Shown: positions 1 to 64,000, counted from the first letter of the stretch. The stretch is 64,000 nt of DNA from Methanobacteriota archaeon (GCA_020696385.1 JAEHCQ010000006.1:64001-128000); one strand, 5' to 3'. The notes: generated by a model not told the origin, from the letters alone. Made by a program: numbers and translations.

Positions 1-1
1 C

Positions 2-238
2 AAGATCATAATGAGTTCCATGACTGAGGAGGAACTTACCGATCCAAAGATAATAAAGGCCTCCAGGGTGAAGAGGATCGCTTTGGGATGTGGCATGACA
101 ACGAAGGACGTTAGAGAACTTTTGTCGCATTACAATCTATCCAAAAAACAGATGAAAGGCATCATGGGTAATCGGAAGATGAGAAAACAGCTCCAGAAGC
201 AGATGAAATCCAGTGATATGTCACAATTTGGACTGTGA
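2..238 (+). CDS. srp54: Signal recognition particle protein SRP54, C-terminal M domain (5'-truncated by window edge)
   Basis: [29 protein letters not shown]...DVRELL matches the SRP54 M-domain RNA-binding motif; Met-rich C-terminus. Confidence 0.9.
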
Positions 239-242
239 TAAT

Positions 243-833
243 ATGCCTGTGTTCGTAGTTGTAGGCCACAGGGTCAATACCGATGGACTTTTCACACTCA
301 ATGATCTGGCTGGATCAACAGGCAGGCTTGATATTTTACTCCGATGCGTAAATTCCACTTTCTTTCTTTCCAATGATATCCGTAGAGATGCGGAGATCTA
401 TCTTGTGCTTCTTGGTGAGCCAGACGCTCCAAAGACCATACGTTTTGCAGGTTCAGAAATAAAATATTTGAACCCGGATGAAAGAAGCACTGCTGCCCTT
501 GTAAAGAATGCCCTTATGCAGAATGTAGGTGCGGGTGAGGAGATCAATACATCACCCGGCGTTTATGTCTCTCGCAGAGGCCTCAAGGAAGTGCTTGACG
601 TCTTTGAAGGGCGAAAGTTCATTCATTTGATGGAGGCCGGAACTCCTATCAATAATATGGATCTCGATGATGATCTTATTGTGGTTTTGGGTGGGCAATA
701 TGACCTGACGGAGGATGAAGAAAATATGGTTAAAGGCCATGAACCAACTCCAATTTCTCTTGGTCCAAATAAGCTTCATGCAAATCACTGTATTACTATT
801 TTTCTCAATGAGCTGGATATTAGTAAACAATAA
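243..833 (+). CDS. trmY: tRNA (pseudouridine54-N1)-methyltransferase, SPOUT family
   Basis: FTLNDLAGSTGRLDILLRC, LNPDERSTAAL and ISLGPNKLHANHCI motifs; likely start is the ATG at 243 (MPVFVVVGH). Confidence 0.92.
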   Translation: MPVFVVVGHRVNTDGLFTLNDLAGSTGRLDILLRCVNSTFFLSNDIRRDAEIYLVLLGEPDAPKTIRFAGSEIKYLNPDERSTAALVKNALMQNVGAGEEINTSPGVYVSRRGLKEVLDVFEGRKFIHLMEAGTPINNMDLDDDLIVVLGGQYDLTEDEENMVKGHEPTPISLGPNKLHANHCITIFLNELDISKQ

Positions 834-1039
834 TTATATATAATTAATATTAGTTAATAATAATATATTATTGAAATTATATATGTATATTTAAAATAAT
901 TAAATTATATAATTTTTATTTTTAAATTATTAATATTTAAATAATATTTTATATTTCTGGTCACACGCCCGTAAATACCATTGCAAATGTTTTAATATGT
1001 ATAGGGGCATTTTGTACTTGGGTGAGGGACCCTGATCTG

Positions 1040-1058
1040 TTGCAGACTTAGTCTGCAA
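1040..1058. promoter_or_regulatory. Palindrome TTGCAGACT-T-AGTCTGCAA upstream of the vWA-chelatase gene (operator or hairpin)
   Basis: Perfect 9-bp inverted arms about 40 bp before the GTG start. Confidence 0.35.
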
Positions 1059-1100
1059 AAAAATATACGGTTATATATAGGAACAGTGGGTGTTTTTTAA

Positions 1101-3866
1101 GTGGCATCGAAGGAACTGAAGAAGGCGATGGACGATCTTCTGCGAAAGAAGAACAGGAGGATAGTGACAGGCACTGTCAGGTCTGGCCGCCGAACTGAGA
1201 TCATCACTGTTGGAAAACAGGGTAAATATATTCGTTACAGAACCCCAAAATCCGGTGATGCCAGTGATCTTGCTTTATTGCCTACTATTACATCTGCAAT
1301 AATCAATTCCAGGGGCGGAAAGATCCGTGTCAAGAAATCAGATTACAAGGAAAAGGTAAGGAGAAGGAAGATATCCACGCTTATCTGCCTAGTTCTCGAC
1401 ACATCCAGTTCCATGGTGATGGATGCCAAGATGAGAGGTATAAAGGATTCTTTGAATGGCCTTATGTTGGACATATACCAGAAGCGGGACAGGATATCTC
1501 TCGTGGTCTGTTTCGGTCGGTCGGCCGAGGTCGTACTTCCCTTCACATCCAGTGTTGAGAAAGGAAATCAATTTATAGAGCAGCTCAAGTTCGGAGGAAC
1601 AACTCCTCTTGCTGCTGGGATGCGTAGGGGGATGGAAAATCTTCTAACAAAGACCCGCATAGAGAAAGATACCAATTCTCTTCTCATAATCGTGACCGAT
1701 GGATCTGCCAATACACCTCTTGTTCCTGGCGTGGATGTTGATAATGAGGTGAAGGAGACCGCGGCAAATATCCTGAAGCATAATATCCCGGTTTTGGTCA
1801 TTGACGTGAATATCAAAGGATCGGAAATGGCCGAAGAGATCGCAAGACTATGTGATGGAAAATATTTCAAGATCGATCACTCGGAAGTTCTGGGATCTAC
1901 AACTTCGATAGATGATGTCATGAAGTTCGACAGGGTGATGGAGCATGTAACATTGGCTCTCGTGGATCCAAATATGAAAGGAATACTTTTCAAAGCACAA
2001 GACAGGAACATGGTCTCGGATGTCCTGACATATCTTGATACCCTCGCGATTGAGTTCAAGGCAGTTTCCGGTTGCCATTCCGGTTGTGATCCCGATGATC
2101 CCGAAGCTTTCTGCCACCATTGTAAATTGAAATATGTGGATCAGGAAGAACCTCCTGAGATGAATACCTCACTCAGGACATATCCGATAGTTTCCCTATC
2201 ATCCTTCGGCACAGCGGATGAGCTAATTGGCGATATATTTGTCAGGTTCCTAGCAACCCCAAGTTACCTTCACAAGGTCAATCGAGGTATCTTGTTCATC
2301 AAGGATATCGACACACTCTCAAAGGAAGTTGTGGACATTCTGGTCGAGACCTTGAAGACCAGAAATTACACACTCGAGAAAGATGGTATGTCAATGACCT
2401 TCCCGACCAAGTTTTCCATCATTGGAACATTGAGCAATGATGAAGCATCCGTGCCAAAGGAACTTGAAGGTCAAATGACCATGGTGATCGATACAGAACC
2501 CGAAAAGAATCTCGAGTACAATACCAAGTTCATACAGTACGAGAAGGAATTCGATGCAGACCCTGCTGGTTTTGAGAATAAACTGGATCGCGGTCGCAAG
2601 GAATCCATCATGGAGATAATAAAAGCGAGGAAGATGTTGCGCGGTGTCTCAACTCCCGATATATTGAACATGGCCCTTGATATTTATAGCCAGGATCTGA
2701 GCAAGGAGGATTGCTTTCCTTCCAAATTGAAAGCAATGGCGAAGGTCATGGCCGCAAAGAAGATGAAATCCGAGGTAACAGAGATCGAGGCTGTGGAAGC
2801 GATAGAGATATTGCGAAGGCAAAAGCGACTCAAGCCGGGTACGATAGAGATATCCCCCAACCTAACTCCTTTCATAGAGATCAGTGAGAGAGTTGCCGAA
2901 GCCGAGATCATTAGGGACAAGCTAATGTCCACCCTGGTCGCAAAGGATGAGATAGGTGGTGTGATGATCAGAGGCTTCAATGCCGATGCTGTAAGAACTG
3001 CATTGAGATCATTACAGGATATGTCCCTGCATTTGATGGTCCCGAAAGGCTGTAAATATGAATGCGATCCAAACCGTTCGGAGGAATTCTGTCCTGAGTG
3101 TCGCTTGAAATATCATGATGATAGATTAGAGATAGAGGAACAGCCAATGCCCGTTGTTTTCCTGCCACCTGAAGTTGGATTGAAGCAATTAAAAGGCGAG
3201 ATCTTTGTCAAGTATGTTGTCTCACCCAATTTACTTAGTAGAGCCCATCGTGGAATCGTCTTTATAGAAGATATTGACCTATTAAAACCAGATATCGCTG
3301 ATGCAATGGCGCAGGTCATGAGCACAAAGACGAATATTGTGGAGAGAGGAAGTGTTCTAATCGAAAATCCATGCAGAACACTTGTTATTGGAACCATCAG
3401 TGACCCTGATGCTGAAGTACATCCTGTTATTATCGATCACATGACAGCCATGTTAGAGGCTTCCGATCATGATAGGACAATGATCAAATTAAAATCATTG
3501 GGATATCTTGAAGAATTCGGTTCGAACCCTGAAATGTTCAGCAAACAGATATTGGCAGACATTGATAGGGCGACATCATCCGTGATCGAAGGTCAGGAAC
3601 TTTTCAATGAGGTGAGCATTCTTGATTCACAGCTTGATCTCATTGTCAGGATATGTAATGAGTTCGATGTTGAAGGAAACAGTACGGAATTCAATGTCGA
3701 GAAGGTTGCGAAGACCCTTGCGGCCATAAGAGGTTCCAAGAAAGTTGATGATATGGACATCATCAATGCTTCCAAGATGGTCTTACCATTGGCCGCATTG
3801 ACAAGTCAGGAAATGCAGGATTATATTTCAAGATCTTTGAAGGATATGGTGCTACAATATGCATGA
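1101..3866 (+). CDS. ChlD/BchD-like vWA-domain protein with two C-terminal degenerate ChlI-type AAA+ modules
   Basis: vWA MIDAS motif LDTSSSM, GGTTPL and VTDG; two Cys-rich C-x3-C-DP-x5-C-x2-C inserts typical of ChlI; Walker B-like GILFIKDID and GIVFIEDID; no Walker A in either module. Confidence 0.8.
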   Translation: MASKELKKAMDDLLRKKNRRIVTGTVRSGRRTEIITVGKQGKYIRYRTPKSGDASDLALLPTITSAIINSRGGKIRVKKSDYKEKVRRRKISTLICLVLDTSSSMVMDAKMRGIKDSLNGLMLDIYQKRDRISLVVCFGRSAEVVLPFTSSVEKGNQFIEQLKFGGTTPLAAGMRRGMENLLTKTRIEKDTNSLLIIVTDGSANTPLVPGVDVDNEVKETAANILKHNIPVLVIDVNIKGSEMAEEIARLCDGKYFKIDHSEVLGSTTSIDDVMKFDRVMEHVTLALVDPNMKGILFKAQDRNMVSDVLTYLDTLAIEFKAVSGCHSGCDPDDPEAFCHHCKLKYVDQEEPPEMNTSLRTYPIVSLSSFGTADELIGDIFVRFLATPSYLHKVNRGILFIKDIDTLSKEVVDILVETLKTRNYTLEKDGMSMTFPTKFSIIGTLSNDEASVPKELEGQMTMVIDTEPEKNLEYNTKFIQYEKEFDADPAGFENKLDRGRKESIMEIIKARKMLRGVSTPDILNMALDIYSQDLSKEDCFPSKLKAMAKVMAAKKMKSEVTEIEAVEAIEILRRQKRLKPGTIEISPNLTPFIEISERVAEAEIIRDKLMSTLVAKDEIGGVMIRGFNADAVRTALRSLQDMSLHLMVPKGCKYECDPNRSEEFCPECRLKYHDDRLEIEEQPMPVVFLPPEVGLKQLKGEIFVKYVVSPNLLSRAHRGIVFIEDIDLLKPDIADAMAQVMSTKTNIVERGSVLIENPCRTLVIGTISDPDAEVHPVIIDHMTAMLEASDHDRTMIKLKSLGYLEEFGSNPEMFSKQILADIDRATSSVIEGQELFNEVSILDSQLDLIVRICNEFDVEGNSTEFNVEKVAKTLAAIRGSKKVDDMDIINASKMVLPLAALTSQEMQDYISRSLKDMVLQYA

Positions 3867-4956
3867 TGATAATGATAATGCAGAAAATATTGTACTCGTT
3901 AATAATGATAATGTCGATCCTAATCTTACTAATATCGTTCCAGATGACCATGATGATAACTCTAACCTTGACTTTGAGGACCTGTCCCGATTCAATAAGA
4001 AAAAAGACAAACTTTTCTTTCCGTTCACTGGCATAGTTGGTCAACAGTCTATGAAGAAAGGCCTTATTCTTGTCTCCGCCAATCCGCGCATCAGTTCTTT
4101 ATTGATAATCGGGGAAAATGGTACGGGGAAAGTCACAGCATCCATGGGATTACAGGCTTTTCTTCCCGATCTCGAGGTGTCTGCTCAGTGCACATCCAAT
4201 TGCGATCCTCGAAACAGTCTGTTCTTATGTACCACATGCAAAGATAGTGGGGTCACGAATGATGATAATATCATCCAAATACCAACTCCCTTCATGGTAT
4301 TGCCTGTTGGTACATCTCATGAGAGGATATTCGGTTCTTTCGAGAAGGACGGAAGCTTTGTTCCTGGTCTGATATCAATCGCAAATAGAGGTTATATCCT
4401 AATGGAAAGGGTCAATCTCCATGATGCCGATATGATAAGATCACTATTGGATATTCGTGACAAAGGAGTATGTGAATGCAAATGTGAAAAGGGTGAGTTT
4501 ACATTCACTCACCCTGCTCAGTTCACATTGATCGCAACTCTGAACCCGTCCGAGGGTGAACTGGATGAAGATATCTTGAAACGATTCCAATTAGTGGTTC
4601 ACACAAGAAGTCTGAAGGATATCGAGGAAAGGATAGAGATCGTGCGGAGGGTGGAGAGCTTCAAGGAGGATCCTCAGGAATTCCTGGATAAGAGCAAGAG
4701 GGAGCTCGACGGACTTAGGGCCGTGATAGAGAACTCAAGGCGATTATTGAAGAGGGCGGACATACCTTCGAAATCCATGGACGCGATAATCAATATCCTG
4801 AAGAGCCATGATACTGATAATCCAGCCATGCGGGACGCCATGGTCGAATCCACCAAGGCCAACACGGTCATCAATGACAGCACATGGGCATCTATCGAGG
4901 ATATTGCAGAGATAGTTGATATGGTCATGGCCTATCATATGAAGAAAGAAGCTTGA
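3859..4956 (+). CDS. Magnesium/cobalt chelatase ChlI-like AAA+ subunit
   Basis: FPFTGIVGQQSMK, Walker A GENGTGKVT, NCDP..C..C insert, PGLISIANRGY, HPAQFTLIATLNPSEGEL; overlaps the upstream gene by 8 bp. Confidence 0.85.
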   Translation: MHDDNDNAENIVLVNNDNVDPNLTNIVPDDHDDNSNLDFEDLSRFNKKKDKLFFPFTGIVGQQSMKKGLILVSANPRISSLLIIGENGTGKVTASMGLQAFLPDLEVSAQCTSNCDPRNSLFLCTTCKDSGVTNDDNIIQIPTPFMVLPVGTSHERIFGSFEKDGSFVPGLISIANRGYILMERVNLHDADMIRSLLDIRDKGVCECKCEKGEFTFTHPAQFTLIATLNPSEGELDEDILKRFQLVVHTRSLKDIEERIEIVRRVESFKEDPQEFLDKSKRELDGLRAVIENSRRLLKRADIPSKSMDAIINILKSHDTDNPAMRDAMVESTKANTVINDSTWASIEDIAEIVDMVMAYHMKKEA

Positions 4957-5035
4957 ATCTTATCCGATAATGTGCAGTATAAATGAACACTGTTCTATAT
5001 AGACAATATTAATATCTATTATATCATACTGTATT

Positions 5036-5383
5036 ATGATAAATATGACATATTATTTTGATCAAAGTGAAATTGAGCAAAAGGAAATTATTCCCGGGGT
5101 CTTTCAGCAGATATTATCTGGAAGAACACATGATGAAAAGATGATGATGGTAAGATACATCATCAAAGAAGGATCTGTATTTCCTGAGCATGCACATCCT
5201 CATGAACAACACGGCATCATGATAGAAGGAGAAGCGGATTTCATCATCGGCGGCGAGAAAAAAAGAACAAGAACCGGGGATGGTTATATCATCCCCGGCA
5301 ATGTCTTGCATGGTGCGGTCTTTCTCAAGGACTCTATTGTCATAGATATGTTCGATCCACCGAGAGAGGATTTTCTGGTGTGA
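5036..5383 (+). CDS. Cupin-domain protein
   Basis: PEHAHPHEQ...IPGNVLHG cupin metal motifs; DMFDPPREDF C-terminus. Confidence 0.88.
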   Translation: MINMTYYFDQSEIEQKEIIPGVFQQILSGRTHDEKMMMVRYIIKEGSVFPEHAHPHEQHGIMIEGEADFIIGGEKKRTRTGDGYIIPGNVLHGAVFLKDSIVIDMFDPPREDFLV

Positions 5384-5451
5384 ACAATTCTATGAATGAC
5401 GCCGAAATCATTTTATAACGTTCAATCTATTTTATGTATGAAAGTGAACAT

Positions 5452-6372
5452 ATGGCATTAACCGAAGAATCCAAGGATCTGATCATATTAATTCTCATAG
5501 TGTCAATGGTCCTTGTCCTGGTGGTTGAACTAATGTACATGCGCTCAAAGAAGAAACAGAAGAAAAGTAAGTATGAAGAGAACAAGGCAGACGAGGCCTA
5601 TAATAAGATACATACTGCAGATCGTATCATATCGACCATGAGATCCCAGGGTGTGGATGTTCACGAGGCAGAACTTTTGCTCAAAGAAGCAAGGCGTTAT
5701 GAATCATCGAGAAACTTTGATTCTGCAATTGAAAGGGCCGAGAGATCGAAGATAATTTTGAGAAATGCCAAGAGAGACCATGATATGAAAGAAGCCACCA
5801 ATCAGAATGGTATAGGATCTGAACAAATTAACACAGTATCTGAGATAACTTCAAATAATATCCCTGCAAATGCTCCTCTTCCCTCACCTATTGAAGAGGT
5901 GAGGTCTGCAAAGCGACCCAAGAATTTCCTGCAGGCGAAGTTCTTGCTGACCACGGTCAAAGATCTTATGGAAAATGAAGAAAATCAGGGGATCGAAGAA
6001 GCAAGGCAGATGTTCGAAGATGCAAAAGATGAATTTGCCAAAGAAAATTACACAAAGGCTCTATCACTTGCATTGAAGACAGAAAAGATGCTAAAAGTAG
6101 GTGGCTTTGATCACATTGCGGAAACCTCACAGCCGCATTCTGAAGAACATACGGATGATGATCCACACAACCATTATGATGAGGAAGAACCTAAGATCAT
6201 CGATCTCGAAGGGGCCTCTTGTGATAGTTGTGGAACTGATGCTGATATATCCGATGCTTTCTGTAGAAAATGCGGTGATAAGCTGGAGTTCATCATTATC
6301 TGTCCAAGTTGTGATGCAGAAGTACAGCCTGATGATGTCTTCTGCAGGAAATGTGGACAGAAGCTTGGTTGA
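5452..6372 (+). CDS. Membrane-anchored helical-repeat protein with C-terminal double zinc ribbon
   Basis: N-terminal TM helix followed by a basic patch; GVDVHEAELLLKEA-type repeats; four CxxC pairs (CDSC, CRKC, CPSC, CRKC). Confidence 0.75.
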   Translation: MALTEESKDLIILILIVSMVLVLVVELMYMRSKKKQKKSKYEENKADEAYNKIHTADRIISTMRSQGVDVHEAELLLKEARRYESSRNFDSAIERAERSKIILRNAKRDHDMKEATNQNGIGSEQINTVSEITSNNIPANAPLPSPIEEVRSAKRPKNFLQAKFLLTTVKDLMENEENQGIEEARQMFEDAKDEFAKENYTKALSLALKTEKMLKVGGFDHIAETSQPHSEEHTDDDPHNHYDEEEPKIIDLEGASCDSCGTDADISDAFCRKCGDKLEFIIICPSCDAEVQPDDVFCRKCGQKLG

Positions 6373-6505
6373 TCTTTCTTATTAATGATGAAGATGAAAT
6401 AATGCTCAATATGAAATAATGTTCAATAAGTAATGTAATATCAATGGTAGTTATGAATTGAGATAATTATGAAGAATGAACATTTATGTTTTTGAAAGGA
6501 TATGT

Positions 6506-7543
6506 TCAAAGGACCTTTCCATTCTTTATGATATCTTTTGTGGTTCCATCCATGTATGTTACCGCCATACTTGGTTTATTGAACAGGAAATCACGGTGTG
6601 TCTTTGAATTATTGGTCCCGTTGTTCATGTCCATATTGTTACCAAAGGCAATATGGGCTGTTTCCCCTGCCTTTTCATCCTCCAGAAGGTTTCCGACCAG
6701 TCTAGCATTGGGATTGAGCCCTATGCCAAGTTCTCCGATCGTTGAGGCCATCTCATCTATCGTGGTCAGTTCCCATAGATGTTTCACCATCTCCTTATCC
6801 TCACATTCCATGTCTGTCAATATACCATTTTTGATGGTCAATGTAAGTGGAACATCCAACATTCCAATGTCTCCGATGCTCCCATCCACAACTACTTTTC
6901 CACTACCTTTGGTCTCTGTTGGTGCACACCAGATCTCCCCTGCTGGGAGGTTTCCAAAGCTTTTCTTGTCAATAATGACGTCCGTGGAGAAGCACCGATC
7001 CTGAATATCAAGTATAAGATTAGTTCCTAATTCAGTGGTTATGTGAACCTCTTTTGCCTTATTGAACTTACTTTTCAAATCCATGGCATCCTTAACTATC
7101 TGTTCATAATCCACATTCATTGGCCCCTTGTACATCATTTCCTTTGTTATACCAGGGGCATGAGCCACTCTGACATCATAGGCGATCTCATCATAAAGCA
7201 ACTCAACACGAAATGGTGTTTCCTTCGCATCGCCATGGAAGGCATTGACAACCACATTATAATCTTTGAAAATTCCTTTTAACTGTTCCGGAAGTTTTTC
7301 CAGAGGTCTTTGGTGTTGAGAAATGGAATATAGATCGGTCTTCAGACCACCTAATCTCTTGGCACCACTGATGAAGGCATGACCGATATCCTGTTTTTCT
7401 TGATCTGTGACCACAAGAATATTCTGACCCTGGTCAAATGAAAGCACATTCTTCAGAGCTTTCTCCGCACCTTCGACCATCTTATTATAATTGGAGCATC
7501 TCTTGAAATCATCTTTGTTTGCTAATTCCATTATTTCAGCCAT
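6506..7543 (-). CDS. M29-family (thermophilic leucyl-type) aminopeptidase
   Basis: GNLPAGEIWCAP, IGELGIGLNP, EDEKAGETAHIAFGNN and HRD motifs. Confidence 0.88.
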   Translation of the reverse strand: MAEIMELANKDDFKRCSNYNKMVEGAEKALKNVLSFDQGQNILVVTDQEKQDIGHAFISGAKRLGGLKTDLYSISQHQRPLEKLPEQLKGIFKDYNVVVNAFHGDAKETPFRVELLYDEIAYDVRVAHAPGITKEMMYKGPMNVDYEQIVKDAMDLKSKFNKAKEVHITTELGTNLILDIQDRCFSTDVIIDKKSFGNLPAGEIWCAPTETKGSGKVVVDGSIGDIGMLDVPLTLTIKNGILTDMECEDKEMVKHLWELTTIDEMASTIGELGIGLNPNARLVGNLLEDEKAGETAHIAFGNNMDMNNGTNNSKTHRDFLFNKPSMAVTYMDGTTKDIIKNGKVL

Positions 7544-7672
7544 ATTCTGCCTCCTATTTACGTGGGTTTTTATATTCTCATTCTATAGACTCGTTCAGCA
7601 TCAGACCATGCCTTTCAGTGGGCCTGATGTTGCGGTCTTGTCTCTCAGAGCGGTATGAGGGGTGGGTCTCGA

Positions 7673-10600
7673 TCAGTTTTCCTTTAGCTTAGCAAGGTTC
7701 TTCTCGAAGAGTTCCTCAGATATCTTTCCATCCTCGAATGCCTGCCTCAGTCGGAGAACACGCTCGTCCTCTTCAGGTGCTTCGAGAGTGGAGTCGATCG
7801 CTTCCTCTGTTTCAATGTCAGGTTCCACTTCATCTGTAATTTCAGGTTCTGCATTGATATCTGATTCAGTCTCAATATTTTCGGTTTCCATCTCGGATGA
7901 TATATCTTCGGATATATCAACATCTGAATCCTCTGGAATCTCATCATCAATGATTGAATCGCCTATCTCTTCGGGAGACATTTCCTCCTCAGGTATAGGT
8001 GGTTCTTCCATGTTGTCGATGTCTTCTGGAACTTCATCATCAATGATAGAGTCACCTATCTCTTCGGGGGACATCCCCTCCTCCGGTATAGGTGGTTCTT
8101 CCATGCCGTCGATGTCCTGTGGGATCTCATCTTCTGGCAGATATTCATCATCTGTCATATCGCCATCCAGTTCATCTCCGCCATGTAACTCATCATCTTC
8201 GATGCTTGTAACCTGGGCTGGTGTGTATTCCTCCGATTCAGGAGTATCTTTCCAGATCATCATGGCAATGAACATGCCGACCACAAGTCCAACGATCAAA
8301 AGAACGATCATCATTCCGATCGCTCCATAGTTGGTGGACTCCTCTGGTGTCAGTTCAACTGTGTGTCTCAATTCGACAATGTTACCTGCTTTGTCCTCTA
8401 CCTCTATTACAATGGTATTGAGTCCATAGCTCAGGAACACGGTCCTTTCGAATTCGGATATTCCTCTTGTAGAATCCACAGTCACCTGCTTTCCATTGAC
8501 CAGAACTCCTCCGATCTTCAGTTCTTCTTCATCTATCTCAGCACTGAAGGTGAAGTTGTCAGTATGTACCTCTGTTGGGAGTTCATCAAGGGTGATCATA
8601 GGCATTGTTTTGTCAAGAGTGATGTTCAACCAGTCATCAATGGTATTGCCTGCCATGTCCATGAATAATAGGTGTAATACATTCTCACCTTCCAATAGGT
8701 CCACAACCGTCGAGAAGGATCCATCGCTGTTCACAGTGATCTCTTTTCCATTTATGGTCATGTATCCTGATTCATCAACTTCTCCAGTTATTGTGATCTT
8801 GTCCTTATTGGTCCTTGAGCCTTCCTCGCTAACGAATCCCTCAAAGACTGGCATATTCAGATCCAACACGATTGTCCTTCTGACCTCTGCTTTGTTTCCT
8901 GCAAGGTCTATGGCAGATATAGTGATCATGTTCTTGCCATCTTCGAGGATGACATATGCGGAGAATTCTCCATTTGCCACATTTACATGCTCAACCTCGA
9001 CACCAAATATGTCCAAGGTGGCATCTGTCTCTATGAGACCTGAGATCTCATAATGATCATCTGTTGTGTATTCTGTGTTTGTTTCTGGGGTCTTAACATT
9101 CAGGGATGGCAATCCTGAATCTATCAAGAAGGTCCATGATTCCGTGAAGGTGTTGCCAGCCTGATCCATTATGGATGCTTCGACACTGTGGATACCATCA
9201 TCCATTTCAGATGGTGAAGAATAACTGATAGTACCTAGTGGGAAGCCTTGTACTGGCGATGGTGCTGTTGAATCTAAATCATCGACAAAAGGTACATTGG
9301 TGGAGGCCTGTGGTGTTACATCGACTCCATCAACTATCATCTTTGGACTATCCGGTACCAATTCTCCGAAATCATCCTTGAAATTTGCTGTTATTATTGG
9401 ATTGCTGTCGCGCATCACTTCCCCATCTCCTGGACCAAAGCCACTGCTTGTAGGTGCTATGGTATCGTACCTGAGATCGATTGGAAGTAGCATTGTGAAT
9501 GGAGCTTCACCAGGTCCAATGTACAAAGCACCTTGTAATGTTACTCCTTCCTTTGCACTTGGAAGATCATATCCCAGATCCAATTTTGATGTTGTGTATG
9601 CGGATAATGGTGTATCCGATTTCCACTGATCTGGGTTGTCTGGTGTAAGATCCACTCCTTCACCCTCAACACCAAATCCAAGTCCCTGCACATTTGTTAT
9701 ATCTATATCAAAGTGAGCTGGTATTGTTTTCAGAGCGAATCCATATATTATGATTATATAGTTTCCATCTGGAGGTCCTATGAGTTTCACCTGTTCATCT
9801 GCATCGAAATCCGCACCTATCGCAAAGCCCTCCTCTCCTTCAGCCTTTCCGTCTCCATTTTCATCATAGAAGACTCCAAGATCCAGGTCGGGGGCATTAT
9901 CATGACCGTATATGTGCACATCGAATATTAGGCAGTCTTTCAGGGTAACTTCTATTGTTGTATTACCTGAAGCCAGCTGATCCTCGAAGGTATCGTAGTT
10001 GCTCCAGTCTGGGTCATCCTCCCATACCTCCAAATCTTTGTAGCTGACTGGTGCTGATGGTCCTGCTGCTACACCACCGAAGTGTCCGCCGAGATCTATA
10101 TTGGAAACTCCACTTACACTTGCTGTACCCGCCAGTTCATTGGTGACTATGCTTATTTTATCAGAGTCTAGTGAGTAGGTTCCGACCCTTCCCTTAATTG
10201 GCTCAAGGTCTGAAGTACCATTCATGTGTACATTGTGTAGAGCGATGACATTCAGTCCGGCTCCTATATCTGGAGCACTGTATTCAAGTGGCCCGCCACT
10301 TGAAGTGAAGAAGGTCGCGGTCTCTGTACTACCACCATTTAATTGTAGTCCATGTGGTCCGTATCTATCTCCTGTGAAGGTATCTCCTGACTCTGGATTT
10401 ACTATCGTGAGTGCTCCAAAGGCAAATGCATCGATATCTGTTTGGCCTTTCCACCATTCTGCATTTATGAGCAGCTTGGTGTTGGAATCTGTGAAAGTTC
10501 CCTGGTCTGGGATGTCTACATAGTAGAATCTCCAGTCACCAGCCTTTCCTCCAGCTCCATCATATCCTGAGAGCATCATTGCCGGGTCGAAGAGTCTGTT

Positions 10601-13600
10601 CGTGTCATAGTATGAGTAGGTGACTTCCACATCTGCTCCATCTTGCGGCGCTGAAAGGAAATCTAATTGTCCAACTATTGGGTCGAAGACATATCTTCCA
10701 TAGCTGTAATCGATCTCAAAGAAATCCCCCGATTTCAGACCTGTGTAATTATAGTATGCTACTACTCTGTCCCCAGGTGCCATGACCCAGTTGTTAAGAG
10801 TTATGTCTCCAGTAACTGTATCTATTTTGTAATTAAGAACCCCATCAGTATCTGACTTTACCAATTTGAAGACACCGCTGGTATTCTCGTAGTAGAATGT
10901 ATTTGGTGCTGAATTTCCTATGGCATTCAAGTTATCATAGAGTACGGAGAACGAATCCTGGCCAGCACTGGCAGAATCAACCACTACCTCATTCTTTACT
11001 TCATTGAAGGTGTTCAGTTTTATCTTTCCTTCTATAGTTCCAGAATAATCGTAGTATGAATGAACAATCTCTCCGGCTCCAAGGGTCCAGCCATTAAGGG
11101 TTACCAAACCTGTATTGTAATTGATATTATAATTAGGTGATCCCGCGCTGGCACTCTCAATCATCGTGGTCCATACACCTGCATTTTGAAGATACAGAGT
11201 ATTGCCGGTGGTTGTCGATATTCCTTTATTTACCAGATTGAATTCGCTTTCTCCTCCTACGGCTGTAATGCTGATCTCATCCTTGACTGGTATCTGAGCC
11301 ATAAAGTATTGAAGCCCATCTGTCAAAGCATTTCCATTCCTGTATACCTGGTATCCAAGACTATCAGTGATCGATTTTGCACTATTATACAAGTTGACAT
11401 TGGCTATCGTTAGCTCTGTGACACCAACAGCGTATGTTCCATAGTTGGCTGTCACGACCATACCCCAATCAAGGGTAGTTCCGAACAAAATATCACCTGT
11501 CTGAAGGTTCAATGTATAATCGATTCCCTCGATCAGCAGTTCACCGTCAATGAACACAGTATAAGTTCCCGGTCCGATCTCGTATCCTGCTTCGAACGTA
11601 TCAATGTTGGCAGTTGTGGTGCTATTATCTTCTGCGATCAAGATCTCCTGATTTAAATACTCTCTACTATTATTCAATATTATCTCTCTGGATACTGTAT
11701 TGAACTTGGACAGAGCAATTCCATCCTCCTTCGTCACAAATGAATCCGGTATGATATTGGTATGTGAAAGCGTGAATTCAGTCTTTTTCGTTATGTTTGT
11801 GTATTCGACTCCGTATTCGTACTCTACGCACACTGAAGCTCCTTCAGGGATTCCACTTTCAAGCTCATAAGCTGCGGATGTATTGAAGGTGATGACTCCA
11901 GTATCATAATTTACATCATACCAGGATTCATTAGTGATTGGCAAAGTTCCATTGTAATAATTTGTGGAATTATAGCTGTACCAAGCGTATAGATAATCAC
12001 CAATCTCGAAGTCCCAGTCGAGAGTGAAAATACCCGTATTGTAGTCGAATGAAGCCCAGCCATTGTCCCATGTATCATCAACAGAGCCGTTGAGTGTTCC
12101 AGGGGCTCCAAGGTAATACCAGGCGCCATATGTGTACACATAAAATACTTCAGTACCAGGAACGATATTTTCATGGTCAAGTAGTACCGAAGTGAACCCT
12201 CCTGTTGCAGAGTTCTCAAGGACTGCTTCGTTGGTGATATTATATGTGTTATGATAAGTGTATGATACGTTATCCAAAGCAACACTTGTTACGTTATTCA
12301 AACTTCCATAAACCTCATAGTATGGGACATGATCTAGTGTGAACTCCGTCTGGTTGAATGTTGCATTGGAAGTAGACAAATGCGTCTCATTTGATATTGT
12401 GTAGTTCAAGGATGTGAACGAAAATGAATCAACACCGACAAAGTTCTCAACAGCATTCATTGCTGGCTTATCACCGAATTCGAAATTCGGGTTGTTTGCT
12501 GCAACATTGATGACCATTGGAATAACAGTGGTCTTTCCAACATTTGTTGTTGATGTTATTGCTCCCTCGTATGAACCGACACCTTCTGCTATTGCCTTTG
12601 CACTGTCAAGTGTGGCTGTGAAGGTTCCAGATGCTCCTGCTGGGATCGTCAATGCGCTATCTGAAAGTGTTACCCAGTCCCATGTTTGTCTTGAATAGTA
12701 CTCTGCTTTTATGAATATATCCAATTCTTCTGCGAGTGCCGCCATGTTACGGCTCCATATAGCAATTCCATCATGTATCCTGTTATTGTCGCTTTGATCA
12801 TGTACTCTACATTCCAGAACATTTCCACCTATGAATGCTCCTGACATTCTGTTCCTCTCTGCAAATAAGACTGGTGGATTATCGTATGGTCCTGCATTCA
12901 GATCACCATTCAGCTTTCCATCGCCATTCTCATCGGTCCAGTCATATAGTTCCAGCCAATAATCTGATGAAGTCGAGTATTGTGTTATCTTGACCAGATC
13001 TGTGCTTGTCCAGAGGCTGTTATCGACTTCGCTTATAAGTTCTCCATCTGGTGTGTAGAATCCAGTCTCATTCAATATGGTCCATCCATGGCCATAATCT
13101 GCATCTCTTGTTATGGTAGCGATCCCTTCTCCTGCCTTGAGTATCTCTCCTGCCATCAGATCGACATCGATACTGTTTGATAGGTCATGATTGTCAATGG
13201 TGAAGGTCTGTTCCAGATTCTCAGGGAGTGTATTCTCACTCACTAATTTGGCGAAGGCATCATACCTTTCTCCACCATAATCGCCAGGTACCCATGATGT
13301 TGGTGTTATAACTGAACCACCCATGTTTGATGCGATCTTGGCAGATTCCATAACGTCAACAAATCCAGCTCCCTGTGAGAGCACATCATAATCGATATCC
13401 TCTGCTCCAGACATTAGAATTGAACGTGCTGTTTCTATGTCCAGTGGATTGGTATGTGTGTCATCATATGCATCAGCTATTACTGCAATAGCAGCTGCCA
13501 GGTTTGAACTTGTCAATGCCTGACCAGACCAAATATTGACCGTGTCTGTGTAAACCGCATTTGGGCCTCTGTCATATTCTGCCCAGAGAGGTTCTGATAC

Positions 13601-16600
13601 GAATCCGAAGTAAGCTCCAGAAGCAACAACATCTGGCTTTGGATTTCCCATCATTGTCGGTCCCCTTCCGGAGACTGTGATTATATCACCATATGATGGA
13701 TTGGGTCCGCTATCCTGCTCTTCGACTATCCTGTAGAAGAAGTCAGTTGATAAACCAGCTGTGATAACTCCTGGTGCTGATCCAGGTGAGGAAACAGTTC
13801 CATATCCAGAGCCTGCACCACCTGATGTGGCTGTGAATATTGTCTTTCCATCTCCATATTCTGTGGCTAACCAGTCAACATATCTTGATGTGAAATCTCC
13901 ACCTGCTTCATAAGCACTTGTGGCCAGGGAACTACTGTATATATCTGCTTCATCGCCAGTTCCTGGAATTCCATCATAACCTTCTATAGCAAAGATCATA
14001 CCATCGTACATTGGATCAGTTATGCCTATTATTTTTGCATCTGGTGAAATTCCCAGGCAGGGCTTGACATTTATGTCGTTCCTGTGGTTTAATAATCCTT
14101 GCCCGGCTACTGCCGAGGCTCGAGATGTTCCTGCTGTCAGATCAAGTGCGTACTCACCATACATGGCAACCATCTCACCGTTCAAAGGAATGACATTATC
14201 AACACCGCTCCTTTCGGCAAGTCTTTCTGAATATGGTATTGGTAATCCATCATATTCATAGCTGATCGTAATGGCATTTCCAGTCTGGTTACTCGAGAAT
14301 GTTATGACAACCTCTTCAGAGTTCTGATAGTCAACTGTGTAATTACCGGACTCATCAACTAATAGTCCATCGATGTGAACCTCCCAGGAATTGTTCATAA
14401 CTCCAACATTGCCAAGCACGGCAGTTGTTCCTGTATCAAGGGTTAATGCTTCATCAGTAACAACACTTGCCTGACTGATATAGTATATCATACCTCCAGA
14501 TCTGTCTGCCAGACCATTTCCATCCATGTCTCTCCAGGATATCTCGTCACCCATCACACAAGCCTTTTCATCTGTGAAGTCTTGGTCATAATCCAGATCC
14601 ACATAGACAGTATCATAAACACTATCTATAGTGGAATCCACAAGAAGTACCTTGGAGTAATTGAATATTTGGCCAGAATAATTGTTCACGTATGTAGCCA
14701 GGTTCTCATCCATCAGAGTTCCAAGCCTGTAAACACCACTTACACTATCGATTCCAGTAACTGTGTATGCTGTCTTGATCACTGTTGGGTTAATAGTACC
14801 AATAGATTCAATATCTGCATCCACGAAGTCATTTTGATAATGTGCTTTCACGTATCTGATTTCATACTTAGTAACTGTTCCGACATTTCCATCGTCACCT
14901 GGTGCTGCCCAAGTAAGGTCTACTGTACCATCCCGACTTGTTGCGGTAGCAGTAAGGCTGATAGCATCTGGTGCTACATCATCGACCCTTGCAGTTCCAT
15001 TTGGTGAGTTTGATACGAGAGGGTTGTTCATACTCATCTCATCCTTTGCTATTAATGCAAAGAAATATTTGACGCCCTCATCAAAACCTGCGCCACTGAA
15101 ATTAAGGTATACATGGTCGCCACCTACAGGAACAAAGCCAAAGGTTGCCTCAAAGTTGGACTGGACGATAGACGCTCTCTGAGACACTGGTGTTGAACCC
15201 CATGTCGCATCTGTTACTGGGGCTGTATCATATCTGATCTCATAATTTTTAACCGAGCCTACCATTCCATCATCTCCTGGTGATATCCAGTCGAGCATTA
15301 TTTGTCCATGGTTATCGCTCTGCCCTACGTTAAGAGTGGTCACTGCGGGTCCAATGATATCATTCTGGACTATTGCATTATCGCAGTTTGATACAGAGGC
15401 ATTATTATCTCCATCATCTGCCTGGATCGCAAAGTAATAATCTATTCCTGCCGGTGGAGCAGACCAAACGGCTCCATCTGTTGTTCCTATGATAAGGGAT
15501 TGGAATGAACCACCTTTAAGTGGTGCGTCAACTGAGAAGTCTCTTGAGTACGTTCCAGATACACCATAATCAGATACAGTGTCTGGAATTGTATCCCAAT
15601 TTGTTTCATCTATTGTTGATGTGTAGTATTTCACAATATATTCCTGTGCCCATCCAACCATGCCATCATCTCCTGGTGCGGTGAAATTGAGATAAACAGT
15701 TCCGTGATCTGGGCCAGTTTCGACATTAAGGTCAGTGATCTGTGCTGGCTTGATAGTGTCGCTCGCTCTTGATACTGCTGAGCCATTGGGGTTTGAAATT
15801 GCTCCCATATTACCCGCTATATCAATTGCTATTATGGAGAAATAGTAAGTTGTGCCTGATAGGGGCATCATAAGAGTGTAGTTCTCAGTACTTCCTACGG
15901 ATTTAGGGTTCCAGTTCAATGAATCTGCATAAACTGTAGCGGCCTGGAACTCTGTATCATTTGTGATGTCGCTGGTACTGTATCTCAGCTCATAGCTGTC
16001 TGTATCTGTTATTGCAGTCCACTCTAAATATACTTGAGTGGAATTAGCTCCAGGGTATGCGGTTGGATCGATTCTTGCTGGTGCTATAATATCATCTGTG
16101 ACAGCTGCATTGTCTGTATTTGATACTTCTCCTGCATTACCTGCTTCATCAACAGCAACTATAGCGAAATAATAATCAGTGCCAATATCAAGTCCTGTCA
16201 AAGTATATGTTTCGACCAGGTTTGCATCTTTTGGCATCCATGTCTGCACATACTCATCGGCTAAGTAATCAAAGCATACCCAGTTGGTGATCGGGTCTTC
16301 AGAGTATTTTATGACATAATTTGTTGCAGTTCCTACGTCTGCATCATCTCCTGTTGCTGTCCAGCTTAGGTCCACTGTGCCGTGTATAACTCCATCTGTT
16401 GCCATAAAGTCAGTGATCTGGTCTGGTGCTGTGGTGTCCTCATTGGTCATTGCATCTGGGTTGTTTGAGAAATCACCATGGTTATTTGCTTCGTCTGTTG
16501 CTACTATATTGAAAAGGTAGTTTGTGTTTGCATCTAATCCCGTAACTGTGTAACTCTCTGCACCGCCTACGGATGTTGGAATGTATCCATTTGATTCTTT

Positions 16601-17875
16601 CAGAACTATGCGCTGTGAGTCAGGAACATTATCCCATGTGAAATATATGTATGATACTTCGATCTTGTTGACGAGGATAGAGGGAGAAAAAGAGATCTCG
16701 CCAAGATCATAGTTCACTGAATAAGCTGCTCCTGGAACTTCGACACCATCTGCATAAACTACGATACTGCCGATCTTCACGCTGCCATGACTCAATTTTG
16801 TGGATAATTTGACTTCTGCAGAATCACTGCTGAATGTGAGTTCCTTGATAACAGGAACTTCAATGTCCAGTTCAGGGTTATTTGGTGTGGAATATACGGT
16901 TGCTGTTTCATTTGTGCTCACATACCAGGTATCGGTTGTTTCGCCAGTATCAAGGTATGTGCTCATAGAATTGTAGTCGAACACAATTGGCCATCCAGCA
17001 TAGGGTGAATTGAATTGATAATCTGCTGTTACGATATCTCCCAATTCCAAAGCTGGTGTGAATGCGATAATGCCAGTATCAAGATCAAGTGTGTAATCTG
17101 TACCAGAGGTGATGGCTGTACCGTTCACGTAAATCGCGAATGTTCCAGGCATTATTCCACCAGATGATAATGATGTCTCATTCTCTCCACCAACTGCTTC
17201 CAGTATGGTCTCTCCAATTGCTTTTAGAGTGGCTGGAACTCTTGCCTGTGTGCCTTGAAGATCAGGGTGACCGAAATCTATCCCGCCTTCTGGTATAGCA
17301 ACATTTGAGCCAGTGCCTATGTAACCAGCAACCCAGGCATCCTGTGCATAGTGTTGCTTAGAGTCATACAATGATGCAGGTGAATTACCATTATCATTTC
17401 CATTGGCAAACAGGTTCTTCTCTTCTGGGTTTGTCATATCTAGTGATGTGTCTGGGTAAGCATAAACTCCATACACTCCAGAAAGACCTGCAATCTCATC
17501 CAGGCTGTTCAATGGGACGTCAAGAACATGGGTCATGAGCATGTTCTCATCTCCAGTATTCTTTGTGCCAAGAAGACCTTTGTATTCATATTTAGCAAGA
17601 GCAGTAGCCAGTTGTGCAGTATCTGTTGTGGCGACTATGACCTTGGTCATGCCCTTTGTGCCTTCTTTCATGAATTCTCCCAGGGCTGGATCTATCTTGG
17701 AAGATATATCACCAGCTAGGGTAGTGTCATCTACGATCTCATCGATCAGGTTGTCTATAAGCCCGTCAGATGTGGCATCATTGGTCATAAGGTTGCCCAT
17801 TGATCCAAATGCAGATAGCACGAACAGCCAAACTATACATACGCTCAAATATTTCTTTGTCTTGGTTTCAGACAT
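7673..17875 (-). CDS. Giant (3400 aa) membrane-anchored S8 subtilase-like surface protein, probably catalytically inactive, with FN3 and Ig-like repeats
   Basis: Signal peptide; subtilase framework (GIDFGHPDL, SGRGP..GNPKPDVVASG, QGAGFVD); FN3 repeats (WTAPGDDG...YYFAI.A.D); Ig/glucodextranase-like C-terminal repeats; TM helix; acidic tail ending in a SHOCT-like LRQAFEDGKISEELFEK. Confidence 0.85.
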   Translation of the reverse strand: MSETKTKKYLSVCIVWLFVLSAFGSMGNLMTNDATSDGLIDNLIDEIVDDTTLAGDISSKIDPALGEFMKEGTKGMTKVIVATTDTAQLATALAKYEYKGLLGTKNTGDENMLMTHVLDVPLNSLDEIAGLSGVYGVYAYPDTSLDMTNPEEKNLFANGNDNGNSPASLYDSKQHYAQDAWVAGYIGTGSNVAIPEGGIDFGHPDLQGTQARVPATLKAIGETILEAVGGENETSLSSGGIMPGTFAIYVNGTAITSGTDYTLDLDTGIIAFTPALELGDIVTADYQFNSPYAGWPIVFDYNSMSTYLDTGETTDTWYVSTNETATVYSTPNNPELDIEVPVIKELTFSSDSAEVKLSTKLSHGSVKIGSIVVYADGVEVPGAAYSVNYDLGEISFSPSILVNKIEVSYIYFTWDNVPDSQRIVLKESNGYIPTSVGGAESYTVTGLDANTNYLFNIVATDEANNHGDFSNNPDAMTNEDTTAPDQITDFMATDGVIHGTVDLSWTATGDDADVGTATNYVIKYSEDPITNWVCFDYLADEYVQTWMPKDANLVETYTLTGLDIGTDYYFAIVAVDEAGNAGEVSNTDNAAVTDDIIAPARIDPTAYPGANSTQVYLEWTAITDTDSYELRYSTSDITNDTEFQAATVYADSLNWNPKSVGSTENYTLMMPLSGTTYYFSIIAIDIAGNMGAISNPNGSAVSRASDTIKPAQITDLNVETGPDHGTVYLNFTAPGDDGMVGWAQEYIVKYYTSTIDETNWDTIPDTVSDYGVSGTYSRDFSVDAPLKGGSFQSLIIGTTDGAVWSAPPAGIDYYFAIQADDGDNNASVSNCDNAIVQNDIIGPAVTTLNVGQSDNHGQIMLDWISPGDDGMVGSVKNYEIRYDTAPVTDATWGSTPVSQRASIVQSNFEATFGFVPVGGDHVYLNFSGAGFDEGVKYFFALIAKDEMSMNNPLVSNSPNGTARVDDVAPDAISLTATATSRDGTVDLTWAAPGDDGNVGTVTKYEIRYVKAHYQNDFVDADIESIGTINPTVIKTAYTVTGIDSVSGVYRLGTLMDENLATYVNNYSGQIFNYSKVLLVDSTIDSVYDTVYVDLDYDQDFTDEKACVMGDEISWRDMDGNGLADRSGGMIYYISQASVVTDEALTLDTGTTAVLGNVGVMNNSWEVHIDGLLVDESGNYTVDYQNSEEVVITFSSNQTGNAITISYEYDGLPIPYSERLAERSGVDNVIPLNGEMVAMYGEYALDLTAGTSRASAVAGQGLLNHRNDINVKPCLGISPDAKIIGITDPMYDGMIFAIEGYDGIPGTGDEADIYSSSLATSAYEAGGDFTSRYVDWLATEYGDGKTIFTATSGGAGSGYGTVSSPGSAPGVITAGLSTDFFYRIVEEQDSGPNPSYGDIITVSGRGPTMMGNPKPDVVASGAYFGFVSEPLWAEYDRGPNAVYTDTVNIWSGQALTSSNLAAAIAVIADAYDDTHTNPLDIETARSILMSGAEDIDYDVLSQGAGFVDVMESAKIASNMGGSVITPTSWVPGDYGGERYDAFAKLVSENTLPENLEQTFTIDNHDLSNSIDVDLMAGEILKAGEGIATITRDADYGHGWTILNETGFYTPDGELISEVDNSLWTSTDLVKITQYSTSSDYWLELYDWTDENGDGKLNGDLNAGPYDNPPVLFAERNRMSGAFIGGNVLECRVHDQSDNNRIHDGIAIWSRNMAALAEELDIFIKAEYYSRQTWDWVTLSDSALTIPAGASGTFTATLDSAKAIAEGVGSYEGAITSTTNVGKTTVIPMVINVAANNPNFEFGDKPAMNAVENFVGVDSFSFTSLNYTISNETHLSTSNATFNQTEFTLDHVPYYEVYGSLNNVTSVALDNVSYTYHNTYNITNEAVLENSATGGFTSVLLDHENIVPGTEVFYVYTYGAWYYLGAPGTLNGSVDDTWDNGWASFDYNTGIFTLDWDFEIGDYLYAWYSYNSTNYYNGTLPITNESWYDVNYDTGVITFNTSAAYELESGIPEGASVCVEYEYGVEYTNITKKTEFTLSHTNIIPDSFVTKEDGIALSKFNTVSREIILNNSREYLNQEILIAEDNSTTTANIDTFEAGYEIGPGTYTVFIDGELLIEGIDYTLNLQTGDILFGTTLDWGMVVTANYGTYAVGVTELTIANVNLYNSAKSITDSLGYQVYRNGNALTDGLQYFMAQIPVKDEISITAVGGESEFNLVNKGISTTTGNTLYLQNAGVWTTMIESASAGSPNYNINYNTGLVTLNGWTLGAGEIVHSYYDYSGTIEGKIKLNTFNEVKNEVVVDSASAGQDSFSVLYDNLNAIGNSAPNTFYYENTSGVFKLVKSDTDGVLNYKIDTVTGDITLNNWVMAPGDRVVAYYNYTGLKSGDFFEIDYSYGRYVFDPIVGQLDFLSAPQDGADVEVTYSYYDTNRLFDPAMMLSGYDGAGGKAGDWRFYYVDIPDQGTFTDSNTKLLINAEWWKGQTDIDAFAFGALTIVNPESGDTFTGDRYGPHGLQLNGGSTETATFFTSSGGPLEYSAPDIGAGLNVIALHNVHMNGTSDLEPIKGRVGTYSLDSDKISIVTNELAGTASVSGVSNIDLGGHFGGVAAGPSAPVSYKDLEVWEDDPDWSNYDTFEDQLASGNTTIEVTLKDCLIFDVHIYGHDNAPDLDLGVFYDENGDGKAEGEEGFAIGADFDADEQVKLIGPPDGNYIIIIYGFALKTIPAHFDIDITNVQGLGFGVEGEGVDLTPDNPDQWKSDTPLSAYTTSKLDLGYDLPSAKEGVTLQGALYIGPGEAPFTMLLPIDLRYDTIAPTSSGFGPGDGEVMRDSNPIITANFKDDFGELVPDSPKMIVDGVDVTPQASTNVPFVDDLDSTAPSPVQGFPLGTISYSSPSEMDDGIHSVEASIMDQAGNTFTESWTFLIDSGLPSLNVKTPETNTEYTTDDHYEISGLIETDATLDIFGVEVEHVNVANGEFSAYVILEDGKNMITISAIDLAGNKAEVRRTIVLDLNMPVFEGFVSEEGSRTNKDKITITGEVDESGYMTINGKEITVNSDGSFSTVVDLLEGENVLHLLFMDMAGNTIDDWLNITLDKTMPMITLDELPTEVHTDNFTFSAEIDEEELKIGGVLVNGKQVTVDSTRGISEFERTVFLSYGLNTIVIEVEDKAGNIVELRHTVELTPEESTNYGAIGMMIVLLIVGLVVGMFIAMMIWKDTPESEEYTPAQVTSIEDDELHGGDELDGDMTDDEYLPEDEIPQDIDGMEEPPIPEEGMSPEEIGDSIIDDEVPEDIDNMEEPPIPEEEMSPEEIGDSIIDDEIPEDSDVDISEDISSEMETENIETESDINAEPEITDEVEPDIETEEAIDSTLEAPEEDERVLRLRQAFEDGKISEELFEKNLAKLKEN
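7932..8131. repeat. 93-bp (31-aa) tandem duplication in the acidic tail of the giant protein
   Basis: Units start at 7932 and 8025 and encode ID(G/N)MEEPPIPEE(G/E)MSPEEIGDSIIDDE(V/I)PED twice, plus a partial third unit. Confidence 0.9.
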
Positions 17876-18144
17876 AATGTTCCCTCTCTCTCACTTTATT
17901 ACTTTATTAAATTTGTAATAAGATATTGTATTGGGGATACACTAAGTATATTTATACATTACTCTTTTCATATACTATTACTTTATAAATGGTGGATAGT
18001 AATGGCTGAGTAATAGCCTCTCTGTTTTTCTCTCTGTTTTAACATATATCATTACGCTATTTTTCAGTAATGAATTCTATTTAGGTCTGTGTATTTTTCC
18101 ATATTATTCTATGTTTGAAAATATGATAGATCCCAATGATCATA

Positions 18145-20316
18145 TCAACTATCTTTTTTTGGCTTTTTTTCATTACCTTTTCCACGTTTTTTAACGGCGT
18201 AAAATATCGTAATAAATATACTGCCTATCAGAACCAAAAGTGCAAGAATTTTGTAGGGGGGCCATGGATTTATTTCATCAATTGTATAATCTATATCATA
18301 TATAATTCCATTTTCACCATATTCTTGCGTCATTATGACGGCTGTATAGTTCCCCGGAACTCCGTCAAGGGGGACATAGTATTTGCCAGACCATTTCCCG
18401 GATGAGCTCTTCTTCAGATTCACGACCTTGCCATCTGCCATATTGACCTGCACTCCCTCCGTCCCAGGGCTTGCTGGAACATTGAATTCAAGGGTCTGTC
18501 CGAAGAACCCATTATATTTATCGCTTTTTGGATATAATATTATCCACGACGATATTGAATCTATGAACTCAATGGTGCCCTCCTCTCCGTAATGATTATT
18601 GGTGAATGGGTCTGTATCCGATATGCCCATGACATTGTTGTCGTACATGCAGAAATCAGCATTGCTGTAGTCCTGCGAATCCTTTTCATAGCCATCTCTG
18701 GCCCCCACATCTAGCCTTTCTCCCCAGGCAGTGGAAGATGCCTCGGCCAAAACGGTCATGTTCGCTTCACTCAATAATATCCCGCTCTTATAGGCTTTCA
18801 TATTGAATCCATAACTGTGTGATATGGATGGATTGAACCCTTCCGTAATCGAGTCAGGGGATGGGTCATAGATGGTATAATATGGAAATGATAGGCCGAA
18901 TTGGCTAGCATATTCATTGATCGGAGATTCCTTTGTTTCATGTAAATATTTATCGGGCCAGTCAATTAAATAGAGCAAAGTGTAAGAATCACTCATCAAG
19001 ATATATTTTGTATCCGGATCGATGGTGGTATTTGATGGCATCTGTAGTGGGTTGACGATCATGACCGCATCGTATTTCTTGTGGTCAATATCAAGGGCTG
19101 ATGAGAACACCCTGATCCCATTGTCCCTCATCCTCTTCGCCATTGAAAGCATGCCGCTGGGGCTATCATCTACATTTCTTGTGTGGCTTCTACCGTCAAA
19201 CAATACAGAGGCCATCGTCTTCTTTGGAATTGAGAGCAGGTACACGATCTTTGAGCTCTCACCTGTTCTGAACTCGATGAACCCGTCCTCTTGAATGGTC
19301 ACGTCATATACCCACCGACCATCATTTCCATTGTCCTCGGCCTGGCCGATCTCCCCACCCTCGATCCTTACGTCTAATGCCACACCTTCCGTCACTGTGA
19401 CATTCAGCCTGAACTCCTCAGCGGTGATCAGGTCGTATTCGGGTATGATCTTGTGCTCATTGGTATTCTCTTTGCCGCTCAGCCACTTGAATATACTGAG
19501 GGTGAATTCGGTGTCGTTCCCGTATTGCAGCCCAATGACCTCATCTCCATTCCATATGAACTCTGTGTCTGTGACCGCGATGATCCTTCCATCTCCATAA
19601 CTGGATGCAGCAACGATCGGGGCGTTTGGAGGGATGCCTACATCGGTTGTGTTCGCTATCGCGATCGCATTTCCGGACAAGTTCATTGAATTGGTGAAGT
19701 AAAGGCAGAAATCCTCAACGCCCAGGAATTTTGAATCGGCGATTGGCCAAATGGTATAATCTGGATGGGAGCTGCCTACATCATCGACCTCGTTTGAATT
19801 GAAATGGATACCAAAGTTCTCGGCCAGTGGATTTAAGAAGGCCGACGTATACCAAGATGTTGCTCCCTCCATCTCGTGCTCGCTCATGATAAGCAGGCCA
19901 CCGCCCCTCTCTGTGAAGTCAAGAATGGCCTGAATCTCCTCATCACGGAATGACTCCTGATATGCCATTCCCAGGACGAGCACATCACCTTCACCTTTAT
20001 CGACTATTGCATATTCCAGAGGGGCCGTGTTGGCACTGACTAAGTATCCCTCGCCCTCCAGTAAAATGGCAAGGTCAGAATAACCTATAAACCCTGTGTC
20101 CCAAAGCGACCACCATTGACGATGGCTTTCATCGAAGATTATCTCTTTGATGTCTGTATCAGTGATTGAATTGCGTACTCCTGTATCATTATGACCTTCG
20201 TAATGAGCGCTATCATTATTCACTGCCAATACTGGCATGATTAGAAAAAGTATGATCATCGCAGATAATAGACCAATTAAATATTCTTTCAAAGGCACCA
20301 TTACATCGTACAACAT
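18145..20316 (-). CDS. Secreted, C-terminally anchored protein with two DUF4350/GldG-like (class I GATase-like fold) domains
   Basis: Signal peptide; IIFDESH...SDLAILLEGEGY...ILDFTERGGGLLIMSEH...GDGRIIAVTD; second VLFDGRSH module; C-terminal TM helix and basic tail. Confidence 0.6.
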   Translation of the reverse strand: MLYDVMVPLKEYLIGLLSAMIILFLIMPVLAVNNDSAHYEGHNDTGVRNSITDTDIKEIIFDESHRQWWSLWDTGFIGYSDLAILLEGEGYLVSANTAPLEYAIVDKGEGDVLVLGMAYQESFRDEEIQAILDFTERGGGLLIMSEHEMEGATSWYTSAFLNPLAENFGIHFNSNEVDDVGSSHPDYTIWPIADSKFLGVEDFCLYFTNSMNLSGNAIAIANTTDVGIPPNAPIVAASSYGDGRIIAVTDTEFIWNGDEVIGLQYGNDTEFTLSIFKWLSGKENTNEHKIIPEYDLITAEEFRLNVTVTEGVALDVRIEGGEIGQAEDNGNDGRWVYDVTIQEDGFIEFRTGESSKIVYLLSIPKKTMASVLFDGRSHTRNVDDSPSGMLSMAKRMRDNGIRVFSSALDIDHKKYDAVMIVNPLQMPSNTTIDPDTKYILMSDSYTLLYLIDWPDKYLHETKESPINEYASQFGLSFPYYTIYDPSPDSITEGFNPSISHSYGFNMKAYKSGILLSEANMTVLAEASSTAWGERLDVGARDGYEKDSQDYSNADFCMYDNNVMGISDTDPFTNNHYGEEGTIEFIDSISSWIILYPKSDKYNGFFGQTLEFNVPASPGTEGVQVNMADGKVVNLKKSSSGKWSGKYYVPLDGVPGNYTAVIMTQEYGENGIIYDIDYTIDEINPWPPYKILALLVLIGSIFITIFYAVKKRGKGNEKKPKKDS

Positions 20317-20631
20317 AATGGGAGATAAGTATATTTCGGTAATATGAAATATCGTCGAAATCTATTCTGCATCTCTCTATATTTTAGAAAAGTAATTATA
20401 TATTAATTTTATTATTTAATATATTGAATTAATAGCTGTTTTTACTAATTATTTGAAGAAAATAGATATAAATAGCTTTAAATATATTAACTATAAAGTA
20501 CGCGAAAAGGTATAAATACCTGTACTTACATAATCTATTAACGATGTAGTATATGGTGTAAGTGGGCAAACACTACAACACATACTTATTACGAACCAAG
20601 ATGAAACGGAGAATTAAGAGGAGGAAACTGA

Positions 20632-23600
20632 ATGGATAATGATAAAGGAACTAAACAGTTTGTGAGCATGGCAGTTGCTATTGTTATAGCACTAAGCATG
20701 ATTCTATCCGCTACTGCACTGTTGATCAACATTCCAGTTAATGTAACTGGTGCTGACGTCAGTGAAGAGCAGGTAGTCGCACAACCACCAAGCACAGAAA
20801 TATGGTTGAAGAATGCGAGATTCAATACAGCAATGGGAGACCCGGCAATGCCTTCTACCCTTGGAATCAACGCATACCCAAACCATGTCAAGGGTACATA
20901 CATAGTGCAGAAGAGTGGAGCAGTAACCGAGGAATGGAAAGCTGATATCGCCAGGGCAGGCGGAGAAATACTCAGCTACATCCCGGACAATGCTTTACTT
21001 GTACGTATGGACAACAGTGCAAAAGGTAGAGTTGAGGCGGTAAATGGCAATCAATGGACTGGTATATACCAGCCAGCCTACAAGATCAGCCCAGAGCTGG
21101 ACGGTAGGCATGGTGAAGTGACCGTTAACATTGATATTTTCGATGGAGGCAACAATGGTCCGGCAGTAAGATTACTGAAGGACAACGGAGGTACAATAAT
21201 ATCTGTTGTTAGGAACGATAATATCAACAAGATCGTTGCAAAGTTCGATGCTTCCCTGATGGGCGATCTCGCCTCATTCCCAGATGTTAGCTGGATGAGC
21301 GAGGGCGTACAGAATAAGATCGTCAATGACGGATCAGTTCTCATCGCTCAGTCTGGTGTTCCACCAACATCAGCTATAATCCATGGCTATGGAATACAGG
21401 GCCAGGGGCAGGTAGTTGCAATTGGTGATTCCGGTCTGGCAGAAGGATTGGGAGCTACTGATGTAGACCACGACAACTTCAATGGCGGCGGATATGACGT
21501 CGGCTCTGGAGACAAGGTTTTGGACTACTACGTACCAGGAGATGCAGATGGTGCACTTGGTGACGAGGCTGGAGCTTCATACCACGGTAGCCACGTTGCA
21601 GGTACAGTATTGGGTGACGGAGCACCATATGGCGCATACACTACAGCATCATATGATGGTCACGCATACATGGCTCAGGTTATTTTCCAGGATATGGGTA
21701 GAGAAGATGATCCCGCTACACCAGTAGTAAATGAAGTGGAGTTCATCTACTCACCAACTGATTCCTACAATGATATGTTCTTTATCACAGAGGAAGCAGG
21801 CGCCAAGTTCCACACGAACAGCTGGGGCGGCGGATTTGGATACATGAGCGATGCACAGCAAGAGGATCTGTACATGTGGGACAGCCAGGATTACACCATC
21901 CTTTTCGCAGCAGGTAACGATGGCGCTGCAGACACAGTTGGTTCACAGGCAGAGTTGAAGAACGGATTTGCCGTTGCTTCACTTTCTGCAACAGGAACTT
22001 CACTGTCTTCTTTCAGTAGCAGGGGTCCAGCCGTTGACGGTAGGATAAAACCTGACATAGCATTCTGTGGAGAATCCATCATGTCTGTAGACGGCGGTGG
22101 AGGATTCCAGTCCATGCAGGGAACAAGTATGGCGACACCTGGTGTTGCCGGTAACCTTGCATTGGTTCGCCAGTACTACACAGAGGGATGGTACCCAACT
22201 GGTGCTGAGATCTCAGCAAACGGTTTCAATCCATCCGCTGCATTGATAAAGGCCACTGTCTTGAATGGTGGTAATGATATCAGCAGCTCAAGACCTGACT
22301 TTTCTCAGGGCTGGGGCAGATTGAACTTGGATGACAGTTTGTATTTCAGTGGAGATGCAATGAATGTGTTCGCACATGATAACTTAGAGGGAATGGTCAC
22401 AGGAGATTACATTGATTTCCCAATAGGTGTCGATTCTGGTGCATTGGACTTCACAGCAACTGTTGTATGGACCGATTACCCAGGTAATCCAACTGCAGCC
22501 AAGATGTTAGTTAACGATCTCGGCCTGCTTGTTATGGGACCCGGTGGAACACAATGGAGAGGTAACAACCATGCAGGTGGTTACTCTCAGGCCACTGGAA
22601 CTTCCAATAACTATGACAGTCTCAACAATGTAGAGGATGTTAGGATAAACAACCCAGCAGCCGGTACATATGTCGTAAGGGTATCTGCAGAGAACATCGC
22701 AATGGGACCACAGAACTTCGCAGTCGTGATCTCCGGTGCACTCACTGATGGATACGGAATGGTCTTCATGGACAGAACAGTTTATGATGATGCAGATTCC
22801 ATAACCGTGACAGTTGAGGACTCAAACAACCCAGCACCAACCGTTGATGTTACTTTGACAACAGCAATAACTGGTGACTCAGAGACAATAACACTTGGAT
22901 GGACAGCTATTCAGTCTGGTGTCTACAATGTAGGTGCCCCGATAGCAACCAATGTCGCTTCCGTTGCAGCAGATGGTGTATTGCAGGTCGCTCATGGTGA
23001 CACAATAACAGCATCATATGATGATGGAGACCCAAGTTTCACTGCGACAACCGTTGCATGGGCTGATTTCCACGGACCTTTGATAAGCAATGTGTTCGTA
23101 ACTGGCATCACAGGTACAACTGGTGTTCCAACATGGGACACGGATGAGAATGCTGACAGCCTTGTGACCTACAGGACTGCAGAGGTAATATCACCTCCAA
23201 TACCTGCAGGATCTTGGCTGACTTCATCTGTCGGTGACCTATCACTTATGCACAGTGTTCCATGTAAGGGCCTTGCAGAAGATACCAAGTACGAGTTCTA
23301 TGTCGAGTCAACTGACTGGCGTGGAAGGACAACCATGGACGACAATGGTGGACGTTTCTACACATTCAGGACAACAAGCGCAGCCTCTGGTGGTGCTTTG
23401 ATCCTTCTTGTGGACGATGACATCGGTAGTGTATCTGATATAGATGGTGCACCATTCGAATTGGACTGGATGAACAACCTGGACAACTACGGATGGACCT
23501 ACACACACTGGGACATGAACATCCTTGGATCTCCAACAACAGCAGATCTTAATCAGGCTCCAATGATCATCTGGACCGTGTCTGAGGGATACCCACAGAT

Positions 23601-25440
23601 CGGTGTTGATGACAGAGCCGCTCTGAAAGGATACCTTGACCAGGGCTTAACATCTTCCGGTACAGTGCCAATGGCATTGGTATCTGGTCAGGATGTAGGC
23701 TGGGACATGGGACCTGAAGGAACTGATGTCAACGTAGCCTGGCTCGCAGATTACCTGGCATCCACTTACAACAGGGATGATGCAGACGGCGGAGCCGGTA
23801 ATGAAGGTGACCGATCAGGGAACCCACCTGGGCGGGTAGACGGTATCATTCCAATGATGGTCAATGATATCGGCCATCCTCTGAACAGCATATACTCCTT
23901 CAACAACATGGACCTTGAGCAGACCGTTTACGGCGCAGACAGGTTCTGGCCGGACAGTCTCGATGTAGCACAGAATATCCAGGGAACAACAGGAGTTGCT
24001 TCATGGGACTATGACTCCAGCCAGGTCGCAGGCGACTGCGCTGCTGTCGCCCAGATCGATGGTGGATTAGCTGGAAACGCAAGGATACAGTTCGAGGGAT
24101 TCTCTCATGATATGCTGACTACCACAGGTGCAGCAAACTGGGATCCAGCAGGATCACCACCAACAATAGATGCTTACAGAGCAGGTGTTCTTGATGAGAC
24201 AGTTCAGTGGCTTCTTGGTGGAAACCACCCAACAGTCGATCTCGCAGATCCAATTGGCGGAGAGACCATAACAGCAGCAGCAACATACACGATCGATTGG
24301 ACTGTTGCAGGGGCCTCATCTGTAGATGTTTACTACAGCGCCAACAGTGGTCAGGAGTACATCAAGATAAACGGTGCTCCATTGCCAGGTACTCAGACAA
24401 GTTTGTCATGGGATATATCTGCCCTTGAAGACGCTGACACCTACAGGGTGAAGGTCGTTGCTCTCGGTAGTGCTATCTACTCAACACTGAGTGATTACAG
24501 CGAGTCCTTGAACTTCGAGATAGACCACGATATTGACAACACACCACCAATAACCATACCAGGTTCTGTTAACACAGATCTGAACCCGATCGCAGCAGGT
24601 GACACAGTTGTTCTGACAGCGACCATTGATGATTCGACCACTGGAATGTCTACAATTCAGGCAGCCGAGTGGTGCATTGCATTCTCACCAGCAACAACAC
24701 CAAGCTGGCCAGGAACCGCAATGAGTGCTCAGGATGGCACCTTCGACGCTATGATCGAGGGAGTTACGGTAACCATACCAGGCTCAACAACATCATCATG
24801 GGCAACGGGTGTAACACATCACTTGTGGGTCAGAGGACAGGACAGCGCAGGTAACTGGGCCGGTTCCTACGAGACAGAGATAACTGTCACAGGAGTCGCC
24901 GTACCACCATCAACCTATGATTTCGGAGGACTTGCAACAGGATGGAATTTCGTATCCTTCCCTGTTGACGTTACCAACACTGTATTGTCTGTATTCGATG
25001 ATGACACCTGGGGTGACGGTGGAACCGATTGGGATATTATCACATGGTATAACCCAAGCGAAGTTGATCACTGGAAGACCTATGACAAGAACCAGGCAGC
25101 AGCTGGCCTTGCACAGGACATGCCATTGGCCGATAACATGAAGGGATTCTGGATACACATCACCACAGCAGACAACGACTTCGAGGTCGGTAATGGTGTA
25201 GATGATGCATCCACAGGTATCGCTCTGTCTGCAGGATGGAACCTTGTTGGTTACCCTGCAAACGACGATTCATCCTACGATGTTAACGACCTGATAGCAG
25301 CCACTGGTGCTACAGCAGTTGAAGGTTACGGAGCTGGACCATACGATCTTGTATCACTTGCCGGTAACTACGTACTTGTACGTGGTGAGGCATACTGGGT
25401 CAAGGTTGGATCCGGTGGAACCTGGACAGTCGACTGGTAA
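20632..25440 (+). CDS. Secreted S8 subtilase (KP-43-like) with intact catalytic triad and multiple C-terminal domains
   Basis: VAIGDSG (Asp), YHGSHVAG (His), AAGND (oxyanion Asn), GTSMATP (Ser); PSAALIKA, QGWGRLNL, DSLNNVE; C-terminal GWNFVSFP/GWNLVGYP repeats; RBS GAGGAGG. Confidence 0.93.
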   Translation: MDNDKGTKQFVSMAVAIVIALSMILSATALLINIPVNVTGADVSEEQVVAQPPSTEIWLKNARFNTAMGDPAMPSTLGINAYPNHVKGTYIVQKSGAVTEEWKADIARAGGEILSYIPDNALLVRMDNSAKGRVEAVNGNQWTGIYQPAYKISPELDGRHGEVTVNIDIFDGGNNGPAVRLLKDNGGTIISVVRNDNINKIVAKFDASLMGDLASFPDVSWMSEGVQNKIVNDGSVLIAQSGVPPTSAIIHGYGIQGQGQVVAIGDSGLAEGLGATDVDHDNFNGGGYDVGSGDKVLDYYVPGDADGALGDEAGASYHGSHVAGTVLGDGAPYGAYTTASYDGHAYMAQVIFQDMGREDDPATPVVNEVEFIYSPTDSYNDMFFITEEAGAKFHTNSWGGGFGYMSDAQQEDLYMWDSQDYTILFAAGNDGAADTVGSQAELKNGFAVASLSATGTSLSSFSSRGPAVDGRIKPDIAFCGESIMSVDGGGGFQSMQGTSMATPGVAGNLALVRQYYTEGWYPTGAEISANGFNPSAALIKATVLNGGNDISSSRPDFSQGWGRLNLDDSLYFSGDAMNVFAHDNLEGMVTGDYIDFPIGVDSGALDFTATVVWTDYPGNPTAAKMLVNDLGLLVMGPGGTQWRGNNHAGGYSQATGTSNNYDSLNNVEDVRINNPAAGTYVVRVSAENIAMGPQNFAVVISGALTDGYGMVFMDRTVYDDADSITVTVEDSNNPAPTVDVTLTTAITGDSETITLGWTAIQSGVYNVGAPIATNVASVAADGVLQVAHGDTITASYDDGDPSFTATTVAWADFHGPLISNVFVTGITGTTGVPTWDTDENADSLVTYRTAEVISPPIPAGSWLTSSVGDLSLMHSVPCKGLAEDTKYEFYVESTDWRGRTTMDDNGGRFYTFRTTSAASGGALILLVDDDIGSVSDIDGAPFELDWMNNLDNYGWTYTHWDMNILGSPTTADLNQAPMIIWTVSEGYPQIGVDDRAALKGYLDQGLTSSGTVPMALVSGQDVGWDMGPEGTDVNVAWLADYLASTYNRDDADGGAGNEGDRSGNPPGRVDGIIPMMVNDIGHPLNSIYSFNNMDLEQTVYGADRFWPDSLDVAQNIQGTTGVASWDYDSSQVAGDCAAVAQIDGGLAGNARIQFEGFSHDMLTTTGAANWDPAGSPPTIDAYRAGVLDETVQWLLGGNHPTVDLADPIGGETITAAATYTIDWTVAGASSVDVYYSANSGQEYIKINGAPLPGTQTSLSWDISALEDADTYRVKVVALGSAIYSTLSDYSESLNFEIDHDIDNTPPITIPGSVNTDLNPIAAGDTVVLTATIDDSTTGMSTIQAAEWCIAFSPATTPSWPGTAMSAQDGTFDAMIEGVTVTIPGSTTSSWATGVTHHLWVRGQDSAGNWAGSYETEITVTGVAVPPSTYDFGGLATGWNFVSFPVDVTNTVLSVFDDDTWGDGGTDWDIITWYNPSEVDHWKTYDKNQAAAGLAQDMPLADNMKGFWIHITTADNDFEVGNGVDDASTGIALSAGWNLVGYPANDDSSYDVNDLIAATGATAVEGYGAGPYDLVSLAGNYVLVRGEAYWVKVGSGGTWTVDW

Positions 25441-25459
25441 GCAAGAACCTAAGCAAAAT

Positions 25460-25497
25460 GAGAGAGCCTTCGGGCTCTCTCCCTTTTAACTTTTTTT
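25460..25497 (+). terminator. Hairpin plus U-tract terminator after the subtilase gene
   Basis: GAGAGAGCC-TTCG-GGCTCTCTC followed by CCTTTTAACTTTTTTT. Confidence 0.75.
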
Positions 25498-25628
25498 AAG
25501 ATGTGCATTTCCAGGAAATGCATGCATCTTTTTTATCAAACACGAATCTTTACTTCATATATTCTAGTGTTTGATTCGATTATTTTTTATTGTTCAGCTT
25601 TGGGTTTGTTTCCATTTGTTATGCTGGT

Positions 25629-25889
25629 GTGGATAAAACCCCCGCCCATCGTTCTTAGTTCGAATCGCTTTGCGTCTCGAACTAATTATTTGCGAAATTT
25701 ACGCAAATAAGGACTCCTGGCGGGGCTCAGTTTAACTCCTCGCTTTCAATGCGAGGAGAATATCTTTTTTGCAGGGTCATCAGGTGTCACTCGAATGATC
25801 ATTGAATATAGTACCCCGACCCTGCTTTAATCGGGTCGAGGCATGCTCGCACAGATCCGCATATTCATTGTAGAGAATATGCTCTGCAA
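25629..25889. ncRNA. Structured intergenic element, family 1 copy A (candidate ncRNA or IS200/IS605-derived element)
   Basis: Multiple stems; blocks of 28/34 and 26/32 identity to the reverse complement of 50448-50574. Confidence 0.55.
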
Positions 25890-26063
25890 CAACTACGCTC
25901 TGTTGAAAATACTCCTTGTACTTTCTATTATGATATAATTGTAATCTGTATAATTTGTAAGACTACTGTTATAATATATGTATATAATGTAAATATGATA
26001 TTTGTAATTCAAATGATATTTATCTAAATAATAATAGAACAATAGAAAGAAAGTATATATTGA

Positions 26064-29000
26064 TTAAATTCTCAACTTGACACGCTTTACTTCTTTCTTC
26101 TCTTCCTTCTTTTCCTCTGGTTTTGGTGTTACAGGCTTCTGCTCCGGAGCCAGTGTTGGAACTGGGGTTGGTGCGGGCTTTGCAGGTGTTGGGCTTGGTG
26201 TTGCTGGTGTAGCGCCTCCGAGATCCCCAAGTACATCATCTTCCGCATCCTTGTCCATCTTTTCAGCAAAGCTGTTCTCGCAGTTGGTACATTTGCCGAA
26301 CCTTGTCGCACACATGCTGTGATATTCTTTGCCGCAACTGCATTTTACTATGTCAAGGCCCTTTTTCACGGTTCCCATACAAACATTACATTTCAGATCT
26401 TCAGGTGCTTTTAGCTTTTCAAAGGATGAGTCTTTCATCTTTTTCACTTCAATGTCCTCAACCACGACAATGCTTGTTGTAATTGTGTCAGTGAACTTCT
26501 GATTGTCCATCAATCTGTGATATGTTATGTCAAGGATCACTGGTTGTTCACCGATGCCCTCTGTGAACTTTATCTTGATCGGTATGGTGATCTGACTGCC
26601 GCCTCCCATGAGCTTATCTGTGTTCAGATCTCCATAGTATTCGATATCTCCTAACATTTTGATGGAGATGTCAGTACCCAATGTCTTTCCATTATTGGTG
26701 ATCGTGATCTCTGTATCCACCCAATGACCTTTGATGACCCTATCGTCTGTGATGTCGGCAGTAAGCTTGGGTCGGAAGTCATCCATTGTGCTCTGTGCTA
26801 GTTTGATACTTTGATCTACAAGCTTTATTGCCTGCTTGTGATCTTCAGATTTGATATCTCTTGCTTGCGCGAACAAAGTTTCTGCTTCTTCAACTTTGAT
26901 GCCAAATTTCTTGGCAGTGGATATCAGCGAGTTTGCTTTATATGTCAGCTCGATGAACTCTTTTTCGATACCCTTTTGAAGATCTGAGATATTGCTCATG
27001 CTCTTCTTTGCCAATTCCAATGCATTCATGTATCTCTTTATCTTCAATGATTCTTTTGCATCTTCCAGAAGGCTCAATGTTTCCGTAATATCTATGCCAA
27101 AGCCCTTTGCATGGTTTGCTGATGACTCTGAATCCGATATGAAATCTGAAACATGCTTATTCAAAATTGATACTGCTTGATCTGATGCGGTAGTGATCTT
27201 CTCGTTTGATATTCTGAACTTACCAGTTTCCATAAATGTTTTGGATTCTGCTATGATGGAGCTTAGTCCTTCCATGTCAAGGCTGAGGCTCACACCCAGA
27301 TCTATCAATTTGTAGGTGTCTGTTATCTTGGATGATAATTTTGAATAGGTTAGTCTTTGACCTTCTACCAATCCTTCCTTGGCGATTTCCTGAGCTGTCT
27401 TGTAATCATGACCGCTCATGGCATTCTCAGCATCCAATTGTAATTTTTTGGCAAGAGATATTTCGACGCCGATCTCTACAGCGGCGTCTATCTGTGACCT
27501 GAGAAGTTTCATCTGTTCTTCTGCAACCGAGAACTCCTCTCTTACCTTGTAAAGTTCATCTCCGCTTTGGATCGCATTTTCCAAAGCTTTGACATAATCT
27601 CCATTTGTGATGTTCTTCTGGGCATTTTCCAATAAGTTCTTTGCCTGTCTTGAGAATATGCCTTGTTTATCTGCCTCATCCATCTTTGTCTCTGCTGTTT
27701 TGATGGCTTTGGCGGCCATGTCTTGCTGAAGGCCGACCTTCTCGAGCTCTCCTTCACTCCTCATGGCAAGTTCCAATGCGGTTTTGTTATCGCCCTTCTC
27801 GAATGCTTCTCTGGCCTGCTCAAGAAGTTTTTCTGCAGCAGTTACAGAGACCCCATCACCCTTGGCTTTCTCAGCAGCAGACCTGAAATTTGATATGGTT
27901 TGAGTTATGTGATCATTGATCGCTTTTTCTGCGGCCTTAAGTCCATCATCTGAAAGATTGATCACACTTTCATATTTATGATTCCTCAGTTCTTCCATTG
28001 CATTATCTCTGAGCTTTTTCACATCCTCTGTGTCTGCATAGAGATTCTCTGCTTCACTGATCCTGTCCTGCAGGTCCTTGAACTTCATGGCAGCGCTCTG
28101 ACTGAGTTCTTTAATGTTCATCACTTCATCTTTTGCAGCCCTTGCGAATTCGATCGACTTGGTAAAGTCAGACTCTGTGAGCATTGTTCTTGCACTATCC
28201 AGTTTGGAATTTGGTGAGGTTATATCGATCCCGACCTCTTTTGCATCAATCAATGCCGATTCAGCTTCAGATATCAGATTGGTAATATTTGTGTTCAGAA
28301 GATCGAGTGTGCTATTCTCTATCTTTTCAGACAGCTCGATAGATGATGCAACATCCTTGTTCTTCATGGCAGTTTTTGTTTCTTCCATCAAGTTGTTAAG
28401 ATGATCAATATCGACATTCAATGTCTCCAGATGTGATAGGTATTTCCTTGCGGTTGAAAGATTATTAGCAGAAGTGTAGAGAGCAACTATATTGTCTGTT
28501 TCTTCCTTTGCATTATCAGACAATTCTTTTGCTTCAGAATATTTTGCATTCTCGAAAGCACTTTTTGCCTTGAGCAATGTTTCCATGATCGTATTGACAT
28601 CAGCATCATTTTTCTTGGCTTCTGCCACCATTGCCGCGGCCTGTGTCATGGATTCATACGCCGCCTGATGATCATCTATAATGGACCTGGCAGTTTTGAG
28701 GGTCATGCTGCTCTCGTCCATAGTGGTCTTATAATCTCCTTTCTCGAAGCCTGCCTTTGCACGCTTGAGAGCGTCCCTCATCTCATTAATATCAATACCA
28801 AGTTTCTTGGCTTCGATGACCTCTATCTTTGCATCTCCGAATTTCTTTTCTGCAGTTATCTTCTGTAGATTTATGGCATTGCGATAGACCTTTTCTGAAA
28901 GGTCTTGCGCCATTTGGAAATCCCTTCCGCTCATATTGTCATAGGATGCCTTGATATCCTGTTCAATGCTTGAAATATCACAATCCATCTCCTTGGCGAT

Positions 29001-30797
29001 CTTCACTGCATTTTCCATAAGCGATATCGTTTCCCTTGCTTTTGCGGATTGTGCTGTTTCCATCATGCTCAGGGCCTTATCCGCCTGCCTATATGCCTCA
29101 TCAAAGGCATTTTGCTCAAAGGCACTCTTTGCTTTGCCTATCAATGATTCTATCTCATTTTCATCCACTCCAGAGACTTCCTGAAGTGCTAGTTCTGCTG
29201 ATGCAATGGTATTGGAAACATGGATCTTGATTATTTCCTCTGCACGGTTTATGGCCTTGTCTGCTTCTTCCAATGCTATCCTGTGCTCCCCTTCTTTTAC
29301 TGCCTTGATCGCATTGTGCATGTAATCATTTGGTTCATCCAGGAGAGCTCCCAAACTGTCACCTGCAGAGATTACAAGTTCTGCAGTCTCTATCATGTCT
29401 GTGATGAAGGAGTACAAGGTTCCATCCAGGATCTTTGATGCGTTTTCCCTGTAGTTATTTGATTCTGAGATATTGTTGGATTCAAAATAGCTAACTGCCT
29501 TTTTGAATAATTCTTCAACATCTGCAATGTCCACTCCCAGCTCGCGTGCTTCATTGAGCTTCGCCTCGAAATCATTGAGCACATCTTCTGTCAGATCGAA
29601 CTGGCTTATTATCTCATCGACGACCTTGTCTCCTTGGTTCGCCATCTGCAATGACTCCAGGAAATCACCATCTTTCAGAGCCTCACGGGCTTTGTTAAGA
29701 AAGTCTATGGCCTCGCTAAGATCTGCCTTGTATTTCTTGGCCTTCATGAACTTGGATCGTGATTGTGATATGGTCTTCAAGACCTTCTGGAACTGTGTGT
29801 TCTGTATCTCTTCCGAGCTGTCTTTGAGAGCAGATAGGGCTTCGATATAATTACCATTCTTCAAGGCATTCCTGGCCCTGTTGATTATTTCATTGGCCTT
29901 GTCTGTATCTGCCTTGATGGTCTCGGCTTTTTCTATGTCTGTCAGCCTGTTCTCGATATTGGATGAAATGGAAATACTCAATGTCTTCTCTGCTTCTGAT
30001 TTACAGAGACGTGATGTACTCAATGCCTTTTCGAACTCACTGGTCTCCAATTCCAGCTCGATCTTTGCCAGTAATTCCTCGATCTTGGAAACATCAGCAT
30101 CAAGCTCTTTTGCACTGATAAGGAACCCTCTGGCCTCGTCCATCATCTCATCTATCTGTGCATGTATGCCCGTGTTCAATCCAGATATGCACTGTTTGAT
30201 ATTATCCAGGGCTGCTGGATAGTCTTGATTGTTCATATATTCCCTGGCATTTTCCAATAATCCTTCTGACGAGGTCATGTCCTCTCCGCTGTTCCTTGCG
30301 AGGACTATCATAGATTGGGCTGTGGAGAATTGATCTGATAAGTGTTCATGCACTACCTTTTCCAGATCCTCCCAGCATTGTTTTGATAGATCAATGGCCT
30401 TATCAAATTCATTATTCAAAATTATCTTCTTTGCTTCTTCCAACAATGCGGCAGCTTTATCAGATGGCTTGCCAAAGCCCTGGACGAGCTCCAGTAGGCT
30501 TGCCGTGGATTCCACGATCTTCATGGAATGTTCACTGTATTTCTTATTGGTCATCTCTTTGGAGCGTGTAGCAAAACCCAGTGCATTTTTATATTCCTTA
30601 TTATCAAAAGCTGCAGTAGCCTGCTGGTAGAGCTCTGTAGCTTCGGATAGGTTGATATCTGATACTTTAGCTAGCTCTATTGCTCCCTGTGCTGCCTGCA
30701 ATTCTTCCTCTGCAGATTGACGATTCTTGGTAGCTTCTTTTGCTTTTTCCTCTAGCTGTTTCGTCAACTGCATAGCTTTTAGATAGCTACTTGGCAC
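26064..30797 (-). CDS. 1577-aa cytoplasmic alpha-helical repeat protein with C-terminal Ig-like domain and C4HC3 zinc finger
   Basis: About 20 repeats of the form A+.lG.D.s.a..ll..A..a...g.y..Al..a; TEITITNNGKT Ig-like segment; CNVC-x11-CSC-x4-H-x2-C-x6-CTNC; Pro-rich linker. Confidence 0.75.
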   Translation of the reverse strand: MPSSYLKAMQLTKQLEEKAKEATKNRQSAEEELQAAQGAIELAKVSDINLSEATELYQQATAAFDNKEYKNALGFATRSKEMTNKKYSEHSMKIVESTASLLELVQGFGKPSDKAAALLEEAKKIILNNEFDKAIDLSKQCWEDLEKVVHEHLSDQFSTAQSMIVLARNSGEDMTSSEGLLENAREYMNNQDYPAALDNIKQCISGLNTGIHAQIDEMMDEARGFLISAKELDADVSKIEELLAKIELELETSEFEKALSTSRLCKSEAEKTLSISISSNIENRLTDIEKAETIKADTDKANEIINRARNALKNGNYIEALSALKDSSEEIQNTQFQKVLKTISQSRSKFMKAKKYKADLSEAIDFLNKAREALKDGDFLESLQMANQGDKVVDEIISQFDLTEDVLNDFEAKLNEARELGVDIADVEELFKKAVSYFESNNISESNNYRENASKILDGTLYSFITDMIETAELVISAGDSLGALLDEPNDYMHNAIKAVKEGEHRIALEEADKAINRAEEIIKIHVSNTIASAELALQEVSGVDENEIESLIGKAKSAFEQNAFDEAYRQADKALSMMETAQSAKARETISLMENAVKIAKEMDCDISSIEQDIKASYDNMSGRDFQMAQDLSEKVYRNAINLQKITAEKKFGDAKIEVIEAKKLGIDINEMRDALKRAKAGFEKGDYKTTMDESSMTLKTARSIIDDHQAAYESMTQAAAMVAEAKKNDADVNTIMETLLKAKSAFENAKYSEAKELSDNAKEETDNIVALYTSANNLSTARKYLSHLETLNVDIDHLNNLMEETKTAMKNKDVASSIELSEKIENSTLDLLNTNITNLISEAESALIDAKEVGIDITSPNSKLDSARTMLTESDFTKSIEFARAAKDEVMNIKELSQSAAMKFKDLQDRISEAENLYADTEDVKKLRDNAMEELRNHKYESVINLSDDGLKAAEKAINDHITQTISNFRSAAEKAKGDGVSVTAAEKLLEQAREAFEKGDNKTALELAMRSEGELEKVGLQQDMAAKAIKTAETKMDEADKQGIFSRQAKNLLENAQKNITNGDYVKALENAIQSGDELYKVREEFSVAEEQMKLLRSQIDAAVEIGVEISLAKKLQLDAENAMSGHDYKTAQEIAKEGLVEGQRLTYSKLSSKITDTYKLIDLGVSLSLDMEGLSSIIAESKTFMETGKFRISNEKITTASDQAVSILNKHVSDFISDSESSANHAKGFGIDITETLSLLEDAKESLKIKRYMNALELAKKSMSNISDLQKGIEKEFIELTYKANSLISTAKKFGIKVEEAETLFAQARDIKSEDHKQAIKLVDQSIKLAQSTMDDFRPKLTADITDDRVIKGHWVDTEITITNNGKTLGTDISIKMLGDIEYYGDLNTDKLMGGGSQITIPIKIKFTEGIGEQPVILDITYHRLMDNQKFTDTITTSIVVVEDIEVKKMKDSSFEKLKAPEDLKCNVCMGTVKKGLDIVKCSCGKEYHSMCATRFGKCTNCENSFAEKMDKDAEDDVLGDLGGATPATPSPTPAKPAPTPVPTLAPEQKPVTPKPEEKKEEKKEVKRVKLRI

Positions 30798-31225
30798 TTA
30801 TTCCACTCCAAATCCCGAGAAATCTGCCCAATCAGAAGCAATATATCCCAAATAATATAGCTTCAGCTATTTCCCATATACAGTTATAGTAACATTATAT
30901 TTATTATATATAAGTGTATCCACATACCCATTAAATAATTAATATATATGTATATTAGTAAATTGTTAGGGTGTATATCGTTAATATGTATCTGTTTCCT
31001 CAATGTTTTTACACATAATAATAACAATTGTTTTATAAAAATCATATTATGATTATATTCTCATATTAATATAATATGGTTCTTCTAATTTGTACTGTGT
31101 GGTGGTCATGTGAAGGATATAATGCATAATTTCAGCATCAAATGAATATTTATACACTCATTCATTTACTGTCCTTGAATATTGCATTGATGGGTATTCA
31201 AATTGACTTATAATGATGGATCGGT

Positions 31226-32419
31226 GTGAAGATGTCTGAGATCGGGAGTAGCTATGATGTTATTGTGGTGGGCGGTGGCCCCATCGGCTCAAAAACAGCA
31301 TCCCTTGTCTCCCAGGCAGGTCTTGATGTTCTTGTCATTGAAGAACATAAAGCAATTGGCTCACCTTTGCAATGTGCCGGAATTGTCAGCACTCGTATCG
31401 AGGAACTGGCTTATGATGGTCTTCCAATACTGAATAGAATAAAAGGTGGAAAGATAGTCTCGCCAAATTCCACAACTCTTTCTTTAAGGTCTGATTCCAA
31501 CAAGGCCCTGATATTGGATCGGCAAAAGTTCGATGTAGGGATGGCTGCAAAAGCAGTGGATGCTGGTTCTTCGATCTCAATGGGATCGCGGTTCATTGGG
31601 ATGAAGCATTCTCATGGGAAGATCACTGCCAGTATCAAACTGAATGGTATTACTGAACTAATTTCTTCTAGATTGATAATTGGTGCTGATGGGCCACGTT
31701 CTGATGTTAGAGTGGCCAATGGCCTGCTTCCACCTCAGGAATATCTTTATGGTATGCAGACCGAAGTTCCAATATCTCTTCTTCCGAATTTGATACAGGA
31801 TGAGGTTGAGATCCATATTGGCAGTCAAATAGCCCCGGGATTCTTTTCATGGCTAATTCCAACCGGAGAAAATGTGCGTATTGGACTCTGTACATCTGGT
31901 GATGTGTATCCAAAGCGGTTCTTCAATTCCTTCATGAAAAAACTTGGAATATCAAATATTAAGACACCAATAAGTTCTGGCTCGATACCACTTGGCCTTA
32001 TGGAGCGAAATTATGCGGATCGTGTGATGCTGGTTGGTGATGCTGCTTGCCAGGTGAAGCCTCTGACAGGTGGTGGGCTTGTCTTTGGCCTCATGTGTGC
32101 GAAACACTGTGCGGATACAGCGATCGCATCACTGGAAAGCGATCGTTTGGACGAATCTTCCCTGAAGACCTATGGTGGATCGTGTATGGAATCCATTGGG
32201 AAGGAGATCAAACAGGCACTATTACTTCGCAAAATATTCATTGGATTAAATGATAATGAACTAGATGAGATAATTCATATCCTTGGTGATGAGGATCTTT
32301 CAAGATTCCTTGTCTCCAGGGGGGATATGGACTTTCCCTCTATCGCGTCTAAAGCGGTGTTTCGCAAGTTTCCTAAACTGATAAAATTTGCCCCACATCT
32401 TCTGAAGGCCTTTCTTTAA
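31226..32419 (+). CDS. Geranylgeranyl reductase family flavoprotein (DGGGPL reductase-like)
   Basis: DVIVVGGGPIGS, GSPLQCAG, LDRQKFD, IGADG, APGFFSWLIP and LVGDAACQVKPLTGGG motifs. Confidence 0.9.
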   Translation: MKMSEIGSSYDVIVVGGGPIGSKTASLVSQAGLDVLVIEEHKAIGSPLQCAGIVSTRIEELAYDGLPILNRIKGGKIVSPNSTTLSLRSDSNKALILDRQKFDVGMAAKAVDAGSSISMGSRFIGMKHSHGKITASIKLNGITELISSRLIIGADGPRSDVRVANGLLPPQEYLYGMQTEVPISLLPNLIQDEVEIHIGSQIAPGFFSWLIPTGENVRIGLCTSGDVYPKRFFNSFMKKLGISNIKTPISSGSIPLGLMERNYADRVMLVGDAACQVKPLTGGGLVFGLMCAKHCADTAIASLESDRLDESSLKTYGGSCMESIGKEIKQALLLRKIFIGLNDNELDEIIHILGDEDLSRFLVSRGDMDFPSIASKAVFRKFPKLIKFAPHLLKAFL

Positions 32420-33157
32420 TTTTACATGTTTAGTATCAGATTCCACGATATATAATGATAAAGCCGCAGCACCAATGAATGTGGTGATGCCAATAAGAAG
32501 GTAATAAGGCCACTGTGGTATGTATTTCATCACAGTGAATGACGTATCCGGGATGATGCCATCATAACCCAATGAATTCAGGTATGAGATGTTCACTCCA
32601 TTATCATCTGGCTCATTATTGATAAGTGTGTACCATTCTTCATCCGAAAAATAGCCCCTTGATGCCATGGCATAGGAATCATTACCCACTTCGAACTCCA
32701 GAAGAAAGCTCACAAAATAAGAGCTCTGGGAGAAGTAGGCGCCATGTGGGGTATCGTCTACTGTGATTATGCTCATATTGATAGTCTCGGATGTATTTGC
32801 CTCTAATATGTCCAATTTGATCTCGGAAATAGTAGTTCCCGTATCTGAGAATTCTGGCGCATTCTGAATTTCAGTTGTTGCCATGGCCAATTCTGCTGTT
32901 TTGTAAAGATAGATGGACAATGTGAGGGTTATATTGCTCATGGTGGAGTTATCCATGATCGGATTGAATAGTTGGAATTCCAATACTCCATTTTCACCAG
33001 GTGTGATTATTGGTGTTCTGATGTCCTTGATCATCTTATTGACATTGCCTGCGTCTGTAACGGCTATTTGTCCTGTGTCTGTGACCTGGGCTTGGCATGC
33101 GCTGAGATTTATTGCAATAATAAGAATAAAGATCAATCCAGCCTTTGCAACCTTCAT
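32300..33157 (-). CDS. Hypothetical secreted/membrane protein
   Basis: Signal peptide, extracellular beta-rich region, C-terminal TM helix; 3' end overlaps the convergent reductase gene. Confidence 0.7.
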   Translation of the reverse strand: MKVAKAGLIFILIIAINLSACQAQVTDTGQIAVTDAGNVNKMIKDIRTPIITPGENGVLEFQLFNPIMDNSTMSNITLTLSIYLYKTAELAMATTEIQNAPEFSDTGTTISEIKLDILEANTSETINMSIITVDDTPHGAYFSQSSYFVSFLLEFEVGNDSYAMASRGYFSDEEWYTLINNEPDDNGVNISYLNSLGYDGIIPDTSFTVMKYIPQWPYYLLIGITTFIGAAALSLYIVESDTKHVKLKKGLQKMWGKFYQFRKLAKHRFRRDRGKVHIPPGDKES

Positions 33158-33373
33158 TGAGGGGCCAATAGGTGTCTATTATGAAATAACTTTTGTTCGT
33201 GATTTCTTCATATTCATCGTGCATTTTTGCTTATATATCCCCATAATAGTATCCAATATGCATATTTATACAAATAGATACCTTATTATGCATGTTCTCC
33301 TTACCGAGTCGAGTTCAAGGGTGTTGGTTATGGATATTTCATTATTATTTTGTTATTTGAGAGGTGTTGATTT

Positions 33374-34411
33374 ATGATACGATACGGCCCTTCAGGCATA
33401 CCTCTGTCATGCAAAGGCAGGACATTGAGAGACGGTATTGAGGATGTTCATATACTGGGACTTACCGCGATGGAGGTCCAGGTATTGCGTACGAATGTGT
33501 ATGAAAGGACCGCCACGGAAGAAGAGGAGAGCATAACTCCCCTTGAATTCCATAATGAAATAATGGTCGAGGTTTTCCGTGGAAGCGGCAAGAAACGAGA
33601 GCCAATTGCCCTGAATGAGGAGATCAAAAAGGGCGATACTATATATTCCATGTCAAACCCGATCGCTCGCGATTACACACACTTGTCCGAGCTTTCAGAG
33701 ATTGCCAGGAACCTCGATGTCGAGTTATCCATACACACTCCTTATTACATGGATCTGGTCGCAGACAATGATCTTCTTTACAAAAGCATTGATAGTATAA
33801 GATGGGCTGGACTGCTTGCAAAACAACTTGGTGCCAGTATGATAGTCACCCACCTTGGAATGTATGGGAATCATTCCAAGACTCAGGCTGCCAAAAATAT
33901 AAAAAATAATCTAATGATGATATCTGATTGGCTTCTGGAAAATGACATTCATGTTCCGATCGGTGTTGAAACAAGTGGAAGACAGGAGATATTCGGAACC
34001 TTCCCTGAGATCATCAAGCTATGCAAGGATGTACCTGGCCTTGTTCCAATTATAAACTTCTCACATATACACGCCAGAGGTAATGGCGCACTGAAGAAGA
34101 AGGAAGATTTCCAGGAATTGTTCGACAAGGCAGATAAGTATTCTGATGGCTTTTTCCATACGCATTTCTCAGGTGTTGAGCATGAAGGTGGAAATGAGAT
34201 AAGATATACTCCTATCAAGAAGGGCGATCTCAAATTCGAACCACTGGCTGAATGTGTCCTTGACAATGATATCGATCTCACTTTGATATGTGGATCTCCA
34301 TTATTGGAACATGATGCGATGTACATGAAGGTCATACTTGAGCGTGTTCTGGCCAAAAGAGAGGCCAAGGCTGAGAGACTGAAAATAAAAGAAAGCACTA
34401 AGAAGAAATAA
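33374..34411 (+). CDS. Endonuclease IV-like (AP endonuclease family 2) TIM-barrel protein
   Basis: MIRYGPSGIP, LSIHTPYYMDL, GVETSGR, NFSHIHAR, HFSG, ICGSPLLEHDA. Confidence 0.8.
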   Translation: MIRYGPSGIPLSCKGRTLRDGIEDVHILGLTAMEVQVLRTNVYERTATEEEESITPLEFHNEIMVEVFRGSGKKREPIALNEEIKKGDTIYSMSNPIARDYTHLSELSEIARNLDVELSIHTPYYMDLVADNDLLYKSIDSIRWAGLLAKQLGASMIVTHLGMYGNHSKTQAAKNIKNNLMMISDWLLENDIHVPIGVETSGRQEIFGTFPEIIKLCKDVPGLVPIINFSHIHARGNGALKKKEDFQELFDKADKYSDGFFHTHFSGVEHEGGNEIRYTPIKKGDLKFEPLAECVLDNDIDLTLICGSPLLEHDAMYMKVILERVLAKREAKAERLKIKESTKKK

Positions 34412-34421
34412 TGGTGATCTC

Positions 34422-34961
34422 TTGGAAGAGTCTGAAGAATATATCATTAATAAGATCAAGGAAACTCTAGAATCATCCAATCTTGAGAACCGAAGTGAGT
34501 TCATTGATTATATACTGAATTCCAAGAAGGTCTTCATTTATGGTGTTGGGCGATCTGGACTTGTCGCCAAGGCCTTTGCGATACGTCTTGTTCAATTGGG
34601 ACTTAAAGTATTCTTCATAGGTGAGACCATCACACCCATCGTGGAACCCAATGATTTTGTTATCGTGATATCCAAGACTGGCGAGACCATGTCAGCCATA
34701 CAGACTGCCAATATCGTAGGGCGGGTTGGTGCCACGGTCGCGGTCATAACTGCCAAAGGAAGCTCCAAGCTCGCACATGCCTCCAATCTCCTGATCACTT
34801 TGAAAACAGATAGTAATAATACAATATCTGAATTGGCTCCTCTTGGAACTCTATTCGAGGATACCGCACTTATATTTTTAGATGGGATGATATCTGATAT
34901 CATGAAAAGAATGGGCGAGACCGAGAAGAACATGAGAACTCGTCATGCCATATGGGTGTGA
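34422..34961 (+). CDS. hxlB: 6-phospho-3-hexuloisomerase (SIS domain)
   Basis: YGVGRSGLVAKAFAIRL, IGETITP, APLGTLFED, MRTRHA. Confidence 0.85.
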   Translation: MEESEEYIINKIKETLESSNLENRSEFIDYILNSKKVFIYGVGRSGLVAKAFAIRLVQLGLKVFFIGETITPIVEPNDFVIVISKTGETMSAIQTANIVGRVGATVAVITAKGSSKLAHASNLLITLKTDSNNTISELAPLGTLFEDTALIFLDGMISDIMKRMGETEKNMRTRHAIWV

Positions 34962-35043
34962 ATTATAAGAACAGGAAGCCTGAATTACTCTACCCAGTAA
35001 ATCAGCATAAATATTAAAACCCTGAAACCTATGTAATCATGCC

Positions 35044-35466
35044 ATGAAGTTCGTAAGGATCTCACAAATGGAATTCGAAAAGATCAGAGGACTCTATGAG
35101 AGTGTGATGTCTCATGCTTGCTACGGACTTTTTTTCAGGGAGGGCTTTGCATTTGGTGAGATTATTGCAAAGATCGCCAAGGCAGACGGCAGTGATTATT
35201 ACACCACTGCCGGTCGTTTGATCAAAGGGCGTGGTTGGATAGACAGTATCGAATTCGATGGCTACAATGTGACAACAACAGGTTCAATTGAAGCCTCCTC
35301 TGACGTGGGTGATGTAACATGCCACAGGGTGCGGGGGATGCTCAAGGCTATTTATGAAGAAGAAACAGGCAAGAAGCTGGCCTGTTTCGAGGATGAATGT
35401 GTGAGTATGGGTGCAGAAGCCTGTAAGTTCAGACTGGTGGAATTGCAATCAAAAGAAAGATCATAG
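35044..35466 (+). CDS. V4R-domain protein
   Basis: GWID, SIEA...CHRVRGMLKAIY...EDECVSMGAEACKF; three conserved Cys of V4R. Confidence 0.8.
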   Translation: MKFVRISQMEFEKIRGLYESVMSHACYGLFFREGFAFGEIIAKIAKADGSDYYTTAGRLIKGRGWIDSIEFDGYNVTTTGSIEASSDVGDVTCHRVRGMLKAIYEEETGKKLACFEDECVSMGAEACKFRLVELQSKERS

Positions 35467-35517
35467 TGTTATGAATTTGCATAATATGATGATATGAAGT
35501 ATTACCTTATTATTTTA

Positions 35518-35901
35518 TTAAACATCACTTTCTGTTTCAGATGACCTATCCCACATATCATCATCACCCTCATTATATATGTCATATTTGCCCTTTTTTT
35601 CCTCTATTTCTATGCCCCGTGAAAGTTTTATGATATAATCTCTGTTGAGAACCCAGTAATGGATCCTCCATCTTTTGCCTTTTTTGAGGGTAGCTTCTTC
35701 ATTATCTGTCTTGAGCAATTTGACATTTTCCATTTTATAAAATAGATCTCTATCTTTGGAGGTAAGCTTATTGTCAATTATAACCTCTCTGAATCCGAAG
35801 AAGCTCATTATATGCTCTGCCATAGCGCATACTTCTTCGCCATCCATTTCAAATGTTTTTGAAATCGCAATTTTCATGTCTTCCAAAGTTACAATTGCCA
35901 A
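35518..35901 (-). CDS. Conserved archaeal hypothetical protein (DUF6015-like, possible winged helix)
   Basis: HIMSFFGF..IIDNKL...DRDLFYKME...LL...EEATL..GKRWRIHYW pattern, recalled from Thermoplasmata proteins; TTG start. Confidence 0.55.
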   Translation of the reverse strand: MAIVTLEDMKIAISKTFEMDGEEVCAMAEHIMSFFGFREVIIDNKLTSKDRDLFYKMENVKLLKTDNEEATLKKGKRWRIHYWVLNRDYIIKLSRGIEIEEKKGKYDIYNEGDDDMWDRSSETESDV

Positions 35902-35985
35902 GCTGCCCCTCGACTCCTATAAACACCTATGTAAATAAAATGGTATCTATTGATAATACCATTATTGGCAGTATGGTAGGATGGA

Positions 35986-36009
35986 TTGCCAGGTATTGAG
36001 ACCTGGCAA
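35986..36009 (-). terminator. Hairpin downstream of purC
   Basis: TTGCCAGGT-ATTGAG-ACCTGGCAA perfect stem. Confidence 0.5.
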
Positions 36010-36028
36010 CTATAATAGATCCTCGAAC

Positions 36029-36922
36029 TCAGAACTTCTCACCAGTTAGGCGTTCGTGCAATTCTGCATACAATAAGCTGGTATCTTTGATCATTTCCTC
36101 GGTCAATGCAGGTATTGCTGGCTCTTCTTTTCCAGCATCCCTGGCATCCATAAGTTCCTCGTAGTAGCCTGTGTTCGTGTAGTACTTGCGAACGAATTCC
36201 TTGCTTCGATCAACAAGTTCACCTTTTTTGTACTCGTCCATCTCCCAGAACCTGTCCTCATCCGCTGTGCCAAAGGTATCAATGAGCATTATCTTACCAT
36301 CATGGTCCAGTGCGAATTCCTTCTTTCCATCGACATGGATAAGTCCTCTTTTTTCGACCTCTTCCTCTATCTTTTCATCGATGCGGAGAATGATATCATA
36401 GATCTCATCCAATTCCTCTTTTCTTATTCCGAATTCATTCATGGCCTCTTCAATTGTGATAGGGCGATCATATTCCTCGAACTTGGTTGTGATCTCTATG
36501 AATGGAACTGGGATCTTCTGACCATACTTTGGCTCGCCTTCAATGCCAAGGACACTCTTGTCCACCTTGCCTTTTTCCAATCGTCTCCACATTGAGCCAG
36601 CCAGATAGTGTCTGCATATGAATTCCAGAGGTATGATACATCCCTTTCTATCCTCGAGATCCTTCAATGTCAATACCTTCCGAACGCCTTTTACAAGCAT
36701 CTCATTGGGTGAAAGGCTCTTGATGAAGTGGCTGTTGATGTTCATATCCTTCATTAGATTGAACCAGTGCTCAGTCGTTCTGCAAAGACTTTCCCCTTTT
36801 CTTGGTATCATTGAGGGGATGACCTTGTCAAATACAGATATCTGGTCAGTGAACTTGAACATAAGCACACCTGGTTCATAATCATAGACTTCCTTTACTT
36901 TTCCTCTTGCTATCAATTTCAT
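36029..36922 (-). CDS. purC: Phosphoribosylaminoimidazole-succinocarboxamide synthase
   Basis: GKVKEVY, FTDQISVFD, IPLEFICRHYLAGS, HVDGKKEF, DTFGTADEDRFW. Confidence 0.95.
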   Translation of the reverse strand: MKLIARGKVKEVYDYEPGVLMFKFTDQISVFDKVIPSMIPRKGESLCRTTEHWFNLMKDMNINSHFIKSLSPNEMLVKGVRKVLTLKDLEDRKGCIIPLEFICRHYLAGSMWRRLEKGKVDKSVLGIEGEPKYGQKIPVPFIEITTKFEEYDRPITIEEAMNEFGIRKEELDEIYDIILRIDEKIEEEVEKRGLIHVDGKKEFALDHDGKIMLIDTFGTADEDRFWEMDEYKKGELVDRSKEFVRKYYTNTGYYEELMDARDAGKEEPAIPALTEEMIKDTSLLYAELHERLTGEKF

Positions 36923-37057
36923 GTGGATCACGACAGCTGTATCCTACAACTATATCATAATCTTTTTGTTGAAAACAATTGAGCCCTAAAGAATTCAATT
37001 GTTAAGTATTCGACAATTTTAAGAAGCAATTCGGTTTAGGGTTTGACATAACGGTAG

Positions 37058-38335
37058 GTGAATGAATTGACAGATTATACAACATTATTCTCAAAGAGAG
37101 CGCAGGGAATGAAAGCATCTGAGATAAGGGAATTACTCAAGGTGACCCAGAATAAGGAAATTATTTCCTTCGCTGGTGGATTGCCAAGCCCAAAGGCCTT
37201 CCCGATCGAGGATATTAAAAACATATGCAATAAGGTATTGACTGAGAATGGAGAGACAGCTCTCCAGTATTGTGCCACAGAGGGTGTCACCAAGCTGAGG
37301 GAAGCAATTGCCCAACGCATGAATAGCAAGGGCATGGATGTCACATACAAGAACATCCTCGTGACCACTGGCTCACAACAAGGCCTTGATCTTATTGGCA
37401 AAACCTTTTTGAACACTGGTGATACAGTTATTGTCGGTGCTCCAACATATCTTGGTGGGACCAATGCTTTCAATTCATACAGGGCCAAGATGGAGGGCAT
37501 CAAGCTGGATGATGATGGTATGAACCCAGATCTTCTGGCAGATAAATTGAGAAGCCTCAACCTGCATGGAAGTAATCCAAAATTACTCTACATAATTCCC
37601 AGTTTCCAGAATCCTTCTGGAGTGACATTACCAGAGAACAGAAGGAAGAAGATACTGGACATCGCTCATGAGTACGATGTTCTTATTATTGAGGATAATC
37701 CATATTCCGAGTTGAGGTATGATGGAACTCCTCTCAATACGATATATTCAATCGATAAAGAGAATCGAACTGTCTATCTGGGAACCTTCTCCAAGGTTCT
37801 CTCACCCGGGCTCAGGATCGCCTGGACTGTGGCACCACAGGAGCTCATGAATAAATTGATCATAACCAAACAGGCTTCAGATCTCTGTTCCAATACTTTT
37901 GGTCAGTATATGGCATATGAGTATCTCGCTCAGGGATTGATAGACCCTCATATCGAGACTATAAAAACAATATACCGGGAAAAGAGAGATACCATGCTGG
38001 CCTCGCTGAAGAAGCATTTCCCGAAGGGCACAACATGGACAAAGCCTGAAGGAGGTATGTTCATCTGGGCCACTCTTCCAGAATATATCGATACAAGCTT
38101 GATGATCGAGAAGGCCATTGAGAACAAGGTGGCCTATGTCGCGGGTGCGGCATTCCATGCAGACAGGAGTGGAAAGAACTGCATGAGATTGAATTACACC
38201 TATGCAACCCTGGATCAGATAGACATTGGCATAAAGAAACTGGCTGCCACTATAAAAAGTGAGATCAAGGCACATGAGAAGAAACCCGAGAGTCAGTACA
38301 AGCCAGATGAGAATGGTCTGATAACTGGTGTATGA
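37058..38335 (+). CDS. PLP-dependent class I aminotransferase (LysN/Aro8-like)
   Basis: ISFAGGLP, TTGSQQGLD, FQNPSG, EDNPY, GTFSKVLSPGLRIAW. Confidence 0.92.
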   Translation: MNELTDYTTLFSKRAQGMKASEIRELLKVTQNKEIISFAGGLPSPKAFPIEDIKNICNKVLTENGETALQYCATEGVTKLREAIAQRMNSKGMDVTYKNILVTTGSQQGLDLIGKTFLNTGDTVIVGAPTYLGGTNAFNSYRAKMEGIKLDDDGMNPDLLADKLRSLNLHGSNPKLLYIIPSFQNPSGVTLPENRRKKILDIAHEYDVLIIEDNPYSELRYDGTPLNTIYSIDKENRTVYLGTFSKVLSPGLRIAWTVAPQELMNKLIITKQASDLCSNTFGQYMAYEYLAQGLIDPHIETIKTIYREKRDTMLASLKKHFPKGTTWTKPEGGMFIWATLPEYIDTSLMIEKAIENKVAYVAGAAFHADRSGKNCMRLNYTYATLDQIDIGIKKLAATIKSEIKAHEKKPESQYKPDENGLITGV

Positions 38336-38337
38336 TA

Positions 38338-38703
38338 TTACTGAGACACCAGTTCAGTATCTGATAATGTGGCCGTGTCTATATCGGCCACATTTTCCTC
38401 TATATGATCCTCTTCAAAAATGTAGCTATTAATCCTAATGATGTTTTCATCAACCATTGCTTCATCTTCAATGCTGACAGGAGTTTGCTCATTGACTTGC
38501 TCAGGCTCTGTTGCCAGTATCTTCCACAGCAATATCAATGATATCATTATCAGGATCAGTGATGTTGCTCCAGATACAAGTACCAGCTCTGTTGGCCCAT
38601 ACCGTGATATTATCAGAGCTGAGATAAAAGATATGAACCCCAGGCTCAGTGATAATAACAATGCTATCTGGCCTGTTCTGGATGAGCTGCCTGTGTCTGC
38701 CAC
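38338..38703 (-). CDS. Small two-TM hypothetical membrane protein with acidic tail
   Basis: Two hydrophobic helices; lies 11 bp downstream of the KaiC-like gene on the same strand. Confidence 0.6.
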   Translation of the reverse strand: MADTGSSSRTGQIALLLSLSLGFISFISALIISRYGPTELVLVSGATSLILIMISLILLWKILATEPEQVNEQTPVSIEDEAMVDENIIRINSYIFEEDHIEENVADIDTATLSDTELVSQ

Positions 38704-38714
38704 GCAATACCTAC

Positions 38715-39416
38715 CTATTCGCTGATAACCCTGGTTGCCTGGAATCTACCCTGGTGATACATCAATGTGTAATAGTCGGTATTATGGGCTGTAGCTCTCA
38801 TCTTTACACATCTTATGCGCCTCTGGATGTTCACATCACCCACTCTTTCCATTTTCAGGTGGATGATACCATCTGCCAGGAAATCCTCGCCGTATTGTGC
38901 ATAATCCAGGTTTGTGGCACTCATCTCGCCCAATATAAGGGTTGTGACCTTTAGATCCCTCAGCCATTCGAAGAAATGGAATAGTTCCTGGCGTGGATTC
39001 TTGAACTCGGCCAGCATGGAAAGGACAGGCATGGAATCTATGACCAGTATCTCATAATCAAGGCTTTCTTTCAGGTTCATGGCATATGTCTTGAATATTT
39101 GCATCCAGGATTGCGGACCTAGTTTGTCAAGGTTCTTTCTTATGAGAGCAAGATCGACTATCGTGACCAACTGGTCGACCTTGTCGTGGTCGAAGCCCAT
39201 TCCTTTCATGTGTATTGCCAGATTGTCCCTGCTCTGTTCCAGGGTGATATATACGCCTTTCTTTCCCTCAACCAGAGCCTGATTGTAAAGGAGCGAGAAC
39301 GCAATGGAACTCTTGTAAGCCCCTGGCTCTCCTGCAATAAGTACGCAGTGTCCTTCTGGGATGCCCTCGCTTATTCTATCATCAAATCCCTGTATGAAAG
39401 TCTTGATCCTTTTCAT
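38715..39416 (-). CDS. KaiC/RAD55-like RecA-superfamily ATPase
   Basis: KTFIQGFD...GIPEGH, Walker A GEPGAYKSS, YITLEQ, Walker B LVIDS, FLADGIIHL, KMRATAH. Confidence 0.88.
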   Translation of the reverse strand: MKRIKTFIQGFDDRISEGIPEGHCVLIAGEPGAYKSSIAFSLLYNQALVEGKKGVYITLEQSRDNLAIHMKGMGFDHDKVDQLVTIVDLALIRKNLDKLGPQSWMQIFKTYAMNLKESLDYEILVIDSMPVLSMLAEFKNPRQELFHFFEWLRDLKVTTLILGEMSATNLDYAQYGEDFLADGIIHLKMERVGDVNIQRRIRCVKMRATAHNTDYYTLMYHQGRFQATRVISE

Positions 39417-39525
39417 ATTAACCAGGTATGATATACGTTTCATATACGATATAGTTTTCTAATATCCAATCAAAAGGGATGCTTGAGCTAAAGAAATGAT
39501 GTATTAAGATGATCTGGCCAGACAC

Positions 39526-40284
39526 TTATATTTTGAATCGATCTCTGATTATGTCCAGAATTTCTTTTTCTCTATCTGTGGGATCATTTCCCACCACCTT
39601 GGTAATGTCCGTGAAGACCTCTGCAAGCTCCACGCGCCCGTATTTCATATTATTGATAATTTCATCCTCCATCTTGTCATGCTCTTCATCAGAAACACTT
39701 AGATGTTCTTTCAGAGCTCCAATAAGATGTTTTTCAGAGGGTGTAAGCACTCCATTGCGCCAGGCTGTATTAAGTGCCTGGCGATAGATGTCTGTTTTCT
39801 GGGTTCTGGCATCTAGCTCCCTTCTTTTCCTCTCCTCTATGGTTTCCAGAGTTTCTTTTACCAGGTAATTCTCTGCCTTCATGGCCTCGCTGACAATATC
39901 TGATAATGTGAGGTGAACGGAGGTGGCTCCATCTATCTCTGAAAAAAGCATATCAACGATCTCGTCGCCTATCTGCATCTTGATCTTCTTCTTGCCAACA
40001 TGATCTCTAACATCCTTGGCCTTTCTGCGCCCATCCCATGACAGATAATAACATTTCATCCTCTGCTTTGCGCCAACTACATGGCATCTGGTCTCGGAGA
40101 TCATTCCATCATCCATCAGTTTTTTGAGGTATCTGGATATGTGTTTTCTCTGGACATCGACATTCTGTGATATACCTTTCTGGGTAAGGTCCGTGGTGGT
40201 CTCGTAGATGTCCTCCAGGGATTCGAAGTCGGATAGATAAAGAATGATACGCTCCTCGGTAGGTATGGATATCAAAGCAGTCAT
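39526..40284 (-). CDS. Winged-helix DNA-binding protein with C-terminal TerB-like helical domain
   Basis: LTQKGISQNVDVQRKHISRYLKKL HTH; YRQALNTAWRNGVLTPSEKHLIGALKEHLSVSDEEH. Confidence 0.65.
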   Translation of the reverse strand: MTALISIPTEERIILYLSDFESLEDIYETTTDLTQKGISQNVDVQRKHISRYLKKLMDDGMISETRCHVVGAKQRMKCYYLSWDGRRKAKDVRDHVGKKKIKMQIGDEIVDMLFSEIDGATSVHLTLSDIVSEAMKAENYLVKETLETIEERKRRELDARTQKTDIYRQALNTAWRNGVLTPSEKHLIGALKEHLSVSDEEHDKMEDEIINNMKYGRVELAEVFTDITKVVGNDPTDREKEILDIIRDRFKI

Positions 40285-40429
40285 TGAGCCTGGATTGAAT
40301 TAATGATATATATTATTGATTGAAGGTGCAATGAGACTCCCAAGTATAAACAGAGGTCGGTTTGTGATGATCTCTTTCTTTATCAGAAATCATGCAAAGA
40401 TTTTATTTCCTATACAACTATCCAGTATC

Positions 40430-41095
40430 ATGAAGGTAGCCGCACTCTTCTCTGGAGGAAAGGATTCCGTATATGCGATCTACATTGCCCAGCAATGGGG
40501 TTGGGATGTAACTGATCTAATATCTATAATTCCAGAAGAAGGAGAATCCTACATGTTCCATATCCCCAATATCGGGCTCACGGACAAATTGGCGGAATGT
40601 CTCGACATTCCACTTTCCAAGGCATCCACAAAGGGAGAGGAGGAAAAGGAGCTGGATGATCTAAAACAGCTCCTTTCTACCATGGACATCGATGCCCTCA
40701 TAACTGGGGCCATCGCTTCAGACTATCAAACCAGCCGTATAAATCGAATTTGTTATGATCTTGGAATTAAGGTATTCAGCCCCTTGTGGCGATGTGATCA
40801 GCAGATGCTGGTGGAGGATATGATCTCTGCTGGATTCGAGATAATAATTGCCGGGGTGTATGCTGACGGTCTTGGCGAGGACTGGTTGGGTCGGAAATTA
40901 GATGCTGCGGCATTGTCCGAATTAAAGACCATATCTGCCAAGAACAGGATAAATGTGGCTGGCGAAGGTGGGGAGTTCGAGTCACTTGTACTGAATGGGC
41001 CAAATTTCAATAAAACAATGAAGATCATAGGATCCCAAACTGTATGGGAAGGACAGTCTGGTTATTATAGGGTGGATAGAGCAGAGGTAATCTAG
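40430..41095 (+). CDS. dph6: Diphthine--ammonia ligase / ATP pyrophosphatase (Dph6 family)
   Basis: ALFSGGKDS, SYMFH, GAIASDYQ, PLW, GEGGEFESLV. Confidence 0.9.
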   Translation: MKVAALFSGGKDSVYAIYIAQQWGWDVTDLISIIPEEGESYMFHIPNIGLTDKLAECLDIPLSKASTKGEEEKELDDLKQLLSTMDIDALITGAIASDYQTSRINRICYDLGIKVFSPLWRCDQQMLVEDMISAGFEIIIAGVYADGLGEDWLGRKLDAAALSELKTISAKNRINVAGEGGEFESLVLNGPNFNKTMKIIGSQTVWEGQSGYYRVDRAEVI

Positions 41096-41148
41096 TAGAT
41101 GTGCACCTGACCGCAACCATTATTATATGTAATATAATGCACCACCTC

Positions 41149-42693
41149 ATGTTGTGGTTACTAGCGATACTGCCAATGATAGTCGTCCTGATAGGTATAC
41201 TGTACTTTAAGAAGTCCGGCTCTACGATGGCTATAGTCGGCTGGCTAGTTACACTGGCTCTCGCGGTATCTGTGTTTAAAACAGATATCGGTGTTGCTCT
41301 TGGAGCTACAGCATACGGACTTTTGAAGTCATTTGGAATCACTATAGCGGTGGTCGCCACAATGCTGATGGTCTTCCTCATGAAGGAGATCGGAGCACTT
41401 GACACCATATCCGAGGCCATAAAACGTGTTGCTTCCACTATAGAACAACAGGCGATCTTCATCGGTATTGGCTTTGGAAGTTTCGTGACATCACTGGGTA
41501 TCGTCACACCATCGCTTTTCCCACCACTTCTGATGGCCATGGGATTTTCACCATTTGCAGCAGTTTCAGTATCTGTTCTGGGATACAATGCCACAACGAG
41601 TTTCGCTCTGCTGGCCATTCCGATCACTTTGCCTGCTGACATATTTGGTTTTGATGCAACAATTCTCACATACAAGATATCCTTATTCCTGCCTGTTGTA
41701 TCTGTGTTGATATCTTTCGCCATGCTCTGGGTCATCGGAGGAAAGGAATCCATCAAGAAGGGATTCATGGATGCATTGGTAGCAGGTCTGGTAATTGGTG
41801 TCAGCTGTCTTGTCTTCTCCATAATCGGTGTCCCGGTCATGATAATCGGTGTACTCGCTGGTATGATGACCATGATCGTGCTCTATGCCTATAGTAAAAT
41901 GACTGGCAAGCTCCCCACATTCGAGGAGAAGCTGGACATGAAGAAATTATTCACGGCAATGTCTCCCTGGATCATCCTGATCGTACTTGCCCTGGTTGTC
42001 AGCATACCCGCACTTACCACTGCATTGAAGGATATCGATGGTTCATTGTTCAGCATATACGGAAAAGGACTGGATTTCGATGTACTGGCTCAAACCTACA
42101 CTTTGATATTCATATCACTGGCCGCTTCAATTTATTTCCTTAAACCAACAAAGGAGCAATTCACATCAGTTTACAATGTCTGGATAAAGAGAATATGGGG
42201 GCCAGTTATCGCCTATTCATTGTTCTTTTCAATTGCCTACATAATGGCCTGGAGTGCCATGGTATATGTTGGCGGCTCTCTTGTACCTGGTGCGAATTAT
42301 GCAGAATTCAATATGAACAATGTTATTGGAAGTGCTCTTTCTGGCTCATTCGGTAACAACTTCGCTTATGTAGCTGCCTGGCTCGGTCTTTTCGGAGCCA
42401 TGGTGGGTGGATCTGAGACCGGTTCCAATGTTCTGTTCTACAAGATACAGGAGAGGGTTGCAACAGATATCGGAGCATCTGACGCTCAGTTCATGACCAT
42501 GTACGGATCACATGCAAATGCTGGTGGTGTGGCAAGTGCCATTACACCTTCCAAGATTAACAATGCGGTTGCGACTATCAAGGGAGATGCGGAACTGGAA
42601 AGTGCTGTTCTGCAGAAGCATCTGGTGCTTGTTGTTCTGATCACCATCGTTATCAGCTTCATGACGGCTGCTTTCTTTGCATGGAACATATAA
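41149..42693 (+). CDS. L-lactate permease family transporter
   Basis: Many TM helices; GGSETGSNVLF and ASAITPSKI motifs of the LctP family. Confidence 0.8.
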   Translation: MLWLLAILPMIVVLIGILYFKKSGSTMAIVGWLVTLALAVSVFKTDIGVALGATAYGLLKSFGITIAVVATMLMVFLMKEIGALDTISEAIKRVASTIEQQAIFIGIGFGSFVTSLGIVTPSLFPPLLMAMGFSPFAAVSVSVLGYNATTSFALLAIPITLPADIFGFDATILTYKISLFLPVVSVLISFAMLWVIGGKESIKKGFMDALVAGLVIGVSCLVFSIIGVPVMIIGVLAGMMTMIVLYAYSKMTGKLPTFEEKLDMKKLFTAMSPWIILIVLALVVSIPALTTALKDIDGSLFSIYGKGLDFDVLAQTYTLIFISLAASIYFLKPTKEQFTSVYNVWIKRIWGPVIAYSLFFSIAYIMAWSAMVYVGGSLVPGANYAEFNMNNVIGSALSGSFGNNFAYVAAWLGLFGAMVGGSETGSNVLFYKIQERVATDIGASDAQFMTMYGSHANAGGVASAITPSKINNAVATIKGDAELESAVLQKHLVLVVLITIVISFMTAAFFAWNI

Positions 42694-42694
42694 A

Positions 42695-42777
42695 GAGTTC
42701 ATGGAGTTCGTGAGATTCATCATGGGTTCGTGGAGTTAACTCTATAAACTCCACAACCCCCATGCTCTATAACTCCC
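42695..42777. repeat. Fold-back of short GAGTTCRTG-like units between convergent genes
   Basis: CATGGGTTCGTGGAGTT ... AACTCCACAACCCCCATG inverted arms plus degenerate 9-bp units. Confidence 0.5.
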
Positions 42778-42793
42778 AGCTGATGTAACTTGC

Positions 42794-43330
42794 CTATTTC
42801 TTGGCCCAGTATTTGAATAACATATAGAACATGATGATCCCAAGTGGCACATAGAATACCAGCTGTGTCCAGATAGTATCACCGAAGATAAGTAGATTGA
42901 TGTTTTGATTTGTGTAATATGGAAATAATATTGGATTGTATACATGCGTGAAAACATCCAGGGTGACATGACTGACCGTTCCTATCAATGCGGAAACAAC
43001 CGCCCAGCCGAGATCTCTGGGCGGTCTCGCTATGTCCACCCCTGCAAAGATGTGCCAGTCCTCTCCCTTTCTGCTTCTCAACCATCTTCCCAATGGCGGC
43101 ACCAATAGATATGCCACAACGAGAGTGATCATCACGTCTATCGTGAAAGCACCAAGGTATGAATGCATCAGGCCCCTTGCATATTCGCGCTCGCCAGTAA
43201 AGGGAGAAAGAAGCAGAACTTCAATATCTGGGATCGCCGAGCCAAGACTGATGCAGACAAAATGCAATTTCCTTTTACCCTTCAGCCATAATGGCCATAC
43301 TGACGCTAGGTGAAATGGGGTTAGAGGCAT
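42794..43330 (-). CDS. DUF4184-like membrane-bound metal-dependent hydrolase
   Basis: MPLTPFH, GSAIPD, MHS and SHVTLDVFTH motifs. Confidence 0.75.
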   Translation of the reverse strand: MPLTPFHLASVWPLWLKGKRKLHFVCISLGSAIPDIEVLLLSPFTGEREYARGLMHSYLGAFTIDVMITLVVAYLLVPPLGRWLRSRKGEDWHIFAGVDIARPPRDLGWAVVSALIGTVSHVTLDVFTHVYNPILFPYYTNQNINLLIFGDTIWTQLVFYVPLGIIMFYMLFKYWAKK

Positions 43331-43390
43331 TAGTAATGATATGAACTTGATATGATATTAATTTATGTTATATGACATAAAATTATCTTA

Positions 43391-44128
43391 TCATTCTATA
43401 TTCAATACAGCTCCATCCAGCTTCGTGGTCTTGCTTCCATCTTCTACATTCACTTCGGTAATTGTGAGCTTGCCATCATCTATATCGATGATATTGAAAG
43501 AGGGATAAGACCTCCCCTTCAGTCTGCGGGAGGTCGATGTGCCAGATGTTATGAAATACGTATCCTGCAATTTCCACATCCATGTCTTGTGCCTGTGTCC
43601 GGATAGCACAAGATGTACCCCAGTTTCTGCAATTATCTTCAGAACATCACCAGCATCAACTGGTATCTGCCTTTCACGACCAGTTCCCGGTATTGGTATC
43701 AGGTGATGGTGAAGCATTATGATCTTCACCTTTCCCTTCACACTCATGCTTTCCTTTATTTTTTCATAATGGTCTCTGCCAATGCCGCCCTCGTCTAGAT
43801 CTGGCTCGCTAGAATCCAACCCCTGTATCTTGACAATATCATTCTCCCATGTGGGAAATCTTGGCCCGACCAGCTCTTCAAAAAGTTCCCAGCCGTCATT
43901 TCTGGCATCATGATTTCCAGGAACGATAATGCAATTATCAACCTCTAACTGGCTAAAGTAATTCTGCCACATCCTGTATTCATGGATGTGCCCCTCGTTT
44001 GTAAGATCTCCTGTTATCAGAAGGAGATCTGGCTTCGTTGTGTTAATGTGATCTCTGACCTTCTTTCCCCATTCTGGATTATAATTCGGACTTGATACAT
44101 GCAGGTCCGATATATGTATTATTTTCAT
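43391..44128 (-). CDS. Calcineurin-like metallophosphoesterase (Icc/CpdA-like)
   Basis: HISDLH, TGDLT, PGNHD, LHHH, SGHRH. Confidence 0.9.
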   Translation of the reverse strand: MKIIHISDLHVSSPNYNPEWGKKVRDHINTTKPDLLLITGDLTNEGHIHEYRMWQNYFSQLEVDNCIIVPGNHDARNDGWELFEELVGPRFPTWENDIVKIQGLDSSEPDLDEGGIGRDHYEKIKESMSVKGKVKIIMLHHHLIPIPGTGRERQIPVDAGDVLKIIAETGVHLVLSGHRHKTWMWKLQDTYFITSGTSTSRRLKGRSYPSFNIIDIDDGKLTITEVNVEDGSKTTKLDGAVLNIE

Positions 44129-44290
44129 GTTATTTTCTCCTTATGTTTATTTATCTTATTCGTCTATCCTTATGTTGTCATACATCATAAAATACTGTTC
44201 TCTATAGGCTATATATATTATTGAGAGTAAGTATAGATACGATGGTTTTCTACAAGCTAATGTGACAAGAAAGAGCAAGAGAGGAAACCA

Positions 44291-46282
44291 ATGACCCTGT
44301 CGGAAAAGATATCCGATTTCATATCACGAAAGAAGGTGATCAAGGGTTGGTATGCCTTAGTGATAATCTTTTTCATAATGCTGGTCATAGTTCCCACACT
44401 TTTCGTGCTCACTTATGCTTTCACTGGCTGGGATGAGATCCAGGAAACTGTGATGAAAGCACCTCCCGAGATACAGTATACACCGACCCATTTGCCAGTC
44501 TACAATATTAGATTCACTTCTCAAGACATAATAGATGTGACAGAATCTTATTCCTTAGAGGTCGAATATGACACGGATAGAGATACCACTCTCAATCATA
44601 CTGTTTATCTATTGGATGATGGGGAAAAGGTGATCGAGTTCCAGGAAGAGTTCATTGTGAATGGAACTGGCAGTATTTGGTTCAATGCCAGTGCCAATGA
44701 CACATACAATTATTTCCATCATGTGGGTGACGGATACCAGACGATAAGAGCGGACAATGGCACGGGATTGATAGAGGAATGGGAGAATGAAGTAACCTTA
44801 CGCTCCGGCGACAGACTTCCCTGGGACATGGTGAAAGATGCCCTGATAGTATCTTTCACGATCGCTACCATTGTCACGATCATTGATTTCACGGCAGGTC
44901 TTCCAATGGCCTGGCTGATGGTTCGGAAAGATTTCAGAGGAAAGAAGTACATTGATACTCTGATCGATATGCCACTGGCAATACCCACAGCGGCACTTGG
45001 TTTCTCGACTGCTATGTTCTGGGCTGTCACACCTGGCCTAAACCCATACGGCTCGCTGAGCCTCACATCATCGCCTTTTATCCTTGTGATATTGCTTCAC
45101 ATCGTATTTTCATATCCTTACATGGTGCGTTCATTATCTGCCATACTTCATGAGATCGATATAAATTATGAGGTTGCGGCTTCCACATTGGGAGCACCTC
45201 CATTGACAGTTGCCAGAACTATCACCCTGCCTCTTTTCAGAGCTGGACTCGTGACCGGTATCATCCTCTGTTTTGCCAGAAGTCTGAGCGAAACAGGTGG
45301 AACAATGGCCGCACTCGCCATGATGTCACCCGCAATGGGGGAACTGGCATACCCCATGAAAACCGGGCCAACCCTTATCGGAGCCTGGAAGCATGCGGGA
45401 GGATTTGAACCACATCTGGCCTTCACTGCCATGATTCTGGTCATTATCACTCTTATATTGCTGGTCATCATTAAGATAGTGATAATGAAGTTCAAGATGC
45501 CCCTCAGAAAGGTATTCCCAGGACCCGAGAGGCTTCTCAGCAAAGGTGTCTTTCCAAAGATGAAAGATGCTCTATCTTTCATATTCATGTTCCTGGTATT
45601 GCTCATACCTTCCTTCTTCATATTCAGTTTTGTTCTGACGGGGGAGCCATCCCCGGTCGATTGGGGTGGCTTCTGGGGCGCCATGAGATTTTCCTTCCTG
45701 GTGGCCGGGGTCATTACAGTTATAAATCTGATATTCGGAGTGCCACTGGCTATCTACATAGTTAGGGGAACCAATAAGATAATGACAAATATCCTGGATG
45801 TGCTGGTAAATGTCCCGCTTATTGTCCCGACCTCCGCCCTGGGTATATCTCTGGGAATGTTCTGGGGTTCGATGGATCTGGGAATGACCACACTTCTGGT
45901 CATATCCGCTCATCTGGCCTTCACATTTCCACTAGTCGTTAGAAATGTGGCAGGCGCGATGGAGGAACTGGATCCCACATACGAGGAAACAGCCAGAACA
46001 TTGGGAGCAAAACCAATGTTCGTCTTCAGAAAGATCGTGTTCCCATCCATCAAGTTCTCTGTGTTAGCAGGAGCGATAATGGCCTTCACAAGAAGTCTTG
46101 GAGAGACCGGTGCAACTCTGGCGGTTGTCAAGGAAGCCAATACTGTGCCAGTCTATATTGTCGGACTGGTCAAGGCCGGCAATTATTATCCCGCGGCTCT
46201 GGCATGTATCGCTCTGATATTCATTTCATTCATAACCATGATGGCCATGCGCTATATGACGAAAAAAGCAGGTGATAATTGA
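44291..46282 (+). CDS. ABC transporter permease with two fused ModB/CysT-type domains and an extracellular insert
   Basis: Two EAA loops (YEVAASTLGA, YEETARTLGA) and two FARSLSETG/FTRSLGETG motifs; about 140-aa hydrophilic loop after TM1. Confidence 0.88.
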   Translation: MTLSEKISDFISRKKVIKGWYALVIIFFIMLVIVPTLFVLTYAFTGWDEIQETVMKAPPEIQYTPTHLPVYNIRFTSQDIIDVTESYSLEVEYDTDRDTTLNHTVYLLDDGEKVIEFQEEFIVNGTGSIWFNASANDTYNYFHHVGDGYQTIRADNGTGLIEEWENEVTLRSGDRLPWDMVKDALIVSFTIATIVTIIDFTAGLPMAWLMVRKDFRGKKYIDTLIDMPLAIPTAALGFSTAMFWAVTPGLNPYGSLSLTSSPFILVILLHIVFSYPYMVRSLSAILHEIDINYEVAASTLGAPPLTVARTITLPLFRAGLVTGIILCFARSLSETGGTMAALAMMSPAMGELAYPMKTGPTLIGAWKHAGGFEPHLAFTAMILVIITLILLVIIKIVIMKFKMPLRKVFPGPERLLSKGVFPKMKDALSFIFMFLVLLIPSFFIFSFVLTGEPSPVDWGGFWGAMRFSFLVAGVITVINLIFGVPLAIYIVRGTNKIMTNILDVLVNVPLIVPTSALGISLGMFWGSMDLGMTTLLVISAHLAFTFPLVVRNVAGAMEELDPTYEETARTLGAKPMFVFRKIVFPSIKFSVLAGAIMAFTRSLGETGATLAVVKEANTVPVYIVGLVKAGNYYPAALACIALIFISFITMMAMRYMTKKAGDN

Positions 46283-46323
46283 TGAAACGATCTCGCATTT
46301 TCCAGAAGGCAGGTGATAATTAA
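46282..46323 (+). CDS. Putative 13-aa translational relay mini-ORF (MKRSRIFQKAGDN)
   Basis: Starts in TGATG overlapping the permease stop and ends in TAATG overlapping the ATPase start; both junctions are preceded by GCAGGTGATAATT. Confidence 0.45.
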   Translation: MKRSRIFQKAGDN

Positions 46324-47432
46324 TGCCTGAAATACACATCAAGAATCTGAAAAAGGCCTTCGGAGATCTGGTGGCCATCGATGATCTTACCATCGATGTC
46401 AAGGATGGCGAATACCTTACCATACTTGGCCCCACAGGTGCTGGAAAGACCACACTTCTCAGACTTATTGCTGGACTGACCGATCAGACATCTGGTAGCA
46501 TATTTATTGATGGAAAATGCGTTGATGATCTTCCCCCAGAGAGGCGGAAGGTCGCTTTCCTCAGTCAAACCTATTCATTATTCCCACACATGGATGTCTG
46601 GGAAAATACCACTTTCGGCCCCATAGCCAGAGGCTGGAACCCCGAGCAGGTGGAGATAATTGGCCGTGAGATGCTGGAGATGGTTCACCTATACGATAGA
46701 AAGGATGCCTACCCGAGTGAACTGAGTGGTGGGATGCAGCAGAGAAATGCTCTGGCACGTGCTCTTTCTGCGGATGCCAAGATACTGCTCCTTGATGAGC
46801 CCCTCAGGGCTCTAGATGCTCGCCTTAGGCTTGATCTGAGGTATGAGCTGAAGCAATTGTCAAAGGACATGGGCATGACCACCATCCATGTCACCCATGA
46901 TCAGGAAGAGGCTCTGACCATATCCGACAGAATACTTGTGCTTCGTGATGGGAAGGTGATACAATCTGGCACACCAAAGGAGATATTCAATAAGCCAGCT
47001 ATTCCATTCATACATCACTTTGTTGGTGAGGCGAATTTCATAAGTGGCAAGCTGTTAGAAGTGGGTGATGAATACTCGATCATTGTGGATGATGATGGTC
47101 ATAAATATAGGACCCAGAAAACAGATATCAAACCAGGATCGCGTGTGGTGACCGGCATCAAGACCGAATTCACACTTATGACCAAGGATATATGGGAAAG
47201 TGAGGACATAAACAATTTTACTGGCAGTATTGAGAGAATACTTTTCCTTGGTAGATTCTCTGATTTCGAGATCAAATTGGACAATGGAGAGATCGTGCAT
47301 GCCAGGCTTCCAGGATATCAGGCCAATAAGTTCGAGGATGGCGATAAGGTCAATATTCATTATTCACCACAGAGATTACTGGTATTTCCCGAACCAGAAG
47401 GCGGGATAAAGAAAGCACTGGAGATGGTTTGA
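46323..47432 (+). CDS. ABC transporter ATP-binding protein with TOBE domain
   Basis: GPTGAGKTT, LSGGMQQR, LLLDEP, HVTHDQEEA. Confidence 0.93.
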   Translation: MPEIHIKNLKKAFGDLVAIDDLTIDVKDGEYLTILGPTGAGKTTLLRLIAGLTDQTSGSIFIDGKCVDDLPPERRKVAFLSQTYSLFPHMDVWENTTFGPIARGWNPEQVEIIGREMLEMVHLYDRKDAYPSELSGGMQQRNALARALSADAKILLLDEPLRALDARLRLDLRYELKQLSKDMGMTTIHVTHDQEEALTISDRILVLRDGKVIQSGTPKEIFNKPAIPFIHHFVGEANFISGKLLEVGDEYSIIVDDDGHKYRTQKTDIKPGSRVVTGIKTEFTLMTKDIWESEDINNFTGSIERILFLGRFSDFEIKLDNGEIVHARLPGYQANKFEDGDKVNIHYSPQRLLVFPEPEGGIKKALEMV

Positions 47433-48535
47433 TGCCTGAGATCGAAATGAAAGGCATAACAAAGCGTTTTGGCAAAGTTACCGCCGCCGCCAATATCAAT
47501 CTCAAAATTAAGGAAGGCGAGTACGTGACAGTGCTTGGACCATCCGGATGTGGCAAGACCACTCTCGTCAAGATATTATCCGGAATATGGGAACCTACGG
47601 AGGGCGATTGCTTCATTGATGGCAAGAAAGTAACTGGCATACCCACTTTCGAGCGTGATCTCGGATATATATTCCAGAATATCGCTCTATTCCCACACAT
47701 GACCGTTTGGCAGAACACATCCTATGCTCCAATTGTAAAGGATCGAGACCCAGAGGTCATAGAGAAGTCCACTACCGAGAACCTGGAATTGGTGAATCTG
47801 CTTCAGAGAAAGGGATTCAAACCCTTCGAGCTCAGTGGTGGTGAACAACAGAAGGCAGGTATTGCCAGAGCCCTATGCTCGGGTTCCAAGCTTCTCATAC
47901 TTGATGAACCACTTTCTGCACTGGATGCTCGTGTGCGCCTGGATCTTAGATATGTGATCAAGAACCTTGTAAAAAGCAAGGGTCTAACTGCCATTCATGT
48001 TACACATGACCAGGAAGAGGCCATGTCCATATCCGACCGCATAGTTCTAATGAGAGCTGGTGGTATTGTTGAAATTGATACTCCCGAGAACCTGTACAAT
48101 AGGCCAAAGAACATCTTCACTGCCAACTTCATCGGCGAGGCCAGCTTCATAGAGGGCAGGATAATCAAGAACAATGAAGATAATTGCTGCACCATGAAGG
48201 CGAGGAATGGCTACAAGCTGAAGATCAGGAACGACAGTTGCATGATGAAGGGAGCTGGTGTGGTCATCGCAGTAAGGCCAGAAAATCTTTTCATTTCCAG
48301 AGAAAAGGAGAATAATTCCATACCTGGGGAGATCGAGGATAAGATATTCATGGGCTCTTTCATGAGGTACAGGATAATGCTGGCCACACATGATCTCGTC
48401 CAGGTGGAGATCGCAGAGGCCGTTGACAAAACCTTTAATATCGGTGATAATGTTAATGTAATATTCAAATCAGAGAAGCTTTTGGTCTACCCCAGACCAA
48501 AAGAGGGATTACAGGAGGTGCTTAGCCTTGAGTGA
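47432..48535 (+). CDS. ABC transporter ATP-binding protein with TOBE domain (second paralogue)
   Basis: GPSGCGKTT, LSGGEQQK, LILDEP, HVTHDQEEA; TGATG overlap with the previous gene. Confidence 0.93.
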   Translation: MPEIEMKGITKRFGKVTAAANINLKIKEGEYVTVLGPSGCGKTTLVKILSGIWEPTEGDCFIDGKKVTGIPTFERDLGYIFQNIALFPHMTVWQNTSYAPIVKDRDPEVIEKSTTENLELVNLLQRKGFKPFELSGGEQQKAGIARALCSGSKLLILDEPLSALDARVRLDLRYVIKNLVKSKGLTAIHVTHDQEEAMSISDRIVLMRAGGIVEIDTPENLYNRPKNIFTANFIGEASFIEGRIIKNNEDNCCTMKARNGYKLKIRNDSCMMKGAGVVIAVRPENLFISREKENNSIPGEIEDKIFMGSFMRYRIMLATHDLVQVEIAEAVDKTFNIGDNVNVIFKSEKLLVYPRPKEGLQEVLSLE

Positions 48536-49199
48536 AGAAAAATATGCCAATTGGTTTGCCAGGAGAAGGGAAGAGAACGTCATGGACGGAGTGAAGGAAC
48601 ATATCCTCAAAATTGTAGACACATGTGAGGAATTGAACACATCCATCAAGGCCATCATGAATGATGAGGAAGAAAAGGCATTACAGGCAATAGCCAGGCT
48701 TTTCCTGAATGAAAAGGCCGCGGATAATATCGAGGTCTCACTCAATGAACAGCTTTCCACTGGCAGCCTTCCATCAAAGGAAAGGGAAGACCTCATGCAC
48801 CTTGTCAAAAGAATGGATGGGATTGCTGACTGGACAAAGAGCGCGGCAAGAAATATCGAAGTTCTCATAGATGCCGAGATAGAGGTTCCTGAAAAGATCT
48901 GGAAGTATTATGGAGTACTCGCCGGACGAGTACTAGACACCTCAAAGGAAGTCAAGCTTTGTATAGACTTTCTCGGCGAGGATGATGACCAGTTCAAGGT
49001 TCACAAGGGCAATGTAGAGAGGATAGAACATGAAATTGACGATCTCTATTTTAAGATCAAAAAGAAGGTCATGCTGTCCGATATAGACCCCAGGGTCATC
49101 TTCATACTCAGGGATATAGTTCATGCCCTAGAGAACGCGGCAGACAGCTGTAAAGCATCAGCAGACCTGATGCAGATCATCATGGTCGCGCATAAATGA
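48528..49199 (+). CDS. DUF47 (PhoU-like) phosphate transport regulator
   Basis: EKAADNI, REDLMHLVKRMDGIAD, IEHEIDDL, LENAADSC. Confidence 0.85.
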   Translation: MSEEKYANWFARRREENVMDGVKEHILKIVDTCEELNTSIKAIMNDEEEKALQAIARLFLNEKAADNIEVSLNEQLSTGSLPSKEREDLMHLVKRMDGIADWTKSAARNIEVLIDAEIEVPEKIWKYYGVLAGRVLDTSKEVKLCIDFLGEDDDQFKVHKGNVERIEHEIDDLYFKIKKKVMLSDIDPRVIFILRDIVHALENAADSCKASADLMQIIMVAHK

Positions 49200-49209
49200 G
49201 CGCAAAATG

Positions 49210-49236
49210 ACAGGCAGGTCTTGAAAACCTGCCTGT
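49210..49236 (+). terminator. Hairpin after the ABC/DUF47 operon
   Basis: ACAGGCAGGT-CTTGAAA-ACCTGCCTGT perfect 10-bp stem. Confidence 0.6.
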
Positions 49237-49405
49237 ATATTTACCTCTGGCCATCTCTATCTATTTTGCCCATCCATATATAAATATCTCTATTGTCAGA
49301 TCTGGCCAGTATCTCATATGATTGTGTGATTATATATCTATATTCAAATCTCTATATACCTATAGAAAACATTATACCGTATAATCAAATTCATGCCTGA
49401 TACAC

Positions 49406-50413
49406 ATGGAAACTCGTAAAGTACAGGTAACAGGCGGCTCGTCCTTCGTCTTAACATTGCCCAAGGAATGGATAAATTCTGCAAATATAAAGAAAAATGA
49501 TCCACTTGGCGTGATCATCCAGACAGATGGAACTCTCCTGATAACAACACAAGAAACTGGAGAGAAGGCCAGTCTCACAAAGAACTTTCATGTAGATGAT
49601 ATTAAGAATTCATCTCATCTATTTCGACTACTTATTGGAGCCTACATCATGGGTTACACCAACATCGTGGTGTCATCAAAAAGCAATATCGATGGCATGG
49701 TGAGGGACACTGTGACCGAATTTACTCAGATCGCAGTCGGGCCAGAGATAATCGAAGAGGATGCGCATTCCATCACGGTAACTGATTTTCTCAGCCCTAC
49801 GGAGATGCCCTTTAACAAGACCATTCGCAGGATGCATCTATTGGTTCAGACAATGCACAAGGATGCTATGAGAGCCCTGCTGGAGCAGGATCTCACGATC
49901 GCGGAGAATGTCATCAAGAGGGATCAAGATGTAGACCGCCTTGAATGGCTGGTGGCCAGGCAGTCCAATATCGTGATAAGGAATATCAGTATCGCGAAGA
50001 AAATAGGTGTCATGCCGGAAGAGGCCAGCAATTATTATCTTATAAGCCGGGCGATAGAAAGAATTGGGGACCATGCTGTCAAGATCGCGGAGAACATTGA
50101 ACCTCTCACAGATAAGAAGGTCGATCAAAAGCTCATAGCCAAGATAAGCCAGGCCGCGGAGATGGCCCTGGACATATTCAATGGATCAATCAAGGCCTGG
50201 ATCAATAGGGATCTTGACCTGGCTAACAAGAATATAGATGAGAAGAAACATCTGGTCGAGCTGTGTGAGAATATCACCGACCATCCGATAAAGAGCAAAG
50301 GCAGGACATACATCGCGGTAAGCTACATTGCGGAGTCCATCAGAAGGACTGGTGAGTATTCTGGTGGTATATCGGAGATCGTGATAAACAATCTGATAAA
50401 GGATTCGGATTGA
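49406..50413 (+). CDS. phoU: Archaeal phosphate uptake regulator (AbrB/SpoVT domain plus PhoU domains)
   Basis: METRKVQVTGGSSFVLTLPKEW, LIGAYIMGY, RDQDVDRL, IERIGDHAVKIAE. Confidence 0.9.
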   Translation: METRKVQVTGGSSFVLTLPKEWINSANIKKNDPLGVIIQTDGTLLITTQETGEKASLTKNFHVDDIKNSSHLFRLLIGAYIMGYTNIVVSSKSNIDGMVRDTVTEFTQIAVGPEIIEEDAHSITVTDFLSPTEMPFNKTIRRMHLLVQTMHKDAMRALLEQDLTIAENVIKRDQDVDRLEWLVARQSNIVIRNISIAKKIGVMPEEASNYYLISRAIERIGDHAVKIAENIEPLTDKKVDQKLIAKISQAAEMALDIFNGSIKAWINRDLDLANKNIDEKKHLVELCENITDHPIKSKGRTYIAVSYIAESIRRTGEYSGGISEIVINNLIKDSD

Positions 50414-50447
50414 TTCTGATAGGTTCATATTTATTCGAATGCATTCA

Positions 50448-50604
50448 GAATAGAGCAGAATACATCAATGTATATGCAGGATGTATTCGAACATGCCCCG
50501 TCTGATTGACCCGATAGCACAAAGGAGGGCGGGGTACTGGATTCGATGAATATTCAAGTGACAGTTCTCTATTCGAAACCCCGTCAGAATGGCGGGGAGG
50601 TCAA
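50448..50604. ncRNA. Structured intergenic element, family 1 copy B, ending in an IS605/TnpB right-end-like hairpin
   Basis: Closing stem GAATAGAG/CTCTATTC; inner stem TGCCCCGTC/GGCGGGGTA; 3' end GAAACCCCGTCAGAATGGCGGGGAGGTCA; homologous to 25769-25889. Confidence 0.55.
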
Positions 50605-50660
50605 TCTCTCTAAAACCCTAAACACCCTCAAAGATAGAAATTTACAACATTTACAACATT

Positions 50661-50701
50661 AAAATAGAAAAGGGATGCAGGCCGCTTCAAACGGCCTGCA
50701 T
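50661..50701 (-). terminator. Terminator hairpin of the oxidoreductase operon
   Basis: ATGCAGGCCG-CTTCAAA-CGGCCTGCAT with T-rich flanks on both strands. Confidence 0.65.
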
Positions 50702-50724
50702 ATTCTTTGTTTTGATGGCCTGGC

Positions 50725-51636
50725 TTATTCTTTCTTATCCTCTGAAAAGGCCTCGACGAACTTCAGGTCCATCTCGTTTTTCTTGTAGGCCCATCCCTGG
50801 ATGATCTTTATCTGCTCATCCGTCAGATGGCGGAAACGACCTTGCATTTTCAGATAATCATCGACTGGCTCCATCTTTGGCTTCACACTGAGGGTGATTA
50901 CCCCATCCACCATCTCGAAGAGGGTCCACATGCCTGAGTTGACCGCTTTCTTTGCGACCTCCACAGTTTTGGCGGTGTCCATTCTCCAGCCTGTTGGGCA
51001 TGGTGCAAATATCTGCAAGTATCGGAAACCTTTCATGTTCTTGGCCTTCTCGATCTTCCTTAGCATATCTGCGGGGTGACCGACACTGGCTGTAGCAACA
51101 TAAGGTACATTGTGAGCCATCATGATCTTTGGGATGTCCTTCTTGAACAATTCTTTTCCACCGATCTTTGTTCCTGCCGGTGTAGTTGTTGTCCAGGCTC
51201 CGAAAGGTGTACTTCCACTCCTCTGGATACCAGTGTTCATGTAAGCCTCATTATCATAGCAGATGTAGAGGATGTCCTCGTTTCTCTCAGCAGCTCCAGA
51301 AAGAGCCTGGAAACCGATATCTCCGGTTCCACCATCTCCTGCAAAGGCCACCACATTGACGTCCTCTTTGCCCTGCTTGTTAAGAGCCTGCTTGATACCA
51401 GCCGCGCATATTGCCGAATTCTCGAACAATACGTGCAGATAAGGGACCTTGAATGCATTGTGTGGATATGTTCCACCGAAGACAAGCAAACAACATGCTG
51501 GGAAGTACGTGACCGTATTTGGTCCAAGTATCTTCATTGCCGCTCTTACAACAATTGGAGCTCCGCATCCGCCACAAGCAGTGTGACCACTTGTGAATAG
51601 TTCTTCTTCTGGTAATGTCTTTATTGTGATACCTAT
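50725..51636 (-). CDS. porB: 2-oxoacid:ferredoxin oxidoreductase beta subunit (TPP-binding)
   Basis: GHTACGGCG, GDGGTGDIG, DNEAYMNTGIQRS, PCPTGW; start uncertain (ATA at 51636 or ATG at 51663). Confidence 0.9.
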   Translation of the reverse strand: MGITIKTLPEEELFTSGHTACGGCGAPIVVRAAMKILGPNTVTYFPACCLLVFGGTYPHNAFKVPYLHVLFENSAICAAGIKQALNKQGKEDVNVVAFAGDGGTGDIGFQALSGAAERNEDILYICYDNEAYMNTGIQRSGSTPFGAWTTTTPAGTKIGGKELFKKDIPKIMMAHNVPYVATASVGHPADMLRKIEKAKNMKGFRYLQIFAPCPTGWRMDTAKTVEVAKKAVNSGMWTLFEMVDGVITLSVKPKMEPVDDYLKMQGRFRHLTDEQIKIIQGWAYKKNEMDLKFVEAFSEDKKE

Positions 51637-52814
51637 GGTTTCACCCCCCTGGTGCCTATCCATACAATCTCATTCTCTGCTTCACCCTTCTCGGCTGCTT
51701 CCAGTACCTTATCGAACATCAAGCGAATATCTGGTTCTGTGACATCTCTGCCACCCAGACCTGCCAGAACATTGATGACTGGTATGGTGTAGCCGTATAG
51801 AGCATTCCTGGCCTCTATCCATGATGGTCCGCCAGCGCTGAAACTCACAGCCCTGTCATAGACTCCGATCGCCTTGCATTTGCTGGCGACCTTCCTGATG
51901 GCCTCGGTTGGGTATGGCCTGAAGAATCTCAGTTTGACCAGACCGACCTTTTTGCCTGCTGCCCGGTATTCATCGACTATATCACGAGCCGTGGATGTAA
52001 CTGTACCCAGTGTGATTAGGATAGCATCCGCGCCTTCTGTTTTGTATTCCTCAATAAGTCCACCGTAGTCGCGGCCAAACTCCTTGGCCCATTCTGCATT
52101 AACTTCCTCAACGACCTCAAGGGCATTCCTCATGGTCTCATCGGTCTGATATCTTACTTCCTGAATGTATTCTGGAGGTGAGAAGGAACCGATGATCATT
52201 GGATCCTTAGGATCCAGAACTGCGTGATCCGGTCTGTATGGTGGTAGGAATTTGTCCACTTTGTCCTGATCTGGGAAGTCGACTGGCTCGACAGTATGCG
52301 AAAGGATGAAAGCATCCAAGCACACCATGATAGGCAGAAGAACGCGTTTGTCCTCTGCGATCTTGAAAGCCTGGATGGTCATATCCATCACTTCCTGGTT
52401 ATCTTCAACGTAAACTTGCATCCATCCAGTATCTCTTTGAGGCATGGTGTCATTGTGCTCTGCCCAGATACCGATTGGTCCTGCGACTGTACGATTAACG
52501 ACGGGCATGACCACTGGAAGGTGAGCTGATCCTGCAATGAAAAGAACTTCATGCATGAGTGCCAGTCCCTGTGATGCTGTCGCCGTGTATGTTCTAACAC
52601 CTGTTGCACTGGCTGCGACACAAGCGCTCATAGCGCTGTGCTCGCTCTCGCACCTCATGAAGGCCGAGTCCAAAAGTCCATCATTTACGAATTCCGAAAG
52701 GTGCTCGACAATGAAGGTCTGTGGTGTTATTGGGTAGGCCGCGATAACGTCCACCCTTGCAAGCATGGCCGCAAATGCAGCCGCATAATTACCTGTAACT
52801 ACTCTTTTAACCAT
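51633..52814 (-). CDS. porA: 2-oxoacid:ferredoxin oxidoreductase alpha subunit
   Basis: AYPITPQT, ESEHSAMSAC, TATASQGL, GLGGRD. Confidence 0.92.
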   Translation of the reverse strand: MVKRVVTGNYAAAFAAMLARVDVIAAYPITPQTFIVEHLSEFVNDGLLDSAFMRCESEHSAMSACVAASATGVRTYTATASQGLALMHEVLFIAGSAHLPVVMPVVNRTVAGPIGIWAEHNDTMPQRDTGWMQVYVEDNQEVMDMTIQAFKIAEDKRVLLPIMVCLDAFILSHTVEPVDFPDQDKVDKFLPPYRPDHAVLDPKDPMIIGSFSPPEYIQEVRYQTDETMRNALEVVEEVNAEWAKEFGRDYGGLIEEYKTEGADAILITLGTVTSTARDIVDEYRAAGKKVGLVKLRFFRPYPTEAIRKVASKCKAIGVYDRAVSFSAGGPSWIEARNALYGYTIPVINVLAGLGGRDVTEPDIRLMFDKVLEAAEKGEAENEIVWIGTRGVKP

Positions 52815-52884
52815 ATCGAATCCCTCCATTCTGTTCCGGGCTTTTCTGATGCTCTGCCATATTCAAATTTAAACGCATCAGAAA

Positions 52885-53781
52885 TCACCGCTCCATCTTT
52901 ATTGCATCTTTTGGACATTCATTGGCGCATATTCCGCAACCTTTGCAGTATTCCAGGTGGAATTCCAGGGTCTTGGCATCGCCTTCGCCGACCTCTTTGA
53001 TCGCTCCGTCTGGACAGTAGAACCAACACATTCTGCACATGATGCATTTGTCAGGATCATGTACCGGAGCGAAGGTCTTCCAGCTTCCAGTTTTGTTATC
53101 TACAAAACTGCCTGGGCCAACGAGCCCCTCTGGTGTTTTCATGGGCCTGGTGGCTAATCCTAGTGGGAGCTCCTTATAATCTGGAAGCCATTTACCGCCT
53201 TTTTCATAGGTCATGGTTCCCTTGCAGGTTCCTACACTTGTTCTTTCGTAGGCGACCTTTGCGGCATTGGCATTCTTGGCAGCCAGTTTCTCTCCGATCC
53301 TGCTACCGAAGATATCCATGATACCTGCGACGATCGAATCAATAGAAACAAGACCAGTAGCCTTTGCAAAAGCACCCAGGATCGCACTGTTAGTGATAGG
53401 CTGACCCAGTGTTTCCAATGCCACTGTGGTTGCGTCAACTGTTGCACATTTGACCGATTTTCCCAGCTCGATATCCTCTGGCTTTGCATTGGAATTGATA
53501 ATGGCCATTCCGTCATCCTTCAATCCATCTGCAACATCCACAAGACCTGTCAGCTTGTCATCCAGGACCACGATATAATCTGGCTCGTAAATGAGCGTCT
53601 TGGAGAATATCTTGTCCTTATCTACCCTTGTAAAGGCCATTACCGGGGCACCTCTTCTCTCTGCTCCAAAGTAGGGGAACGCGACTGCGTAATTACCTTC
53701 CTGGAAAGCAGCGGAAGCAAGTGCCTGGGCTGCCATTACGGCTCCCTGGCCTCCTCGACCATGAAATCTTACTTCAAACAT
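52885..53781 (-). CDS. 2-oxoacid:ferredoxin oxidoreductase fused gamma/delta subunit
   Basis: [16 protein letters not shown]; C-terminal KTGSWK and two CxxCxxCxxxCP ferredoxin motifs. Confidence 0.9.
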
Positions 53782-53984
53782 TTTCTATCTCCTTTTTTAT
53801 TACGTAAATACGGTTATGTGGGCGAGTATGGAAATCATGATAATAAGGGTTGTGATTAATTATAGAATGAAGAATGTCAAAAATGATAAAATCAAACTCA
53901 TTACGCAAATAATTTACAAACATGTTTTATAAAATAAATGCGTGCACATCAAAGAGAGAATGTGCATTTAAAAATTGGAAAGAT

Positions 53985-54010
53985 TGGGAAGGCTTTTTAC
54001 AGCCTTCCCA
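53985..54010 (-). terminator. Terminator hairpin after the single-chain PFOR gene
   Basis: TGGGAAGGCT-TTTTAC-AGCCTTCCCA, followed on the minus strand by T-rich sequence. Confidence 0.6.
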
Positions 54011-54039
54011 TTATTCTTTATTTTGGCTTGACAGCTATC

Positions 54040-57000
54040 CTAGCATTCTTCTGCTGCCATGGCCTTGTACTTGAGATATTTCTCTTTCTGGCTCACGGCA
54101 AGGTGTGCATGCAGTTTCTTGGCGTCCTCGGGGAACTGGAGAGTGAGTGTGTGATACCTTACCTCTCCCATCAGGAATTCCTGCATGTCTCCGGTTGGCT
54201 CTTTGGAGTCCAGCTGGAATGGGTTCTTTCCCTCTTCCTTGAGCCTTGGGTCATACCTGTAGAGGAACCAGTAACCGGCCTCGACAGCCTTCTTCTCCTC
54301 TGACTGGGTCTTGGTCATGCCACCAGCTTTTATTCCATGGTTGATGCATGGCGCATAAGCAATTATCAGGGATGGTCCAGGGTAAGATTCTGCTTCCTTG
54401 ACAGCTTTTAGGTACTGATTCTTGTTGGCTCCGATCGCCACCATTGCCACATAGATATAACCATAGGACATTGCAATGACTCCCAGGTCCTTCTTCACGG
54501 TCTTTTTCCCGCTGGCTGCGAACTTCGCAACCGAACCTACGGGTGTCGCCTTGGAAGCCTGGCCGCCGGTATTGGAGTAAACCTCGGTGTCCATAACGAG
54601 AACGTTCACGTCATGTCCCATAGCCAGCACATGGTCAAGACCTCCATATCCTATATCGTAGGCCCAGCCGTCTCCACCGAATATCCAGTGTGATGGTTTG
54701 GTGAACATATCTTTCTCATCATACATTCCTGCAAGGATCTTGTCCTCCGAGCGCTCTTTGAGGAACTCCTGGATCTTTAGAGATACTGGTTTACAATCAT
54801 CACCGATGTGCATTACTTCGAGCCACTTGGTCAGAAGTTCTTTGAATTCACCCTCAACTTTGTTCTCGTCAAGTGCGATCCTGACATAGCTTGCAAGCTT
54901 GTCTCTCCTGGCAGATGTAGCCAACTGCATTCCGAAACCGTATTCGGCATTGTCCTCGAAGAGGGAATTGGCCCATGCAGGTCCATGTCCCAGTTCGTTC
55001 ACAGTGTATGCTGTTGATGGTGAATATGCGGCCCAAATGGATGAACAGCCAGTTGCATTGGCTATCATCATTCTGTCACCGTAAAGCTGTGTGATGGCCT
55101 TAACATAAGGTGTCTCTCCACAACCTGCACAAGCACCCGAGAATTCAAGCAATGGTCTGCGGAACTGGGAACCCTTGACAGTGTACTTGCTCATTCCACC
55201 ATCGCGGACCGGCAATGAATTCAGATAGTCCCAGAGTGCTTCGCCACCTTTTTCCCTCTGGCCTTCCATGGATGTCATCTCCAGTGCCTTGCCCTTGGTT
55301 GCCGGGCAGACATCAACACAGTTTCCACAGCCCTGGCAGTCCATAACAGATACTGCAAGGGTGAACTCGTATTCTCCCATATCTTTACCCATAGCTAGCA
55401 ATCCGATGTAACCCTCAGGGGCCTTCTCGGCTTCCTGCTTCTTGAGAAGGACTGGCCTTATGACCGCATGCGGGCAGACGAATGCACATTGATTACACTG
55501 GATACAGTTCTCGGAGATCCATTCGGGAACAGTGATAGTTGTTCCACGCTTCTCGTATTTGGAAGTCCCTGGTGGGAAGAAACCACTTGGTGTGAAATCA
55601 GAGGTCTTGAGGTCATCGCCCTTGAGATTACCCATGGTGTCCACGACCCTTCTGATGAACTCTGGCCGGCTCTCGTCAACATGAGCAGGAGCATCAACAG
55701 CATTCTTCCATGATTCAGGATATTCGATCTTCTGGAGCTTGGCCAAGGCCGCATCAACAGCGTCGAAGTTCATCTGAACAATCTTATCACCCTTTCTACC
55801 GTATGTCTTCTTGATAGCACCCTTCAAAAGAGCGAATGCGTCATCGACTGGCATGATCTTTGCCAGTTTGAAAAAGACAGACTGCATGATCATATTGATC
55901 CTCTGGCCAAGGCCAAGTTCCTGTGCGAGTGCAAAAGCATCGATATTGTAAAATTCCAAATTATTCAGGGCTATGTCTCTCTTTAGCTTACTGGGGAACC
56001 TTTTCTCCATATCCTCAAGGGTCATTGGTGAGTTCAAAACGAAAGTTCCTCCTTCCTTGATGCCCTCCAGTACGTCATATTTCTCGACATACGTGGTGCT
56101 GTGAACCGCGATATAATCGGCAGTATCCAGATTGTATCTTGCCTTAATGGCCTCATCGCCGAATCTCAAGTGAGAGCGAGTAACACCGCCGGATTTCTTT
56201 GCATCATACTCAAAGTAACCCTGGACGAACTTGTCCGTATTGTCTCCGATTATCTTTATAGCTTCTTTATTGGCACCAACGGTTCCGTCACCGCCTATTC
56301 CCCAGAACTTGCATCTGACCGTGGATGCTGGTTCTGTGTCTATCTTCTCGGACAGCTCCAGGCTTGTGTGTGTAATGTCGTCAGTTATACCGATCGTGAA
56401 GTGATTTTTCGGTGTATCCAGTGCAAGATTGTCAAATACAGTCTTGGCCATCGTGGCCGTGAACTCCTTGGAGCTCAAACCATACCTTCCACCGACAATG
56501 GTCCTCATGTCACCCTTCTGTTGGAATATGGTACAGATATCCTCGAAAAGCGGTTCACCGTAAGCACCTGGCTCCTTTGTCCTATCGAGAACAGCGATCG
56601 CCTTCGCGGTCTTTGGAATTGCATTGTATATTTCCTCGACTGGCAATGGCCTGTAAAGTCTGAGATTGACGACACCGATCTTCTCACCCTTCGAGCAAAG
56701 ATGTTCAACAACTTCACATGTGGTCATCGCACCTGCACCCATCGCGATGATGACTCTCTCGGCATCCGGGCTTCCAAAGTAATCAACAAGGTGATACTGT
56801 CTTCCGGTGAGCTTTGCGACGCGATCCATCTCTTCCTGAACTATCTGAGGGACTCTGTCATAATACTCATTACTCCTCTCTCTTATCTGGAAATATGTGT
56901 CTGGTCCAGCAGCAGCCATTCTGATGTGTGGGTGCTCGGGGTTGAGTGCCCGAGCCTTGAACTTCTCGACGCAGTCCCAATCGACCAGATTGGCCATATC

Positions 57001-57570
57001 ATCATAGTCCAATACATTGATTTTCTGTATCTCGTGGGAGCTTCTGAATCCCTCGAAAAAGTGTATGAAGGGCACAGATGACCTCAAAGTGGCGAGGTGA
57101 GCAACAAGCCCCAGATCCATTATCTCCTGGATAGAAGATGAGCATATCTCGGCGTACCCGGATGGTCTAGCGGCCATCACATCGGAGTGGTCTCCGAAAA
57201 TTGAGAGAACCTCCATTGCCAGGGAACGAGCTGAAACATGGAATACTGTAGGCATCAATTCGCCGGATATTTTGAACATGTTGGGAAGCATCAAAAGAAG
57301 TCCCTGGGATGCCGTGAATGTCGTAGTAAACGCACCCGCGGCAAGAGAGCCATGAATAGCGCCTGCGGCACCTCCCTCTGACTGCATTTCAGCCACTTTC
57401 AAGACCTGGCCGAAAATATTCTTTCTTCCGTGCGCGGCCCATTCATCTGCGATCTCACCCATGGTGGAAGACGGTGTGATGGGATATATCGCTGCCACAT
57501 CACTGAACGCGTACGCCACATGCGCCGCGGCCGTATTGCCATCCATTGATTTCATTTTATCTTTTGACAT
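54040..57570 (-). CDS. nifJ: Single-chain pyruvate:ferredoxin (flavodoxin) oxidoreductase
   Basis: DGNTAAAHVAY, YPITPSS, EMQSEGGAAG, two ferredoxin motifs, FSGACAGCGE, GGDGWAYDIG, YAPCINHG. Confidence 0.96.
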   Translation of the reverse strand: MSKDKMKSMDGNTAAAHVAYAFSDVAAIYPITPSSTMGEIADEWAAHGRKNIFGQVLKVAEMQSEGGAAGAIHGSLAAGAFTTTFTASQGLLLMLPNMFKISGELMPTVFHVSARSLAMEVLSIFGDHSDVMAARPSGYAEICSSSIQEIMDLGLVAHLATLRSSVPFIHFFEGFRSSHEIQKINVLDYDDMANLVDWDCVEKFKARALNPEHPHIRMAAAGPDTYFQIRERSNEYYDRVPQIVQEEMDRVAKLTGRQYHLVDYFGSPDAERVIIAMGAGAMTTCEVVEHLCSKGEKIGVVNLRLYRPLPVEEIYNAIPKTAKAIAVLDRTKEPGAYGEPLFEDICTIFQQKGDMRTIVGGRYGLSSKEFTATMAKTVFDNLALDTPKNHFTIGITDDITHTSLELSEKIDTEPASTVRCKFWGIGGDGTVGANKEAIKIIGDNTDKFVQGYFEYDAKKSGGVTRSHLRFGDEAIKARYNLDTADYIAVHSTTYVEKYDVLEGIKEGGTFVLNSPMTLEDMEKRFPSKLKRDIALNNLEFYNIDAFALAQELGLGQRINMIMQSVFFKLAKIMPVDDAFALLKGAIKKTYGRKGDKIVQMNFDAVDAALAKLQKIEYPESWKNAVDAPAHVDESRPEFIRRVVDTMGNLKGDDLKTSDFTPSGFFPPGTSKYEKRGTTITVPEWISENCIQCNQCAFVCPHAVIRPVLLKKQEAEKAPEGYIGLLAMGKDMGEYEFTLAVSVMDCQGCGNCVDVCPATKGKALEMTSMEGQREKGGEALWDYLNSLPVRDGGMSKYTVKGSQFRRPLLEFSGACAGCGETPYVKAITQLYGDRMMIANATGCSSIWAAYSPSTAYTVNELGHGPAWANSLFEDNAEYGFGMQLATSARRDKLASYVRIALDENKVEGEFKELLTKWLEVMHIGDDCKPVSLKIQEFLKERSEDKILAGMYDEKDMFTKPSHWIFGGDGWAYDIGYGGLDHVLAMGHDVNVLVMDTEVYSNTGGQASKATPVGSVAKFAASGKKTVKKDLGVIAMSYGYIYVAMVAIGANKNQYLKAVKEAESYPGPSLIIAYAPCINHGIKAGGMTKTQSEEKKAVEAGYWFLYRYDPRLKEEGKNPFQLDSKEPTGDMQEFLMGEVRYHTLTLQFPEDAKKLHAHLAVSQKEKYLKYKAMAAEEC

Positions 57571-57867
57571 ATTAATACCTCGTCAATTCCAATCCCTTGC
57601 CCGTATGGCTTGAGGAATGAATTTCAATCCATTTCTGGATGGGGAGCGGTAATATGTTATCTACTTTAATGTTATTGTATAGTTAGTATATAGATATGAT
57701 AATTTTCAATGTATTTTGTGCCATAAATACTATTTTTCGAAATATTTTGATATCTTTAGACAAAATAAATTTCCGAGAAGATATGGAAATATGCAATAAA
57801 ATCCATAGTGTAGAACAAAATTCCAGGCATAAGACTTATATTACCAAGATATATACCTAGTGAACAA

Positions 57868-57926
57868 TGAGGGCTCCCAAAGCTGAAGCATTGGGATATC
57901 CTATCTGGATATGAGCCCTTATTGAA
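57868..57926. mobile_element. IS200/IS605-type end remnant, family 2 copy A (three-way junction)
   Basis: TGAGGGCTCCCAA...GAGCCCTTATTGAA shared with 62548-62627; stems AGGGCTC/GAGCCCT, CCCAA/TTGGG and ATATCC/GGATAT. Confidence 0.5.
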
Positions 57927-57991
57927 TTCAACCCAAGCCGATATTGTACATATTGTCCTGCTTCGACTTGGGGATGATTCAATAAAAGGTC

Positions 57992-58375
57992 GTGATTACT
58001 TTGCCATCTACAATAGGTAAGAAAAAACCACATGCGAAAGGCTCCGCCAGAGAAGAACAATATCTTGATCTCGGGGCGATGGGATATGAAGATGAAAGTC
58101 TAGCAAAATTTGCAGGCTCATCTATCAAGATAGCTGAGATCTATCGTTTTGAGGATCTTAAGAACCTTACCAAATACCTATATGAGGGTCACACGATCAT
58201 TATAGATTATTCATCCTTGGCCAATGATGAGCTGATCATGAGAAGGATCACAAATGAGCTGAAAGCCATCACCGATGATACGAACGGTGATGTTGCAGGT
58301 ATTGGTCATCATATGTTATTGGCTACATCTAATGGCATAATGGTGGACAGGAACAAGATACGCGGTTCCTATTGA
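57992..58375 (+). CDS. sepF: Cell division protein SepF
   Basis: YLDL, IKIAEIYRFEDL, YEGHTIIIDY, GDVAGIG...LATSNGIMVDRNKI typical of archaeal SepF. Confidence 0.85.
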   Translation: MITLPSTIGKKKPHAKGSAREEQYLDLGAMGYEDESLAKFAGSSIKIAEIYRFEDLKNLTKYLYEGHTIIIDYSSLANDELIMRRITNELKAITDDTNGDVAGIGHHMLLATSNGIMVDRNKIRGSY

Positions 58376-58469
58376 TCATCGTGACAACCCAGATTATATT
58401 TATTGAATAGTGTGAACGCTGTAAATATTCTGCATTATCTCATCTATGGAATGATTTATATTGATCATT

Positions 58470-59141
58470 CTATTGCGATTTCATCGAAAGCAGTTTGACA
58501 CTTATCTTATCGCCATATTCTATCAATGCCGCATAGCCATCCTTTGCGGCCCCGGGATTGACATATGTGCACCCCTTCTTCTCGATGGAACCTCTTGCAT
58601 CTGACACATGCCCAGATATCACAAGCCTCGGCTTCACCATGCGTATGTATTCTCGGATATCTCGATTACCCACATGCTTACCCTCTGCCTTGTCATTGAA
58701 GCCGAATGGTGGGATGTGAGTGATTAGAATATCAATGGTCTTCTCATTGATATCCTCCATACCCTGGATATCCTCAACTGTCTCCAATCTAGGAAGGCTC
58801 AGCTCTGCCACTTTCTCATGCACTTCTTCCTTCTTGAAAAGATCAAAGGGGTACACGATGCCATGAAATTCCACGCCCCTGAAGGACATGTGTGTGTCAG
58901 CATCCATGTACTCTTCTTTCAATATCTCGCCGATCATCTCTTTGGGATCCGAATTACCATTAACAAAAAGTATGGGGAGGTCAATGTTCCTTATGAACTC
59001 CGTCGCCCAGGATGTTGGTCCAAAGTGTGTTATATCTCCAGCCAGCACGATGATGTCGGGATGATGTTCTGAAATAAGGTCAACAAGAACTTTCTCTCCA
59101 GTTCTTGTTCCGTGTATGTCACTGAGAGCCAGTATTTTCAA
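58470..59141 (-). CDS. Metallophosphoesterase
   Basis: LSDIHG, AGDIT, GNSD, THIPP, SGHV, VNPG; likely TTG start after GGAGGTGG. Confidence 0.85.
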   Translation of the reverse strand: MKILALSDIHGTRTGEKVLVDLISEHHPDIIVLAGDITHFGPTSWATEFIRNIDLPILFVNGNSDPKEMIGEILKEEYMDADTHMSFRGVEFHGIVYPFDLFKKEEVHEKVAELSLPRLETVEDIQGMEDINEKTIDILITHIPPFGFNDKAEGKHVGNRDIREYIRMVKPRLVISGHVSDARGSIEKKGCTYVNPGAAKDGYAALIEYGDKISVKLLSMKSQ

Positions 59142-59184
59142 GGTTCCACCTCCATCATACAATAATGCATTACTCATATATCAT

Positions 59185-60129
59185 TTATATTGTGAATATC
59201 AGGACAGCTACGGCGAATCCAAGTATGGCGCCTGTATTCAGCAATGGCAATCCAGCTTGAGGATTCCCTCTCATGACGAACTTCATCAAGGCCATGAAGC
59301 CGATCAGGCCTCCGATTATTGTTGCCATGGCCACCATTGTACTTTCAAATGTTGGTCCACCATTGGAGAAGAAAGTATAGGCCGATACAGCGAGACTGCC
59401 CGGGATGATTATATCACCCAGACCCATGAACATCGCCTCTATCTTCTTTTTCTTCTTCAAAGAGGATTTAATACCTTTCTGGTCCCTGAAGGAATAGTTC
59501 TTTGATTTGGGAACCACCAGGAGCACTGGTAAATGCTGTTCAGTGACCGCATCTGCCAATGCTATCATGTGTTTTGTCTTGTAGACTGCTATGGCGTCAT
59601 AGATCGCCAGACCTATCAGAAGTATGAGGATCGGGTATAGTCCAAGTGAGATACCCAATATCGCGGTAACTCCTGCTCCAATGATTATACCCAGGGTGTT
59701 AACGACATACCATTCAGGAAATTTGTAAAGGATATATGTCAGGATAACTGAGATCACAAAGGCAAGTAGATTGATGAAGGCTATCAGTGAATCCTGAGAC
59801 CATGCTGGCGGTGGATTTCCTCCAATATACCACACTATGTAAAATAGAGGTAATAGAAGTACGGAATACAGGGCAAGGCATGATGCGAAAAGGATCAGCA
59901 ACTGAACGAAATTCTTTTTGCCAGCCTTGATTAATAAGAGAATAACACCCGTGAAAAGCAGTATGATGACCATGTACATGATGGGGTTCATGGGATCTTC
60001 TGGATCCTCGAAGGCCTGATAGCCCGCATCGGACATCGGGCCCGAAATAAGAAGAGCCAGTATCTGGGTGAATACAAAAATAGCTCCCATCCCGATGATG
60101 GAATATATCTCGCCTTTGGACAGGGCCAT
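59185..60129 (-). CDS. Presenilin-family intramembrane aspartyl protease (A22)
   Basis: LAIYDAIAV (YD), MGLGD (GxGD), PQAGLPLLN; multiple TM helices. Confidence 0.92.
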   Translation of the reverse strand: MALSKGEIYSIIGMGAIFVFTQILALLISGPMSDAGYQAFEDPEDPMNPIMYMVIILLFTGVILLLIKAGKKNFVQLLILFASCLALYSVLLLPLFYIVWYIGGNPPPAWSQDSLIAFINLLAFVISVILTYILYKFPEWYVVNTLGIIIGAGVTAILGISLGLYPILILLIGLAIYDAIAVYKTKHMIALADAVTEQHLPVLLVVPKSKNYSFRDQKGIKSSLKKKKKIEAMFMGLGDIIIPGSLAVSAYTFFSNGGPTFESTMVAMATIIGGLIGFMALMKFVMRGNPQAGLPLLNTGAILGFAVAVLIFTI

Positions 60130-60133
60130 GTGA

Positions 60134-60757
60134 TCACTCTGTGTGCAATACGGCGAAGGCCATTTTTCCCATGACCTTGGTGACCTTTATCTTGACAATG
60201 GAACCCTTTGCAGTTCCTGGCACATATATTATGAAATCGTCTATTTTGGCGATACCGTCGCCTTTCTTTCCAACATCCTGGATCATGACCTCATAGACAC
60301 TGTTTGCAACAACTGCCTTGACATCCCGTGCTGCCGTGGTGCTCTTTCTCACACCAATTGGTCTTCTTGCTCCGCATGCCTCACATTCAAGAACATCCAC
60401 CCTGCCTTCCTTGACAATGTGGGTATCTGGTCGCTTGCATTCGGTGCATAGAACAAAAGAATTCACATAGGCTTTTAATCTAGTTTCTACCTGTTTTGGT
60501 ATAAGACGGCTCTTGAAAACAGCCCTCTTACCATCCAGAACACCTGGAGTTCCAAGCTCTCTCTGGAAATATGCGAGTAGATCAGTAGGCTTGCGCCTTA
60601 TTGTCTCAGCTATGTCTCCGAAGTTCCTGAAAACAGTTGATTTACCCTCTACGAAAAGATCAACTTCCGGAACTTGGAACCTTTCTTCCTTTGTGATCCC
60701 CTTAGGCAATTTCTCCTTAGCGGATTTCAATAGCTCAGAATAATCGTATTCGGTCAT
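60134..60757 (-). CDS. eif2b: Translation initiation factor aIF-2 beta with C-terminal TRAM domain
   Basis: ERFQVP, RELGTPG, CTECKRPDT...CEACGA zinc ribbon; TRAM IQDVGKKGDGIAK. Confidence 0.93.
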   Translation of the reverse strand: MTEYDYSELLKSAKEKLPKGITKEERFQVPEVDLFVEGKSTVFRNFGDIAETIRRKPTDLLAYFQRELGTPGVLDGKRAVFKSRLIPKQVETRLKAYVNSFVLCTECKRPDTHIVKEGRVDVLECEACGARRPIGVRKSTTAARDVKAVVANSVYEVMIQDVGKKGDGIAKIDDFIIYVPGTAKGSIVKIKVTKVMGKMAFAVLHTE

Positions 60758-60925
60758 GCAGACCCGATTATTCTGGCATTGAATATATAATATTCGGTTG
60801 AAACAACCCGCTGTAGCGGTATGTTTCAATTGTAGGCCATAACCTCGACCTCTCGAAGCTTTATCCAGCTTCGAGTCCAGTTAAAAAAATAATGATGAGG
60901 TTACGGCGGTATAATATGTCCAAAC

Positions 60926-60950
60926 CCGCAGAGAAAATCATACTCTGCGG
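60926..60950 (-). terminator. Hairpin downstream of rtcB
   Basis: CCGCAGAG-AAAATCATA-CTCTGCGG. Confidence 0.4.
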
Positions 60951-60994
60951 TTATTCATGTTGATGCCAGGCCTCAGTGTGGTGGTGTGTTTCCA

Positions 60995-62449
60995 TTATCC
61001 TTTCATAACACCCATCGGCACCAGTTTAGCAACCAGTTTGGAAATGCCAGCTCCATCCGCGACACCAACAACATCATCAACTGATTTGTAGGCTCCAGGT
61101 GCTTCTTCGGTCAGCACCTGTCCGCTTGCGGCCCTGACATAGATGCCATCCTTTGCCATATCGCTCTTTATTTGATCTGGATTGAAGGAGTTTATAGCCT
61201 TCTTTCTGGACATCATACGTCCCGCACCGTGGCATGTTGACCCAAAGGTCTCTTCCATCGCGGTCTGGGTGCCTGCAAGCACATAGCTCGCAGTTCCCAT
61301 CGTGCCAGGTATCAGAACTGGCTGTCCCACATCGCTGTATACATTTGGAATATCACTCATGCCAGGCCCAAATGATCTTGTGGCTCCTTTGCGGTGCACC
61401 ATGACCTTCCTGCGCTTTCCATCCACAATGTGTTCTTCTTTCTTCGCGATATTGTGGCATACATCGTAGACGAGCTTCATGTCCATATCTTCTGCCTTCT
61501 GCTTCATCACATTCTCGAATGACTCACGCACCCAGTGAAGGATCATCTGGCGGTTGGCCCATGCATAATTTGCTCCACTGGCCATAGCACCGTAATAATT
61601 CTGTGACACCTTGGATGATATTGGAGCACATGCAAGTTGTCTGTCTGGCAGGGATATGTTGAATTGCTTGATGGCGGATTCCATTTCGCGGAGGTAATCC
61701 GTTGCTATCTGATGGCCAGCACCTCTAGAGCCCGTGTGTATCATGACCGTGATCTGGCCTTCGCCAGTGATCCCGAAGGCCTTGGCAGCTTCCTGATCAT
61801 ATATCTCTTCCACTTTCTGTATCTCCAGAAAGTGATTGCCAGCACCCAGGCTTCCCAATTGTGGGGCTCCTCTTTTCTTCGCTTTGTCGCTGACCTTGGA
61901 AGAATCTGCGGCTCCCATGTTTCCATTTTCTTCTGTAAATTCGAGGTCAGATTCCCAACCATATCCATTCTTTACAGCCCATTCGGATCCATTGTCCAGA
62001 ACATCTGAAAGTTCATTTGGTGATAGTTTCACCTTGCCTTTTGATCCCAGGCCAGATGGCACATTATGGAATATTTCATCAACAAGGTTTCTGACCTTCG
62101 GTCTGACTTCCGCCTCGGTCATATTGGTCCTGACCAGCCTAACACCGCAATTGATATCGAACCCAACTCCTCCTGGAGAAATTACGCCTTCATCGATATC
62201 TGTAGCGGCCACACCACCAATTGGGAATCCATATCCCCAGTGGATATCTGGCATTGCCAAGGACTTGCCGACAATGCCTGGCAGAGCAGCTACATTGGCA
62301 ACCTGTTCTGGAGCATTGTCCTGCTTCACCAGTTCAATTAAATTGTCATCTGCATATATGATACCAGAGGTGTTCATCTCCTGTTTGTGAGTTTGCGGTA
62401 TCTCGTATCTGAAGTCATCTATCTTTTTCAGTTCGCCTTGCCATTTCAT
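60995..62449 (-). CDS. rtcB: RNA-splicing ligase RtcB
   Basis: MPDIHWGYGFPIGGV, GFDINCG, GNHFLE, HTGSRG, HRKGAT, HGAGR, EEAPGAYK; RBS GAGGTGA. Confidence 0.97.
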   Translation of the reverse strand: MKWQGELKKIDDFRYEIPQTHKQEMNTSGIIYADDNLIELVKQDNAPEQVANVAALPGIVGKSLAMPDIHWGYGFPIGGVAATDIDEGVISPGGVGFDINCGVRLVRTNMTEAEVRPKVRNLVDEIFHNVPSGLGSKGKVKLSPNELSDVLDNGSEWAVKNGYGWESDLEFTEENGNMGAADSSKVSDKAKKRGAPQLGSLGAGNHFLEIQKVEEIYDQEAAKAFGITGEGQITVMIHTGSRGAGHQIATDYLREMESAIKQFNISLPDRQLACAPISSKVSQNYYGAMASGANYAWANRQMILHWVRESFENVMKQKAEDMDMKLVYDVCHNIAKKEEHIVDGKRRKVMVHRKGATRSFGPGMSDIPNVYSDVGQPVLIPGTMGTASYVLAGTQTAMEETFGSTCHGAGRMMSRKKAINSFNPDQIKSDMAKDGIYVRAASGQVLTEEAPGAYKSVDDVVGVADGAGISKLVAKLVPMGVMKG

Positions 62450-62547
62450 TATCTCACCTCTGGTCGCACATGCATACACACATGCAATTACTATCTCTGA
62501 TATTACATCATGTACTTAAGATTGATACCTGGAAAACGATAAATTAG

Positions 62548-62753
62548 TGAGGGCTCCCAACCCTAAAGGGTGGGGCATCCCACGCTATTTTCTGAGAGAA
62601 CAGCGAGAGGATTGAGCCCTTACTGAAGCAAACACCAAATTGTGTTTGCTCTTCTAATTGCGCTTATGCACAATTAGAAAATTCGCACCATTGCCTACAA
62701 TTTAATGAACATCGCCTTTCATCCGTAAGCCTAAAGGCTACGGCATTCAGGCG
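62548..62753. mobile_element. Non-autonomous IS200/IS605-type miniature element, family 2 copy B, with both ends
   Basis: Left hairpin CCCAACCC-TAAA-GGGTGGGG inside the AGGGCTC/GAGCCCT stem; right end TTCATCCGTAAGCC-TAAA-GGCTACGGCATTC; two internal hairpins; no ORF. Confidence 0.6.
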
Positions 62754-62785
62754 TGGTACGAATTCAGTAAAACTGGCTCAGTTCA

Positions 62786-64000
62786 TCAGATAATTTTCTC
62801 CCACTTGAACAGATCGAGGACCTGTGAGAGCGTGCTACCACGTTTTATCTCTTCTCTAACACGATTCTCTCTCTCAAATACATCCAGTGCCCGGTTGGCT
62901 ATCTCGACTGCAACATGCTTTGGAATGACGACAATACCTGTTTCATCACCCACTATCCAGTCGCCAGTTCTTACCTTCTGACCACCACAAACAATGTCAA
63001 TTCCAATCTCGCCATGTCCTTTTGGCTCGCCTGCACATGGTCGTAGATGTCTGGCAAAAGCAGGGAAATCCATATTCTGGATCTCGTCAATGTCTCGAAT
63101 TGCTCCATCAATGACCACTCCTGAAAGCTTTCTCTGTTTACAACTCCATGATGCCAATTCTCCCCAGACAGCTATCTTTCCACTTCCTGCATCGATCACA
63201 AGAACATCGCCTTCATTTGCTCCGTCAATGGCCTCAACTGGCTTTGCCCAATCACCGTCAATGGTCCTGACGGTGAAGGCTCTTCCGATCATCTTTCCAT
63301 TCCTCTTGATATATGGCTTGATGTTGACCATGGCTCCTTCTTTGTGCATGGCATCTGATATGTTAGGCGTGGATACCTTTTCCAGTGCCTCCCTTATGCT
63401 CTCCGCACTGTATTTCTTGAAAAGATCTGTACTGACTGGTATCATCTCATCAATGGCCTTCTGAATGTCTGCAGTTGCCTTTGTTACATCATTCGCTTTG
63501 ATGATCGCTCCTCCGACAATGATGATCGAAGCACCATTGGCGATGGCTGTTGACGCGGTCTCTGAATTTATCCCGCCTGCAACCGCGATAGGTAATTTCG
63601 TGATCTGATAAAGCATCTTGACAAGATCAAATGGTTCTCCGCCAGTCATTTGATGATCAATGCTCGCGTGCACGCAGAGAATGTGCACGCCGAAGCCTTC
63701 CAGCTGTCTAACACGCTCCTCCATATTGTCCACGTTCATCAGGTCCGCCATTACAAGTGAACCGTACTGGCTGGCAGATTTTACAGCTTCCGTGATAGTC
63801 CCGTCATCTGACAATCCCATGATTGCCACGACATCCGCGCCAGAGCGTGTGGCCATCTCGACCTCCACTCCGCCGACATCCATCGTCTTCATATCCGCGA
63901 CGATGGTCTTGTCCGGGAACTCGGCTTTTAATCTTCTAATAATATTCATGCCCTCGCTCTTTATCAGGGGAGTTCCAGCTTCTATCCAATCGGCTCCGCC
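62786..64000 (-). CDS. hxlA: 3-hexulose-6-phosphate synthase fused to an RraA/MenG-like domain (5'-truncated by window edge)
   Basis: Frame continues upstream as DWIEAGTPLIKSEG; ADMKTMDVG, VAGGIN, IVGGAI; C-terminal STPNISDAM, AVWGEL, DGAIRD, GDETGIVVIP. Confidence 0.9.
   Translation of the reverse strand, partial: GGADWIEAGTPLIKSEGMNIIRRLKAEFPDKTIVADMKTMDVGGVEVEMATRSGADVVAIMGLSDDGTITEAVKSASQYGSLVMADLMNVDNMEERVRQLEGFGVHILCVHASIDHQMTGGEPFDLVKMLYQITKLPIAVAGGINSETASTAIANGASIIIVGGAIIKANDVTKATADIQKAIDEMIPVSTDLFKKYSAESIREALEKVSTPNISDAMHKEGAMVNIKPYIKRNGKMIGRAFTVRTIDGDWAKPVEAIDGANEGDVLVIDAGSGKIAVWGELASWSCKQRKLSGVVIDGAIRDIDEIQNMDFPAFARHLRPCAGEPKGHGEIGIDIVCGGQKVRTGDWIVGDETGIVVIPKHVAVEIANRALDVFERENRVREEIKRGSTLSQVLDLFKWEKII

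Follow-up and report, generated by a model that had tools for sequence, protein, structure and literature searches.

We found that an uncultured archaeal order possesses a conserved six-gene, membrane-linked set that is built from magnesium/cobalt-chelatase parts and apparently acts on proteins rather than supplying pigments with metal. The window, a stretch of 64,000 nucleotides from a Methanobacteriota archaeon, contains two of these genes, A1 and A2, and the remaining four (B1 to B4) form a second locus beyond its end. In the reading that we favor, with a probability of roughly 0.55, A1 and A2 would serve a membrane-anchored ChlI motor, one that works without CobN and remodels a protein client, as its ChlD-like pseudo-ATPase/MIDAS adaptor. 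Specifically, B3 and B4 would form an active ring held at the membrane, and A1 and A2 would dock on this ring as ChlD does on ChlI. The docked pair would then bring its MIDAS site to a membrane-located client protein, most likely the B1/B2 complex or proteins handled by B1/B2, and ATP hydrolysis would serve protein assembly or remodelling instead of placing metal into a tetrapyrrole.

Both genes of the pair lie on the plus strand, as do all features of the window described below. A1 (1101..3866) has a GTG start and encodes a 921-aa protein, A2 (3859..4956) encodes a 365-aa ChlI-like protein, and the two overlap by 8 nt (ATGCATGA). By sequence inspection, a TATA-like box (TTATATATAG, 1071..1080) lies about 21-30 nt 5' of the GTG start of A1, a placement that suggests a leaderless archaeal transcript. 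A2 directly follows A1 in 14 of the 15 inspected loci that reach past the end of A1, the exception being G402. Further downstream, a 312-aa protein (5434..6372) has an N-terminal TM helix (residues 9-39), then a charged helical stretch, and at its C-terminus a double zinc ribbon (Pfam DZR/Zn_ribbon matches). It adjoins A2 only in two close relatives (L069 and L071) and is possibly a genus-level accessory of the system; its domain grammar resembles that of the N-terminal part of B3.

A1 opens with a basic, conserved segment (residues 1-92, 1101..1376) equivalent to the segment that precedes the vWA domain in ChlD. The match of this segment begins at position 403 of TIGR02442, and its invariant residues among 42 homologues include T36, G41, Y43, P49, D56, P61, D81, K85, and R88. 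The vWA domain follows (1377..1877; PF00092 at residues 95-258, E 3e-11), with an intact MIDAS formed by DTSSS (residues 100-104, 1398-1412), GGTTP (residues 165-169, 1593-1607), and TDG (residues 199-201, 1695-1703). Residues 23-259 as a whole resemble the C-terminal linker and vWA region of TIGR02442 (positions 403-641, E 3e-51) and also the linker and vWA part of BchD/ChlD (E 1e-35). The A1 sequence shows neither a hydrophobic N-terminus nor a signal or TM segment, and its vWA domain is therefore predicted to be cytoplasmic. Behind it stand two tandem pseudo-AAA+ modules, A1a (1911..2870) and A1b (2871..3863), which correspond to ChlI-type AAA+ at residues ~284-570 and 612-897 (TIGR02442 positions 17-308, E 3e-30 and 2e-48, respectively). 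Neither has a Walker A or a Walker B motif: in a five-module alignment, the Walker A positions read AQDRNMVS in A1a and GFNADAVR in A1b, with LFIKD and VFIED, respectively, at the Walker B positions. In A1a, sensor-1 Asn and Arg finger are missing as well. Each module carries a Cys4 insert (C-x3-C-x8-C-x2-C), located at 2073-2123 in A1a and 3051-3101 in A1b and kept in 47 and 46 out of 47 homologues, respectively. The whole of A1 matches TIGR02442 with E 7.8e-129 and 431 bits, under the curated cut-off of 779.45, and BchD-ChlD with 263.7 bits, under the cut-off of 499.55.

A2 starts with a variable, D/N-rich extension of about 50 residues. Its residues 54-364 match ChlI (E 2.9e-55), and its BchI-ChlI score of 187.8 bits is again under the curated cut-off (466.95). 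Motif alignment places a P-loop, GENGTGKV (Walker A), at 4111-4134, a Cys4 insert at 4189-4239, and ILMER, as a degenerate Walker B, at 4396-4410. In the five-module alignment, A2 keeps both sensor-1 Asn and Arg-finger position. The P-loop Lys is present in all 16 distinct A2 orthologues and GK[ST] in 9 of them, and no D-E Walker B occurs in the 12 orthologues in which the search pattern located this segment. A2 is probably able to bind nucleotide and to offer an Arg finger, and unable to hydrolyse ATP. All three modules of the pair match both TIGR02030 and TIGR02442 (E 3e-30 to 3e-65). Together, the open reading frames and the HMM domain mapping bear out the original prediction of a vWA-AAA-AAA protein coupled to a ChlI-like gene, with degenerate ATPase motifs (Walker A and B in A1a and A1b, Walker B in A2) and an intact MIDAS.

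The same architecture is present in 21 out of 22 genomes of the order, which rules out a misassembly. A1 and A2 are under purifying selection (dN/dS of 0.039 for A1, compared with G406, and of 0.093 for A2), and are neither misassembled nor decaying. The vWA-first order and the intact MIDAS motifs are found in all 47 full-length A1 homologues, and Walker A is missing from both modules in every one of them, down to 27% identity. All five ChlI-like modules occur across the order, and in a tree of modules each forms its own orthologous clade spanning four families. A1a and A1b group as sister clades with a support of 100/100, and we regard them as products of a tandem duplication.

In the genome of the window (G000), B3 and B4 are located at 129.7-133.8 kb of contig C47 (3692-7847 of L007, minus strand), ~62 kb downstream of A1/A2 and 1.7 kb past the window end. 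B3 (1024 aa) contains zinc ribbons, a region with 40% Asp/Glu, four TM helices, a coiled coil of ~200 aa, and an intact ChlI module, and B4 (359 aa) is a free-standing intact ChlI. Walker A, Walker B, sensor 1, and the Arg finger are intact in both (five-module alignment). B4 is by homology a genuine ChlI-type ATPase (E 1.3e-97 against cyanobacterial ChlI, 8osf; E 5e-87 against BchI, 1g8p). The best Pfam families of the ATPases are Mg_chelatase, AAA_5, and AAA_lid_2, with PF07726 matching only weakly for B4 (E 0.029). A strong ChlI pair of this kind is present in all seven high-quality genomes of the order. A ChlI-type search of the genome returned six matches, namely the five modules and one weak match (E 3e-8), and apart from the latter no further ChlI-type ATPase was found. 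Both active paralogues carry the Cys4 insert, which is thus not particular to the dead modules. For the metal-binding scaffold that the original prediction also proposed, we found nothing in favor other than these conserved inserts.

Adjoining B3/B4 are B1 (494 aa) and B2 (232 aa), which accompany locus B in 7 out of 7 high-quality genomes. Their structure models contain a signal/TM segment, Ig-like domains, and a C-terminal TM segment, and we infer that each protein spans the membrane once, with its Ig-like domains outside the cell and a conserved tail in the cytoplasm. In the juxtamembrane tail of B2, R218, N222, and A225 are kept even in distant loci. Glu229 of the same tail, our first candidate for the MIDAS ligand, is not conserved in L090. 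The folds of B1 and B2 are generic Ig-like ones whose comparisons yielded no functional clue, and a Pfam scan of the system proteins found no effector domain.

In two families within the order, and likewise in three distant lineages from metagenomes, genes of the A and B sets share one cluster. G404 has a six-gene, same-strand cluster that holds both sets; in G403, A1, A2, and B1-B3 are clustered, with a B4-type ChlI match directly past B3; and in G402, both sets lie on one strand within ≤25 kb. Among the distant relatives (32-35% identity), L090 has the order A1-A2-737aa-1068aa-B1-B2-B3, L130 has A1-A2 and two genes followed by a convergent B4-B3-B2-B1, and L089 also has A and B genes together. 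A distance of 62 kb separates the loci in G000, and family f54 has them on different contigs or beyond the 10-kb flanks (including L085-L087), so that clustering was observed in no more than a minority of lineages. In G405 (83% complete), B3/B4 are present, and A1, A2, B1, and B2 were not found with the queries used. Given the intact ATPases close to the window and the co-clustering elsewhere, the pair is likelier to be a ChlD-like adaptor than a stand-alone dead ring. The self-contained, ATPase-impaired ring of the original prediction is therefore not upheld, whereas its general idea of vWA-dependent remodelling fits the evidence.

The lack of CobN/ChlH noted for the window recurs at the genome level: CobN (PF02514) was found neither in the genome itself (94.5% complete) nor in any of the 22 genomes searched from the order, 7 of which are at least 90% complete. 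As a positive control, the class sample of 151 genomes yielded CobN in 18, each from a family with canonical ChlI/ChlD, and CobN often adjoins those genes. Among 80 metagenome loci, CobN was found within 16 of the 29 AAA-first (canonical) loci, 0 of the 9 vWA-first loci, and 0 of the 41 vWA-only loci. Most of the vWA-only loci have a ChlI-like gene directly before the ORF. The vWA protein of L093 showed no TM segment in a hydropathy scan. The siroheme-dependent heme pathway is complete in the genome, on contig C11, and the genome yielded no CbiX-type chelatase. The heme cluster carries a CysG-N/Met8-type protein (TIGR01470, E 6e-25), a type in which dehydrogenase and ferrochelatase are possible in one protein. 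A NikR gene lies directly upstream of A1 in G404 only.

These data bear on the possibility that a class I tetrapyrrole chelatase was retained, in which an unrecognized subunit replaces CobN/ChlH and metal is inserted (Fe into sirohydrochlorin, or Co/Ni). The closeness of B4 to true ChlI (E 1e-97) fits a true chelatase motor equally well, a complete heme pathway in which no CbiX-family chelatase was found makes a need for a chelatase conceivable, and NikR adjoins A1 in G404. We nevertheless consider this reading distinctly improbable: CobN was found in none of the 22 genomes although it is readily detected in sister families, the CysG-N/Met8-type protein may supply the ferrochelatase, the NikR adjacency is limited to that one genome, the chelatase-like loci do not lie close to the heme genes, and the genes that recur in their clusters encode membrane and extracellular Ig-like proteins rather than tetrapyrrole enzymes. 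It is quite unlikely, in turn, that A1 and A2 alone form an ATPase-dead 3+3 ring, a passive metal-binding/MIDAS scaffold independent of locus B. The strict adjacency and overlap of the two genes, the three modules per pair that would give six upon dimerisation, the conserved Cys4 inserts, and the distance from locus B in most genomes of the order would all suit such a ring; against it stand the joint clusters in five lineages, the Cys4 inserts of the active paralogues, and a P-loop Lys and Arg-finger position in A2 that are kept as expected beside a working ATPase site. Moreover, an active ring is required in the known AAA+/vWA systems discussed in bioRxiv 10.64898/2026.10.09.757910.

Loci A and B might also be separate systems and chance neighbors, with B3/B4 serving B1/B2 and with A1/A2 acting on another cytoplasmic client through another ATPase. 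We consider this unlikely, since adjacency recurs in differing orders and orientations (G404, L090 with inserts, and the convergent L130), the two sets have an equally narrow taxonomic range, and the genome search offers no other ATPase of this type except its weak match. This holds despite the unlinked loci of G000 and f54, the presence of B3/B4 without a detectable A1 in G405, and the fact that A1 holds the sole vWA domain, without which B3/B4 could work. It seems highly improbable that the set is a conflict or antiviral system of the vWA-MoxR 'ternary' type. AAA+ and vWA modules with variable partners are known from conflict systems, as described in PMC7159879; however, PADLOC matched 0 of the 6 proteins, one weak generic AAA match aside, inheritance looks vertical (four families), the set is near-universal in the order, the flanking genes are housekeeping ones, and no effector domain was found. 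Besides the favored adaptor reading, we tentatively envisage, at a low probability, a trans-membrane mechanochemical device in which the B3-anchored ChlI motor would pull, via the A1 MIDAS, on the conserved cytoplasmic tails of B1 and B2. From inside the cell, this pull would anchor, assemble, or release large proteins that a protein-degrading archaeon secretes to its surface, an 'inside-out' use of chelatase parts that would resemble integrins or secretion. In support of this idea, B1/B2-type pairs recur beside a secreted-protein family with a common C-terminal motif, both in the distant ChlI-linked clusters L089 and L090 and, inside the order, in paralogous clusters.

When comparing the set with known systems, the best HMM matches throughout were ChlI/ChlD (BchI/BchD) and the 'putative cobaltochelatase' TIGR02442, which have the same ChlI-type AAA+ and ChlD-type linker and vWA/MIDAS. 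The ChlI/ChlD motor shows the same division of labor between an active ChlI and a partner with degenerate AAA and vWA, and canonical archaeal ChlD-like proteins also have the Cys4 insert. However, the ChlD order (AAA, linker, vWA) is reversed in A1 and its pseudo-AAA duplicated, a separate third pseudo-module (A2) is added, and of the two active ChlI modules one is part of a longer protein with zinc ribbons, four TM helices, and a coiled coil. In addition, CobN/ChlH was not found (0/22 genomes), the partners are Ig-like surface proteins, and scores stay under the curated cut-offs. Midasin/Rea1 (Mdn1) likewise has concatenated AAA+ modules, some of them inactive, and a MIDAS domain that grips protein substrates, but its six modules and MIDAS reside on a single giant eukaryotic polypeptide of dynein-like lineage with a role in ribosome assembly. 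In the present set, the modules belong to four separate proteins of the ChlI lineage, and the likeness is one of analogy only. In the MoxR-type remodellers (CobST, NorQD, and CbbQO), too, a ring of helix-2-insert AAA+ proteins and a vWA partner that bears a MIDAS jointly remodel a protein client (bioRxiv 10.64898/2026.10.09.757910), and the mechanism given in the Discussion of that source places a vWA finger in the ring pore and the MIDAS on the client; NorQD is the subject of PMC13036017. In contrast to these, the ATPases here are ChlI-type, not MoxR/COG0714 (PF07726 weak, E 0.029), the adaptor has three pseudo-AAA modules, and the motor is predicted to be membrane-tethered. The arCOG01314 neighborhood, as described by Makarova et al. 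(2015; PMC5898192), shares the combination of archaeal AAA+ and vWA proteins with membrane, Ig-like, and S-layer-like proteins. In that neighborhood, the ATPase is of the MoxR/GvpN type, the Ig-vWA protein is secreted, and the flavodoxin-like membrane protein arCOG01314 is included, whereas the vWA domain of A1, a protein in which neither signal nor TM segment is seen, is predicted to be cytoplasmic, and the ATPases of the present set belong to the ChlI type.

We read the A1/A2 system as a novel form of AAA+/vWA remodelling machine. To our knowledge, ChlI/ChlD motors are known solely as Mg- or Co-chelatase engines, always with a CobN/ChlH subunit. For annotation, the genes described here are no evidence for cobalamin or chlorophyll synthesis. 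They provide a natural heteromeric AAA+ set of two active, one probably nucleotide-binding, and two dead modules, and this fixed arrangement of active and dead modules would be useful for studying the influence of pseudo-ATPases on ring mechanics. Overall, five strongly conserved ChlI-like modules with one MIDAS, in a lineage whose genomes yielded no CobN, suggest that the motor was recruited to another job, and the membrane tether and Ig-like surface proteins linked with it point to protein work at the cell envelope.

Two forward-strand ORFs make up the gene pair, A1 (1101-3866, GTG start, 921 aa) and A2 (3859-4956, 365 aa), which overlap by 8 nt (ATGCATGA) and lie where the original prediction had placed them. 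HMM mapping bore out the claimed architecture of a vWA domain followed by two ChlI-type modules, with a ChlI-like partner gene: residues 23-259 of A1 match the C-terminal linker and vWA portion of both TIGR02442 (E = 3e-51) and BchD/ChlD, residues ~284-570 (module A1a) and ~612-897 (module A1b) each match one ChlI-type AAA+ module (E = 3e-30 and 2e-48), and residues 54-364 of A2 match ChlI (E = 2.9e-55). These scores are well above chance, yet all fall below the curated family cut-offs. Motif positions were assigned from an alignment of all five ChlI-like modules of the genome, with the intact paralogue B4 (described below) as reference, and from general knowledge of AAA+ motifs. The MIDAS residues of A1 are all there (DTSSS, GGTTP, and TDG). 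Neither A1a nor A1b has a Walker A or Walker B motif, a sensor-1 Asn, or an Arg finger. In A2 the Walker A position reads GENGTGKV and the Walker B position ILMER, but the sensor-1 Asn is retained, as is the position of the Arg finger. A C-x3-C-x8-C-x2-C insert is common to all five modules. The motifs thus agree with the first reading of an intact MIDAS, Cys-rich A1 modules devoid of Walker A, and an A2 with a Walker A-like loop and a degenerate Walker B.

Judging from sequence conservation, A1/A2 is neither an artefact nor a product of decay. Of the order's 22 species genomes, 21 have the vWA-AAA-AAA architecture (14 full-length, 7 cut by contig ends), and the sole genome with no A1 match is 83% complete; misassembly, which had been raised as an alternative, does not account for such a distribution. 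A database search returned 55 vWA-first relatives: 47 are 800 aa or longer, and the other 8 (548-643 aa) have only one pseudo-module. All 47 of the longer proteins have an intact MIDAS and miss Walker A in both modules, and the Cys4 insert is retained in the first module of 47/47 and the second of 46/47. Relative to a congener, dN/dS is 0.039 for A1 (0.035-0.045 for its individual domains) and 0.093 for A2, ratios that are approximate because dS is ~1.0-1.3. The P-loop Lys is present in all 16 distinct A2 orthologues and GK[ST] in nine of them; a D-E Walker B occurs in none of the 12 that could be scored. Decay of the pair after a loss of CobN is rejected on the basis of the dN/dS ratios and the motif conservation.

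A ChlI search of the source genome gave six matches: the three modules of A1 and A2, one weak match (E = 3e-8), and two very strong ones (E = 1e-120), the latter 1.7-3.8 kb past the end of the window. The two belong to a locus of four same-strand genes, B1 to B4 (L007 3692-10104 = G000:C47:129692-136104), 1.7-8.1 kb past the window end. B1 (494 aa) and B2 (232 aa) each have a signal peptide and a C-terminal TM helix. The ectodomain of B1 is Ig-like and its tail basic; B2 has a single Ig-like domain and a conserved tail. In B3 (1024 aa), zinc ribbons, a region of 40% Asp/Glu, and four TM helices at about 348-483 precede a repetitive coiled coil of ~200 aa, which is followed by a ChlI module (residues ~690-1024) with GQKGTGKS and LYVDE. 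B4 (359 aa) is an intact ChlI (E = 1.3e-97 to the cyanobacterial ChlI 8osf). The strong ChlI pair, B1, and B2 are each present in 7/7 high-quality genomes of the order. Though the modules of A1/A2 are degenerate, an intact, putatively active motor is encoded nearby.

The model of B1 (pLDDT 84.6, pTM 0.65) shows a string of beta-sandwich domains and then a long C-terminal helix, and that of B2 (pLDDT 73.8) a single beta-sandwich flanked by an N-terminal and a C-terminal helix. Searches for similar structures with both (Foldseek, VIA-align) returned only generic Ig-like, pilin-like, hydin-type, and integrin-leg matches, with TMq at most 0.25 for B1 and best scores of E = 4e-4 with TM 0.26 (Foldseek) and Z = 8.8 (VIA) for B2. 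Look-alikes of B1 in the ESM Atlas (<0.9) are archaeal NEW3/FixG_C Ig-like proteins, and the cluster nearest to B2 carries no name. Pfam has no family for B2 and gives merely a weak Cep192_D3 hint for B1 (E = 0.01). The B2 family is small, with 126 representatives at E up to 1e-3 among 1.84 billion. R218, N222, and A225 of its juxtamembrane tail are kept in 6/6 sequences compared, distant loci included; Glu229 of the tail, considered as a MIDAS ligand, was weakened as a candidate, since it is not kept in the distant metagenome lineage L090.

Gene order ties the two loci together in several lineages. One genome (G404) has a single same-strand cluster of six genes, A1-A2-B1-B2-B3-B4, another (G403) has A1, A2, and B1-B3 in one same-strand cluster with a B4-type ChlI match directly past B3, and in a third (G402) both loci sit inside a 25-kb stretch of one strand. 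Scanning metagenomes with a profile of A1 gave 80 loci: 9 vWA-first, 41 with a vWA-only ORF, 29 canonical AAA-first, and 1 unclassified, with CobN in 16 of the canonical loci and in none of the others. B genes are found in three of the four distant vWA-first loci (32-35% identity), and the fourth contig stops 1.4 kb past A2. The order is A1-A2-727aa-B1 in L089 and A1-A2-737aa-1068aa-B1-B2-B3 and onward in L090; in L130, A1-A2 is followed by two DUF835/TPR genes (13539-16588, +) and then by convergent B4-B3-B2-B1. Against linkage, the loci are 62 kb apart in the source genome and unlinked in family f54 (L085-L087; on two contigs in G421), and one genome (G405, 83% complete) has B3/B4 only. Past the six genes there are no further conserved flanking genes, NikR, RadA, CorA, EF-2, and ribosomal genes differing between lineages. 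PADLOC gave no defence family, which counts against a defence-system reading. In the metagenomes we also observed a second CobN-less family (L092-L127, e.g. L093 5172-8057), the vWA-only loci, whose vWA domain is 40-45% identical to that of A1 and in most of which a ChlI-like gene (~372-388 aa) that looks intact stands immediately before the vWA-only ORF; the largest group is flanked by housekeeping genes (MetRS, FEN1), with a small TM protein of 137 aa upstream.

In a maximum-likelihood tree of 34 ChlI-type modules, from four genomes representing the order's four families and including 14 outgroup modules from other Thermoplasmata, the five modules form five separate clades across the families (support 98-100 for four, 89/75 for A1b). 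Because A1a and A1b are sisters (100/100), the tree indicates that they arose by tandem duplication. B3 and B4 are also sisters (93/87), on short branches, and the A modules sit on long ones; as the tree has a midpoint root only, we claim no direction of descent.

This system's parts are those of ChlI/ChlD, and a tetrapyrrole chelatase is the rival reading to weigh. The original prediction saw no CobN/ChlH subunit in the window, and a PF02514 search likewise gave no match in the source genome (94.5% complete) and matches in 0/22 genomes of the order. In the same search, a sample of 151 genomes of the class had CobN in 18; these belong to families with canonical ChlI/ChlD, and CobN often adjoins those genes. 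The source genome has a complete, siroheme-dependent heme cluster (L068 7956-17682 = G000:C11:619956-629682) with hemA, hemL, hemB, hemC, a cobA-hemD fusion, a CysG-N-like gene, ahbA, ahbB, and two radical-SAM genes of types AhbC/NirJ1 and AhbD/NirJ2; heme synthesis in this organism therefore probably follows the siroheme route. The genome yielded no CbiX-family chelatase; the CysG-N/Met8-type protein of the cluster is presumably the ferrochelatase. A chelatase role thus keeps a small chance, not favoured by the tetrapyrrole gene context. By the three criteria of domain order, CobN, and family cut-offs, the six-gene system is not a class I chelatase. In G404 only, a gene for the nickel-responsive regulator NikR (L040 14320-14739, -) lies directly upstream of A1.

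B1/B2-like pairs recur beside secreted proteins of 372-1068 aa (L063 433-3992, L065 2-3681, L066 134-3855, L090 7608-13196, and L089 5608-7788), whose homology extends from the paralogous clusters within the order to the distant clusters L089 and L090 (BLAST E = 1e-5 to 1e-10) and which end in a common motif, V.W/F..D/A-I/V-P...G.I/L.Y/F.L/V..H/Q-A. Those of the paralogous clusters match no Pfam family, several homologues lie on contig C11 of the source genome at about 426-461 kb, and the genes that separate A1 from A2 in G402 do not belong to this family. Around A1/A2 itself, a 312-aa protein (5434-6372, +) adjoins A2 in this genus only. It starts with a TM helix, continues with a charged helical region, and finishes with a double zinc ribbon, a domain grammar similar to that of the N-terminal part of B3. 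Likewise confined to this genus as a neighbour is a 3400-aa surface protein (7673-17875, -; Glucodextran_B, fn3, and Big_13 matches in Pfam) that has a TM helix at its C-terminal end and a repetitive, highly acidic cytoplasmic tail of ~220 aa. An M29 aminopeptidase (6506-7543), a 1602-aa subtilase (Peptidase_S8; 20632-25440, +), and a 1577-aa protein that carries a prokaryotic RING finger close to the C-terminus (26064-30797, -) are together compatible with a protein-degrading lifestyle, and a single-chain pyruvate:ferredoxin oxidoreductase of 1176 aa (54040-57570, -) belongs to ordinary anaerobe metabolism.

The original prediction had interpreted A1/A2 as a self-contained, largely ATPase-impaired ring serving as a metal-binding scaffold or vWA-dependent remodelling chaperone; the observation is confirmed and the interpretation partly supported, an intact ChlI pair now joining the degenerate one. 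By analogy with ChlI/ChlD and MoxR/vWA machines, B3 and B4 would form a hydrolysing ring at the membrane, A1 and A2 would dock onto it with their three pseudo-modules and single MIDAS domain, and the MIDAS domain would grip a protein client. The discussion of a bioRxiv preprint (10.64898/2026.10.09.757910) describes a vWA finger inside the ring pore of MoxR/vWA machines and a client held by the MIDAS. Candidates for the client are the tails of B1 and B2, the acidic region of B3, and secreted proteins that B1/B2 would handle; any stoichiometry, such as a 3x(B3+B4) ring carrying a 2x(A1+A2) tier, is speculative. The nearest described archaeal context is the MoxR/vWA/Ig-like neighbourhood of arCOG01314, which differs in its ATPase family and in that its vWA protein is secreted (PMC5898192). 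A full-text literature search gave no description of the vWA-AAA-AAA architecture in titles or abstract openings, and the main texts searched on this order do not mention chelatase, vWA/Willebrand, or AAA. By analogy, the six-gene system would work most like AAA+/vWA remodellers and, going by titles and abstract openings, may represent a variant within these machines that has not been described before.
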